Part shown: in pieces, positions 1 through 64,000 of the stretch
Layout: every line of letters begins with the position of its first letter
Numbering within the stretch: position 1 is the first letter of the stretch
Source of the DNA: Squalus acanthias
Taxonomy: Eukaryota
Direction of reading: 5' to 3'
DNA: 64,000 nucleotides
NCBI GenBank assembly: GCA_030390025.1
Contig: CM059449.1
Span: 13,640,001-13,704,000, forward strand
Notes under the pieces: model-generated
The model's input: the letters and a program-made list of their open reading frames with translations, nothing else
Told to the model about the DNA's origin: nothing
The model's database searches: none
Made by a program: the position numbers and the translations under genes

Positions 1-589
1 CACTATGAAACCTCTGTCACACAAAAACCCCATATTATTTTATAGGAACGTTAGTCGGCCATTACGCCCCTGGAGCCTGTTCCGTCATTTAATTAGATCA
101 TAGCTGATCTATATATCAACTCCATTTACCCGCCATTTACTCCATACACTCCTTAATACCTAACAACGTTTTCCTACATCACAACAGTGACAACACTTCA
201 AAAGTACTTAATTGGCTGTAAAGCGCTATGGGATCCCTGAGGTTGTGAAAAGCGCAATATAAATGCAACTCTTTTCCTTCTTTTTATTCATCATCCCTAT
301 CATTGACGAACTCCATTGGCTGCCTGGCTACACAGCATGGACCTCAAGATGCCCATCCTTCTGGTAAGTCGCTGGACATGTGTTAAATCTCCTCCAGCCA
401 TATGTCCACCCACATCTTTCATGGAACTCCATATGGTCACCCCACTCATTCCACTACAATGCCGGAAGCTGCTTTCTCCTTCACTTCGCCCACACTTCCT
501 CTCCAAAATAAATTCACCGTGTGACCACTCTTTTAATAGCCCGAAACAAAGATCTCTTCAGCTGTGCTGTTGGTTCTCCCCCTTCCACA

Positions 590-910
590 GATCTTGGGGT
601 GGGGGGAGCCCAGAACAAGGGGGCGTAACCTTAACATTAGAGCTAGGCCGTTCAGGGGTGATGTCAACAAACACTTCTACACACAAAGGGTATTTGAAAT
701 CTGGAACTCTCTCCCCCGAAAAGCTGTGGAGGCTGAGGGTCAATTGAAAATTTCCAAACTGAGATCGATAGATTTTTGTTAGGCAAAGGTATTAAGGGTT
801 AGGGAACCAGTGTGGGTGGATGGAGTTAAGATACAGATCAGCCAGGATCTAATTGAATGGTGGAACCGGCTCGAGGGGCTGAGTGGCCTCCTCCTGTGCT
901 TATGTTCTCG
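590..910 (+). mobile_element. CR1 LINE 3' fragment
   Basis: Encodes RTRGRNL...FYTQRVFEIWNSLP, followed by the CR1 3' UTR (gatcagcca...ggctcgaggggctga...). Confidence 0.85.
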
Positions 911-1132
911 GTGTAATCCCTTATTTGGAAAAATTATGGGTTGGCGATTCGAATTTCCCAATAGGTGCCTGGAGGCCTGCGAGTGAAACGCTGATGGGAG
1001 AATTCTAACCTTCCTGTTTACAGACTATATATGAAGAATGGCCATTTGGATCAGGTATTGCAGACAGGCAGGCACGCCTGGCACTGTGCCCAGCCAAAGT
1101 CAGTGTCTTCATGACAGGAAGGGAGGAGGTTT

Positions 1133-1572
1133 TTTTTATTCGTTTATGGGATGTAGGCATCGCTGGCAAGGCCGGCATTTATTGCCCATCTCTAATTGCC
1201 CTTGAGAAGGTGGTGGTGAGCCTCCTACTTGAACCACTGCCGTCTGTGTGGTGAAGGTACTCCCACAGTGCTGATACGGAGGGAGTTCCAGGATTTTGAC
1301 CCAGCGATGATGAGGAATCAGCGATATTATTCCAAGTCAGGATGGTGTGTGACTTGGAGGGGAACTTGGAGGTGGTGGTGTTCCCAGGTGCCTGCTGCCC
1401 TTGTCCTTCTAGGTGGAAGAGGTTTGGTAGGTGTTGCCGAAGAAGCCTTGGCGAGTTGCTGCAGTGCATCTTGTAGATGGTACACACTGCAGCCACGGTA
1501 CGCCGGTGGTGGGGGGAGTGAATGTTTAAGGTGGTGGATGGGGTGCCAATCAAGCGGGCTGCTTTGTTCTGG
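1133..1572 (-). mobile_element. Non-LTR retrotransposon 3' fragment (CR1/L2-group)
   Basis: ORF2 C-terminus-like peptide HHRRTVAAVCTIYKMHC and an A-rich tail. The same tail sequence recurs at 58573-58755. Confidence 0.65.
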
Positions 1573-2741
1573 ACTTGAGGGGTGGGGAGAAAATGAAAAA
1601 GTAAACACTACTGATTGAGAACAATGATACCTTGTCTGCCTTATGTAACTGTATAACATTTCCTGTTCATATTCCAGAAAGAATGGATTGTCAGGAGTCA
1701 TTACCAGTAAGATCATTTGTATTATTTAAATATTATAGTCCTGCATATTAGATCCACTTGGTTGGTGGAACTGTATCCTCTGGGTGGAAAGACTCTTGTA
1801 CCCGATCCTGTTAGCTTCCCGACGGGCGGGTTAGGGTAAAATTGCTCACTTGGAGTTCAAGCTGACACTCAGTGCGTGTCGTGCAACAGGCACCGAACGC
1901 GACTCCGCCTGTTCTGCGTCTGGCCCATGTCCATTTACACCGCCATTATCTGGGGGTTAGCACGTTGCTGAATGTGCTGGTGGGATCTTGCTCTGCGTAA
2001 ATCGGCTGCCGCGTCGCCTACATTACAACAGTGGCTACACTTCAAAAATACTTCATTGGCTGTAAAGCAATGGGATGTCCCGAGGTCGCCAAAGGCGCTA
2101 TATAAGTGCAAGATCATTCCATTCGATTTTGAAGTCCTCATTGTCATTTTTAAATCTTTCGGACGATGCTGGCGATTGTACTTCTTTTAACTATTAAAGG
2201 TCCCTGACTTTTCTTCCTGAACAAATTTGTTCTCTCCGGTTGATATTTCTCACCACTCAAAATAAAAAAAAAAATATGGCTCGAACAAATGCAAATAGAA
2301 TCGGTAAAAAAATGTGATTTTATTTGTAATTGTAACTCTTAGGCACTAACTTCTCGTCTCAGACAAGAGACAATTCTGCCGTATAGCAGCAACACTGACT
2401 TTTGTAGCTACAGCACAGTGAGCTCAGCGAACGCCAGTCGAAGATCAATCCCTTCAAACCAGTGGGATCTTGCTGTCTGCACCCAATCTACATTCCAATC
2501 TACATTCCACTAGGACCATGAAAGCCCAGCAAATCTGTGCACTGAAGTGAACGGGTCTACGAAGGAGAAATTGATTGATATAATACAGTCGTTAATGCTT
2601 GGGACATTTGTATCCAAACAGTGTCCTTTAATAATGTCACAATTTTAATACATTCTGAAGCATCAGAAATTAGCATTAAGAAATGCAAAGAAGAAACATT
2701 CTCCTGTTATGTAATGTCATAATGTAATTAGTAACCGCATT

Positions 2742-3165
2742 AGTGCTGTGGCTCAGTGGTAGTACCCGAGCCTTGGAATCAGAAAATTGTGGGTGCAAGT
2801 CCCACTCCAGAGACTTGAGCACTAAATCCAGACTGACATTCCTGTGCAGTACTGGGGGAGTGCTGCACTGTCGGGGGTGCTGCCTTTTGGATGAGATGTT
2901 AAACAGGCTGCTCTCCGAGGTGGATGTAAAAGGTCCCACAGCACTCGTTCATAGAAAAGCTGGGGCGTTCTCCCTGGTGTGCTCACCCATATTTATCCCA
3001 CAACCAACATTGCGGTTTGTGGGAGCTTGCTAAGCACAAATTTGCTGCCACGTTTCCCTGCATTACAACAGTGACTGCACTTCAAAATTACTGCATTGGC
3101 TGTAAAGCATTTTGGGGTGTGCAGAGGTCGTGAAAGGCACTGTATAAAAGCAAAGCTTTCTTTCT
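2742..3165 (+). mobile_element. tRNA-derived DeuSINE (SacSINE1-like), near full length
   Basis: A/B-box head (tggctcagtggtag...gtgcaagtccc), Deu-domain core and aaaggc.ctgtataaa tail. Many copies in this window. Confidence 0.8.
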
Positions 3166-3459
3166 TTTTATACTATTTGTTTTACCTCATTTTATAGTCA
3201 GATTGGAATTTGACTGTGGAGCTATATTGTGACCCATAACCACTGTGCATTAACATGAAAGTGACAACCTATATGTAGCCTAAATCCTTGTACATCGATC
3301 TGTATATGTATGAATTCTTGGAAATGTACCTTTCTTAGAAATGTACCTTAAAGACTTTTTCTGCACTTTTAATTAAAATTTGAACAAAGAATGTACAAAA
3401 ACAAATGCAAGATGGTGTGGGGAAAAATAGCCTTAAAATTGCATTTTAATCACCTGGTT

Positions 3460-5070
3460 GTATTCTGGGAAGACAGAAAAGTTAATGCCAAGCATTCTGC
3501 AGATTCCGGACAGGAGGAGCAGAACTCGATCCTCACCCAGTAGAGGTTATGGCACCAGAGAATCGAGGAAAAAACTTACTAGATTTGATACAAGTTAAAA
3601 AATGTCAATGGAGAAAATAATGGGACTGAAGAGCAACAAATCTCCAGGAACTGATCGTTTCCACCCCCATGGTATTAAAAGGCTGGGATAGTGCAGATGC
3701 GTCAGTTATGATCTTCCAAAACTCTCTTGCTTCAGGTATTGTCCCTTTGGATTTGAAAATTTCCAATGTTACTCTATTATTTAGGAGAGGTGACAGAGAA
3801 ACCTGGAAATTAGAGACCCATTAGTTCAACAGCTGTCTGGTGTGTTACTAGAAAAGTTACTAAGGACAGAGCAACTGATCACTTGGACAAATGAACAAAT
3901 CGGAGAGCCAGCATGGATTTGTAAAGGCTAAGCCATGTCTAACTAACCTAGTTGAATTTGAGGCAGCCACTAATATGGTAGATAAGGGAGTGTCTAAGGG
4001 AATGTCTATGATTGTTTAGATGGACATCAGAAGGCATTCAATAAGGTTCCATACAAAGAGATTGTTAGCAAAAAAAAACCTGCAAGTGTATGGAATTGAA
4101 GGTAACCTATTGACAAGAGTAGGGAATTGGTTAAGGGGTTCGGAGACAGTAGGGATAATAGGTATGTACTCAAGTGGCACATGTCCCCCAGCATCGATAC
4201 TGGGGTCCCAGCTTTTTACTATATTTGTCAATGACGCAGATGAAGGGAGAGAGCTGGGTATCCAAGTTTGCTGATCACACCAAGTTAGATAACACAGTAA
4301 GTAATGAAAATGGGAGCTGAAAGTTGCAAAGGGATGTTGATAGATCAAGCAAGTGGCAAAAGTGTGGCAGGTGGAGTTCACGATGGGGAAAGTGATCATC
4401 CATTTTGGACTGCAGAAAGCTCAGAGCATTTTCTAAAATGGTGAAACGTCAGGCATTGTGGATGAACAGAGAGATTTAGGAATCCATGTACAGAAATCAA
4501 TAACAGAAGTGGATGGTGCAAAAAAAATTAAGGCTAATGTAATGTTGGCCTTTCAAGGGAACTGGAACACAAAGGGGTGAAAATATAGTGCAGTTGTACA
4601 AAGCTCTGGTTTTGACCAGATCGGGAGCACTGCGTTCAGTTCTGGGCTCCACACCTCAGGAAGGATATACTGGCCTTGGAAGGGGTGCAGCATAGATTCA
4701 CAATGCCAAAAGGATTAAATTATGGAGGACAAGTTGCATAGACTAGGCTTGTGTTCCCTTAAGGGGCGTTCCCTTGAGGGGTGATCTAATGGAGGCATTT
4801 TGGATGTAAAGGATTTGAGAGAGAAATTTCCTCGGGTGGGGAAATCCAGAACAAGGAGGACATAACCTTAAAATTAGAGCTAGGCTATTCGAGTGATATC
4901 AGGAAGCACTTCATACAGGGTTGTGGAACTCTGGGGCTCTCCCCAAAAAGCTGTGGAGGCTCAGGGTCAATTGAAAATGTCAAAACCGAGTGATAGATTG
5001 TGGGATGAAGGTGGATAACTCCCATGATCTATTTGAATGGTGGGACTGGCTTGAGGGCCTACTCCTGTAT
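3460..5070 (+). mobile_element. Old, degenerate CR1 LINE
   Basis: Frameshifted RT remnants (YGIEGNLL, LGSQLFTIFVND) and a CR1 3' end. Confidence 0.8.
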
Positions 5071-5371
5071 TCCATACACACACAAAAAAACACAGCCCAG
5101 GAACACTGCACAGAGACTTTCGATGCAGATTCTCAAATGTATTAAAGTCAGAAGACTTGCTTACAAAGGAAACGCGGTACAAAAGCTAGATATCAGGCAA
5201 CAACGAAAAGCACCATGTGATTTGGCTCTTCCACAACACGGGATCCGAATCCAGGGAGGGAACGAGGCGACACACTGGAAGTGGATCAGGCCACACCGAC
5301 ACGATACTTCATTAAACTGCTGTTAGCTCACACCACCCTCAAAAGAATGATCTACTGAGGAGAGACAGACA

Positions 5372-5372
<1 letters not shown>

Positions 5373-5406
<34 letters not shown>
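5373..5406. repeat. (AC)n microsatellite
   Basis: Pure AC run of about 17 units. Confidence 0.95.
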
Positions 5407-5408
<2 letters not shown>

Positions 5409-6119
5409 AGTCCTTCAATGAATTTGTGTCATTTATATTATGGAAAAATGTGTAAAGGTTGGAGAACATTTTTTTCCTCTCCACATCGATTTCAGCCAGG
5501 GCAGTGGTTGGGGCTCTGTAATTGGTCGAACTGATCCCAGATCTGAGGGGGGGGGATGGGTTGGGCAAGAAAGATGCTCTAGGGACCATAACGGACCCAG
5601 GGTTCCTACTCTAGTTCACTATGCAGTGTCTCCCCCAGCAGGAAAGAACGAGTGTGGGCTTTCCTGCAAACAGCCAGTCAATGCTCACAGGCCTAGGGTC
5701 GCACACAGAACTTGGGCTACACACTAAAAATAATGAAAGACCCAGCGATTTCTTTCTGCCGAGGGATCTGGCGCAGAGCATACCACACGATATGTATTAC
5801 TGCTGTTGCAAAGATTCAAGCAGGGAATTTAAGTTTACACGGCACCTTAATTTTCTCAAGAAACTTTTCCATCTTTCTCCAGCAGATGTAGAAATCTTGC
5901 ACAAGAAATGTTCTCAATTAGGTCGCAAGAGGAAAAACAGCAACATGACACCTGCAGTTTGTTCAAATTAATGGATGCACTATTCACAGGATTGCTCATT
6001 TTAAAAGAGGACATTTTTACAGGTGCTAATTACTCTAAGAGGGCCAGAAAGCAGAGCGGTGCGTTGTATCACTATTCCCGAACTCTAGGTGGTGCTGTTG
6101 CACAGAGTGACACATTTAA

Positions 6120-7690
6120 AATAAAACCAGAAAATGCTGGAGATACTCAGCAGGTCAGGCAGCATCTGTGAAGAGAGAAACAGAGTTAACGTTTCAGTTC
6201 GATGACCTTTCGTCAGAACTGGAAAAAAGCAGGAAATAGAACAGATTTTTAAGCAAGTGTAGGGGCTGGGAAATGGGGGAGGGGATGAAAGAACAAAAGG
6301 GAAGGTCTGTGATAGGATAGAGGGCAGAAGAGGTTCAGAGACATTAAGAGATATTCAAGGCAAAAGGAGATGGTAATGGGACAGGTTAAGAAACAAAGGA
6401 TGGCTCTAGATGAAGTGTAAATTGCGCTGGCAGAATGAAAGACATCTGCCATGTGGGGGAGAAGAAAAAAAGGACTGACAAAGAGTGTGGATAAAAAATA
6501 TATATATATATGACAGGGGCCGAGGTTATGATCTGAAATTGTTGAACTCTAAGTTGACTCCAGAAGGCTGTAAAATGCCTAATTGAAAGATGAGGTGCTG
6601 TTCCTCGAGCTTACTTTGAGCTTCACTGGAACAATGCAAGAGGCCGAGGACGGTGAGGTCAGAGTGGGAGTGGAGCGGTGAATTAAAGTTACAGGCGACC
6701 GGAAGCTCGGGGTCCACCTTACGGACTGAACGGAGGTGTTCCGTAAAGCGGTCACCCAATCTGCGTTTGGTCTCCCCAATGTAGAGGAGACCACATCATG
6801 AGCAGCGAATACAGTATATTAAATTGCAAGAAGTACAAGTAAATCACTGTTTCACCTGGAAGGGGTGTTTGGGGCCCTGGATAGTGGGAAAGGGGGAGGT
6901 ATAAGAGCATGTGTAGCATCTCCTGCGCTTGCACGGGAAGGTGCTGGGCGAAGGGGAAGGGGGGTTGGGGGTGATAGAGGAGTGGACTAGGGTGTCGCGG
7001 AGGGAGCGGTTTCTGTGGAATGCTGAAAGGGGAGGTGAGGGGAAGATGCGTTTGGTGGTGGGATCACGTTGGACGTGGCGGAAATGGCGGAGGATGATCC
7101 GTTGAATGTGTAGGCTGGTGGGGTGAAAGGTGAGGACAAGGGGAACTCTGTCGTGGTTCAGGGAGAGAGGGGCAGGGGTGAGGGCAGAAGTGCGGGAGAT
7201 AGAACGGACACGGTCGAGGGCTGTGTCAACCACTGTAGAGGGGAATCCTCGGTTGAGGAAAAAGGAAGACATGTCGGAAGCACTGGTATGGAAGGTGGCC
7301 TCGTCAGAGCAGATGCGGCGGGGATGGAGAAACTGGGAGAATGGAATAGAGTCCTTACAGGAGGAGGGTTGGGAGGAAGTGTAGTCCAGGTAGCTGTGGG
7401 AGTAAGTGGGCTTGTAGTGAATGTTTGTCAATAACCTAGCCCCAGAGATGGAGACAGAGAAGTCGAGGAAGGGAAGGGAAGGGAAGAGTCGGAGATGGAC
7501 CATGTGAAGGTGAGGGAAGGGTGGAAATTGGAAGCGAAGTGAATGAAATTATCTAGTTCAGGGCGAGAGCAGGAAACGGCACCGATACAGTCATCAATGT
7601 ACCGGAAAAAGAGGTGAGGGAGGGGACCTGAGTAGGACTGGAACAAAGAGTGTTCGACATATCCCAAGAAAAGGCAGGCATAGATATGAC
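6120..7690 (-). mobile_element. Penelope-like element (RT plus GIY-YIG endonuclease), 5'-truncated and frameshifted
   Basis: RT motifs YACLFLGYVE and FFRYIDD, FLD...YKPT.SHSYL, Cys linker CKRRRCYTC, and GIY-YIG C-terminus (RFTEHLRSV, PVACNF, EQHLIFQLG). The 3' UTR carries a hammerhead motif. Confidence 0.9.
6184..6220 (-). ncRNA. Minimal type I hammerhead ribozyme motif in PLE 3' repeat
   Basis: AGUU-CUGACGA-aaggucaucgaacu-GAAA-CGUU-AACU. Stem I is intact and stem II has one mismatch. Confidence 0.7.
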
Positions 7691-9532
7691 CCGTGTAAAG
7701 TTGACAAATTTGTGACAAATTTAAAGTTGTTCCACCGAGCAACAGCGCCATCTGCTGGCAGCACCGGCAACAGCGAGCACTTCTCACCAGATTGGAGCCT
7801 CCTTCACTGCAAGATAATGGGGGCTAAATTTTCAATTTGGGACTTGGGTGTAAATCTGGAATTGCAGATCGGCATAGAAACTGCCCAATTTTTCATTTAA
7901 TCCAGTTGTACACCTAGGCGGCAATTTGAAAACATACATCCAATGTGTGTAAACATTCTGAATGCAATTTGAAAAATAAAAGCACTAAGAGGCAGCTGCC
8001 CCTCTTTACTGAATAGTCGTTTGACCACCCCCCCCCCCTCACCCCCCGCAAAAAAACCTCGCACTGATCATTGAGCATCGTGAATGCGGAAGGGGCAAAA
8101 CAAGAGCGCCACATCTGTCCACGATTTTAGCACAGGAATCAACCTGCTCAATAGACCTGTGCACAAAATAATGGAGAGACCACAGAATCAATCTCAGAAT
8201 CAGAGGGATTTGGAAAAATCCTACACATTTCCAAAAGGCACAAGCTGATTTGAAGTTACTTTCCCTCCCCTCCCCCTCCCATACATTTATTTTTTGGCCA
8301 AATACAAAGCAGCGAGATGAACAATCTACTGAATGACGAACACATTTATTTAAAGGGAAGGCTGGACATTGCCTGATGTTCTGCAGGAAGCTTCTAGAAT
8401 GTTAGAACAACAAGTTCATCTTGAAGTCCCCACACACAGGGTTTCGATACAGCGGCGCTGGATTCAGTCAGAGTGGGTTTGGCCACAGCTGGGATTGGGA
8501 TGATGCCTAGTTTCAGGAATGTGATATTGTCTCTTCCTCCCACGATATTTAACCCAGAATATGCCTGACCAGCCGCAGACTGGAAAAACAAAAACAAAAA
8601 AGCCTTCAAATACTCGAGTCCTGGGCAATCTGCCCTGAAAGGACGAAAAATTGAGGAAAACCCAGATGAGAGAGAGATCCAGAGCTATTCTCGGAAGTGT
8701 GTATAGGATTGGAGAGGATCAAGCTTCAGCAAGGAGCTAGACATCTCCCGCTCAGCAAAGATTCCGGTGCTTCATCGATATCCAGATCAGAAATCGAACA
8801 CAAATCCCAGAAAAAAACACACAAGGAGATCCAAACTTAGGAGCGGAGCCAGAATTTCAGGGATCGAGGAGAGGACCACACCCATTCTCTAATTGGAACA
8901 TTGAGTGGGAAGTGGAGACGGGAATGTTTGCCCCCGAGAGCAGAGCCAGTGTGGCTGCAGTAATTGAGCTTCTACCCCTAGGTGTCACTGGTACACCCAC
9001 CATCTGAAGCCTGATACAATAAGGCTTGGCTCTGCTCAAAGTCGCATCTGCTGCAGGTTGGGCCCCGATTACCTTGCTGAGACGAGCTCTCAATTTTTAG
9101 CCTATGTGAAAGAATCAGACTTCATTTTTAGGGTGGGGTTGGGGGGGGGCGTGGGGGCTGTTCCTGATCCAAACATTCCAGTGTGTATCCCTCATATCCC
9201 TGGTATCCATCAAATCAGAGCCATTTCTACTCTATTCCACTGTGGAGTTAAGGCTGGGGGAGGGGATCCAATCAATTCTAGTACTCAAACTTCTTATTGA
9301 TTAGAATCGAGCAGGAGCTCAGGGCTGCCCTCAGTTTCGTCACTCCGTGTAGGAGGCCGGGATCAGCGTGTAGTCCGGAAGCTTCTTGAAGGCCGGAAAA
9401 TAAAAAGGTGAAAAAAAACTCATTAAAATAAATCAAGGTAGTGGTTACTAACCAGTCGCAGGAACACTGCGGCAGTGACTGAAATCCCTGCACAACAAGT
9501 GCCCGACACCTCTTCCCTCAACACCACGGACA

Positions 9533-10020
9533 ACTTGTATTTATATAGCGCCTTTAATGTAGTAAAACATCCCAAGGTGCTTCACAGGACCGATTATCAA
9601 ACAAACTTTGACACCGAGCCACAGAAGATATTCGGATAGGTGCTCAAAAGCTTGGTCAAAGAGGTAGGTATTAAAGGAGCGTCTTAAAAGGAGGTGGAGA
9701 GGTTTAGGGAGGGAATTCCAGAGCTTAGGTTCCAGGCAGCTGAAGGCACGGCCACCAATGGTGGAGCGAAGGAAATTGGGGATGTGTAAGAGGCTAATTT
9801 GGAGTTGCGCAGAAATCTGAGGGTTGTAGGGCTGGAGGAGGTTACAGAGATAGGGAGAGGGCGAGGCCATGGAGGGATTTGAAACCAGGATGAGAAGAGG
9901 CGTTATCGGGCCAGGAGCCAATGTAGATCAGCGAGCTCAGGGGTGATGGTGAATGGGGCTTGGTGTTAGGATATGGGCAGCAGGATATGGGCAGCAGAGT
10001 TTTGGATGAGCTCAAGTTTA
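9533..10020 (-). mobile_element. L2 LINE 3' fragment
   Basis: GGRAFSCLEPKLWNSLP motif and an aaaggcgctatataaatacaag tail. Confidence 0.8.
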
Positions 10021-10329
10021 CGTCCTCATGGGCAGCTGCCAAGTGAAAGCAGATTACTTCCCCCACCACAGGAAAACAAAAATTTAAAAAATCCAAAATG
10101 TTGCAATCCATTAAATAATTCTACTTCAATTAGATGCTTTCACTTGTTGCACGGACGCTGGAATAAGACTGCCTCCTGATAGCGTCGAAAGTGGCAGGGA
10201 ACCTAACCGAATCCTAGCTCAGTCCATGTTCCATGGTCAGACACAAAGAAACATGGAGCAGCAAGCACAATGAGTGAAGGATGTCCCTCTCCCACAGACC
10301 ACCACCATACAAGACAATTGCAGCAAGCA

Positions 10330-13020
10330 CAAGAACATAAGAAATAGGAGCAGGAGTAGGCCATTTGGACCTTCGAACCTGCTCCGCCATTCAATAAGAT
10401 CATGGCTGATCTTCCACCTCATGTTCACTTTCCCACACTATCCTCATATCCCTTGATTCACTTAATATTCAAAAATCTATCGATCTCTGCCGTGAATATA
10501 CTCAACAACGGAGCCGCCACAGCCCTCTGGTGTCGAGAATTCCAAAGATTTACCACCCTCTGAGTGAATTCCAAAGATTCACCACACTTTTGTGTTTCAT
10601 GCACAAGGACCCCCAGGTCCCTCTGAACTGTAGCATTTTGTAATCTCTCTCCATTTAAATAATAATTTGCTTTTTATTTTTCCTGCCAAAGTGGATAACC
10701 TCGCACTTTCCCGCATTATACTCCATCTGCCAAATGTTTGCCCACTCACCTAGCCTGTCTATGTCGCTTTGCAGATTCTTTGAGTCCTCTGCACAACTTG
10801 CTTTCCCACCCATCTTTGTATCATCCGCAAACTTGGCTACATTACACTCGGTCCCTTCATCCAAGTCATTAATGTAGATTGTAAATAGTTGAGGCCCCAG
10901 AACCGATTACTGTGGCACCACACTATTTACTGTTTGCCAACCGGAAAATGACCCATTTATCCCTTCTCTCTGCTTTCTATTAGTTAGCCAATTCTCTATC
11001 CATGCTAATATATTACCCCCAACACAGTGAGCTCTTATCTTATGCAGTAATCTTTTATGTGGCATCTTATCGAGTGCCTTCTGGAAATCCAAATACACCA
11101 CATCCACTGGCTCACCCTGCTCGTTACATCCTCAAAGAACTGTAGCAAGTTTGTTAAACATGAATTCCCTTTCATAAACCTATGCTGACTCTGTTTGACT
11201 GCATTATGAATTTCCAAATGCTCTGATACTGCTTTCTTGATGAAGGACTCCAGCATTTTCCCAACGACAGATGTTAGGCTAACTGGTCTATAGTTTCCTG
11301 CTTTCTGTCTCCCTCACTTCTTAAATAGGGGTGTTACATTTGCGGTTTTCCAATCCGCTGGGACATCTCCAGAGTCCAGGGAATTTTGGTATATTGCAAC
11401 CGATGCATCCACTATCTCGCAGGCACTTCTTTTAAGACCCTGGGATGCAGGCCATCTGGTCCAGGGGACTTGTCGTCTTTTAGTCCCATTATTTTACCAA
11501 GTACTTATTCAGTAGTGATAGTGATTGTCTTTAGTTCCCCCCTCCCTGAGGCCCCTTGATTATCCATTATTGGATGTTGTTAGTGTCTTCTACTGTGAAG
11601 ACAGATACAAAATATTTGTTCAGAGTCTCTGCCATTTCCCCATTCCCCATTATTAATTCCCCAGTTTCATCCTCAAAGGGACCAACGTTTACTTTAGCTA
11701 CTTTATTCCTTTTTATATACCTGTAGAAGCTCTTACTATCTGTCTTAATATTTCTTGCCAGTTTACTCTCATAATTCATCTTCTCTCTCTTTATTTTTTT
11801 TTAGTCATCCTTTGCTGGTTTTTAAAATTTCCCAATCCTCTGCCCTCCCACCAATCTTGTTAACATTGTATGCCTTCGTTTTCAATTTACTACCATCCTT
11901 TACTTCCTTAGTTAGCCACGGGTGGTGCTCCCTTCTCTTAAAATCTTTCTTTCTCACTGGAATATGTTTTTGTTGAGAGTTATGAAATATCTCCTTAAAT
12001 GTCCGCCACTGCATTTCAACTGTCTCACCCTTTCATTTATTTTTCAAGTCTATTTTAGCCAGTTCTGCCCTCAGGCCATTGTAATTGCCTTTGTTTAAGA
12101 TCAGGACACTGGTTTGAGATACAACTTTCTCACCCTCCAACTGAATTTGAAATTCAACCAAGCTATAATCACTCTTTCCTAGAGGATCCTTTACAATGAG
12201 ATCATTTATTAATTCTGTCTCATTACACAATACCAGATCCAAGATAGCCTGCTCGCTGGTTGGTTCCATTACATACTGTTCTAGGAAACCATCCTGGATA
12301 AATTCTATGAACTCCTCTTTAAGGCTACCATGGCCAATTTAATTTGTCCAATCAATATGGAGATTAAAATCACCCATGATTATTACAGTACCTTTTTTAC
12401 AGGCTTGCATTATTTGTTGCTTTATACTCTGTCCAACAGTATTGTCAATGTTCAGGGCCCTGTAGACTATGCCCACCAGAGACTTTTTCCCCTTATTATT
12501 TTTTATCTGTACCCAAACCGATTCTTGACCTTCTGAACCAGTATCACTTCTCACCACTGCACTGATCCCATCCTTTACCAACAAAGCCACTCACCTCCTT
12601 TTCCTTTCTGTCTATCCTTCCAAATTGTCAAATACCCTGGAATATTCAGTTCCCAGCCCAGGTCACCTTGCAACCACGACTCTGTAATGGTGATCAGATC
12701 ATACCCATTTGTATCTATTTGTGCCGTCAACTCATCTATCTTGTTACGAATGCTGTGTGCATTCAGATATAGAGACTTTAACTTTGTCTTTTTACCATTT
12801 CTCCTGTTTTGTCCCCATTGTCTGTTGCACTCTTATTCTTAAACATTCTGTCCCTTCCTGTCACACTCTGGTTACTATTTCCCCCATCTCTATCCTGCTC
12901 CATTGGTTTCTCATTTCTCATTGACTTTTTAAATTCCTGCTCACCTGGACCCTCAGTACTATCCGTTTTTCTGACTCTGGCCTCTTGTGGGGATATCCCT
13001 CCTTCTCGTTGCCCCACGAC
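10330..13020 (-). mobile_element. CR1 LINE, long degenerate copy (endonuclease plus RT, internal deletion near 10580)
   Basis: IMGDFNLHIDW, EPTSEQAILDLVL, VYLDFQKALD and KFADDTK motifs, and an (aagaacat)n tail. Confidence 0.9.
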
Positions 13021-13334
13021 TGGCAGCTGTCCCTTTTCGCATTAGTTCAGAAGAGACGCTGACAATCCAAGTTGTACATGGGCCATTGGAAGGAATGTGC
13101 AGGATGGCTCGAATGTCCTTTCTCCTTCCACTCATTCTGATGCTTGTAATTTAATATAGTCCTTGATCCCTTCCTTGTGCTCAGAATCTTTCTCCACCCC
13201 CCGCCAACCGCCCCCCCCCACCCCAAACCCCCCCCCCCCCCCCCAGCCCCAAACTTCTAAAAGTTTGTCCAAAATCGAAAATCCAATAACATTCTCCCTT
13301 AGGCATTAACTTAGACAACAATGGACATACAACA

Positions 13335-13895
13335 TAATTATATAGGGCCCTGGTGAGACTACACCTGGACTGTTGTGTACAATTTTGGTCTCATTACCTA
13401 AGGAAGGATATACTTGTCGTAGAGGGAGTGCAACGAAGGTTCACCAGACTGGTTTCTGGGATGGGGGGAATGTCCTATGAGGAGAGATTGAGTAGACTAG
13501 GCTTATATTCTCTAGAGTTTAGAAGAATGAGAGGTGATCTCATTGAAACATGCACAATTCTTAGAGGGCTTAACAGTGTAGATGCAGTGAGGATGCTTCC
13601 CCTGGCTGGGGAGTCTAGAAGCAGGGGTCACAGTCTCATAATAAGGGGTCGGCCATTTAGAACTGAGATGAGGAGAAATTTCTTCACTCAGAGGGTGGTG
13701 AATCTTTGGAATTCTCTACCCCAGAGGGCTGTGGAGGCTCAGTCGTTGAATATATTCAAGACAGAGATCGATAGATTTTTGAATATTAAGAAAATCAAGG
13801 GATATGGGGATAGTGCAGGAAAGTGCAGAGGTAGAAGATCAGCCATGATCTTATTGAATGGAGGAGCAGGCTCGAAGGGCCAAATTGCCTACTTT
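13335..13895 (+). mobile_element. CR1 LINE 3' fragment
   Basis: HLDCCVQFWS...RGDLIE...FFTQRVVNLWNSLP. Confidence 0.9.
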
Positions 13896-14199
13896 TACTG
13901 TACAGCATTGACTGTCCAACTTACGATGTTTAACTATCATTTTACACATCTGCAGCCAATGAATCGTTATAGCGAATAAGGTCCAATTACGAAATCTGCC
14001 ACCTCCAAAGAATCTATCTTTACATGAGAAGATTGGTGATCCAGAAGTAACAATGAAATGGAAGTTCATTTGGAATAAACTATTAATTCTCCCCCACCAT
14101 GGAACTCGGGACAAACTTTGTGACCTTTACATCATGAATGCATACTTCGCCCAAAGATGAATGTTTTTATTTGCTTAAAAATAATATTTACCATGACAT

Positions 14200-14765
14200 T
14201 TCCTACATTACAACAGTGACTACACTTCAAAAGTACTTCATTGGCTGTAAAGGACTTCAAGTGTTAAGTTAACAGGAGAGATTACACAAATTAGGGTTGT
14301 ATTCCTTAGAATTTAGAATGTTAAGGGGTGATCTGATCGACATTTTCAGGATATTAAGGGGAACAGATAGGTTAGATTGTGATAAACTGTTTCCGCTGGT
14401 TGGGGATTCTAGGACTAGGGGGCATAGTCTAAAAATTAGAGCCAGACCGTTCAGGAGTGAAATTATTTAACACTTCTATACACAAAGGGTGGAAAAAGTT
14501 TGGAACTCTCTTCCGCAAACGGCAATTGGTGCTAGATCAATTGTCCATTTTGAATCTGAGATTGATAGCATTTTGTTAACCAAAGGTATTAAGGAATATG
14601 GGCCAAAGGCGGGTATATGAAGTTAAAATGCAGATCAGCCATGATCTCATTAAATGTCGGAACAGGCTCGAGGGGCTGAATGGCCTCCTCCTGTTCCTAT
14701 GTTCCTAAGCACTTTGGGACGTCCTGAGGTCAGGAGAGGCGCTATATAAATGCAAGTCTTTCTTT
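14200..14765 (+). mobile_element. DeuSINE tail interrupted by a CR1 3' fragment (about 14265-14708)
   Basis: The SINE tail stops at ttggctgtaaag and resumes at aagcactttgggacgtcc after the CR1 tail. Confidence 0.75.
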
Positions 14766-14872
14766 ATTTTCTGACTCATGCTTTGAGGAACTTTTGAAGA
14801 AACTTTACTAAAACGTTGCCTAATTGGACTGTAAACATCCTGTTACTTGCTGCACGGTCTGAGATGGTGTTA

Positions 14873-17012
14873 CATAAGAACATAAGACGTAGGAGCAGGA
14901 GTAGGTCATTTGGCCCCTCGAGCCTGCTCCGCCATTAATTAAGATCATGGCTGATCTGATCTTGGCCTCAACTCCACTTCCCTGCCCGCTCCCCATAACT
15001 CTCGACTCCTTTACCTTTCAAAAATCTGTCTATCCCCACCTTAAATATATTCAATGACCCGGCCTCCACAGCTCTCTGGGGAAGAGAATTCCAAAGATTC
15101 ACGACACTCTGAGAGAAGAAATTTCTCCTCATTTCCGATTTAAATGGGTGCCTCATTATTCAGAAATTATGCCCCCAATTCTAGATTCCCCCACGAGGTG
15201 AAACATCCTCTCTGCATCTACCCTGTCAAGCCCCTTCAGAATCCTATACGTTTGAATAAGATCCCCTCTCATTCTTCTCAACTCCAATGAGCATAGTCTC
15301 AAACTGTTCGACCTTTCTTCATAAGACAACCCCTTCATCTCCGGAATCAACCTCGTGAACCTTCTCTGTACTGCCTCCAATGCAAGTATATCCTTTCTTA
15401 AATAAGGAGACCAAAACTGTATGCAGTACTCCAGGTGTGGTCTCACCAACGCCCTGTACAGTTGTAACAGGGCTTCCCTACTTTTACACTCCATTCACTT
15501 TGCAATAAAGGCCAACACTCCATTTGCCTTTTTGATTACTTGCTGTATCTGCATGCTAACTTTTTGTGATTCTAGTACAAGGACCTCCAGATCCCTCTCT
15601 ACCTCAGCATTTTGTAATCTCTCTCCATTTAAATAATAATTCGCTTTTTATTTTTCCTACCAAAGTGGGTGTTGTGGAGTATTTTAAACCAACACTCGAC
15701 ACAAGGTTTTAGATCGATAGTCAAGTTGTCTTTATTACACCGGTGGGGAAACAGTCTGCTCTGTCTTAGCCAGACTTCTCCAAATTGTTACAGCAAACAC
15801 TACATTTTTATACATTACAATACACAGGCCATCTCATGCACGATTCATTCCTGCCACCTGATTGGATCTTGGCCCACATGCACCTTCACGGATTGGTTAC
15901 GAATCTTAATATAAACATGTATAAGCTGCCTCCTCAATCAATCACTCAAACTGCTGAATGCTAATTAAAAGATAACTTGGAATGTAACCTAGGTAATAAA
16001 GTTCTTACGGGCAGTTGAAATGCTGGACATCCTGTCTCCATTTAATTGTTTTATATCTCTCCAAAGGTCAGCTATCTTTGACCGCATCTTTATGGATGTG
16101 ATCTTTCATGTTAGTCCCTATCTTCCTTACACCATTCAGTGAAACTGCCAGCGATGTCAGTTTAACTCTTTCCCCACTGCAGTGGGTAACCTCGCATTTT
16201 CCCACATTAAACCCCATCTGCCAGATTTTTGCCCACTCACTTAGCCTATCTATATCTATATCCCTTTGGAGATTCTTTGCGTCCTCCACACAATTTGCTT
16301 TCCCACGTATCTTTGTATCATCAGCAAATTTGGCTACATTACATTCGGTCCCTTCATTCAACTCATTAATATAGATTGTAAATAGTTGAGGCTCCAGCAC
16401 TGATCCCACCAGTTACAGTTTGCCAATCTGAAAATTACCTATTTATCCCGACTCTCTGTTTTCTGTTAGTTAGCCAATCCTCTATCCAAGCTAATATATT
16501 ACCCCCAACCCTGTCAGCTCTTATCTTGTGTAGTAACCTTTTATGTGGCACTTATCGAATGCCTTCTGGAAATCCAAATAAAACACATCTTCTGGTTCCC
16601 CTTTATCCACCCTGCTCGTTACATCCTCAAAGAACTCCAGCAAATTTGGCAAACATGATTTCCCTTTCATAAAACCATGCTGACTCTGCTTGACTATATT
16701 ATGATTTTCTAAATGTCCTGCTACCACTTCCTTAATGATGGACTCCAGCATTTTCCCAATGACAGATGTTAGGCTAACTGGTCGATCGTTGCCTGCTTTC
16801 TGTCTCCCTCCTTTCTTAAATAGGGGCGTTACATTTGCGGTTTTCCAGTCCGCTGGGACCTCTCCAGAATCCAGGGAATTTTGGTAGATAACAACCAATG
16901 CATCCACTATCTCTGCAGCCACCTCTTTTAAGACAGTAGGAAGCAAGCCATCGGGTCCAGGGGACTTGTTCACCTTTAGTCCAATTAGTTTGCCTAGTAC
17001 TTTCTCTCTAGT
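14873..17012 (-). mobile_element. CR1 LINE fragment interrupted by a solo LTR
   Basis: KSPGPDGL...YLDFQKAFD, KFADDTK and RPHLEYCIQFWSP motifs, and an (aagaacat)n tail. Confidence 0.9.
15670..16181 (-). mobile_element. Solo LTR (512 bp, TG...CA, 5-bp TSD GTGGG)
   Basis: Interrupts the CR1 at caaagtggg|. Ends are tgttgtgg and ccactgca. GTGGG is duplicated at 15665-15669 and 16182-16186. AATAAA on the minus strand near 15735 suggests the orientation. Confidence 0.8.
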
Positions 17013-17309
17013 GTTGCATTGTGGTTTTATTTAATGTTTCTATCTTTTTATTGTGCTTAATATTGAACAATGTATTGACAGGAAAAAGCAACTGATATAT
17101 TATAATCTCTTGAAAATAACAAACAAAATGCAATCTACAAATAATGTGGCTGTTTTATTTTGTGGGTCCAAACTTTGGGCACTTGCTGGGCTGCAGTTCA
17201 AAGGAACATCACCAAATAATACAGAGACCTGTCTAAATAACTCGTTGTTTAAAATAAACTCTGGTTCATAAAAATATTTCCCATATGTAGATATATCTAG
17301 CAAAAAGTA

Positions 17310-17492
17310 GTGTCAGCTGTGGCTCAGTGGGTAGCACTCTCGCCTCTGAGTCAAAACGGCGTGGGTTCAAGTCCCACTCCAGAGTCTTGAGCACAGAAAT
17401 CTAGGCTGGTAGTGCTGAGGGAGTGCTGCACTGTCGGAGGTGCTATCTTTCGGATGACACGTTAAACCGAGGCCCAATCTGCCCTCTCAGGA
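17310..17492 (+). mobile_element. DeuSINE 5' half
   Basis: tRNA-like head and the start of the Deu domain. Confidence 0.8.
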
Positions 17493-18204
17493 AATATTTA
17501 CGTACAGTTTATCATCAGAAGATTGAACAAGTGTGATCCCTTTAATGATGGGAGGGTTGGTATAGGATCGGTGGAAGAAACAGGTTTGATGCACCTCCTG
17601 TTTTCTTCTTATGTACCGAGCTGACATACTTAAACAGATTCGCACCATAAAACAGACATAAAGGAATAAATGCTGCGAGATTATGACAGTGGATAACTAT
17701 TTTGCGAATGTGGTGAGATGTTCCACATATCATGAAAAGATAATTATGCGTTCCGCCTTTATTTTTCATGGTTTCTGCAGCACGTTATATCTATCATATA
17801 TTAAAATTGTTCCATATAGTGAGCACTTCCTGTGAATGTCATATTTATTTCATGTAACACTCTCCTAGTCGCACTTTGTTGATCACACCACTGTTGTTAT
17901 AAAACAGAGTATTCATCAACTCACCATATGTAAGGTCATGGTACAACACCTTTTTCGAAATGAGGTCTGATATTTCATTAAAAAGCAGGATTCGATTTTC
18001 CACGTTGTGGAACGTATAGTAAAACATTGAAATCATATTAACCAGTTTTGGGTGACAGATATCAGATTTATGACAACTGTCCCATTTTATGATTGCCCAT
18101 TTCATTATGGTCCATTTAAAGGAAATTTAAGTCAACAGATTTTTTTAACAATTTTAAATAAGCAAATTACAATTCTAATTACTTTATTTACACTTTAATA
18201 CCAC

Positions 18205-19505
18205 TTAGATAATTCAAGAGAGCCAACACGGATTTGTAAAAGGCAGATCAGGTTTGACTAATCTAATTGAATTTTTTGATGAAGTAACAGGAGGATCGAT
18301 GAAGGGAATGCAATGGATGTTGGCTACATAGATTTTCGGAAGGCGTTTGACAAAGTACCACATAGATGGCTGGTTAACAAAATTGAGGCTCGTGGAATAG
18401 GTGGGTCAGTGGCAGCTTGGATAAGGATTTGGCTAAAGGACAGAAAACAGCGAGTTGTGGTAAATGGCTGTTTTTCAGACTGGAGGATGGTCGACAGTGG
18501 TATTCCCCAAGGGTCAGTGCTGGGACCACTGCTTTTTTTGATATATATAAATGAACTGGATATTGGAATACAAAGTAGAATTTCTAAATTTGCCGATGAC
18601 ACCAAACTTGGGGGTGTGGCAAACAGCGATGATGATTCCAGTCGATTGCAACAGGACATAGAAAGGCTAGCAGAATGGGCAGACAAGTGGCAGATGGAAT
18701 TTAATCCAGGGAAGTGTGAGGTGATGCATTTTGGGAGCAGGAACAGGGAAAGGCAATATACACTAATGGCACAGTTTTAAAGAGTGTGCAGGGAGAGAGA
18801 GACCTGGGAGATAATGTGCCTATGTCCCTGAAGGTGGCGGGACATATTGAGAGAGTGGTTAGCAAAGCATATGGAATCTTGGTCTTCATAAATAGAGGTA
18901 TTGAGTACAAAAGTAGAGAAGTTATGCTGAACCTTTAAAAGCATTGGATAGGCCACAACTGGAGTATTGTGTCCAGTTCTGGTCACCACATTTTATTGAG
19001 GATGTGAAGGCACTTGAGAGGGTGCAGAGGAGTTTTACCAGGATGGTTCCGGGGATCGGGGATCTTAGCTATAAGGATAGGTTGGAGAAGCTGGATTTGT
19101 TTTCATTAGAGCAAAGGAGGTTGCGGGGTTATTTGATAGAGATGTACAAGATTATGACGGGTTTGGATAGGCTAGACGGGGAAAGGCTGCTCCCACTAGT
19201 TGATGGTAAAAGAACTATAGGACGCAGAGTTAATGTTTTGGGCAAGAGATAGAGGGGGAATGTGAGGAAAAAAAATTTACGCAGCGAGTGGTGAGGACCT
19301 GGAACTCGCTACCGATGGAAGTGATGGAAGCGGAGACACTTAATGTTTTCAAGGGGAGACTGGATAAGCACTTGAGGGAAATAAACTTGCAGGGCTACGG
19401 GGATAGAGCGGGAGAATGGGACTGACTGGATTGCTCTACAGAGAGCCGGCACGAACTCGATGGGGCGAATGGCCGCTTCTGTGCTGTTATGACTCACTCT
19501 ATGAG
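18205..19505 (+). mobile_element. CR1 LINE fragment
   Basis: IDFRKAFDKVPH, GIPQGSVLGP and KFADDTK motifs, and a (tatgactc)n tail. Confidence 0.9.
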
Positions 19506-19929
19506 ATGTTTTAACTTTAGAAATGAGTATCCTCTTCAAAGAATTTACAGGTGTCTTTTATTGTCTTATTTCCTCTTGGGGTGTGGTCGATGCTGCCAAA
19601 GCAGTGTTTACCGCCCAACCCTAATTGCCCTGAGCGCATTAAAGAGGCAACCACGTAGTGTGGGACTGGAGTCGCATGTAGGCCGGACTCACGAATGAAT
19701 CTGTTGGGTTTCAAAAACAATCTGACAGCTTTCACGGTCTTGTCTGGTGCTAGCCCACAAATTCTCAGATTCCATCAATTCAAACTCACAATTTTTATTG
19801 TTGCCATTTGAACTCAATACTTTTGCCATGGTAATCCAGTGTTATAATCACTGAACTGTCGTATCCTCCAGCAATGCAGAATGAGGAGATATTAGAATCA
19901 TAGTCTTACATTGAAAAAACGTGCACATT

Positions 19930-20505
19930 TCATAGGATTACATAGGATTACATAGGATATGCGTCACAGAAACAGACCATTCGGCCTATCCAGTCCATGC
20001 TGGCGTTTATGCTCCACTCGAGCCTCCTCCTGTCTTTCCTCATCTAACTCTATCAGCATAACCCTCTATTCCCTTCTCCCTCATATGCTTGTCCAGCCTC
20101 CCCTTAAATGCATCTATACCTTTCGCTTCAATCACTCCCTGTGGTAGCGAGTTCCACATTCTCACCACTCTATGGGTAAAGAAGTTTCTTCTGAATTCCC
20201 TATTGGATTTCTTGGTGACTATCTTATATTGGTGGCCTCTAGTTATGCTCTTTCCCACGAGTGGAAACATTCTCTCTCTATCCACTCTATCAAAACCTTT
20301 CATAATTTTAAAGACCTCTATTAGGTCACCTCTCAGCCTTCTCTTTTCAAGAGAAAAGAGACCCAGCCTTTTCATCCTTTCCTGATATGCATAACCTCGC
20401 ATTTCTGGTATCATCCTTGTAAATCTTCTCTGCACTCTCTCTGGTGCCTCTATATCCTTTTTATAATATGGTGACCAGAACTATACGCAGTACTCTAAGT
20501 GTGGT
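19930..20505 (-). mobile_element. CR1 LINE 3' fragment
   Basis: QRRFTRMIP...RGDLIEVFK, and a (cataggatta)n tail. Confidence 0.9.
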
Positions 20506-21616
20506 TTCTCACAAAGCAGATAGCAATTTGGAGAACTGTAGGTATATATATGCCATGTATAGTTTATATATAGGTAGATTATTTGAGTGTTAATATTAGC
20601 CTGAAAACACTTTAGCAGACATCGATATAAAGGCAATAGGGTGGTAGTTGAAGGGGAAAGATGGATCATCTTTGTTTGGGACAGGATGAACAGCAGCAAA
20701 TTTGTGCCAATAGATTGAGCGTATGAAATATTGAAAACATTAACAGGTTGGAGCAAGTTCAGAAACACACCTCTTGAGGACCACACGTCTTGCTGAAGAG
20801 AATGGGCGATCTGACAGACAAAATGGAAATTTAAACTTGCTACTGGTCATAATATCGAACAGATTGAGAAAATGGAGAGATGGGGAGGCATGGTCTACCC
20901 TCTGGGCCATGGGCAAGGTCTCATGTCGCGGGCAAACTATGGCAAAATCGCGGGTACACTGGCAGCACGTTTTCCCCATTAGTGACAATGGATGGAAAAT
21001 GGAAAGCAATGCACCTATGTTTTTTTCTAACATGCCACCTGCTATGTGCAATGCCCTGCTGGTGACACAATGTCTGGGAAATCTCACCCTTGCGTCTTGA
21101 ATTTCCTGGAAACCTACTTCACCGCTGGACGAGTAGCAGGGCGGGACATTCGGCGGACCGTCCACTCCAGCCCTGACTTGGTCTGAAATTCCTACGGTGG
21201 GGTGTCCCTTGCATTAAATATGGCGTGTGCTTGCACCATGTATTTGGATCAATGGATGTTCCCCAGGGACACGGAGATAGGGTGGAAAAGTGGAGTTGAG
21301 ATAGAAGATCAGCCATGAACGTATTGAATGGCAGAACAGGCTCGAAGGGACATATGGCCTATTCCTGCTCCTATTTCTTATGTTCTTATGTTCCCATATG
21401 TGTAGCACTCTGCCCCTCCATGGAGAAAGAGGGACGGTTGCTTCAGTGAAGCATTTTAATTTTTAAGTGGCACCAGTTTCATTTTATCCCTACTGATGAG
21501 ACACACAGGCACTTTCCATATAGTATTCTGCCACTAGGTCCTCTGATACGGCCAGATCATTCATTGTAACTATTTCTGTAGTGTCAGCTGTGGCTCAGTG
21601 GGTACCACGCTCGCCT

Positions 21617-21915
21617 AATGGGACAAGTAAAGAAACAAAAGATGACTCTAGATTAAGTGTTGCAGAATGATCGACAGCTGCCATGTGAGAGAGACTCGTC
21701 CCATTACCATCTCTTTTTGCCTTGCACCGTCATCCCTTTTGTCTCTTAATCTCTCCTGCCTTCCATCCTATCACAGACCTTCCCTTTTGTTCTTTCCTCC
21801 CCTCCCCCCTTTCCCTGCCCATACACTTGCTTAAAAACCTGTTACATCTCCAACTTTTTCCAGTTCTGACGATCGGTCATCGACCTGAAACGTTAACTCT
21901 GTTTCTCTCTCTACA
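21617..21915. mobile_element. Penelope-like 3' repeat fragment with inverted arrangement
   Basis: 21617-21695 and 21696-21915 match the PLE UTR at 6120-6460 in opposite orientations. Confidence 0.75.
21862..21898 (+). ncRNA. Minimal type I hammerhead ribozyme motif (best-preserved copy)
   Basis: AGUU-CUGACGA-ucGGUC auc GACCu-GAAA-CGUU-AACU. It has the full core, stem I AGUU/AACU, stem II GGUC/GACC and a palindromic AACGUU stem III. Confidence 0.75.
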
Positions 21916-22176
21916 ATTCACATTTCCACATTGATTGTATTGAAGCCCCATTGAAACACATCACCAATTCTAGCCCTGGTTATAACAGACCAACTTGATA
22001 GTTGCATCTACTCTGAACTATGTATTTACATCCAGTGCCAATCACACTCGAGAGAATCAAAAGGCAGATTAACCTGAGCATGTTGACATTGACTATCCGT
22101 GCACCGCTTATCTCGCTCTCAATTTTCAGATACTTTTTTTCTTCTCTTTCCAGCGGTTTACTAAATAAAAGACATT

Positions 22177-22915
22177 GGCCCAGAAATTGATCTCGCTCTG
22201 TTCCCGCGGGGGTAAGCCTTCCCCGCGATGTCTCACCTCGCTTGTGCTTTTTCAGATCCAGCTCGCACGAACTTGATGTTCCAGACATCAGCTGGGCTGG
22301 GCTTGCGTATCCCAGCTGCGTAGTGAATTCGTGCGAGCTGTGGGATCACGTGACTCGGTTAGAGCCAATGGCAGCACACCATCTTCCATTCATAAGTTTC
22401 ACAGACCTGCTGTGAAATCTATGAATCTTACACCCCCCCAAAATAACAGCTAAACCTCAATTAAATAAAAAAAAAACCATCACATTAATAAAATAAGTAT
22501 AGTTAATTAAATTAACCATTTTAAATAAAAAATTAAATTTTTGAAAAAATTTAAAATCTTTTAAAAAGTTATAAAAATAAACTTACCTGTCTTTAAAGTC
22601 TCTAAAAAAGATATACCTGTAAAAAAAAATTCAAAAAAATACTTAATTCACTACTTACCTTCTTAAAAGCGGGTCTTACTCCTTTTTACATTTCCAAAAT
22701 CTTCAGTACTTACCTGTGCGTCCAAAGCATGAAGTGCACAGCGTGCGCGCAGCCTGTAGCGCGCACGCGATGCACCCAAGACCCGCCCCCTTTTCAGAAG
22801 AGCAATTGCCGGTTTTCAGCGCATGCGCAGGGCATGCAGAAAACCGGCAATTGGAGTGGGAATACGCGAGAGTACACAGTGCGTACTCTCGCGTCCCGGG
22901 ATCAAGTTTCGGCCC
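22177..22915. mobile_element. Non-autonomous DNA transposon/MITE (Harbinger-like)
   Basis: Imperfect TIRs ggcccagaaattgatc and gatcaagtttcggccc, flanked by ATT on both sides. A second, inverted copy starts near 63733. Confidence 0.6.
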
Positions 22916-23269
22916 ATTAGATATGGCATTTTTTTATTTTTTTTAATAACGGTTGACAGGCTGGTGGAGAAAGACGGTAATAATTCGTGACAGGCGAACC
23001 CTTACTTGTACTGGCTTTCTTCTCTTTTATGTGAAATGCAACACACTCGAGCAGCATAACAAAGTGCTGCCTTGTTTGAAAGCCGGCGCTAACGGTAAAA
23101 AGGTCGAAGGAGAGCAGCAATATTCATGAATTTTGGAGAGAGGGGGTTGTGTAATTTAACTAACCTTTGAGTTTAAGCAGAGTTTAATGCTCAGCCGGTG
23201 CCGTTAAACCAAAGGGTACTCACCGTGGTTTTGTGTTTGGCCCAGGATTTATTCCAATAGCGTTTTAAA

Positions 23270-23737
23270 AAGAAAGACTTGCATTTATATAGCACCTTTC
23301 ACGACCACCGGACGTCGCAAAGCGCTTTACAGCCAATGAAGTACTTTTGAAGTGGCGTCATTGTTGTAATGTGGGAAACGCGGTAGCCAAATTGCGCACA
23401 GCAAGCTCCCACATAACAGCAATGTGACAATGACCTGACAATCTGTTTTTGTTATGTTGGTTGAGGGATGAATAGTGGCCAGGACACCGGGGATAACTCC
23501 CCTACTCTTCTTCAAAATAGTGCCATAGGATCTTTTGCATCCACCTGTGAGAGCAGACGGGGCCTCGGTTTAACGTCTCATCCTAAAGACAGCACCTCCC
23601 ATAGGGCAGCACTTCCTCAACACCGCACTGCAGTGCCAGCCTAGTTTTATGTGCACATGTCCCTGGAGTGGGACTTGAACCCACAACTTTTTGACTCATG
23701 GGGCGAGTGTGCTACCAACTGAGCCACAGCTGACACT
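23270..23737 (-). mobile_element. DeuSINE (SacSINE1-like), full length
   Basis: Reverse complement of the head, Deu domain and tail. Confidence 0.85.
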
Positions 23738-24109
23738 GGCAATGGTTCAATGCACATTCTTTGCACATTAAACTTTGCGATAAAAATTTGTTCGGTGCAA
23801 AAAGTCATTATGAATTATTTTTAAAAAGTATGCTTTAATATCAACCAATGCCGAAGTAAGTAGGTGGGAGGGAGGCAAGTCTTAAATTATAGAACACGGG
23901 AGCGTTACAGAGAAACCGAACATCCCACAGCACTGCAAGGGCGCACTCAATAACTGTGCAAGCTACACTCGCTGCTCGCGTCTGGCCGGCGTGCAGTCCC
24001 ATTTGCCCTCGTGAATACCTCCCTCCTGCTTTCCATCCGACTGCTCCGGTCTGGGGATCTGCCGGCCTGTCAAACATCTTCTATCACACGATGGGACGCA
24101 CGCCGCTCC

Positions 24110-25295
24110 TACCTACACAAAGCACTAAAAGTTGCGCCACAGGTTAGCAAGGCCATAAAAAAAGCAAACCAAGCACTAGGGTTTATTAGTCGAAGGATAG
24201 AATTGAAAAGTAGGAAAGTTATGCTAAACCTTGGTAAGACCACACTTGGAGTACTGCATACAGTTCTGGTCGCCATATTATAAAAAGGATATCGAGAAGA
24301 TTTACAAGAAGATTATACCAGAAATGCGAAGGTTTACATATCTGGAAAGGATGAACAAGCTGGGTCTCTTTTCTCTTGGAAAAAGGAAGGCTGAGGGGTA
24401 CCTAATAGAGGTCTTTAGAATTATGAAAGATTTTGATAGAGTGGATACAGAGGGAATGTTTCCACTTGTGGGGAAGAGCATAACTAGAGCCAATCAATAT
24501 AAGATAGTCAGCAAGAAATCCAATCGGGAATTCAGAAGAAACTTCTTTACCCAAAGAGTGGTGAGAATGTGGAACTCGCTACAACAGGGAGTGGTTGAAG
24601 CGAATAGTACAGATGCATTTAAGGGGAGGGAAAGGGGGGAGGGGAGGAAAGAACAAAATGGAAGATCTGTGATAGGATGGAAGGAAGGAGAGATTAAGAG
24701 ACAAAAGGGATGATGGTGCAAGGCAAAAGGAGATGGCAATGGGACAAATTAAGAAACAAAAGATAACTCTAGATGAAGTGTAAATGGTAATGGCAGATAG
24801 ATCGACAGCTGCCATGTGAGAGAGACAGAAAAACATGAAAAAAAAGATGGGGCAGAGGTTATGGTCTGAAATTGTTGAACTCGATGTTGAGTCAGAGGGT
24901 TGTAAAGTGCCTAATCGAAAGATGAGGTGCTGTTCCTCGAGCTTATGTTGAGCTTCATTGCCTTCCAGCCTATCACAGACCTTTTCTTCTTTCCTCCCCA
25001 CCCCTCCCCACTTTCCCTGCCCTACACTTGCTTAAAAACCTATTCCATCTCCAACTTTTTCCAGTTCTGACGAAGGGTCATCGACCTGAAACAGTAAATC
25101 TCTTTCTCTCTCTACAGATGCTGCCTGACCTGCTGAGTGTTTCAGCATTTAAAGCATATAAGGGAAAAGGGAATAGAGGGCTAGGCTGATAGATTTAGAT
25201 GAGGAAAAACGGAAGGAGGCTCTTGTGGAGCATAAACGCCGGTATGGACTGGTTGGGCCGAATGGCCTGTTTCTGTGCCGGACATCCTATGTAAT
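24110..25295 (+). mobile_element. CR1 3' fragment interrupted by an inverted-repeat Penelope-like insertion (about 24630-25150)
   Basis: The CR1 frame RPHLEYCIQFWSP...DAFKGR is broken by PLE sequence (KLEEQHLIFRLG, UTR in both orientations, hammerhead core at 25067-25091). The CR1 resumes at 25151. Confidence 0.85.
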
Positions 25296-25539
25296 CACAT
25301 GTACCGGCCCACAGACCGAGAACGATTTCGGCAGGGGGTGGAAGTCATCCAGCACCCGCCTGCTCTCACCTGCGATTGGCTAATCCTCAGGACCCTCCCG
25401 CCCCCCTTGCTATTGATTAAAGTCGACGCCAGTCACAGAAGGTTGAGCGTTGATTGGTGAAGCGCGATGTTGGTCAGGACGGGCAAGGCCCCGCCCACTC
25501 TCCCTGATCGGACCTTTTACTTGGCCGGGGCTGTTTTGC

Positions 25540-26985
25540 TGTGTTAGTAAAGCCCCCAGCTGTGAGCCTGAGTCCAGTGAAATGCAGTGAACAGCAGCAA
25601 CCGCTGTCCTGGCCTTCTTTGACCTCACAAAGGCCTTCGACGGGGTCAACCATGAGGGAATATGGAGTGTCCTCTTCAAATTCGGCTGCCGCCAAAAGTT
25701 TGTCACCATCCTCCACCTGCTTCACGACGACATACAAGCCGTGATCCTGACCAACAGATCCACCACAGGCCCAAGTCACGTACGGACCGGGATCAAGCAA
25801 GGCTGAGTCATCGCATCAACGCTCTCCTCGATCTTCCTGGCTGCAATGCTCCATCTCACCCTCAGTAAGCTCCCCGCTGGAGTGGAGCTAATTTACAGAA
25901 CAAACGGGAAACTGTTCAACCTCCGTCGCCTCCAGTCCAGATCCAAGGTCGTCCCATCCTCTGTCATCAAATTACAGTATGCAGACAACGCTTGCTTCTG
26001 TGCACACTCGGAGGTCGAACTCCAAACCATCGTCAACACCTTCACTGAAGTGTACGAGAGCATGGGCCTTACACTAAACATCCGTAAGACAAAAGTCCTC
26101 TACCAACCTGCCCCCGCCACACAGTACTGCCCCCCGAATATCAAAATCCATGACAAGGCCTTGGACAACGTGAACCACTTTCCATACCTCGGGAGCCTAC
26201 TGTCAACAAGGGCAGACGTTGATGATGAAGTCCAACACCGCCTTCAGTGTGCCAGTGCAGCCTTCGGTCGCCTGAGGAAGAGAGTGTTTGAAGACCAGGA
26301 CCTCAAAACCGGCACCAAGCTCATGGTCTACAGAGCAGTAGTGATACCCGCCCTCCTGTATGCTTCAGAGACATGGACCGTGTACAGCAGGCACCTCAAA
26401 GCACTGGAGAGGTACCACCAACGCTGCTTCCAGAAGATCCTGCAAATCCATTGGCAGGATAGGCGCACCAACGTCAGTGTTCTCGCTCAGGCCAACATCC
26501 CCAGCATCGAAGCTTTGACCACGCTCGATCAGCTTCGATGGACGGGCCACATCGCCCGCATGCCCGATACGAGACTCCAAAAACAAGCGCTCTCTCTCGG
26601 AGCTCCGACACCGCAGGAGAGCCCCAGGTGGGCAGAGGAAACGCTTCAAGTACACCCTCAAAGTCTCCTTGAAAAAGTGCAACATCCCCACCGACACCTG
26701 GGAGTCCCTGGCCCAAGACTGCACAAAGTGGAGGAGAAGCATCCGGGAAGGATCCGAACACCTCGAGTCTCTTCGCCGGGAGAAAGCAGAAGTCAAGCAT
26801 AAGCAGCGGAAGGAGCGCACGTCAACCCAAGCACCCCACCCAACCGCCCCATCAACCACCGTCTGCCCCACCTGTGACAGAGGCTGTAGGTCCCGCATTG
26901 GACTCATCAGTCACCTGAGAACTCATTTTGGAAGCAAATCATCCTCGGTTCCGAGGGACTGCCTAAGTGAGTGAGAGAGAGAGAC
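25540..26985 (+). mobile_element. RTE-clade LINE (BovB-like), 5'-truncated and frameshifted
   Basis: LQYAD, FPYLGS, LLYASETW and QLRWTGH motifs, and a C-terminal CPTC...IGLISHLRTH zinc knuckle. Confidence 0.88.
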
Positions 26986-29569
26986 AGTGCGCCGACGGTT
27001 TCTTTTACTGCGCAGCACCATGAAGCTTGCTGCGTGCGCAGCTTAGAGGGAACAAATCTCATTGCTATGAAGAATAAACATGTTGCGATTTAGGCTGTAG
27101 AAATAACCGCACATGCGCATATAAATGCGGAAATCAGGACGTTGGTGTCCCGGATGCCCTGCTCCTCCAAAAGCTTCCCGAAGATGGCATCTCGCCGTCT
27201 GACTCCACATTTAAATGCATTCAACAACGTGAAGTTGCTGTACTTATCTCATAGATACAGACTAAACTCGCCAAAAAAGTTTAGGACTTGCCATTCCAGT
27301 CCGAGAACCTTTTTAACGATGTGATAACAGCCTCTCTGGCACTGAAAATTAATTTTACAAATGTGGAGTCTCATTCCTTTAAATTTTAATTATTGTTGGA
27401 GATTTAGAAAAAATAATCTTTTTTTTTACTTTTTCTTTTGGTCTCTTTTATCTTGCTCTCTTAATCCAATCTTTCTTTCCCTCTCTTTATTTCGTTTTCT
27501 GCGCCTGATTTGGCATTGAATTCAATATTCCAATTGACACTTCCTGGTTCAGACTGCACTACTCATTAACGAGTCTTCAGTCTGATTGGCTAAGGAGATG
27601 CACAGTTGCTTGACCTGTTCACACAGGCTACAGGTGCTCTGTCGAGGGCGCTGCCCTTTTTGGATGATTGGCTGACGGTAACTTGCCGTGCAGAAAGTCT
27701 ATGGGCAAGTGCAAGTCCGACCAACAGGGGGCCGCCGTTTGTTCACCGCTCACAGCAAAACTCAGCGCGGTAACTTGGCTTAGGACTAGAATTCAGCATG
27801 CTTATAATCAGTGGGCGGGATTTATGTCGAGGTGCTAATAGTTCCATGAGATATTTTACGTCCACCTGAGAGGTTTAATGTCTCATCCGAACGACGGCAC
27901 CTCAGAAAGTGCAGCACTCCCTCAGTACTGCACTGAGAGTGTCAGCCTAGATTTTTGTACTCGGCGCAGAACAGGGTTACAATATGTTAGCATCTGGTCC
28001 TTATAGCCTGCTAGACCGCATTAAGGAGGCTGCATGGCATTTTGGTGGCTAGCACTTGAGCTTGCGCCCTCTCCTAACAGCGACCAGCTGATTGGGAGTA
28101 AACTAATCGATGCAGAGGATTTCGAGCGCTACTTAAAGGTATATCACCTTTTACTATTTACCTGCTGCTGGAGGTTTGAAGCAGACGTTTGAAACAGATC
28201 GAGAGACTTTCTGGGGCACTTTGTCAAGACTTCACCAACACTCGAGCAACATTTATTCTGGAAATTCTCTGAGGACTTCACCTAAAAAGAGTAAATGCTG
28301 TGCTACTTCAGCTTGCAGGAGTCACCAGGAGAAAGGGAGTGCTGGGTCATCGGCAGCTTGCTAGGGGTCACCCTTGGTCTGCGGGAGGTATAGGAGGAGG
28401 GCATGAGGCCAGGCAGAGCAGCACCAGCTGCTGCAGGAGAGAGGGACAGGAGAGACAGGAGAGCGAGGTGGACCCCTTGCCCCCTGTGGTTACAGGGCAT
28501 CCCTCCTCCTCTGGACCTCCTCCGTCAGGTCTGCCAGTGCCACGTCCGAGAACCTGTACGCCCTCTCCCTCGTTCCCTGAGCCACCCTGAAATGTGCCAC
28601 AGTGTGTCAGCCAGCACACTCTACACCTTCAGTGGAAGTGGGTGCACCAAGCCCATATATACTGCTTCGCAAAAATTGTGTCGAATCAGCACTTGAGTGC
28701 TAAACCTGCGGGTGTCTTGTTTAGCACCTCCAGGCAAGTTCAAATTCTGGTAATCAGCAATTAGGACCCAAATTGCGTGCTAAAACCAGACTTTCAAACA
28801 GGCGTGTCTTATTAGCACAGCATCCATTCAGCGCTTCTTTACACCCTTTGAACAAAATAACCCGCAAAGAGTAGAATTTAATGGTTAAATCCAGGAAACC
28901 TTTATTTGGGTTAAACTAAATGAGCACAATCAAACATGATTATACTTATTAAAACAAGCCGTTGACAAAATCAAGAAACAAGTAACATTCTGGTGAATAT
29001 TGCTTGAAATGCGAGTTTTATTATGTAACATCGCACTGAGATATTTTGCTTCCTAAATTAATCATAAACAATTTAGTTGTTTTTTTCATCCTAAAACTAT
29101 CAAATTAACCATCAGATTAACAATTTGCAGATACAGTTTAAGACAGAATGCGCAGATATTTTAACTCTAGGCTTCTTCAAGGCGTCCACAGTGTAAATAA
29201 TTCAAATCGCCACTGGTCACATCAAGGACACAATCTATAAGTGTTAGTTGCACCCTGGTTGCATAAATTAAAGTCATGAATCGACGTTGTACCATTGCTT
29301 GTTCAACATGGGCGAGTACTCATCCTTGTACATTTTTCGCAAAATATTAGTCCTACTTCGCTTCACTTCCTTCTTTCATGGAATCAAATTAAAGAAAAGT
29401 TACAGGTTTATCAGTTGTGGGCTTATAATATATTAACGATTATACTGATAAATGTAAAGAGCATTGAACAAAATTGATTACAATCTTTGCAATTAAATCG
29501 GCTATAAATTACATTTATTCACTATTTAGTTAATAAAGGGTCAACAGTTTATTGGTCGTAATAGATAAT

Positions 29570-30315
29570 GGCCTAGGAATTGTGGTCGGAGGCATACCTC
29601 CAGATTTACGAAATTTACGAAATTACCGGCTGACGCCCAGGCTGCGAAGAGTTGCGGTCTCAGGCCTCAAGGCGGAGGGCAGTGTACTGGGTCACAGATC
29701 CCAGAGATGCAGGCAGTTCGGAAGTGTACCTGGGCTCAAGTGGGCCCGGTCCACCAATGACAAATGAGGATTCCATTGCAATCATTTACGAAGAGAATCC
29801 CCTAATGATATGCAATGGAATCCCGAAATGTAAAAATTACACAATTAACAGAATTTGAATTGTAATCATATTTACCTTCATTCCACCAAACTCAATAAAA
29901 ATTTAATTATTTGATAGTTTCACAAATCATTAAAACTGTAATCCGGGTCAATGTTTCCATAACCGCTTTTAATAAAGTATATGTGCATAATTTTGGATAT
30001 GTAAATGTGTAATTTAAGGCTTAAGTATCCCCTTACGCTGATGCAAGCAGACCCCACGCCTGCTTGCATCAACCACAAGACTTATGTGGGCAATTGCTGG
30101 CCAGTCGCTGGGAAAATAGCGCAACTCTGCGCCAGCGATACTCAGTTGTCAGCCAGTTCAGATGATCAGTCAAGGCGTACCTTGACAGATCGCAAGTTCC
30201 AGATTCCGCGTAGGTGCAAGCGCATGTGGAAATCCATAACTTGTGGGGCATGTCAAAGGGAGTACGACGGCGCACTCTGAGAGTGCGCCATGACAGACAC
30301 CACAATTTCAGGGCC
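29570..30315. mobile_element. MITE (Harbinger-like)
   Basis: TIRs ggcctaggaattgtgg and ccacaatttcagggcc, flanked by AAT on both sides. Confidence 0.6.
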
Positions 30316-31029
30316 AATCTTTCTTATACCCTGGTTAAAAAAATACCTCCTTAGTTTTGAAGTGGTTAAATTATAAGCAGCATGCTCTCCAAATGTCAAA
30401 ATGATAAATTCAGTATATAGGAAAAAATGGCTGAGACTATTACAAGAAGACAATCCGCTTGAAAGTATTGAATGACGTAATAAAATAGGAAACAAAACAT
30501 AAGAGGATTTTTGCCAATTGAAACTAAGTTTGTTGTTCTTTATGAGGAATAAATGATTCAGTGGTGAAAGTCTACAGTTGAAGGTAATCAATGACATCCT
30601 CGCTGAAGTGTTAAATTGCTGCGATTTGATGGTTAATATTATGACAGTGGTCTGGATTGGAATAATGGCTCTTCAGATCCAGGGCTGCAGCTTGGCTCCC
30701 TATATTTGCCAATGGGTATTGAATTGGCTGCTTAGTTCAGAGTTTGCCGCTGCCACAAATGAGAAAGTCAACCTTAGAAGAGTATGGTCCCTCTCGAAGG
30801 TGCTGTTAAACCCCATTGTTGGGAAACTGTAGAGGGAGCCTATCAGTGCGCATAGGCTGTGCTGCATCTCACGTGGGAGTGCTTGATTTGCATAGTGGAT
30901 GCACAAAGCGGACCTCGCTGTCCAGCTGTGCAGTCCCGAAGTAGTTACCAAAAAGTGAGCAAGAATATACAAAATAAAACCACGTGTAGTCATTTTCGGT
31001 GAATACTGGCAAATGCCTCGTTAAATAAA

Positions 31030-32030
31030 GGTGTCCCCTGGCAGCCATCTAATTAGGTTTTTGTGGTATACATCAACGATTTAGATTTCAACGTAGGCGG
31101 CATGATTAAGAAGTTTTCAGATGATTGGCCGTGTGGTTGTTGGTGAGGAATAAAGCTGCAGACTGCAGGGAGATATCAATGGACTGGTCAGGTGGGCAAA
31201 AAAAGTGGCAAATGGAATCCAATCCTGAGAAGTGTGAGGTAATGCATTTGGGAAGGCCTAACAAGGCAAGGGAATGCACAATAAATGGTAGGATACTGAG
31301 AAGTGCAGAGGATCAGAGGGACCTTGGAGTGCATGTCCACAGATCCCTGAAGGTAGCAGGACAGGTAGATAAGGTGGTTAAGAAAGCATACGGGATACTT
31401 TCCTTTATTAGCCGAGGCACAGATTATAAGAGCAGGGAGGTTATGCTTGAACTGTATAAAAAACTGGTTAGGCCACAGCTAGAGTATTGTGTACAGTTCT
31501 GGTCACCACGTTACAGGAAAGATGTGATTGCACTAGAGAGGGTACAGAGGAGATTTACGAGGATGTTGCCAGGATTGGAGAATTTTAGCTATGAGGAAAG
31601 ACGGGATAGGTTGGGGTTGTTTTCCGTGGAACAGAGGAGGCTGAGGGGAGACGTGATTGAGGTGTATAAAATTATGAGAGACCTAGATAGAGTGGATAGG
31701 GAGGACCTATTTCCCCTAGCAGTGAGGATAGCCAGGGGGCATAGATTTAGAGTAATTGGTAGAAGAATTAGAGGGGAGTTGAGGAGAACTTTTTTTACCC
31801 AAAGAGTGGTGGGGGTCTGGAACTCACTGCCTGAAAGGGTGGTAGAGGCAAACACGCTCATCACATTTAAAAAGTACTTGGATATGCATTTGAAGTGCCG
31901 TAACCTACAAGGCTACGGACCAAGAGCTGGAAAGTGGGATTAGGCTGGATAGCTCTTTTTCGGCCAGCACAGACACGATGGGCTGAATGGCCTCCTTCCG
32001 TGCTGTAAGTTTCTATGATTCTATGATGAT
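31030..32030 (+). mobile_element. CR1 LINE 3' fragment
   Basis: ORF 31125-31943 (KWQM..NPEKC, RPQLEYCVQFWSP), and a (ttctatga)n tail. Confidence 0.9.
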
Positions 32031-32125
32031 TCTAATTGCGATTAGAGGTCTTGAGAAACATATTGCTTATTAAATGGAACGTTTCTTAAATAAATAAACT
32101 TGTGTTTCTTCAATATGTTACATAC

Positions 32126-32166
32126 CTGAATGGCAATTTGAACTCCGGCGATTTATACATATCTAT
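32126..32166 (-). CDS. Possible 41-nt cytoplasmic/stop-containing exon
   Basis: cctattttacag|ATAGATATGTATAA...ATTCAG|gtatgt, with good splice signals. Gives a stop within 1-4 codons when joined to either candidate TM donor. Confidence 0.45.
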
Positions 32167-35100
32167 CTGTAAAATAGGCAGCACAGATTAGGTTTTTGTT
32201 AGTTACGAGAAAAATCAACGTAATAAGCGATCGCTTCTTGCTATAGTTTTGATACTTGTGTGTTTACAGCGGCTTTCCTTCTCATGTCAACCCTCATGCA
32301 TGGCACGGGCCTGTCTCCAGTCTCTACCGGTAAAAAAAAGAATTGACTTGGGTGCGAATATCTTAGGACAAAAGGTTGTCGCAAGTCTTACTCTTTTACC
32401 AGCTGAAAGGTCGAATAATTTAAAGTGGGCGAACCGGGCTAGATGCAATTTTCCTTGCCCCAGCACAAATCGCAACTCCAGGTATCCTGACGCAAAACCG
32501 ATGGCCAATGCCCTGATAGGTCAGCGGGACTGGCGGTCCAGGGACCACTGTTCATGGCTTATTGGTTTGCATTAAGTCCTGGTAGCCGAATTACAGGACC
32601 TGCATTTGCAATTACTTTAATAAGACAGAATTCAATTTGTTAACAGTAAAATACTCCTAATATAAAGTTACACGAAATAGCAAGTAACCGTGAGCACAAT
32701 TTACGAAACGGTACAATTTACAATGATTTTCCATTTGTTTTGAATAATTAGAATAACCGAGCTTGCAGTTTTACTTCTTAATCAAACTGCAAATGGAAAC
32801 GGTCCCATATGCCAATTGGTTTAAATTTACACTTTGGAACCGGACACCTGCCTGTTAGTTCAACTTCCTCTCGCTCTGCGATGATTGCCATAGGAGAACC
32901 TCGAGACTCGCAGAAATGCACGAGAAAAATTGTTAATAAGATGAGCAGAACAAACACTGCAAGTTTCACTCCCAGTTCAAGCAGCTGCCAAGGCAGCGAT
33001 CTCCCGCGCTTTTCCGGATGGTCCCGATCTATGTAGAAACAAACAATCACTTTCAGCAATTACTTTTTTTATCACCCGTACACTCACCTTGTTCGGAGTA
33101 GATATCTAGTTAGGTACTAATGATTCCTATTGTTACTCCATCTAGTTTGACTTGATTCCTGGCGTCGACTTTCTCTATATTTCTCAATAAAGGCAGATGT
33201 GAAGTAACCATTTAAAGCCCGGCTATTTATTTGGCCCCAGGTTTTAGATTGCTAAACTCATTCGTTTTTCGGATGAGACGTTAATCTGAGGCCCCGTCTA
33301 CCCTCCCAGCTGCTCGTAAAATATTCCATGGCCACTATTCGAAAAAGAGCAGTGTCCCTGCCAATATTTATCCCTCAACCAACATCACTAAAACAGATGA
33401 TCTGGTCATTATCACATTGCTGTTTGTGGGAGCTTGCTGTCCGCAAATTGGCTGCCGCGTTTCCTACATCACAGCAGTGAATACCCTTAGAGCAGAGAAG
33501 GTTGAGAGCAGATTTGATAGAGGTGTTCAAAATCATGAGGGGTCTGGACAGAGTAGATAGAGAGAAACTGTACCCATTGGTAGAAGCGTCGAGAACCAGA
33601 GGACACAGATTTAAAGTGATTGGCAGAAGGTCCAAAGGCGACGTGAGGAAAACCTTTTTTACACAGCGAGTGGTTAGGATCTGGAATGCATTGGCTGAGA
33701 GGGTGGTGGAGGCAGATTCAATCGTGGCTTTCAAAAGGGAATTGGATAAGTACCTGAAGGAAAGAAATTACAGGACTACGGTGAAAGGGCGGGGGAGTGG
33801 GCCTAGCTGAAGTGCTCTTAAGAACATAGAACATAAGAAATAGGAGCAGGAATAGGCCACACGGCCCCTCGAGCCTGCTCCGCCATTCAGTAAGATCATG
33901 GCTGATCATCGACCTCAACTCCACTTTCCCGCCTGATATCCATATCCCTTGATTCCACTAAAGTCCAAAAATCTATCTAACTCGGCCTTGAATATACTCA
34001 AAGACTCAGCATTCACAGCCCTCTGGGGCAGATACTTCCAAAGATTCACAACCCTCTGAGTGAAGAAATTCTTACTCATCTTAGTCTTAAATGGCCTACC
34101 CCTTATCCTGAGACTATGCCCCCTAGTTCTAGACACGCCAGCCAGGGGAAACAACCTCTCAGCATCTACCCTGTCAATCCCCTTCAGAATCTTGTATGTT
34201 TCAATGAGATCACCTCTCATTCTTCTAAACTCCAGAGAGTATAGGCCTATCCTACACAATCTCTCATCATAGGACAGCCCTCTCATCCCAGGAATCAATC
34301 TGGTGAACCCCCGTTGCACCACCTCCAAGGCAAGTATATCCTTCCTTAGATAAGGAGACCAAAACTGTGCACAGTACTCCAGGTGTGGTCTCACCAAGGC
34401 CCTGTACAATTGTAGCAAGACTTCCTTACTCTTATACTCCATGTCCTTGCAATAAAGGCCAACATACCATTTGCCTTCCTTATTGCTTGCTGTACCTGCA
34501 TGCTAGCTTCCTGTGTTTCTTACACGAGGACACCCAGATCTCTCTGAACACCAACATTTGAAAGTTTCTCACCATTTAAAAAATATTCTGCTTTTCTATT
34601 GTTCCTACCAGAGTGAATAACCTCACATTTCCCTACATTATACTCCATCTGCCACATTACTGCCCACTCACTTAGTCTCTCTATATCCCTTTGCAGACTC
34701 TTTGTGTTCTCCTCAGGGCTTATTGTCCCACCTAGCTTTGTATCATCAGCAAACTTGGATACATTACACTCGGTCCCTTCATCTAGGTCATTAATATAGA
34801 TTGTAAATAGCTGAGGCCCCAACACTGATCCTTGCGGCACCCCACTAGTTACAGCCTGCCAACCTGAAAAAGATCCGTTTATCCCTACTCGCTGTTTTCT
34901 GTCCGTTAACCAATCCTCTATCCATGCTACCAAATTACCCCCAACCCCATGAGCCCAATCTTGTGTAATAACCTTTTATGTGGCACCTTATCGAATGCCT
35001 TTTGGAAATCCAAATATACCAAATCCACTGGTTCCCCTTTATCTACCCTGCTAGTTACTTCCTCAAAAAACTCTAATAAACTCTCATAAATTTGTCAAAC

Positions 35101-38100
35101 TCTTGCAGAGAGCAGGCACGGGCTCGACGGGCCGAATGGCCTCCTTCTGCGCTGTAACCATTCCATGATTCTATGATTCTATTTCAAAAGTATGTCGTTG
35201 GCTGCAAAGCGCTTTGGGACACCATGAGGTTGCAAAGCGCGCTATATCAATGCAAACTTTATTTTTTCAAGTAGATAAACAGATTCTTGCACCCATTATT
35301 TCCTCTCTCTATATATACATATCACTAAAGTGCTTTATTTGATACACACCAATCTTACTTCCAATATCTCTCTTTTGGCTTCTGCCATTATTGTTCTTGC
35401 ATTTCTCGACTTATAATGTAACCACCTCTTCTGTAACGCTTTTCTTGTATAGATTAACATTGAGCGATAGTTGCTTCTGGATGATAAATGAACATGTTCA
35501 GAGATATGGATAGCCATGGTTACCATTAGGCCATTAAGTGCAATCAAGATTATATATTATCTACCAAATATATGCTGGCAGTGGTGGAAGCTTGTTGGGC
35601 TAATGATTTTACATGCTGGTTGGCTGCCTGCTCTACTGAACACATGGAAGCTGCCTGTCTTGTGGCACTCTTAAGTTAGTCTTCATTCAATCATTGGAAC
35701 ATCCCACCGACAGTATATCCCTTTCAGTATCAGCTTAGAAACATCTGGAAATTATTTCATAAAAGACAAGCAGTTATCCATTGTATACTGTATTAATTTG
35801 AAGTATTTAATGCATTAGGCATTTTCTAATGTTAAAAGGAGATGGAATAATTTTGGTGGGCTTATTTCTTTCTTACTTTCCTNNNNNNNNNNNNNNNNNN
35901 NNNNNNNNNNNNNNNNNNNNNNNNNNNNNNNNNNNNNNNNNNNNNNNNNNNNNNNNNNNNNNNNNNNNNNNNNNNNNNNNNNNNNNNNNNNNNNNNNNNN
36001 NNNNNNNNNNNNNNNNNNNNNNNNNNNNNNNNNNNNNNNNNNNNNNNNNNNNNNNNNNNNNNNNNNNNNNNNNNNNNNNNNNNNNNNNNNNNNNNNNNNN
36101 NNNNNNNNNNNNNNACACTCTTAATCTCATTCCCCATATAACTTACGTTTAACTGTTAATATTGTTCCTGCTCCAGTGTCTTTCCCGACGAAGAATATCT
36201 CCACCTGACAGTAATATGTGCCTGAGTCATTGTGGTTCACGTTTGTGATCGCGATAGTAGCGTGTCGATTCGCTTTGAAGGATGATCTTTCCACCTCCAT
36301 AATTCTACCCGAGTATTTTGCGGATGTATTCGACACCCTGGACTCTTCTGTTCCATCTCTTACGTCTTTGTACCAAGAGAAGGCCCCCGTGTGTTGAACG
36401 TAAGATGTGTTGTAAGTGCAGAGCAGGTGGACGGTCTCTCCCTCGGTAGCCTCAATGGAAGGTGGTGTTTGAAACACGTTGACCTTTCTGGCAGCTGAAG
36501 CTGTAACATAAATGCCCAGGGCAGTTTATGTACAAAGTGAGATAGCTCTTCCACGTCTACAACAGCTGGGATAACACAATCATGTCAAACTAGGTTCTGT
36601 TTCACCATGTACTTCGAAGATACCCGTTACCAAACGCAGCGAACGTGTTGACAAAGCTATTTCGCTCCGTATAAGGACTACTCGTGTAGGTCATTTTAAC
36701 GTGAGTGGTACTGTAACCTAACGGCAAGAAGTAGTTTCAATTGATGTTGTAGGTCTAATTAATCTATAAATATGATCAACTTAGATCTCAATCATTCAAC
36801 AAATTAGAAGCAAAATCTGTCTACCATAAACAGTTACTTTATATGATGAATATTTTCTCAGCTGCACGCTATGCCATGATATACTTCTAACTACTCTGGT
36901 ATTATCCAGACCTGCATGGTTGTAGAAGTAAGGACCACAATCCGTTAATTGCTATCACATCGTGTGAGTTCAGTTCAAGATTGTAGTCTTTGTGATGGGC
37001 TATAGGACTGTGAATGCTTGCATCTCTATATGCACAGATTGACACAGAGGTGCGGTCGTCAGAGTTAGTACAGAAGCTCCAGCAAACACAGCTGACATAT
37101 AAAACTACTTAAGTACATAAGTACATAAGAAATAGGAGCAGGAGTCGGCCATACAGCCCCTCGAGCCTGCTCCGCCATTCAATAAGATCATGGCTGATCT
37201 TCCACCTCAACTCCACTTTCCTGCACTATCCCCATATCCCTTGATTCCCCTAGAGTCCAAAAAGCTATCGATCTCAGTCTTGAATATACTCAACGACTGA
37301 GCCTCCACAGCCGTCTGGCATAGAGAATTCCAAAGATTCACAACCCTGCGATTGAAGAAATTCCTCCTCATCTCAGTCCTAAATGGCCGACCCCTTATCC
37401 TGAGACTATGCCCCCTAGTTCTAGACACTCCAGCCAGGGGAAACAACCTCTCAGCATCTACCCTGTCAATCCCCTTCAGAATCCTGTATGTTTCAATGAG
37501 ATCACCTCTCATTCTTCTAAACTCCAGAGAGTATAGGCCCAATCTACACAATCTCTCATCATAGGTCAGCCCTCTCATCCCAGGAATCAATCTAGTGAAC
37601 CTCTGTTGCACCACCTCCAAGGCAAGTATATCCTTCCTTAGATAAGGAGACCAAAACTGTGCACAGTACTCCAGGTGTGGTCTCACCAAGGCCCTGTACA
37701 ATTGTAGCAAGACTTCCTTACTCTTATACTCCATGTCCTTGCAATAAAGGCCAACATACCATTTGCCTTCCTTATTGCTTGCTGTACCTGCATGCTAGCT
37801 TCCTGTGTTTCTTACACGAGGACACCCAGATCTCTCTGAACACCAACATTTGAAAGTTTCTCACCATTTAAAAAATATTCTGCTTTTCTATTGTTCCTAC
37901 CAGAGTGAATAACCTCACATTTCCCTACATTATACTCCATCTGCCACATTACTGCCCACTCACTTAGTCTCTCTATATCCCTTTGCAGACTCTTTGTGTT
38001 CTCCTCAGAGCTTATTGTCCCACCTAGCTTTGTATCATCAGCAAACTTGGATACATTACACTCGGTCCATTCATCTAGGTCATTAATATAGATTGTAAAT

Positions 38101-41100
38101 AGCTGAGGCCCCAACACTGATCTTTGCGGCACCCCACTAGTTACAGCCTGCCAACCTGAAAAAGATCCGTTTATCCCTACTATCTGTTTTCTGTCCGTTA
38201 ACCAATCCTCTATCCATGCTACCAAATTACCCCCAACCCCATGAGCCCAATCTTGTGTAATAACCTTTTATGTGGCACCTTATCGAATGCCTTTTGGAAA
38301 TCCAAATATACTACGTCCACTGGTTCCCCTTTATCTACCCTGCTAGTTACTTCCTCAAAAACTCTAATAAACTCGATGGGCTCGACGGGCCGAATGGCAT
38401 CCTTCTGCGCTGTAACCATTCCATGATTCTATGATTCTATTTCAAAAGTATTTCGTTGGCTGCAAAGCACTTTGGGACACCATGAGGTTGCAAAGCGCGC
38501 TATATTAATGCAAAACTTTATTTTTTCAAGTAGATAAACAGATTCTTGCACCCATTATTTCCTCTCTCTATATATACATATCACTAAAGTGCTTTATTTG
38601 ATACACACCAATCTTACTTCCAATATCTCTCTTTTGGCTTCTGCCATTATTGTTCTTGCATTTCTCGACTTATAATGTAACCACCTCTTCTGTAACGCTT
38701 TTCTTGTATAGATTAACATTGAGCGATAGCTGCTTCTGGATGATAAATGAACATGTTCAGAGATATGGATAGCCATGGTTACCATTAGGCCATTAAGTGC
38801 AATCAAGATTATATATTATCTACCAAATATATGCTGACAGTGGTGGAAGCTTGTTGGGCTGATGATTTTACATGCTGGTTGGCTGCCTGCTCTACTGAAC
38901 ACATGGAAGCTGCCTGTCTTGTGGCACTCTTAAGTTAGTCTTCATTCAATCATTGGAACATCCCACCGACAGTATATCCCTTTCAGTATCAGCTTAGAAA
39001 CATCTGGAAATTATTTCATAAAACACAAGCAGTTATCCACTGTATAATGTATTAATTTGAAGTATTTAATGCATTAGGCATTTTCTAATGTTAAAAGGAG
39101 ATGGAGTAACTATGGTGGGCTTATTTCTTTCTNNNNNNNNNNNNNNNNNNNNNNNNNNNNNNNNNNNNNNNNNNNNNNNNNNNNNNNNNNNNNNNNNNNN
39201 NNNNNNNNNNNNNNNNNNNNNNNNNNNNNNNNNNNNNNNNNNNNNNNNNNNNNNNNNNNNNNNNNNNNNNNNNNNNNNNTTATTCTCCATATAAACTTAC
39301 GTTTAACTGTTAATATTGTTCCTGCTCCAGTGTCTTTCCCGACGAAGAATATCTCCACCTGACAGTAATATGTGCCTGAGTCATTGTGGTTCACGTTTGT
39401 GATCGCGATAGTAGCGTTTCGATTCGCTTTGAAGGATGATCTTTCCACGTCCATAATTCTACCCGAGTATTTTGCGGATGTATTCGACACCCTGTACTCT
39501 TCTCCTCCATCTCTTACGTCTTTGTACCAAGAGAAGGCCCCCGTGTGTTGAACGCCAGATGTGTTGTAAGTGCAGCGCAGGTGGACTGTCTCTCCCTCGG
39601 TAGCCTCAATGAAAGGTGGTGTTTGAAACACGTTGACCTTGCTGGCAGCTGCCGCTGTAACATAAATGCCCAGGGAAGTTTATGTACAAAGAGAGATAGC
39701 TCTTCCACGTCTACAACAGCTGCGATAACACAATCATGTCAAACTAGGTTCTGTTTCACCATATACTTCGAAGAATCCCGTTATCAAACGCAGCTAACGC
39801 GTTGACAAAGCTATTTCGCTCCGTATAAGGACTACTCGTGTAGGTCATGTTAACGTGAGTGATACTGTAACCTAACGGCAAGAAGTAGTTTCAATTGATG
39901 TTCTAGGTCTAATTAATCTATAAATATGATCAACTTAGATCTCAATCATTCAACAAATTAGAAGCAAAATCTGTCTACCATAAACAGTTACTTCATATGA
40001 TGAATATTTTCATTATATACTTTCATTCTGCCAGCATTTCACACTTCACACTTCTGAGCCATCTTTTGTTTCTTAACCTGTCCTATTACCATCTCGTCTT
40101 GCCTTGAGCATCTCTTAATGTCTCTACTTATCATAGACCACCCCTTTTGTTCTTTAATTCCTCCCCCCAGCCTCCCACTTGCTTTTTTATCTGTTTCATT
40201 TCCTGCTTTTTTCTCAGTTCTGACGAAAGGTCTTCGACCTGAAACGTTAAATCTATTTCTTTCTCCACGGATGTTGCCTGGCCTGCTGAGTATTTCCAGC
40301 GTTTTTTGTTGTTGTTTCACTTTTCCAGCATCTGCAGTATTTTGCGATCGTACTTCATATGATGAATATTTTCTCAGCTGCACGCTATGCCATGATATAC
40401 TTCTAACTACTCTGGTATTATCCAGACCTGCACGATTGTAGAAGTAAGGACCACAATCCGTTAATTGCTATCACATCGTGTGAGTTCAGTTCAAGATTGT
40501 AGTCTTTGTGATGGGCTATAGGACTGTGAATGCTTGCATCTCTATATGCACAGATAGACACAGAGGTGCGGCCGTCAGAGTTAGTACAGAAGCTCCAGTA
40601 AACACAGCTGACATATAAAACTACTTAAGTACATAAGTACATAAGAAATAGGAGCAGGAGTAGGCCATACAGCCCCTCGAGCCTGCTCCGCCATTCAATA
40701 AGATCATGGCTGATCTTCCACCTCAACTCCACTTTCCTGCACTATCCCCATATCACTTGATTCCCCTAGAGTCCAAAAAGCTATCGATCTCAGTCTTGAA
40801 TATACTCAACGACTGAGCCTCCACAGCCCTCTGGGATAGAGAATTCCATGATTCACAACCATGCCATTGAAGAAATTACTCCTCATCTCAGTCCTAAATG
40901 GGCGACCCCTTATCCTGAGACTATGCCCCCTAGTTCCAGACTCTCCAGCCAGGGGAATCAGCCTCTCAGCATCTACCCTGTCAACCCTCTCAGAATCTTA
41001 TATGTTTCAATGAGATCACCTCTCATTAATCTAAACTCCAGAGTGTATTGGCCCATTCTACTCAATCTCGCCTCATAGGAGAAGACTCTCATCCCAGGAA

Positions 41101-43164
41101 TCAATATAATGAGCCTTCGTTGCACCCTCTCTGGGGCAAGTATATCGTTAGGTACGGAAACTTAAACTGTGCACAGTACTCCAGGTGTGGTCTCACCAAA
41201 GCCCTGTACAATTGCAGCAAGACTTCCTCACACTTGTACTCCAACCCCTTGCAATAAAGGCCAACATACCAGTTGCCTTCCTAATTGTTTGCTGTACCTG
41301 CATGTTAACTTTCTGTATTTTGTGTACAAGAGCACCCAAATCTCTCTGAACACCAATATTTAACAGTTCTTCACCATTTAAAAAACACTTCAGAAAAAAA
41401 ACACTGGTTCCATTAAACTAAACCCGAATAGACTCATGGCCCAAACACAGAAAGGTCCCCAAATGTATTTGGTAGTCTTGCTCCTTGAAACAATGGACCA
41501 TATAAACTTCACATTAACTTAAAGATAGGCTGCACTAGACAGGGAGCCAATGTTGAATAAACTTACGTTTCACGGTTAGTATTGTGCCCGGCCCAGTTTC
41601 TGTTCCAACGTCGAACATTTCGACTTGGCAGTAGTATGTTCCTGAATCTGCCAGTCTGGTCGTGCTGATGGTAATGGACGCGTCTTTGTTTTCTCTGAAG
41701 GAATGTCTATCGGTCATAGCAATTCGGCCGAGGAAATCTCTTGAATTGTTAGAAACCATACAGGTTTCGTTCTTGCATTTCTTATACCACCTGAATGCAC
41801 CATTAGTTTCCCTTTCTGTAGCAATGTAAGTACAGGGTAAGTGTGCTCTCTCTCTTTCGAAGACATCAATTGAAGGGGTCTGAATGATTATGATGCTAGC
41901 AGAGTGGGCTCCTGTCAAACAAATGTCTAATTAGCAACTTCAAACTACCTCTTTCATATGGGACATCAGCATCATGCCTTCGTCTTACTTTTATCCCATT
42001 TCCTCTCATGCTAATAATACTGCGTTCCGCCAGTGCGTGGAAATAAAACATTATTGTAGAATTGTATCATTCTCAACAAGTAAAAAGGACATTGGCCGCG
42101 ATTTCCCCTACACTCGGCGGGTCCGGTGCGGCTGGGGTCGGTGGCGGCTCCAGCCCGCTCTGTGAAATGATTTTACCTGGATAGGGCTTGTTAAGCCCCG
42201 CCCAGCGGGTTTCCAGGCCAATTGAAGGAAACGGGTCTGATGACGTCATTTGATGACGCGACAGCAGCCGGTTTCCTTAAAGGGACCATGCGCAAATTGA
42301 TTTTGACAGTTGTGCTAAGAACATAAGAACATAAGAAATAGGAGCAGGAGTAGGCCATACAACCCATCGAGCCTGCTCCGCCATTCAATAAGATCATGGC
42401 TGATCATTCATCTCAACTCCACTTTCCTGCACTATCCCCATATCCCTCGATTCCCCTAGAGTCCAAAAATCTATCGATCTCAGGCTTGAATATACTCAGA
42501 GACTCAGTATCCACAGCCATCTGGGGCAGAAAATTCCAAAGATTCACAACCCTCTGAGTGCATAAAATCCTCCTCATCTCGGTCTTAAATGGCCGACCCC
42601 TTATCCTGAGACTATGCCCCCTAATTCTAGACACTCCAGCCAGGGGAAACAACCTCTCAGCATCTACCCTGTCAATTCCCTTCAGAATCTTGTATGTTTC
42701 AGTAAGATCACCTCTCATTCTTCTAAACTCCAGAGAGTATAGGCCCATTCTACGCAATCTCTCATCATAGGACAGCCCTCTCATCCCAGGAATCAATCTA
42801 GTGAACCTTTGTTGCACCACCTCCAAGGCAAGTATGTCCTTCCTTAGATAAGGAGACCAAAACTGTGCACAGTACTCCAGGTGTGGTCTCACCAAGGCCC
42901 TGTACAATTGTAGCAAGACTTCCTTACTCTTATATTTCAACCCCCATGCAATATAAGCCAACATGCCAGCTGCCTTCCTTATTGCTTGCTGTACCTGCAT
43001 GCTAGCTTTCTGTGTTTCTTGCACGAGGACACCCAAATCTCTCTGAACACCAACATTTCAAAGTTTCTCACCATTTAAAAAAATTCCTAAATCTGTTTCT
43101 TACTCTGTTGGGGAAGGTCGGAGGCAAAGGAAACAATAATAACATACAACATAATTAGTAACAT
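32126..43164 (-). CDS. NCR3: Multi-exon gene model: NKp30/NCR3-like Ig-superfamily receptor with three VJ-type V domains (leader 43164-43104; V1 41911-41567; V2 39654-39301; V3 36500-36147; possible micro-exon 33105-33088; TM from 33028; possible tail exon 32166-32126)
   Basis: The leader, V1, V2, V3 and TM exons are in order on one strand, joined by compatible phase-1 GT-AG introns, with no stops. The V domains resemble human NKp30 as I recall it (Q-P-P start, EG..L.C, W.K/R, GR, D.G.Y.C.VE, G.GT.L.V), and the TM has a basic residue. The symbol indicates family resemblance, not proven orthology. Confidence 0.72.
32848..33028 (-). CDS. NCR3: Stalk/transmembrane exon (DRDHPEKRGRSLPWQLLELGVKLAVFVLLILLTIFLVHFCESRG...)
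   Basis: Acceptor ttgtttgtttctacatag| in phase 1, followed by a ~22-aa hydrophobic stretch containing Lys. The 3' end is uncertain: GT donor after 32848, GC donor after 32852, or read-through to the stop at 32778. Confidence 0.72.
33088..33105 (-). CDS. Possible 18-nt stalk micro-exon (x-IYSEQ-)
   Basis: ctag|ATATCTACTCCGAACAAG|gtgagt. Strong donor, phase 1-1, 59 nt upstream of the TM exon acceptor. The polypyrimidine tract is weak. Confidence 0.35.
33262..33815 (+). mobile_element. DeuSINE fragment followed by a CR1 3' fragment
   Basis: Deu domain at 33262-33480, then RADLIEVFK...FFTQRVVRIWN at 33485-33815. Confidence 0.8.
33820..35100 (-). mobile_element. CR1 LINE fragment (left boundary of the V-exon duplication)
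   Basis: ORFs 33915-34442 and 34520-34933 encode the CR1 RT and C-terminus. Confidence 0.92.
35883..36114. other. Assembly gap (232 N)
   Basis: Run of N. Confidence 1.
36147..36500 (-). CDS. NCR3: Ig V-set (VJ-type) exon 3, NKp30-like; recent duplicate of exon 2
   Basis: Acceptor atgttacag| and donor |gtaagt, 354 nt, phase 1-1. About 12 nt differences from exon 2 by hand count. Confidence 0.9.
37110..38420 (-). mobile_element. Chimeric CR1 at the duplication junction
   Basis: The 3' part matches the copy at 40628 and the 5' part matches the copy at 33820. Confidence 0.88.
39133..39279. other. Assembly gap (147 N)
   Basis: Run of N. Confidence 1.
39301..39654 (-). CDS. NCR3: Ig V-set (VJ-type) exon 2, NKp30-like
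   Basis: Acceptor atgttacag| and donor |gtaagt, 354 nt, phase 1-1. Encodes VFQTPPFIEATEGETVHLRCTY...FSWYK...YSGRI...DSGTYYCQVEIFFVGKDTGAGTILTVK. Confidence 0.9.
40012..40350 (+). mobile_element. Short Penelope-like UTR insertion with 23-bp TSD and hammerhead motif (40216-40252)
   Basis: tacttcatatgatgaatattttc is duplicated at 39989-40011 and 40351-40373. The paralogous empty site is at 36835-36857. Confidence 0.85.
40628..41385 (-). mobile_element. CR1 LINE 3' fragment
   Basis: CR1 tail and C-terminal coding remnant. Confidence 0.88.
41567..41911 (-). CDS. NCR3: Ig V-set (VJ-type) exon 1, NKp30-like
   Basis: Acceptor tttgtttgacag| and donor |gtaagt, 345 nt, phase 1-1. Encodes AHSASIIIIQTPSIDVFERERAHLPCTY...FRWYK...FLGRI...LADSGTYYCQVEMFDVGTETGPGTILTVK, with canonical Cys, Trp, DxxxYYC and GxGT motifs. 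Confidence 0.9.
42318..43085 (-). mobile_element. CR1 LINE 3' fragment in the leader-V1 intron
   Basis: ORF 42413-43036 encodes the CR1 C-terminus, with an (aagaacat)n tail. Confidence 0.9.
43104..43164 (-). CDS. NCR3: Leader (signal peptide) exon MLLIMLYVIIVSFASDLPQQ
   Basis: ATG at 43164, 20 codons plus 1 nt, hydrophobic core, then donor A|GTAAGA (phase 1). Joins V1 in frame to read ...QQRAHSASIIIIQTP. Confidence 0.7.
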
Positions 43165-44217
43165 CAACCACAATGAAAATAGAAGCCTTATATTTTAGCA
43201 AATGTTTACAAATTCAACCTTCACATAAAAGATCACACTTTAAAGATGTTACATTAATTACCTTGTAAAGATTGTTGCTGAATGACTTGCTGTGTACAGT
43301 CAACTTCCCTTAATTGAAAGTAACTTGAAGTAAATGATCTATTATTTTTAGCAATAAACTCCCACTTTGCTGTTATTTATATTTCTTAATTCAAATTATT
43401 GAACATTTCAAATTTTAAGCACGAAGATAGGAATTTACTAGACCATAAAAGACCATAGTCTATCTAGCTCGCCTTCTACCATCCTGGTAATTCCATAATA
43501 CAATGATAATGGGGTTGTTGACCAATCATTGCAATCAGTCTCTATCAATGAGTCTACAACAGACCCAGACATGAGGTGAGGAAAACCCCCAGTGCTGGAG
43601 AGCTTTGGGAACCATAGGTCCAAAGCCACCTGCTCATCCCAAGGGTGCTACACTTACCACAGGGCACGTCTCAAATTACTCATATACAGTATCCCAAAGT
43701 GTTATTTTCTGAAAGAAATCTATCTAATTTTCTTTGAATGAATCAACAATAACTGCTTCCACCATCTCCCTAGTCTGTTCTGTAGACTGACCACTCAAGT
43801 CACTGAAATATTGTTCCCAGATACATTTTGAATTTACCCCACCCCCAACCACACCCCCCGAAGTGCGGGCTGTGTCCTCTGGTTCTACTCTTCTGCACAA
43901 GGTGAAACAGCTCGTCATGGGTTACAGGATCAAGTCCCTTCAGAATCCTGAAAACAGCAATCATATCAGCAGAAAAAAATGACTTTAAATGATCAGAAAC
44001 AGACAGTACTTCCATGATTTTCTAATCTATAACTTCTGATTTCCAATATTTGCAGTTTCATTTTCTAATATCTGAAGCTATGTTATCTTTAAGGGTGGCA
44101 GACACCAACACGGGTCTCATTTTAAACCCAAAATGAGTGACTATAGTGGGGGGCAGGCAACATCAACATAGGAACATCATTAACCTTATGGAGCTCACAC
44201 CCGCCACTCTCACCATG

Positions 44218-47200
44218 GCGTCAGCCGTGGCTCGGTGGTAGCACTCTCGCCTATGAGTCAGAAGGTTGTGGGCTGTGGAAAGTCCCACTCCAGAGATTGG
44301 AGCACAAAATCTAGGACGACACTCAAGTGCAGTGCTGAGAGACAACATTCTCTCTAATTTTTATTTTAGGTGCGTGGTCCCTTTACATTTGCTGTGCGGC
44401 TGCGCAACAGCTAGTGAGCGGCCCGCGCGGGTCACCCCCGATCGCTGCTGAGCAGGGCAGTTTAAAGAGAACATTGCGGATCGAGCGCCGCACTGTCAGA
44501 TGTGCCGCCGATCGGATGAGATGCTAAACCGAGGCCCCATCTGTCCTCTCAGGTGGACGTAAAAGATCCCATGGCACTATTTCGAAGAAGAGCTGGGGTG
44601 TTTCCGGCACTATTTGAAGAAGAGCAGCGGAGTTTCCAACACTATTCGAAGAAGAGCAGAGGAGTTTCCGGCACTATTCGAAGAAGAGCAGGGAAGTTTC
44701 CGGCACTATTCGAAGAAGAGCAGGGAAGTTTCCGGCACTATTCGAAGAAGAGCAGGGGCGTTTCCGGCACTATTCGAAGAAGAGCAGCGGAGTTTCCGGC
44801 ACTATTCGAAGAAGAGCAGCGGAGTTTCCGGCACTATTCGAAGAAGAGCAGGGGCGTTTCCGGCACTATTCGAAGAAGAGCAGCGGAGTTTCCGGCACTA
44901 TTCGAAGAAGAGCAGCGGCGTTTCCGGCACTATTCGAAGAAGAGCAGCGGAGTTTCCGGCACTATTCGAAGAAGAGCAGCGGAGTTTCCGGCACTATTCG
45001 AAGAAGAGCAGCGGAGTTTCCGGCACTATTCGAAGAAGAGCAGGGGAGTTTCCGGCACTATTCGATGAAGAGCTGCGGAGTTTTCGGCACTATTCGAAGA
45101 AGAGCAGGGGAGTTTCCGGCACTATTCGAAGAAGAGCAGGGGAGTTTCTGGCACTATTCGAAGAAGAGCAGCGGAGTTTCCGGCACTATTCGAAGAAGAG
45201 CAGGGGAGTTTCCGGCACCATTCGAAGAAGAGTAGGGGAGTTTCCGGCACTATTCGAAGAAGAGCAGGGGAGTTTCCGGCACTATTCGAAGAAGAGCAGC
45301 GGAGTTTCCGGCACTATTCAAAGAAGAGCAGCGGAGTTTCCGGCACTATTCGAAGAAGAGCAGCGGAGTTTCCGGCACTATTCGAAGAAGAGCAGGGGAG
45401 TTTCCGGCACTATTCGAAGAAGAGCAGGCGAGTTTCCGGCACTATTCAAAGAAGAGTAGGGGAGTTTCCGGCACTATTCGAAGAAGAGCTGGGGAGTTTC
45501 CAGCACTATTCGAAGAAGAGCTGGGGAGTTTCCTGCACTATTCAAAGAGGAGCGGGGGAGTTTCCAGCACTATTCGAAGAAGAGCAGGGGAGTTTCCTGC
45601 ACTATTCGAAGAAGAGCTGGGGAGTTTCCAGCACTATTCGAAGAAGAGCAGGCGAGTTTCCGGCACTATTCAAAGAAGAGTAGGGGAGTTTCCGGCACTA
45701 TTCGAAGAAGAGCTGGGGAGTTTCCAGCACTATTCGAAGAAGAGCTGGGGAGTTTCCTGCACTATTCGAAGAGGAGCGGGGGAGTTTCCAGCACTATTCG
45801 AAGAAGAGCAGGGGAGTTTCCAGCACTATTCGAAGAAGAGCAGGGGAGTTTCCAGCACTATTCGAAGAAGAGTAGGGGAGTTTCCGGCACTATTCGAAGA
45901 AGAGCAGGGGAGTTTCCGGCACTATTCGAAGAAGAGCAGCGGAGTTTCCGGCACTATTCAAAGAAGAGCAGCGGAGTTTCCGGCACTATTCGAAGAAGAG
46001 CAGCGGAGTTTCCGGCACTATTCGAAGAAGAGCAGGGGAGTTTCCGGCACTATTCGAAGAAGAGCAGGCGAGTTTCCGGCACTATTCAAAGAAGAGTAGG
46101 GGAGTTTCCGGCACTATTCGAAGAAGAGCTGGGGAGTTTCCAGCACTATTCGAAGAAGAGCTGGGGAGTTTCCTGCACTATTCAAAGAGGAGCGGGGGAG
46201 TTTCCAGCACTATTCGAAGAAGAGCAGGGGAGTTTCCTGCACTATTCGAAGAAGAGCTGGGGAGTTTCCAGCACTATTCGAAGAAGAGCAGGCGAGTTTC
46301 CGGCACTATTCAAAGAAGAGTAGGGGAGTTTCCGGCACTATTCGAAGAAGAGCTGGGGAGTTTCCAGCACTATTCGAAGAAGAGCTGGGGAGTTTCCTGC
46401 ACTATTCGAAGAGGAGCGGGGGAGTTTCCAGCACTATTCGAAGAAGAGCAGGGGAGTTTCCAGCACTATTCGAAGAAGAGCAGGGGAGTTTCCAGCACTA
46501 TTCGAAGAAGAGCAGGGGAGTTTCCGGCACTATTCGAAGAAGAGCTGGGGAGTTTCCAGCACTATTCGAAGAAGAGTAGGAGAGTTTCCGGCACTATTCG
46601 AAGAAGAGCAGCGGAGTTTCTGGCACTATTCGAAGAAGAGCTGGGGAGTTTCCAGCACTATTCGAAGAAGAGCTGGGGAGTTTCCAGCACTATTCGAAGA
46701 AGAGCTGGGGAGTTTCCGGCACTATTCGAAGAAGAGCAGCGGAGTTTCCGGCACTATTCGAAGAAGAGCAGCGGAGTTTCCGGCACTATTCGAAGAAGAG
46801 CTGGGGAGTTTCCAGCACTATTCGAAGAGGAGCAGGGGAGTTTCCAGCACTGTTCAAAGAAGAGCTGGGGAGTTTCTGGCACTATTCGAAGAAGAGCAGG
46901 GGAGTCTCCGGCACTATTCGAAGAAGAGCTGTGGAGTTTCCGGCACTATTCGAAGAAGAGCTGTGGCATTTCCGGCACTATTCGAAGAAGAGCAGGGGAA
47001 TTTCCAGCACTATTCGAAGAAGAGCAGGGGAGTTATCCCAGTGTCTTGGCCAATATTTATCCCTCAACCAGCATCACTAAAACAGATTATCTGGTCATTA
47101 TCACATTGCTGTTTGTGGGAGCTTGCTGTGTGCAAAGTGGCTGCCCGTTTCCTACATTACAACAGTGACTGCGCTTCAAAAAGTACTTCATTGGCTGTAA

Positions 47201-47248
47201 AGTGCTTTCAGACGTCCTGAGGTTGTGAAAGGCGCTGTAGAAATGTAA
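44218..47248 (+). mobile_element. DeuSINE expanded by an internal minisatellite and a small TIR insertion
   Basis: Head at 44218-44340, Deu domain at 44485-44600, and tail resuming at 47035-47248. Confidence 0.85.
44573..47034. repeat. 32-bp minisatellite (ggcactattcgaagaagagcaggggagtttcc), about 77 copies
   Basis: Direct head-to-tail repeats with no spacers. The unit is a segment of the SINE Deu domain. Confidence 0.97.
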
Positions 47249-48883
47249 AGGGAGGGAATTCAGCACCAGTCCAGAGCTACTCGGGATAACATTAAAAGAG
47301 CGAGCACCAAACGTGTGGTGAACCAGGCAGCGCTTCCCCAAACGGTAACACCCAGCCCGGCCCGGGTGTCGGCGCTGACTCAGCCGCTTTCCTTACCGGG
47401 TTTTCGACAGCATTCAGGTGCTGCAAACACTAACAAGCACTGCACAGAAGTACACGGCTGCACACGGCTCTTCCGTGAGTCACAGCACGCAGGAAGGTTC
47501 TCTTCCCTTCCCATGGGCGGAAGAGACCTCCCCAGGACACCAACGCAGCCTGGTTGCACATTGCACCGGAGGACACAAGCCGCGATGTCGTCAGGAGGAC
47601 CAGGCTGCAGTGGCGCAAACCTTTCAATGATCTCAGCAGCTCACGAACCGTTACTGCAAAGCCACAGTCAACCTCATCCTGCTGTGCACTCATCACATCC
47701 CCATCACTTTGCCTTCCCTACCCTACTCCTGCACATCTTTACTCACACCAGCTTACCTTGCACCTCCACCCATCCCTCTCTATCTACATTATCACATCCC
47801 CATCTCACTAGCCACCCCTCACACTCACCCTCATCCTAGTGCAATCATGCCAACTGACAACACACAAGGTTAGGCACTTGGGTATTTTATGCAATGTTCA
47901 TGTAAAGGTTCTGTTATTGTGTTGTCAAACATTGAAATCTTTATTTTCAACACGTTGCCTTCTTGGACAGATTTGTGTGCACCTTTGGAAGTGTCTTAGT
48001 GAGTTCCAGTGAATGTTGAGAAATAACGTCCCCCCCCCACCACTCAATGGTGATGAGTGTGAAAGGAATGGCTTGGACATTGTAGAGATGCTTTATGGTG
48101 CTGGTGTGGGGTGGTGCCAACGTGGCACATCATGTGGCAGCCAGGGTGTACAGCGTCAATTGAAATAACTCTGGCTATGGTGAGGCCATCCCTGGCGTCC
48201 CAGGCAGCAATGTGGTCGGGTGCTGACACCCTCTGTCCTGTGCAACATCAATTGATTGCAGAGAAGGTTGGTGTTGTTGTTGGTGCGACTGGTGTGCCAG
48301 GTGATGCTGGTGTTGGGGCTGATCGTGGTGGGATTCTGAGGATGAAGGTGAGATTTTTTCAGGGGCACCGATGCTGATAGAATAGATGGCAGGTGCGGTT
48401 GAGATGACAGAAGCGATCTGTCAATGGTGGGAGAGGTTGTTCCAATGAGGTGACACTGAATAGACAGTTTGCTCCAAACACTTACAAGCTGCATAAAGCT
48501 TAATATGTCTTGCAAATGCAGTAAGCAACAGCTTCTAACTTTGGAAAGTGAGCAGCTGTGAAATGGGAGCTTTTATAGACCTTTTGCAGCTGTCAAGTTA
48601 AGAAATCATCCCATGCTGACACAGCTCCCGACCTCCTTACCTGACGTGATGCCTGAGCAGCAGGGAAGCCGTGGGCAATTTCTTAAAATCTAAAGGTGAG
48701 CTTAAAATCGTTTTAAGTGCCTGTTAACAAGCTCGTAATCATCTAAATTGCCTCCCCCGCCACTTGGTGTCGGTTCTGTTCAGCTATGACAGACCCGACA
48801 TCTGGGAAACTAGCGTGTCAAAACAAAATTCCCACCTGACCCACCACCAAACGCGCCCGCTGACCGCCCGAAAAATTCCCACC
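47249..48883 (+). mobile_element. Harbinger-type DNA transposon remnant with Myb/SANT-like fragment
   Basis: RRTRLQWRKPFNDL resembles the Harbinger Myb/SANT-like motif RT..QCRK(K/R)FNDL. Imperfect inverted ends gggagggaattc and aaaattcccacc. Confidence 0.55.
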
Positions 48884-50279
48884 ATTATGTCCACACTCCA
48901 TCGATAATTTGCTGGCGGGATTTCCTAATCTGTCGCCGTAATCGGCGACAAATCATCGGAAGGCCCGGATAACGCATAAACGAGGCTTCCGCCGAACTTC
49001 CGCCAAAGTTAGGGTGGGCGTTCGGGATAACAAACCTCATCCCAGGGACCTATGCTGGACTTGGGGATGGACCCAATGGGCCAAAGAACAGTGTGCCTTC
49101 TCAGCGGACGACCCAGTGACCTTACCTTTAAATTAAAAAAAAAATGACAAGCGAAACAACGCAATAAGTCGAATAAATGTAATAAAAACATACAACTGAA
49201 CCAGCTGACAGAATTAAATTACAAGTAAGAACATTTTCCAGACTACACAACAGCGAAGAGTAGTAAGGAAAGAAATAGCTTACTAAGAAGTAGCATCAAT
49301 CTCCACAGCAGGTCAGCGGGATTCATTGCTTCACAGTGACCTAGGAATCAAAACAATTACTGATAGTCCCTTCGTTTTAATTCTACAGAAGGCAAAGTAC
49401 AGGTCTTACATGATAACACTCCCTACAGTCCCCTAATAATTCCTCACCTTATCTGCTGTGATCTCTTAAGGTGTGACTATATGCACATTAAAACCCGCCC
49501 ATTAAGATAGTCACATTACCAATTCTAAAGGTTTTATTTATGCATACTTTAAACATTCATTTGTTCCTGCACTTCTGCCATTGGAAAGGAGAGCGAAAAA
49601 TACCTAAAGAAACATTTCAATGAGCAAGGAAAATCAGACACAGAAGTAAGTTAAGGATGTCATTAACTTGTTTTTTTTTCTGAGAAATATTTCCTTCTTC
49701 AGGCAGCAGCTGAAATAAACCATTTTATCACCACAACCGATTAGGCCCTCCCGTAATACATAAAACGGCATCCACTCGTTGAGCTGTGAACTATCCAGGG
49801 AATTACTCACAATGAAAAGGAGCTCATGCTGTTTCAGGAAGGAGTGCTTGGATAAGCAAGTAGGGAAGGTGAGCACAAGGACTTTCCAGTGTAAGAATGT
49901 GGAAAGCAGTCTCCAATAGACCACTCCAGAGATAGGGAAGTAATTAGTTTGATTTGTTCTTAGAACATTAACAATGCTTTACTCAGTTACTTTAGACAGA
50001 TTCATAAATGCCACCTCTCCATAAATGGGGCGCAGCTATTTCCTGTTCATGTGTTTAGCGCGTGTGTTTTTTATAGCCAAACTGAAGAAATATATTGCTG
50101 CATCTTTTTCATATTTCTACCTGTCCTTTGCCATTTTTCCAATATTATCTAATAAGAGTTGGGCCGGAAATCAGGATGAGTTCAGTAGCTGAATGCTCTG
50201 ACGGACAGGATTTGAGAATAGTTTGTATGAAGAGAGTGGAAAAGAATGTTAACGAACGGGCCTGGTGCTAGGTACTCTG

Positions 50280-50660
50280 CTAGGCTGACACTCCCATTGC
50301 AGTGCTGAGGGGCGCTGCACTGTCGGAGGTGCCGTCTTTCGGATGAGACGTTAAACCAAGACCCCTTCTGCTCTCACAGGTGGATGTAAAAGATCCCGCG
50401 GCACTATTTCGAAGAAGAGAAGGGGAGTTATTCTTGGTGTCCTGGGCCAATATTTATCCCTGAACCAACATAACAAAAACAAATATTATCTGGTCTTTAT
50501 CGCATTGCTGTTTGTGGGAGCTTGCTGTGCGCAAATTGGCTGCCGCGTTTCCCACATTACAATAATGACTGCACTCCAAAAGTACTTCATTGGCTGTAAA
50601 GCGCTTTGAGACGTCCGGTGGTCGTGAAAGACGCTATATAAATGGAAGTCTTTCTTTCTT
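50280..50660 (+). mobile_element. DeuSINE, 5'-truncated (a second partial copy lies at 50815-51120)
   Basis: Deu domain and tail. Confidence 0.85.
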
Positions 50661-52357
50661 TCTGGTATTGGAAAGGCAGTGTGAGGCGTGAATAGAGCTA
50701 CTTGTGAGATATATCAGGAAGATATAAGAGCGATAAAGACCGTGTCTGGCAGGTGTGGTTACACATGCAAAAGAACAACGAACAGAGATTGATTGTATTG
50801 TGCAGGCATCACCTGTCTTTCGGATGCGATGTTAAACCGAGGCCCCGTCTGCCCTCTCAGGTGGACGTTAAAGATCCTACAGCACTACTTCGAAGAAGAG
50901 CAGGGGAGTTCTCCTCGGTGTCCCGGGCTAATGTTTATCCCTCAATCAACATCACTAAAAAAAAAAAGATTATCTGGTTATTATCACATTGCTATTTGTG
51001 GGAGCTTGCTGTCACGTTTCTTACATTACAACAGTGACTGCATTTCAAAAATACTTGGTTGGCTGTAAAGCGCTTTGGGACGTCCTGAGATCATGAAAGG
51101 CTCTATGTAAATACACGTCTTTTGTGGTGACATCATAGGTAGAAAGTATTCTTTAGAGGTAAGTAGGATGCACAAATGTAATGATGTGACGTTAGGGAAA
51201 TGTAATTAAACCTATAAAGTTATAGTACAGCTAGGTTCCTGAGGGGCTTCTACCTAGTCTTGCTTAGGCTCAAGTGAGCAGCCAAGACGACACGCTATGA
51301 CACCCGATGAGTCCAGTACACGTGAGTAACTTTCGGTACCAGTCTCATGGGCATTGCATGTAATGGGTTGCATTAATGCTTTGGCGACTAAAGAATATTA
51401 ATCAGGCGTGTCAGTATTTCCTCTTCCTCGAACTTGTATCAACGGTAAGGATAAAGGACTATCCTGCAAAGCCAAAAAGGGCAACGAGTGAATCGGACTG
51501 AGCTACAGCAGTTAGGTTGGCAGAGTGGGCCTGCAAAGGTTATGGAGCAGATGGAAGGCGCTGCGCCGAATCATTGGAGCAGGTCCAGAGGGGAAGATAT
51601 GCCCGACAAAATTGACAAACTACCCGGTGATAGACTAAGAGCAGCGGGGGTGGGTGTAGCAAAGGATGGGACAGGCTAGAGAAATCTGAAGGTTGCATGT
51701 GTTGTATGAGAGAGTGAGGAGAATGGATGATTTAAGCAGACGAGGAATGAGAGTTAAAGCAATCAAAAATACAGATGGACAGCTATTGAGTGGGTCAATT
51801 GAATTAAGAAGGAGATGGCAGGAACTGTATGCCAAAGAGAAAAAGCCGGCTGACATTGAAATAGGAAAGGTGAAGGATGTGTAATTTGATTTTATGGGCC
51901 TGGAAAGCTTGCGTCGGAAGTGAGGGTTGCAATAAGTGATCTTAAGAATGGAAAGGCCTCAGGCATTGATGACATTTCAACATGATTAGTTAATAACATG
52001 GGAGCGGTGGCAACAAACAATCTCGCTTATTTATGTAAAACCATGTATTTGAAAGGGGGTGGTCAAATAATTTCCTGAAATCGACCATGATACCTCTGGA
52101 AAGAAAATTGGTACAACCAGTTTGATTTCACGGGCCTCAAAGATTATGGTCATATGACTAAGATTAACAGAAAAAGCGGAACAACATCTCGGCAAAGATC
52201 CATTTAGGTTTTTCAGAAGATGTGGCGCAAGAAAGGCAATAAGGGTACTGAGAGTTCCAAGTGAGAGGAGAATAGAACACAATCACAAGGGGCACATTTG
52301 TTTTCTAGTTTTCGAAAAAGCCTTTTATAGAATGAACTGTATCAAACTAATGGAGGT

Positions 52358-55300
52358 ACATAGAAACATAGAAAAATAGGAGCAGGAGTAGGCCATTCGG
52401 CCCTTCGAGCCTGTTCCGCCATTCAATATGATCATGGCTGATCCCCTATCTCAATATCATATTCCCGCTCTCTCCCCATACCTCTTGATGCCTTTTGTGT
52501 CTAGAAATCTATCTATCTCCTTCTTAAATATATTCAGTGACTTGGCCTCCACAGTCATCTGTGGTAGAGAATTCCACAGGTTCACCACCCTCTGATTGAA
52601 GAAATTTCTCCTCATCTTAGTCCTAAATGTCCTACCCCGTATCCTGAGACGGTAACCCTTCGTTCTAGAACCACCAGCCAGGGGAAACATCCTCCCTGAA
52701 TCCAGTCTGTTTAGCCCTGTCAGAATTGTACACGTTTCAATGAGATTCCCTCTCATTCTTCTAAACTCTAGTGAATACAGACCTAGTCGACCCAATCTCT
52801 CCTCATACGACAGTCCTGCCATCCCAGGAATCAGTCTGGTGAACCTTTGCTGCACTCTGTCTATGGCAAGTATATCCTTTCTTAGGTAAGGAGACCAAAA
52901 TTGCACACAGTACTCCAGGTGTGGTCTCACCAAGGCCCTACATAAGAACATAAGAACATAAGAAATAGGAGCAGGAGTAGGCCAATCGGCCCCTCGAGCC
53001 TGCTCCGCCATTCAATAAGATCATGGCTGATCTGATCCTAACCGACAATCTACTATCTATCACAGAACCATCTCCTGCATCTAACAGAATTGCACACACG
53101 AAATAGGAGCAGAATCAGGCTACACGGTCCCTGGGCCCGCTCCACTACCCACAGGGCCATGACCGATCCGAACCTAGACTCATGTCCAAATTCCTGCCCG
53201 CTCCCCGTAACCCTTAATGCCCTTTACTTCTAGGAAACTGTCTATTTCTGTTTTAAATTTAATTAATGTTGTAGCTTCTACAGCTTTTTGTGGCAGCATA
53301 TTCCATGGACCTACCACCCTCTGAGTGAAGTAGTTCCTCCTCATCTCAGTTTTGAAAGAGCAGCCCCTTATTCTAAGACTATGTCCCCTAGTTCTAGTCT
53401 CACCTGTCATCGGGAACATCCTCCCCGCATCCACCCGATCCAACCCCTTCACAATCTTATATGTTTCAATAAGATCGCCTCTCATTCTTCTGAACTCCAA
53501 TGAGTAGAGTCCCAATCTACCCAACCTCTCCTCATATGACCACCCCCTCATCCCCGGGATTAACCGAGTGAACCTTTTTTGCACTGCCTCGAGAGCAAGG
53601 ATGTCTTTCCTTAAGTAAGGACACCAAAACTGTATGCAGTATTCCAGGTGCGGTCTCACCAATACCTTGTACAATTGAAGCAATACCTCCCTATTTTTAT
53701 ATTCTATCCCCCTAGCAATGAAAGCCAACATTCCATTTGCCTTCTTAATCACTTGCTGCACCTGCATACTAACCTTTTGAGTTTCGTGCACCAGGACCCC
53801 CAGATCCCTTTGCACTTCAGTACTCTCCAGTTTCTTGCCATTAAGATAATAAATTGCTCTAGGATTTTTCCTGCCAAAGTGCATCACCTCACACTTTCCA
53901 GTGTTGTATTCCATCTGCCAAATCTCTGCCCACTTACTTAGCCTGTCTATGTCCCCTTGCAGGTTTTTTATGTCCTCCTCACTCACTACTTTCCCTCCCA
54001 TCTTTGTATCATCTGCAAATTTTGATATGTTACACTTGGTCCCTTCCTCCAAATCGTTAATATAGATTGTAAAGAGTTGGGGACCCAGCACTGACCCCTG
54101 TGGAACACCACTAGTTACTGATTGCCAGTCTGAGAATGAACCATTTATCCCAACTCTTTGCTTTCTGTTGGATAGCCAATCCTCTATCCATGCCAGAATA
54201 TTACCCCCAATCCCGTGATTTTTTACCTTAAGCAATAATCTTTTGTGTGGCACCTTGTCAAATGCCTTTTGGAAGTCGAAGTACACTACGTCCACTGGTT
54301 CCCCTTTATCCACTCTATATGTTACTTCCTCAAAGAACTCCAGCAAATTTGTCAAACATGACTTCCCCTTCGTAAAACCATGCTGACTTTGTCCTATTAA
54401 ATTATGATTATCCAAATGTCCTGTTACTGTTTCCTTAATAATGGACTCCAAAATTTTACCTACCACAGATGTTAGGCTAACCGGTCTATAGTTACCAGCC
54501 TTCTGTCTACTGCCCTTTTTAAATAAGGGTGTTACATTAGCAGTTTTCCAGTCTGCCGGGACCTCAGCGGAATCCAGGGAGTTTTGAAAAATTATTACCA
54601 ATGCATCTACAATCCCTACCGCCACTTCCTTCAAGACTCTAGGATGTAAGCCATCAGGTCCAGGTGATTTATCCGCCTTGAGTCCCATTATGCCCTGTAC
54701 AACTGTAGTAAGACATTCTTGCTCCTGTACTCAAATCCTCTTGCAATGAAGGCCAACATACCATTTGCCTTCCTAACTGTTTGCTGCACCTGCATGTTTG
54801 CTCTCAGTGACTGGTGTACAAGGGCACCCAGGTGCCGTTGTACATCAGCAGTTCCCAATCTAGCACCATTTAAATAATACTCTACCTTTCTGTTTTTCCT
54901 ACCGAAGTGGATAACTTCACATTTATCCACGTTATACTGCATCTGCCACGTATTTGCCCACTCACTCAACTTGTCTAAATCGCCTTGAAGCCTCTTTGCA
55001 TCCTCCTCACAACTCACAATCCCACCTAGTTTCGTGTCGTCAGCAAACTTGGAAATATTACACTTGGTTCCCTCATCCAAAACATTGATATATATTGTGA
55101 ATAGCTGGGACCCAAGCACTGATCCCTGTGGTACCCCACTAGTCACCGCCTGCCACCCCAAAAAAGACCCTTTTATTCCTACTCTCTGTTTCCTGTCTGT
55201 TAACTAATTTTCAATCCATGCCAGTATATTACTCCCAATCCCATGTGATTTAATTTCGCACACTAACCTCTTATGTGAGGCTTTATCAAGGCCATCTGAA

Positions 55301-56983
55301 AATCCAAATATACCACATCCACTGGTTCTCCCTTATCTATTCTACCAGTTACATCCTCAAAAAACTCCAGTAGGTTTGTCAAACACGATTTCCCTTTCAT
55401 AAATCCATGTTGACTTTGATATTTTCCTCGTGTCCTGTTATCACATCCTTTATAATAGACTCTAGCATTTTCCCTACTATTGATGTTAGGCTAACCGGTC
55501 TGTAGTTCCCTGTTTTCTCTCTCCCTTCTTTTTTAAATAGTGGGGTTACATTTGCCACCCTCCAATCTGCAGGAACTGTTCCCTAATCTATAGAATTTTG
55601 GAAGATGACAACCAATGTATCTGAATGCACGAAGCATTCGTAATAAGGTAGATGAATTAACAGCACAAATAGATGTAAACAGATATGATATAATTGCAAT
55701 TACGGAGACATGGCTGCAGGGTGACCAAGGCTGGGAGCTGAATATCCAAGGATATTCGATATTTAGGAAGGACAGGCGAAAAGGAAAAGCAGGTGGGGTG
55801 GCCGTGTTAATAAAGGATGAAATCAGAGCAATAGTGAGAAAGGATATTGGCTCAGAAAATCAAGATGTAGAATCAGTCTGGGTGGAGCTAAGAAGCACCA
55901 AGGGGCAGAAAACATTGATGGGAGTTGTCTATAGGCCTCCAAACAGTAGTGGTAATGTAGGGGATGGCATCAAACAGGAAATTAGAGATGCATGTAACAA
56001 GGGTACTACAGTAATCATGGGTGACTTTAATCTACATATAGACTGGCCAAACCAAATTAGCAATAATACTGTGGAGGATGAATTCCTGGAGTGTGTACGA
56101 GATGGTTTTTTAGACCAGTACGTTGAGGAGCCAACTAGGGAACAGGCTATCCTAGATTGGGTATTGTGCAATGAGAAGGGGTTAATTAATAATCTTGTTG
56201 TGCGGGGTACTTTCGGGAAGAGTGACCATAGCATGATAGAATTCTTCATTAAAATGGAAAGTAAAGAAGCCCAATCCGAAACTAGGGTCCTAAATCTAAA
56301 CAAAGGATCCTACGATGGTATGAGGAGGGAGTTGGCTATGATAGATTGAGGAGCTACATTAAAAGGCATGACGGTGGATAGGCAATGGCTAACATTTAAG
56401 GAATGAATGCATGAATTGCAAGTTATAAATTCCTTTCTGGTGCAAAAACACAAAAGGAAAAGCGGTCCAATCATGGCTAACAAAATAAATTAGATCCAAA
56501 GAGGATTCATATAAAGTTGCTAGAAAAAGTTGCAAGCCTGAGGATTGGGAGCAGTTTAGAGTTCAGCAAAAAAGAGCCAGGAAATTGATTAAGGAGGAGA
56601 AATAGAGTATGAGAATAAACTTGCAAGGAACATAAAAGCGGATTGTAAAAGCTTCTGCAAGTATGTAAAAAGAAAAAGATTAGTGAAGACAAATGTAGGT
56701 CCCTTACAGTCAGAAACAGGAGAATTTATAATGTGGAACAAGGAAATGGCAGAGCAATTAAACAAATACTTTGGTTCTGTCTTCATGGAAGAGGACACAA
56801 ATAACTTCCCACAAATGCTAGGGAACCAAGGGTCTAGTGAGAAGGATGAATTAAAGGATATTAGTATTAGTAAAAAAATAGTGCTGGATAAATTAATGGG
56901 ACTGAAAGCTGATGAATCCCGAGGGCCTGATAATCTGCGTTCCAGAGTGCTAAAAGAGGTAGCCATGGAAATAGTGGATGCAT
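52358..56983 (-). mobile_element. CR1 with inverted 5' segment (55615-56983 on +), itself interrupted by a younger CR1
   Basis: The minus-strand RT part begins at ALVVIF (about 55617). The plus-strand endonuclease part YLNARSIRNK... ends at EIVDAL (56983). Confidence 0.85.
52940..54691 (-). mobile_element. Young CR1 with uninterrupted 502-aa RT/C-terminal frame (53180-54688)
   Basis: Complete RT motifs without stops. The short sequence gccct occurs on both flanks. Confidence 0.92.
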
Positions 56984-57404
56984 TACTAAAGAACATTGGT
57001 GTGGATTGGAGAGATCTACGCCTGATAACGGAAAGTATTAGGGTAGCAGATGTAGAGTCAGACCAGGAGTGATTAGAAGAGGATGCTGCCTATCACCTGT
57101 GTTGTTCAATGTGTGCCAAGAAGCAAGAGCAAGAGAAACGCTTAATTAGTTACAGGAAGGAATGGAAGTTGAAGTTCAGCTAAAGAAAGCTAGCACTTTT
57201 GCTGATAGCAAAGCCTTGGTACAGTAATGTGGTGATTATTTTACTGGATTTGTACTCCAGAGAACTGGACTAATAACCCAAGAGCATGAATCCAACTCCC
57301 ACCATGGCAGTTTCAGAATTCGAATTCAGTTTAAAAACTCTGGAAATAAAAAGCCGGTATCAATAAAAGTGACCATGTCGGGTTATCATAAAAAGCCAAA
57401 TTTC

Positions 57405-57860
57405 CAGCCGTGGCTCAGTGGGTAGCACGCTCGCCTCTTAGTCAAAAGGTTGTGGGTTCAATTCCGACTCCAGAGACTTGAGCACATGAATCTAGGCTGA
57501 CACTCCAGTCCAGTACTGAGGGAGAGCTGCACTGTCAGAGGTGCCATCTTTCGGTTGTAGACGTTAAACCGAAGCCCCGTCTGCTCTCTCAGGTGGATGT
57601 AAAAGATCACCACGGCACTATGTCGAAGAAGAGCAGGGGAGTTCTCCCTGGTGTCCAGGCCAATATTTGTCCCTCAATCAACAGATTATCTGGTCGTCAT
57701 CACACTACTGTTTGTGGGAGCTTGCTGTGCACAAAGTAGCTGCCGCGTTTCATACATTGCAATAGTGACTTCACTTCAAAGAAGTATTCTTTGGCTATAA
57801 AGTGCTTTGGCACGTCCGGTGGTGGTGAAAGGCGCTATATAAATGCAAGTCTTTCTTTAT
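57405..57860 (+). mobile_element. DeuSINE (SacSINE1-like), full length
   Basis: A/B boxes, Deu domain and tail. Confidence 0.88.
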
Positions 57861-57884
57861 TTCACTGCTTCAATTATGTCCTAT

Positions 57885-58140
57885 ACATAGTTACACAGCA
57901 GTCCGTTATAGTCACAGCACAGGAACAGGCCATTCTGCCAAACAGGTCTATGCCGGTGTTTGTGCTCCACACGAGCCCCTTCCCACCCTTCTTCATCTAA
58001 CCCCATCAACATATCTTTCTATTCCTTTCTCCCTTATGTGCTTATCTAATTCCCCTTAAATGCACCTACGCCATTCGCCTCAACCACTCCCTGTGGTGGC
58101 GGGTTCCACATTCTAACCACTCTCTGGATAAATAAGTTTC
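57885..58140 (-). mobile_element. CR1 3' fragment
   Basis: Matches the CR1 tail type seen at 19930-20200. Confidence 0.75.
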
Positions 58141-58852
58141 ATCTTCACCTTCTCAAGGGCAGCCTTCTCCAAACCCATATCTCAAATTACTCTGCAAGCC
58201 TGACCGTCTCTCCCCTCAGCGTCAATGTTTTGACAGCATACTGCACCACACTCCATATCAAACTCTTCACTAATCTTTTCTTCAGTTCTCTATTTAGTTG
58301 TGCAGTCAATATCCTCTTCCTTCAATTAAATATAATTTTCCCCATTGAAATCCTAGCTCTCACCTGCAATCATCAGTCATTATACTTTCCAGATATTTAC
58401 GTAGTCTCTCACCTGATCCAACAATTCCTACTTTATTACAACTCTCACGCTTTCACCTGCATTCCTAGAAACCTTCATAACTTCGGTCTTACACACACAG
58501 ATCTCCATTCCATAATCCATTGCCTAGCACTCAAGCTACCAAAATTTTAGTCCATTTCACTTTAAAAAAAAAGATTCTTGGGATGCAGGCGTCGCTGGCA
58601 TTCATTGTCCATCCCTGGTTGCCCTGAGAAGGTGATGGGCCTTCTTGTAACAGTTTGATACAATTGGGTGGCTTGCTAGGCCACTTGAGAAGGCAGTTAT
58701 GAGGATGGGCAATAAATGCCGGCCTTGCCAGCGAAGCCCACATCCCAAGAATGAATATTAAAAAGTGCAGTACATACTCTCTAGCACATTATATTAAGTA
58801 AAACATGAATGCAACTGATGCTACTAATTCTAAGTCAAGACTGGTTTTATAT

Positions 58853-59180
58853 TATACAAGATTATGACGGGTTTGGATAGGCTAGACGGGGAAAGGCTGT
58901 TCCCACCAGTTGATGGTGCAAGGACTAGGGGACACAGATTTAAGGTTTTGGGCAAGAGATACAGGGGTTGGGGAGAAAAACTTTTTTACACAGCGAGTGG
59001 TGAGGACCTGGAACTCAATGTTTTCAAGGGGAGACTGGATAGGCACTTGAGGGAAATAAACTTGTAGGGCTACGGGGATAGAGCGGGGGAATAGGACTGA
59101 CTGGATTGCTCTACAGAGAGCCGGCACGGACTCGATGGGCCGAATGGTCGCCTTCTGTGCCGTTATGACTCTATGACTCT
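58853..59180 (+). mobile_element. CR1 3' fragment
   Basis: Closely matches 19145-19505, with a (tatgactc)n tail. Confidence 0.85.
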
Positions 59181-59929
59181 ATATTTCCCCAAGCATTGAC
59201 ATTCCATTGCTCACTCGTTGCTGTGTATTTTCATAGACCTTGGCATCTATTTTGATGCTGCGTACTGTATATTTCACATACTTATGCTTAGCACTATAAT
59301 ACAACGCTGTTTGATAGTTTAATGGGAACCACCTCGTTCCATTGAGCTTACTTCGAAGAAAACTGGAATTGATGAGAATATTACATGAATTGCCGTTCTG
59401 TAGCATGTGTTTAAATGCTTCTAACTAGCATTCTAGCCGTCTACTGTTGCGTGCCTGGAGTTTAGAATGCGTATACATTGAATATTTTCACCCTATTGTT
59501 CCATTGAACAATTTTACTCTATCGTTTCATGGTAGCACTTTATTTTTTTTTGTTCAGCAAACTTCTAAACGTTCATTTCAAATTAATCTGGAAAGGAAAA
59601 TAAAATACTTCCGGTAATTGTGATGTACCATAATCCTCTCCATAGCACGTAGAACCTACTTCTGCTACGGTGCCATACATGTAAAAAAATAGATAAACCT
59701 GGAGAAGTGAAAACTAGATGCCATAATGACGTTAACTGGTCACAAAGAAGGAAGAACAAATCTTGAAGTCAGTAATGAAATATTAACAGAGGCCTATTGG
59801 ACTACAGAGCGTTGTGGGTTTTATGACAAAACGCGAGCTGAACAGAACACGGGGTGATTCTCACATCCCAAATTGTTCTGTAGTGTCACGCATACCCTTC
59901 CCTTTCAGCTGCTTTCAGTTATAGCAAAT

Positions 59930-60346
59930 GGGCAACACGGTGGCATAGTGGTTAGCACTGGTGCCTCACAGCGCCAGGGACCTGGGTTCGAATCTGACCT
60001 CGGGTGACTGTCTGTGTGGAGTTTGCACATTCTCCCCGTGTCTGCGTGGGTTTCCTCCGGGTGCTCCGGTTTCCTCCCACAGTCCAAAAATGTGCGGGTT
60101 AGGTTGATTTGGCTATGATAAATTAACCCTTAGTGTTAGGGGGGGATTAAATATGTGGGGTTATGGGGATAGGATGGGATATGTTAGGGGGAATTAAATA
60201 CGGGGGTAGGGTGCGATATGTGTACTGTGGGAATTAAAGCAGGGACAGGGTACTGGACTTGGATGATCAGCCATGATCGTATTGAATGGTGGAGCAGGCT
60301 CGACGGGCCGAATGGCCTACTCCTGCTCCTAGATTCTATGTATCTA
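59930..60346 (+). mobile_element. V-SINE (HE1-like) with CR1-derived tail
   Basis: tRNA head (tggcatagtggttag...ggttcgaatc), V-domain gtgtggagtttgcacattctccccgtgtctgcgtgggtttcctccggg, and a CR1 3' tail. Confidence 0.88.
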
Positions 60347-61399
60347 AGGATATAGACGCAGCGATAAAGTTTTGCTAAAAGAAGCGTACACTACTAACTA
60401 AAAATCTACCCCTCTACAAAGTGGTAAACAATCAAGAGCTGTTACTTACCGTTCGGTGCCCGCTGTGCTCAGAACATTCTGTATCACTTCCCCCCTGGGA
60501 TGACTTACATTTTGGAGGAGTTTTCTGGCAACCGTCCAAAACTTGTGAACCAATAACGCTAAGCCAGGTCAAACCGAATGCTTTAGAAAGCGGATCTTCC
60601 AGTCCCTAACGAGAAATAATCATCAAATCACGCTTACTATTTCGAAAGAGCTCCGCTTGGAAAATCAAATGCTGGAAATGACCAATGTATTATGAAATGT
60701 AGGTCTGCTTCGGACATCACGTTACTCGGCTGTTAATGTTAACCCATTAGGGTGATTTTTGACTGGCCATTACCCACGGCTGGGAGAAAGCAGGTCATAA
60801 ATAATATTAAGAAGTAGACATCTAATGCTAATGTTAATTTGAACACATTTTCGGCTCTCGGAATATGGAACAATACAGAAAATTACGAAATGAATGTTTT
60901 GTCTTTATGATAATTACAAAGGTCAGAGAGAATATGTTCAGGCAGCCGAGGTTTTGTTCCCAGCGGGTGTAGTCCCATTGCACAAACGTGCCCGCAGTTC
61001 AATACGCCAATTAACAGCGAACTAGTATTCCTACTTAGAGAAGGCACAAGATTATTGATCTTGCAAATGAAATTGTCACACTGAGGCCGCCAATTTTCCG
61101 CTCCTGAGGTTAGGGCTGAGGTCAATAATTGGGGAAGTGTAAGTGACCGTTCTACTGCAAACAGCCCGCACGTTTGTGGAGTGTTTGATGTTGACATTGG
61201 GTGCCTGAAATTTAAAAGTTTCCATTCCCCAACATTTTGTCTTGACTTTGATGAGTACATATGAACTTCTAAATTAAAAACAAAACAAAACTTGTTGGTA
61301 GTGAATAGCAGGTCGATCGGCATCTAAATAGGAAAAACGGGGTACGTTCCATCAGGACAGAAACGCTACTGCTCGTCGACTGTAAGAACGTCTCCAAAT

Positions 61400-61825
61400 G
61401 GGATTGCAACGTAGATTTACTAGATGATACCTGGACTCCAAGGGTTAAATTTCGAGGAGAGATTACACAAACTAGGGCTGTATTCCCTGAAATTTAGTAG
61501 GGGTGATTTGATCTAAGTTGTCAAGATATTAAGGGGAACAGATATGGTAGATAGAGAGAAATTGTCTCCGCTGGTTGAGGGGTTGAGGACGAGGGGACAT
61601 AGCCTAAAAATTAGAGCTAAATCTTTAAGGAATGAACGTAAAGGGTGGTAGAAGTTTGGAACTCTCTTCCGCAAATGGCAATTGATGCTGGGTCAATTGT
61701 AAATTTCCAATCTGAGATTGAAAGATTTTTGTTAATCAAAGGTATTAATGAATATGGGGCAAAGGTAGGTATATGGAGTTAGGTCACAGGTCAGCACAGG
61801 CTAGAGGGGCTGAATGTGTTCCTAA
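61400..61825 (+). mobile_element. CR1 3' fragment
   Basis: Similar to 14265-14708. Confidence 0.8.
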
Positions 61826-63732
61826 GAGCTAGAAGTTTGGTGCATTTGTGCCTCTGGTTAGTGCCCCCGGGGGTGCTAATGGGGCACAAATGACTTTTTG
61901 CCCGGGCGTGGCACCGCTAACAACTTCCGCTAATTTCAGTGGAAGTCTAGCGGCGGCGGTAACCGGTAGCACCCCACTCCACTGTGCAGGTGATGACAAC
62001 GTCATCACCGTGCACAGTACCCCATTTTCACCCCGCCTGCATAATTGGCCCACGCCCCCTGAATCTGCACCGGGCCATGACAGCGACCGATTCAGGGGGC
62101 GGGAGCGGAGTGGCTGGAGGCTTGCGGGGCGCTAAGTAAAGGGGAGGTGGTGGGCAGGGAAAGTACATCGATCGACTTACTCATCGCAGCCCATTGCGTG
62201 TTTGAACGGGGGGTCCATGCCGTGATCTGGCAGCCCGGCACTCTCTTGAGTGCTGGGCTATTGGCAAGGCACCCCGCTCCCCGATGGTCCAGGTAGGGCC
62301 CCGCAGAGTTGCGGGCTTGGGCCCTCCACTTTAGTGAGGGAAGGGGCCCTTCCATGCGGCAGCGCTATGTGGCCCAGTGCGTAGCGCTACAGAACGCACC
62401 ACCCCGATATTTGGGGTTAGCACTCTAAGAAGGAAGTGGAGCACTTGAATTAGCGCTCCACCTCCCTCTTGGAGCACTAAAACTGAAGTTCCCGATCGCC
62501 GGCGCTATTTTTCACGGCGATGTTAGCGGCCCAAAATGGTCGCTAACTAATTTTTCCTAAATGTAGAATGGAAGTTTTTGATTTTTCAATCGCTGGTAAC
62601 TGTCTATTGATTGGGCAGTCAACCCCCACACATGTCATTTTGAATGTTACAAATAAGTTAAGGCAAGTTTTGCTCAGAAAAGATAAACTTGCAAATGGAA
62701 ATGGAAGATTTGTGGAAATTGCAAAAATTAGCAATAAAGCGGCAAAAAACAAAAATAAATGCATCTATATATAATACCTTATCAAGTTTTTCAGAAATAT
62801 CAAGCCCCCAATTTGCCTCAATGTTATGTAACCCACACCCTCAGTTGATATTGCATAAGATACTATTGATAGAGTCCATTATCGCCAAAATAATTATGTA
62901 CCAACTTTTAAAATAATTGTGCATGTCATTTCATTTTGAGTTATTAACAGGTGAGCCAACCTTTTATGCAGATTATAATACCATGCAATAAATTGGTAAG
63001 TATAGATATCTATTTATCTCAGTTCTAGTTTTATTTATCCTTTTGGCATTATTTTGTCCACAGTGGAAGGATCAGGTTTAGTTCAAGTACCTGTTCCTGC
63101 CACATCTCTGGGTTGCACAACTGCCTGGGCTTCAGCACCAGCTCTCGCAGTGGCCAATTTAAAATTAACACGGCCAGAATACCGCCGTACCAATTCATTA
63201 CACCTCTAATATTACCAAGAGCAAGTTCCAGATTATACTTTATTCCTCCCCCCCCCCCTCTCCAAACTTCTCAGTCTCTCAACCCGTTGACTCCTACTGG
63301 TGTCGATCGCCTTCAGTGCATCGCCTATGTAGTCATTTTCTCTGGGCTGATTTCAAACAGTGAGCACTGGCATTCGCCGTGGATGGAACGGGAGAGTACC
63401 TGATATTGCTCTCACCCAGGGCCACAAACGTCCATTTTCCAACAGGGGTCATTTGATATTGCTCAGGAGCAGGTACCCTAGCTGACTTTTCACATTAGCC
63501 CAGGGACATGGCTCCAACTGTCGAGCGCTAACTCTTGTTCCGTTCATCAGCACGAGCCGGAACTGTTCCGAAATGATTCAACCCGTGTTCACAAGAGACA
63601 CAGTAACAAATATTGGGAGGGATGACCGGTAATGGCGTGAGACCTGCAGCAAAGTGTCGGCAATGGTGAGTTGTAAACAGATGATATAGAACGGTCTGAA
63701 AGTCACAAGCGGTTTATTCATCATTATATAAT

Positions 63733-64000
63733 GGCCCGAAAATTAGACCTAATACGGGAGATTACGCACTGTGTACTCTCGCGTATTAGGTCCCGAAGTG
63801 CCGGTTTCCTGCATGCACTGCGCATGCATGGGAAACTGGCACTCATGGCATTGCAAAGGGGGCGGTTCCTAAGTGAACCGCATGCGTGCTACAGGTTGTG
63901 GGCACGCAGCGCACTTAGTTTTTTTTTCAGGTTTGAACACGCAGGTAAGTGTTGAAGATTTTACACATGAAGAAAGCAGGCGTAAGACCCCCTTTTAACA
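63733..64000. mobile_element. MITE end running off the window, same family as 22177-22915
   Basis: Reverse-complement similarity to 22660-22915 (gcactgtgtactctcgcgtatt, gcatgcactgcgcatgc). Confidence 0.65.

What the first reader, a model, noticed from the sequence alone, without database searches (positions are those of the whole stretch)
32126..43164. Three-V-domain NKp30-like receptor gene hidden among repeats
Seen: one leader exon, three VJ-type V exons and one TM exon, all on the minus strand and all joined in phase 1. I found no second leader or TM exon between the V exons. Known: mammalian NKp30 (NCR3) has a single germline-joined VJ domain encoded by one exon, binds B7-H6, and has homologues in cartilaginous fish. 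Inference: this locus encodes a multi-domain NKp30-like receptor (L-V-V-V-TM-short tail), an architecture I do not know to be described. It is the best candidate for a novel system in this window.
Basis: partly seen in the sequence, partly recalled or inferred. Interest (0 to 1): 0.85.

Follow-up and report, generated by a model that had tools for sequence, protein, structure and literature searches.

The report
Shark NKp30-family receptor with three V exons
This is a real immune-receptor gene of the NKp30 (NCR3) family from a shark-like genome; an old two-domain version gained a third, nearly identical domain through a recent exon duplication, which makes it an interesting variant of a known family rather than a new system.

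Summary
The three minus-strand V exons (41911-41567, 39654-39301, 36500-36147) and the TM exon (from 33028) are real, intact and in phase 1. All three are V-set domains with a J-like end. Their best single-domain solved relative is human NKp30, and their nearest named relative is nurse-shark NCR3. The conserved leader lies at 49326-49284, and a short tail exon lies at 32166-32153. Both N gaps are intronic, just 3' of the V2 and V3 donors.

RefSeq models from Pristiophorus japonicus and Heterodontus francisci are exon-by-exon orthologues with two V domains (L-V1-V2-TM with Lys-short tail). Here the second V exon was duplicated by unequal crossover between two CR1 LINEs, and a chimeric CR1 marks the event.

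Contigs of two RNA-like runs cover V1 and V3 exactly at the predicted exon borders. Depth arithmetic fits a V1>V2>V3 chain, but this is indirect: the joints table was swamped by repeats.

Multi-V NKp30-like models (2-6 V) exist in other sharks, rays, lungfish and frogs, so the architecture is not unique.

First-stage notes list two other NKp30-like genes elsewhere in this genome; I did not check them.

The parts
49284..49326 (-). Leader exon, coding part: ATG at 49326, 14 codons plus 1 nt, donor GTAAGC, phase 1.
   Evidence: It is the only strong match in the whole window, on either strand, to the leaders of P0151 (11/13 identical), P0154 (10/13) and P0006. It was not tested with reads because it lies outside the stretch laid.
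44573..47034 (.). 32-bp minisatellite, about 77 copies, inside intron 1.
   Evidence: Tandem Repeats Finder; the repeat finder family D1.
41567..41911 (-). V1 exon (VJ-type V domain, membrane-distal), phase 1-1.
   Evidence: Pfam V-set E 3.7e-14. 92/114 identical to domain 1 of the Pristiophorus orthologue. It forms a clade with both orthologues' D1, support 100/99. RNA-like contigs of X1 (507 nt) and X2 (478 nt) lie on exactly 41567-41911, with further letters on both sides.
40626..41385 (-). CR1 LINE fragment 'a' in the V1-V2 intron, one partner of the unequal crossover.
39301..39654 (-). V2 exon (VJ-type V domain), the upstream copy of the duplicated exon, phase 1-1.
   Evidence: Pfam V-set E 2.4e-17. 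108/117 aa identical to V3. 12 of 351 in-frame nt differ, 11 nonsynonymous steps to 1 synonymous. Inclusion after V1 is inferred from X1 depth arithmetic.
39133..39279 (.). Assembly gap (N) in the intron, beginning 21 nt 3' of the V2 donor. Not filled.
37110..38420 (-). Chimeric CR1 LINE between V2 and V3. The part from 37121 to about 37420 matches CR1 'a'; from about 37421 upward it matches CR1 'b'. The crossover point is near 37400-37430.
   Evidence: Over 37121-37420 the match is 290/300 to 'a' against 260/300 to 'b'. Over 37421-37899 it is 470/479 to 'b' against 388/479 to 'a' (windows). The upper limit of 38420 comes from the RT ORFs and is approximate.
36147..36500 (-). V3 exon (VJ-type V domain), the downstream copy of the duplicated exon, phase 1-1.
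   Evidence: Pfam V-set E 3.9e-18. 96/114 identical to domain 2 of the Pristiophorus orthologue. RNA-like contigs lie at 36147-36457 (X1) and 36147-36497 (X2) and end at the donor border; the upstream intron bins have depth 0.
35883..36114 (.). Assembly gap (N) in the intron, beginning 32 nt 3' of the V3 donor. Not filled.
33817..35240 (-). CR1 LINE 'b' in the V3-TM intron, the other partner of the crossover. The upper limit is approximate.
32852..33028 (-). Stalk, TM and start-of-tail exon, with a Lys inside the TM helix. The 3' end is uncertain: phase 1 at 32852 needs a GC donor, while a GT donor at 32847 would give phase 2.
   Evidence: 43/57 identical to P0151 and 40/56 to P0154. One place in the window. 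Sequence read. The V>TM junction is inferred from orthologues only.
32153..32166 (-). Last coding exon: 2 nt plus 3 codons plus TAA, after a TTTTACAG acceptor.
   Evidence: It is the only hit of three degenerate patterns modelled on the orthologues' C-termini. It gives a four-residue end like that of P0151 when read in phase 1. Not tested with reads.

Best explanation
The locus is one gene of the shark NCR3 (NKp30) family, on the minus strand from at least 49326 to about 32150.

Its exons are a leader, three germline-joined VJ-type V exons, one stalk/TM exon with a Lys in the membrane helix, and a tiny tail exon. The short ITIM-free tail and the TM Lys mark it as an activating-type receptor. 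By inference from mammalian NKp30 and similar receptors, it would signal through an adaptor with an acidic TM residue.

The ancestral gene had two V domains, a divergent distal V1 and an NCR3-like proximal V. That form is kept in Pristiophorus and Heterodontus. In this lineage, unequal crossover between two same-strand CR1 LINEs in the flanking introns duplicated the proximal V exon in frame.

The mRNA most likely carries all three V exons (L-V1-V2-V3-TM).

Shown here: the exons, the family, the orthology, the duplication mechanism and transcription of V1 and V3. Inferred: inclusion of V2 together with V3, the adaptor, the ligand, and the exact 3' end.
For: V-set domains with a J-like end. NKp30 is the best single-domain PDB match.

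Exon-by-exon identity to P0151: leader 11/13, V1 92/114, V2 91/113, V3 96/114, TM 43/57. Identity to P0154 is similar (sequences).

Tree: V1 groups with the orthologues' D1 (100/99). V2+V3 are sisters (97/81) inside the orthologues' D2 clade (96/92), next to nurse-shark NCR3 (91/83).

The chimeric CR1 shows a clean switch near 37420. The duplicated units differ by 60/2653 non-coding substitutions.

RNA-like runs X1 and X2: V1 contigs have exact exon borders and run on 73 and 33 nt without a branch. V3 contigs end at the donor. The intron bins 36505-37089 have depth 0.

Depth arithmetic. In X1, a 73-nt tail of the V1 contig placed on the V2 start predicts 2.91 and 2.03, against 2.9 and 2.02 observed. 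A second contig of depth 12.2, with 30 nt on the V2 end and 73 nt on the V3 start, predicts 1.88 and 20.35, against 1.88 and 20.4 observed. In X2, two contigs (49.5 and 30.8) end on the V3 start.
Against: The V1>V2 and V2>V3 joints were not listed in the joints table; 872 joints, mostly CR1 noise, were not shown. The chain therefore rests on depth arithmetic and on how a de Bruijn graph would break.

In X2 both V1-side tails appear to lie on V3, and the V2 5' half has depth 0. That fits the chain only if V2 and V3 are alike over nt 4-33 in that sample.

X1 and X2 are labelled 'RNA?' by a guess and come from coded organisms A and B, which may not be the window's individual.

Both orthologues have two V domains. 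V2 carries most of the derived amino-acid changes, which could mean relaxed constraint on a poorly used exon.

The leader>V1, V3>TM and TM>tail junctions were not tested with reads. The phase-1 TM donor would be GC, which is rare.

The deep tree inside the NCR3-like group is an unresolved polytomy that also holds a bovine 'SIRP-beta-1-like' model.
Confidence: 0.6

Rival explanations
1. The gene makes two-V receptors like its orthologues. V2 and V3 are used alternatively, or V2 is mostly skipped, so that the third V exon is a redundant or decaying duplicate.
For: Both orthologue models have two V domains. At the 9 residues where V2 and V3 differ, V3 keeps the orthologues' state at about 5-6 and V2 at 1 (my reading). 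Nonsynonymous divergence (11/270) is about at or above the non-coding rate (60/2653; Fisher P 0.058). In X2 the V2 5' half has depth 0.
Against: The V1 contigs of X1 and X2 run 73 and 33 nt into the next exon without branching, although V2 and V3 already differ at exon nt 2-3. V1 therefore has one successor. In X1 that successor fits V2, and a second contig fits V2-end>V3-start. V2 has intact Cys/Trp/YYC/J motifs and the same splice signals as V3. Contigs drop rare or bubble variants, so absence of V2-specific contigs is weak evidence.
Confidence: 0.22
2. V2 and V3 are one exon falsely duplicated by the assembler, for example two haplotypes placed in tandem around gaps.
For: N gaps sit at the same homologous position in both units, and the units are 96-98% alike.
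Against: The junction is a chimeric CR1 with a clean switch between two parents that are only about 85% alike, as expected of a real unequal crossover. The copies differ by 2-4% plus indels. In X1, V2-type and V3-type 5' ends both occur, and V1 does not branch as it would for two alleles.
Confidence: 0.05
3. The V exons belong to another V-set receptor family (pIgR-like, SIRP-like or CD300-like), as the RefSeq names of the orthologues suggest, and not to the NKp30 family.
For: RefSeq calls the orthologues 'polymeric immunoglobulin receptor-like' and 'signal-regulatory protein beta-2-like'. SIRP-alpha V domains follow closely in the PDB list for V1 (8e-8 against 2e-10). The deep branches are unresolved.
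Against: NKp30 leads among single-domain PDB chains for V1 and V2. The nearest curated name is nurse-shark NCR3, which shares the same TM with Lys. The turtle pIgR-like domains are split off with 100/99 support. No C1-type exon follows the V exons in the orthologues. The tail is short, unlike pIgR.
Confidence: 0.08

Closest known systems
Pristiophorus japonicus 'polymeric immunoglobulin receptor-like' isoforms X1/X2 (P0151, 310 aa; P0001, 251 aa) and Heterodontus francisci 'signal-regulatory protein beta-2-like' X2 (P0154, 307 aa)
   Same: Exon-by-exon orthologues. They share the leader, a divergent distal V, an NCR3-like proximal V, the stalk/TM with Lys and the very short tail (75-84% identity per exon to P0151). 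The X2 isoform lacks the TM exon, which suggests a possible soluble form here too.
   Different: They have two V domains; the window has three V exons because the proximal one is duplicated.
Nurse shark NCR3 (QTT61904, P0006; from the set deposited with Kinlein et al. 2021, a paper recalled and cited but not read)
   Same: VJ-type V domain 66/114 identical to V2 and V3. A similar leader, and the same TM motif with Lys. It is sister to the proximal-V clade in the tree (91/83).
   Different: The deposited protein has a single V domain and no counterpart of V1.
Mammalian NKp30 / NCR3 (PDB 3NOI, 3PV6, 6YJP, 9FWW)
   Same: One-exon germline-joined VJ V domain with the same C-terminal pattern (Cys, charged strand F, G-x-G-T-x-L-x-V). 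A basic residue in the TM and a short tail. Best single-domain solved match.
   Different: It has a single V domain and Arg rather than Lys in the TM (recalled). Identity is only about 30-35%. Ligand (B7-H6) binding is untested here.
Other multi-V NKp30-like gene models: Heterodontus 3-V (P0003), Mobula 5-V (P0002), Scyliorhinus and Chiloscyllium 2-V (P0005, P0011), Bombina 3-V (P0009), Protopterus 6-V (P0022)
   Same: Tandem VJ-type V domains in one predicted chain.
   Different: These are paralogous lineages, several with long tails and no TM Lys. Some models look like fusions of neighbouring genes (P0008 and P0004 have internal TM- or leader-like stretches).

Membership tests
NCR3 / NKp30 family | V domain encoded by one exon with the J segment already joined (J-like G-x-G-T-x-L-x-V end) | tested here: met
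   All 3 exons end in the J-like motif, with the donor directly after it.
NCR3 / NKp30 family | Sequence closer to NCR3 than to other V-set families | tested here: met
   NKp30 chains are the best single-domain PDB matches (V1 E 2.1e-10, V2 8e-13). Nurse-shark NCR3 is the nearest curated name. The margin over SIRP and CEACAM is modest, and the deep tree is unresolved.
NCR3 / NKp30 family | Basic residue in the TM helix and a short tail without ITIM (activating type) | tested here: met
   A Lys lies in the TM, conserved in P0151, P0154, P0006, P0155 and P0123. The tail is about 25 residues. That mammalian NKp30 has Arg is recalled.
NCR3 / NKp30 family | Single V ectodomain (mammalian and nurse-shark QTT61904 architecture) | tested here: not met
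   There are three V exons here and two V domains in the orthologues.
NCR3 / NKp30 family | Linkage to the MHC or to B7H6 | not testable with these tools
   No other gene was recognised in the 64-kb window.
NCR3 / NKp30 family | Binds a B7H6-type ligand | not testable with these tools
   This needs a binding assay.
Polymeric Ig receptor (the RefSeq name of the orthologue) | V-like domains without a J motif, a long cytoplasmic tail with sorting signals, and no charged TM residue (recalled definition) | tested here: not met
   A J motif is present, the TM has a Lys and the tail is short. Turtle pIgR-like domains are split off with 100/99 support.
SIRP family (the RefSeq name of the orthologue) | One V domain followed by two C1-set domains (recalled definition) | tested here: not met
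   In the orthologues the second V is followed directly by the TM exon residues. No other Ig-like ORF lies between V3 and the TM exon.

The most novel reading that the evidence does not exclude
This species expresses a three-VJ-domain activating NKp30-family receptor. It was made by a recent CR1-mediated in-frame exon duplication on top of an ancient two-V NCR3 lineage shared by squalomorph and galeomorph sharks. The duplicated domains are diverging almost only at replacement sites. Multi-V NCR3 receptors would then be an old branch of the NKp30 family, mislabelled in databases and possibly undescribed, in which domain number is still evolving.
Probability: 0.5. Interest if true: 0.55.

Novelty: new variant of a known kind. 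Interest (0 to 1): 0.4.

Why it matters
NKp30 is the one NK receptor traceable from sharks to humans, and it is used as a model of the non-rearranging VJ domain that preceded antigen receptors.

This locus shows that sharks carry a conserved two-V activating form of it. It also shows, with the recombination scar still readable in a chimeric LINE, that this form can gain a further V domain. That bears on how germline VJ receptors diversify by changing domain number as well as sequence.

It also corrects database names: pIgR-like, SIRP-beta-like and turtle-like for what are NCR3-family genes.

It is not a new system. The family, the domain type and multi-V gene models are already public.

Tried and rejected
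Rejected: it has no similarity to any relative's leader, it lies next to a CR1 end, and a conserved leader exists at 49326.

Mini-exon or alternative acceptor at 33105. Rejected: the orthologues run from the V end straight into the residues encoded from 33028.

Haplotype or assembly duplication. Judged unlikely.

Hidden exons in the gaps. No support from the orthologues, and the gaps were not filled.

Searching V1 alone in the 5.8-billion collection gave nothing, because relatives are longer than 1.75 times the query. This blank means nothing.

Read laying design was poor on my side. I included the CR1 copies and set likeness to 90. As a result the joints, loose-ends and pieces tables were filled by repeat noise (872 joints, 5176 loose ends and 343601 pieces not shown), and the exon-exon joints were not displayed. 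I replaced them with depth arithmetic, which is indirect.

The X2 bin 39235-39429 (10.6) is not explained by a single piece. A two-piece fit works but is not compelling.

dN/dS: 11 nonsynonymous steps to 1 synonymous. This is not significant against synonymous sites (P 0.19) and is borderline against the non-coding rate (P 0.058).

Literature. Kinlein 2021 (PMC8273117), Flajnik 2012 (PMC3709836) and Ohta and Flajnik 2015 (PMC4594805) are not held. Searches found no paper in the held library that describes a multi-V NKp30. That does not show it is not in print. Supplements were not consulted.

No structure prediction was run.
Full report
WHAT IS THERE

On the minus strand the window holds three open, intact V-type exons at 41911-41567 (V1), 39654-39301 (V2) and 36500-36147 (V3). 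Each follows a pyrimidine-rich tract and AG. Each ends in a J-like motif followed at once by GTAAGT, and each is in phase 1 at both ends.

All three score as Pfam V-set domains, with E 3.7e-14, 2.4e-17 and 3.9e-18. tblastn of the three translations against the whole window finds these three places and nothing else below E 0.7.

An exon starting at 33028 encodes a short stalk, a TM helix with a Lys in it, and the start of a short tail. It has one place in the window and no Pfam family.

THE GAPS

The window has two N runs, 35883-36114 and 39133-39279. They start 32 nt and 21 nt downstream of the donors of V3 and V2. They therefore lie in introns and touch no exon or reading frame.

Both lie at the same homologous position of two duplicated units, whose flanks align in register on both sides. 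I did not fill them. Contigs of related species that run into one of them were noted by length only.

In both orthologues (below), each V is followed directly by the residues of the next exon seen here. Nothing therefore suggests an exon hidden in the gaps.

FAMILY

Against all PDB chains, human NKp30 (3NOI, 9FWW, 6YJP, 3PV6) is the best match of V1 (E 2.1e-10; SIRP-alpha next among single domains at 8e-8). For V2 it is the best single-domain match (E 8e-13).

Against 1.84 billion representatives, V3 has 605 hits at E<=1e-3, 104 at <=1e-10 and 9 at <=1e-30. Named ones among those I looked up (30 of 150) include:
- nurse-shark NCR3 (QTT61904; 66/114 identical to V3);
- NCR3-like proteins of a stingray, sturgeons and a lungfish;
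- NCR3 of donkey and possum.

The nurse-shark, bamboo-shark and stingray proteins share the TM motif with the Lys.

In a maximum-likelihood tree of 52 domains, all of these are separated from turtle 'pIgR-like' domains with 100/99 support. The inside of the group is a polytomy, and it also holds a bovine 'SIRP-beta-1-like' model. The family call therefore rests on nearest relatives and the TM more than on deep topology.

ORTHOLOGUES AND THE TRUE GENE MODEL

The best hit is a Pristiophorus japonicus RefSeq model in two forms: P0151 (310 aa) and the isoform P0001 (251 aa), which lacks the TM exon. A second orthologue is Heterodontus francisci P0154, 307 aa. Both read leader, V1-type domain, V2/3-type domain, TM with Lys, and a tail a few residues long.

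Compared exon by exon, with no joined model made, the window matches P0151 at V1 92/114, V2 91/113, V3 96/114 and TM 43/57.

Their leader has one clear counterpart in the window, on either strand. It lies at 49326-49284: ATG, 14 codons plus one base, donor GTAAGC, phase 1. It is 11/13 identical, with score 56 against 34 or less for anything else.

I reject it.

The orthologues' C-terminus has one counterpart at 32166-32153, after a TTTTACAG acceptor. Read in phase 1 it gives a four-residue end like that of P0151. This requires the TM exon to end at 32852 with a GC donor. A GT donor five bases on would give phase 2 and an earlier stop. This end is unresolved.

Intron 1 is about 7.4 kb and holds a 32-bp minisatellite of 77 copies.

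THE THIRD V EXON IS A RECENT DUPLICATE

V2 and V3 are 108/117 identical. In the tree they are sisters (97/81) inside the clade of the orthologues' second domain (96/92), while V1 groups with the orthologues' first domain (100/99). The duplication therefore postdates the split from the Pristiophorus lineage.

The two units (about 33817-37134 and 37108-40650) are colinear.

The CR1 LINE between V2 and V3 is chimeric. From 37121 to about 37420 it matches the CR1 of the V1-V2 intron (290/300, against 260/300 to the other). From about 37421 upward it matches the CR1 of the V3-TM intron (470/479, against 388/479). That is the scar of an unequal crossover between two same-strand CR1 copies. It confirms a first-stage note on this window (s1-889084) and argues against an assembly artefact.

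Non-coding parts of the units differ by 60/2653 substitutions. The exons differ at 12/351 in-frame bases, 11 nonsynonymous steps to 1 synonymous. This is suggestive but not significant: P 0.058 against non-coding sites and 0.19 against synonymous sites.

At the nine differing residues, V3 mostly keeps the orthologues' state and V2 mostly does not (my reading).

IS IT ONE THREE-V TRANSCRIPT?

One search for runs gave no run on record as RNA. I laid X1, X2 ('RNA?' by a guess; organisms A and B) and X19, X20 on 36115-41950.

X19 and X20 cover introns with 5-7% differences, so they are DNA of relatives.

X1 and X2 have depth 0 in the unique intron bins 36505-37089 but carry these contigs:
- Contigs that lie on exactly 41567-41911: 507 nt with 89 and 73 further letters, and 478 nt with 100 and 33 further letters.
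- Contigs on 36147-36457 and 36147-36497 that stop at the V3 donor.

These runs therefore behave as RNA. The borders of V1 and the donor of V3 are used.

The joints table did not show the exon joints, because CR1 noise filled it. This was my choice of stretch and of likeness 90.

Depth arithmetic on the printed tables gives the following for X1:
- The 73-nt tail of the V1 contig (depth 13.2) placed on the first 73 nt of V2 predicts bin means 2.91 and 2.03. Observed: 2.9 and 2.02.
- A second contig of depth 12.2, with 30 nt on the V2 3' end and 73 nt on the V3 5' end, predicts 1.88 and 20.35. Observed: 1.88 and 20.4.
- The body contig begins one base after a V2/V3 difference and has depth 20.8, as expected if V2 and V3 collapse there.

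In X2 the V3 start carries two extra contigs (169.7 - 89.4 - 49.5 = 30.8). The body contig starts 30 nt, one k-mer overlap, before the end of the V1 contig's tail.

In neither run does the V1 contig branch at its 3' end, although V2 and V3 differ from exon base 2. V1 therefore has a single successor.

Together this fits V1>V2>V3. It remains an inference. X2 needs an extra assumption, and one of its bins is not explained by a single piece. I put 0.6 on the full reading, 0.22 on a mainly two-V product and 0.05 on an assembly artefact.

HOW IT LIKELY WORKS

A type I membrane receptor with three tandem VJ domains, a 12-residue stalk, a TM Lys and a tail of about 25 residues without an ITIM.

By analogy with NKp30 and other receptors that carry a basic TM residue (established knowledge, recalled), it would pair with an adaptor that has an acidic TM residue and carries ITAMs, and would activate the cell.

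The Pristiophorus isoform without the TM exon suggests a soluble form is possible here too, since V3 to the tail exon stays in frame.

The ligand is unknown; a B7H6-like molecule is the obvious guess.

First-stage notes report ITIM-bearing NKp30-like genes 67 kb before and 269 kb after this window (unchecked). If they hold up, this would be a cluster of paired activating and inhibitory receptors.

NOVELTY

The family is known in sharks. Kinlein et al. 2021 is cited; I recall its abstract only, and the paper is not held.

Multi-V relatives are already public as automated models. 38 of the 70 best hits printed hold two or more full V matches. Those I could name include horn shark (3 V), devil ray (5 V), catshark and bamboo shark (2 V), lungfish (6 V), paddlefish, bichir and frogs. 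Some of these belong to other families, and some look like fused neighbouring genes (P0004, P0008).

I found no paper in the held library that describes a multi-V NKp30. The key papers and all supplements were out of reach, so I do not claim it is not in print.

The new element here is the lineage-specific third V exon with its readable crossover scar. This is a new variant of a known kind, of moderate interest.

LIMITS

- No other gene was recognised in the window, which is mostly CR1 and other repeats.
- The species is not identified.

Noticed in passing
window 44573-47034: A 32-bp minisatellite of about 77 copies with 93% matches, inside what is now intron 1 of the gene. It produces long spurious ORFs on the plus strand.
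   Followed up: partly
window 40011-40351: A block of about 340 bp is present upstream of V2 but absent at the equivalent place upstream of V3. It is covered at depths of 1e5-1e6 in all four runs, so it is a high-copy, SINE-like repeat. Either it was inserted after the duplication or it was lost from the other unit.
   Followed up: partly
window 32846-32852: The TM exon can keep the orthologues' phase-1 junction to the tail exon only through a GC donor. The nearest GT donor gives phase 2 and an earlier stop. This could be a real GC-AG intron or a changed C-terminus in this species.
   Followed up: no
window 36115-41950, runs X19 and X20: DNA contigs of two other coded organisms cover V1, V3 and their introns with 5-7% differences. 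Related species therefore share this locus. Whether they carry the duplication could not be told.
   Followed up: no
same genome, 67 kb before and 269 kb beyond the window (first-stage notes s1-888266, s1-890660): Notes report other NKp30/NCR3-like genes with ITIMs. If right, this gene sits in a cluster of activating and inhibitory family members.
   Followed up: no
window 1-32000 and 49400-64000: The rest of the window shows only LINE (CR1-like reverse transcriptase and endonuclease) and other repeat-derived ORFs. No second cellular gene was recognised.
   Followed up: partly
proteins P0001/P0151, P0154, P0003, P0002 (RefSeq): NCR3-family multi-V genes of sharks and rays are named 'polymeric immunoglobulin receptor-like', 'signal-regulatory protein beta-2-like' and 'protein turtle homolog B-like' by automatic annotation. 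These names are misleading.
   Followed up: partly
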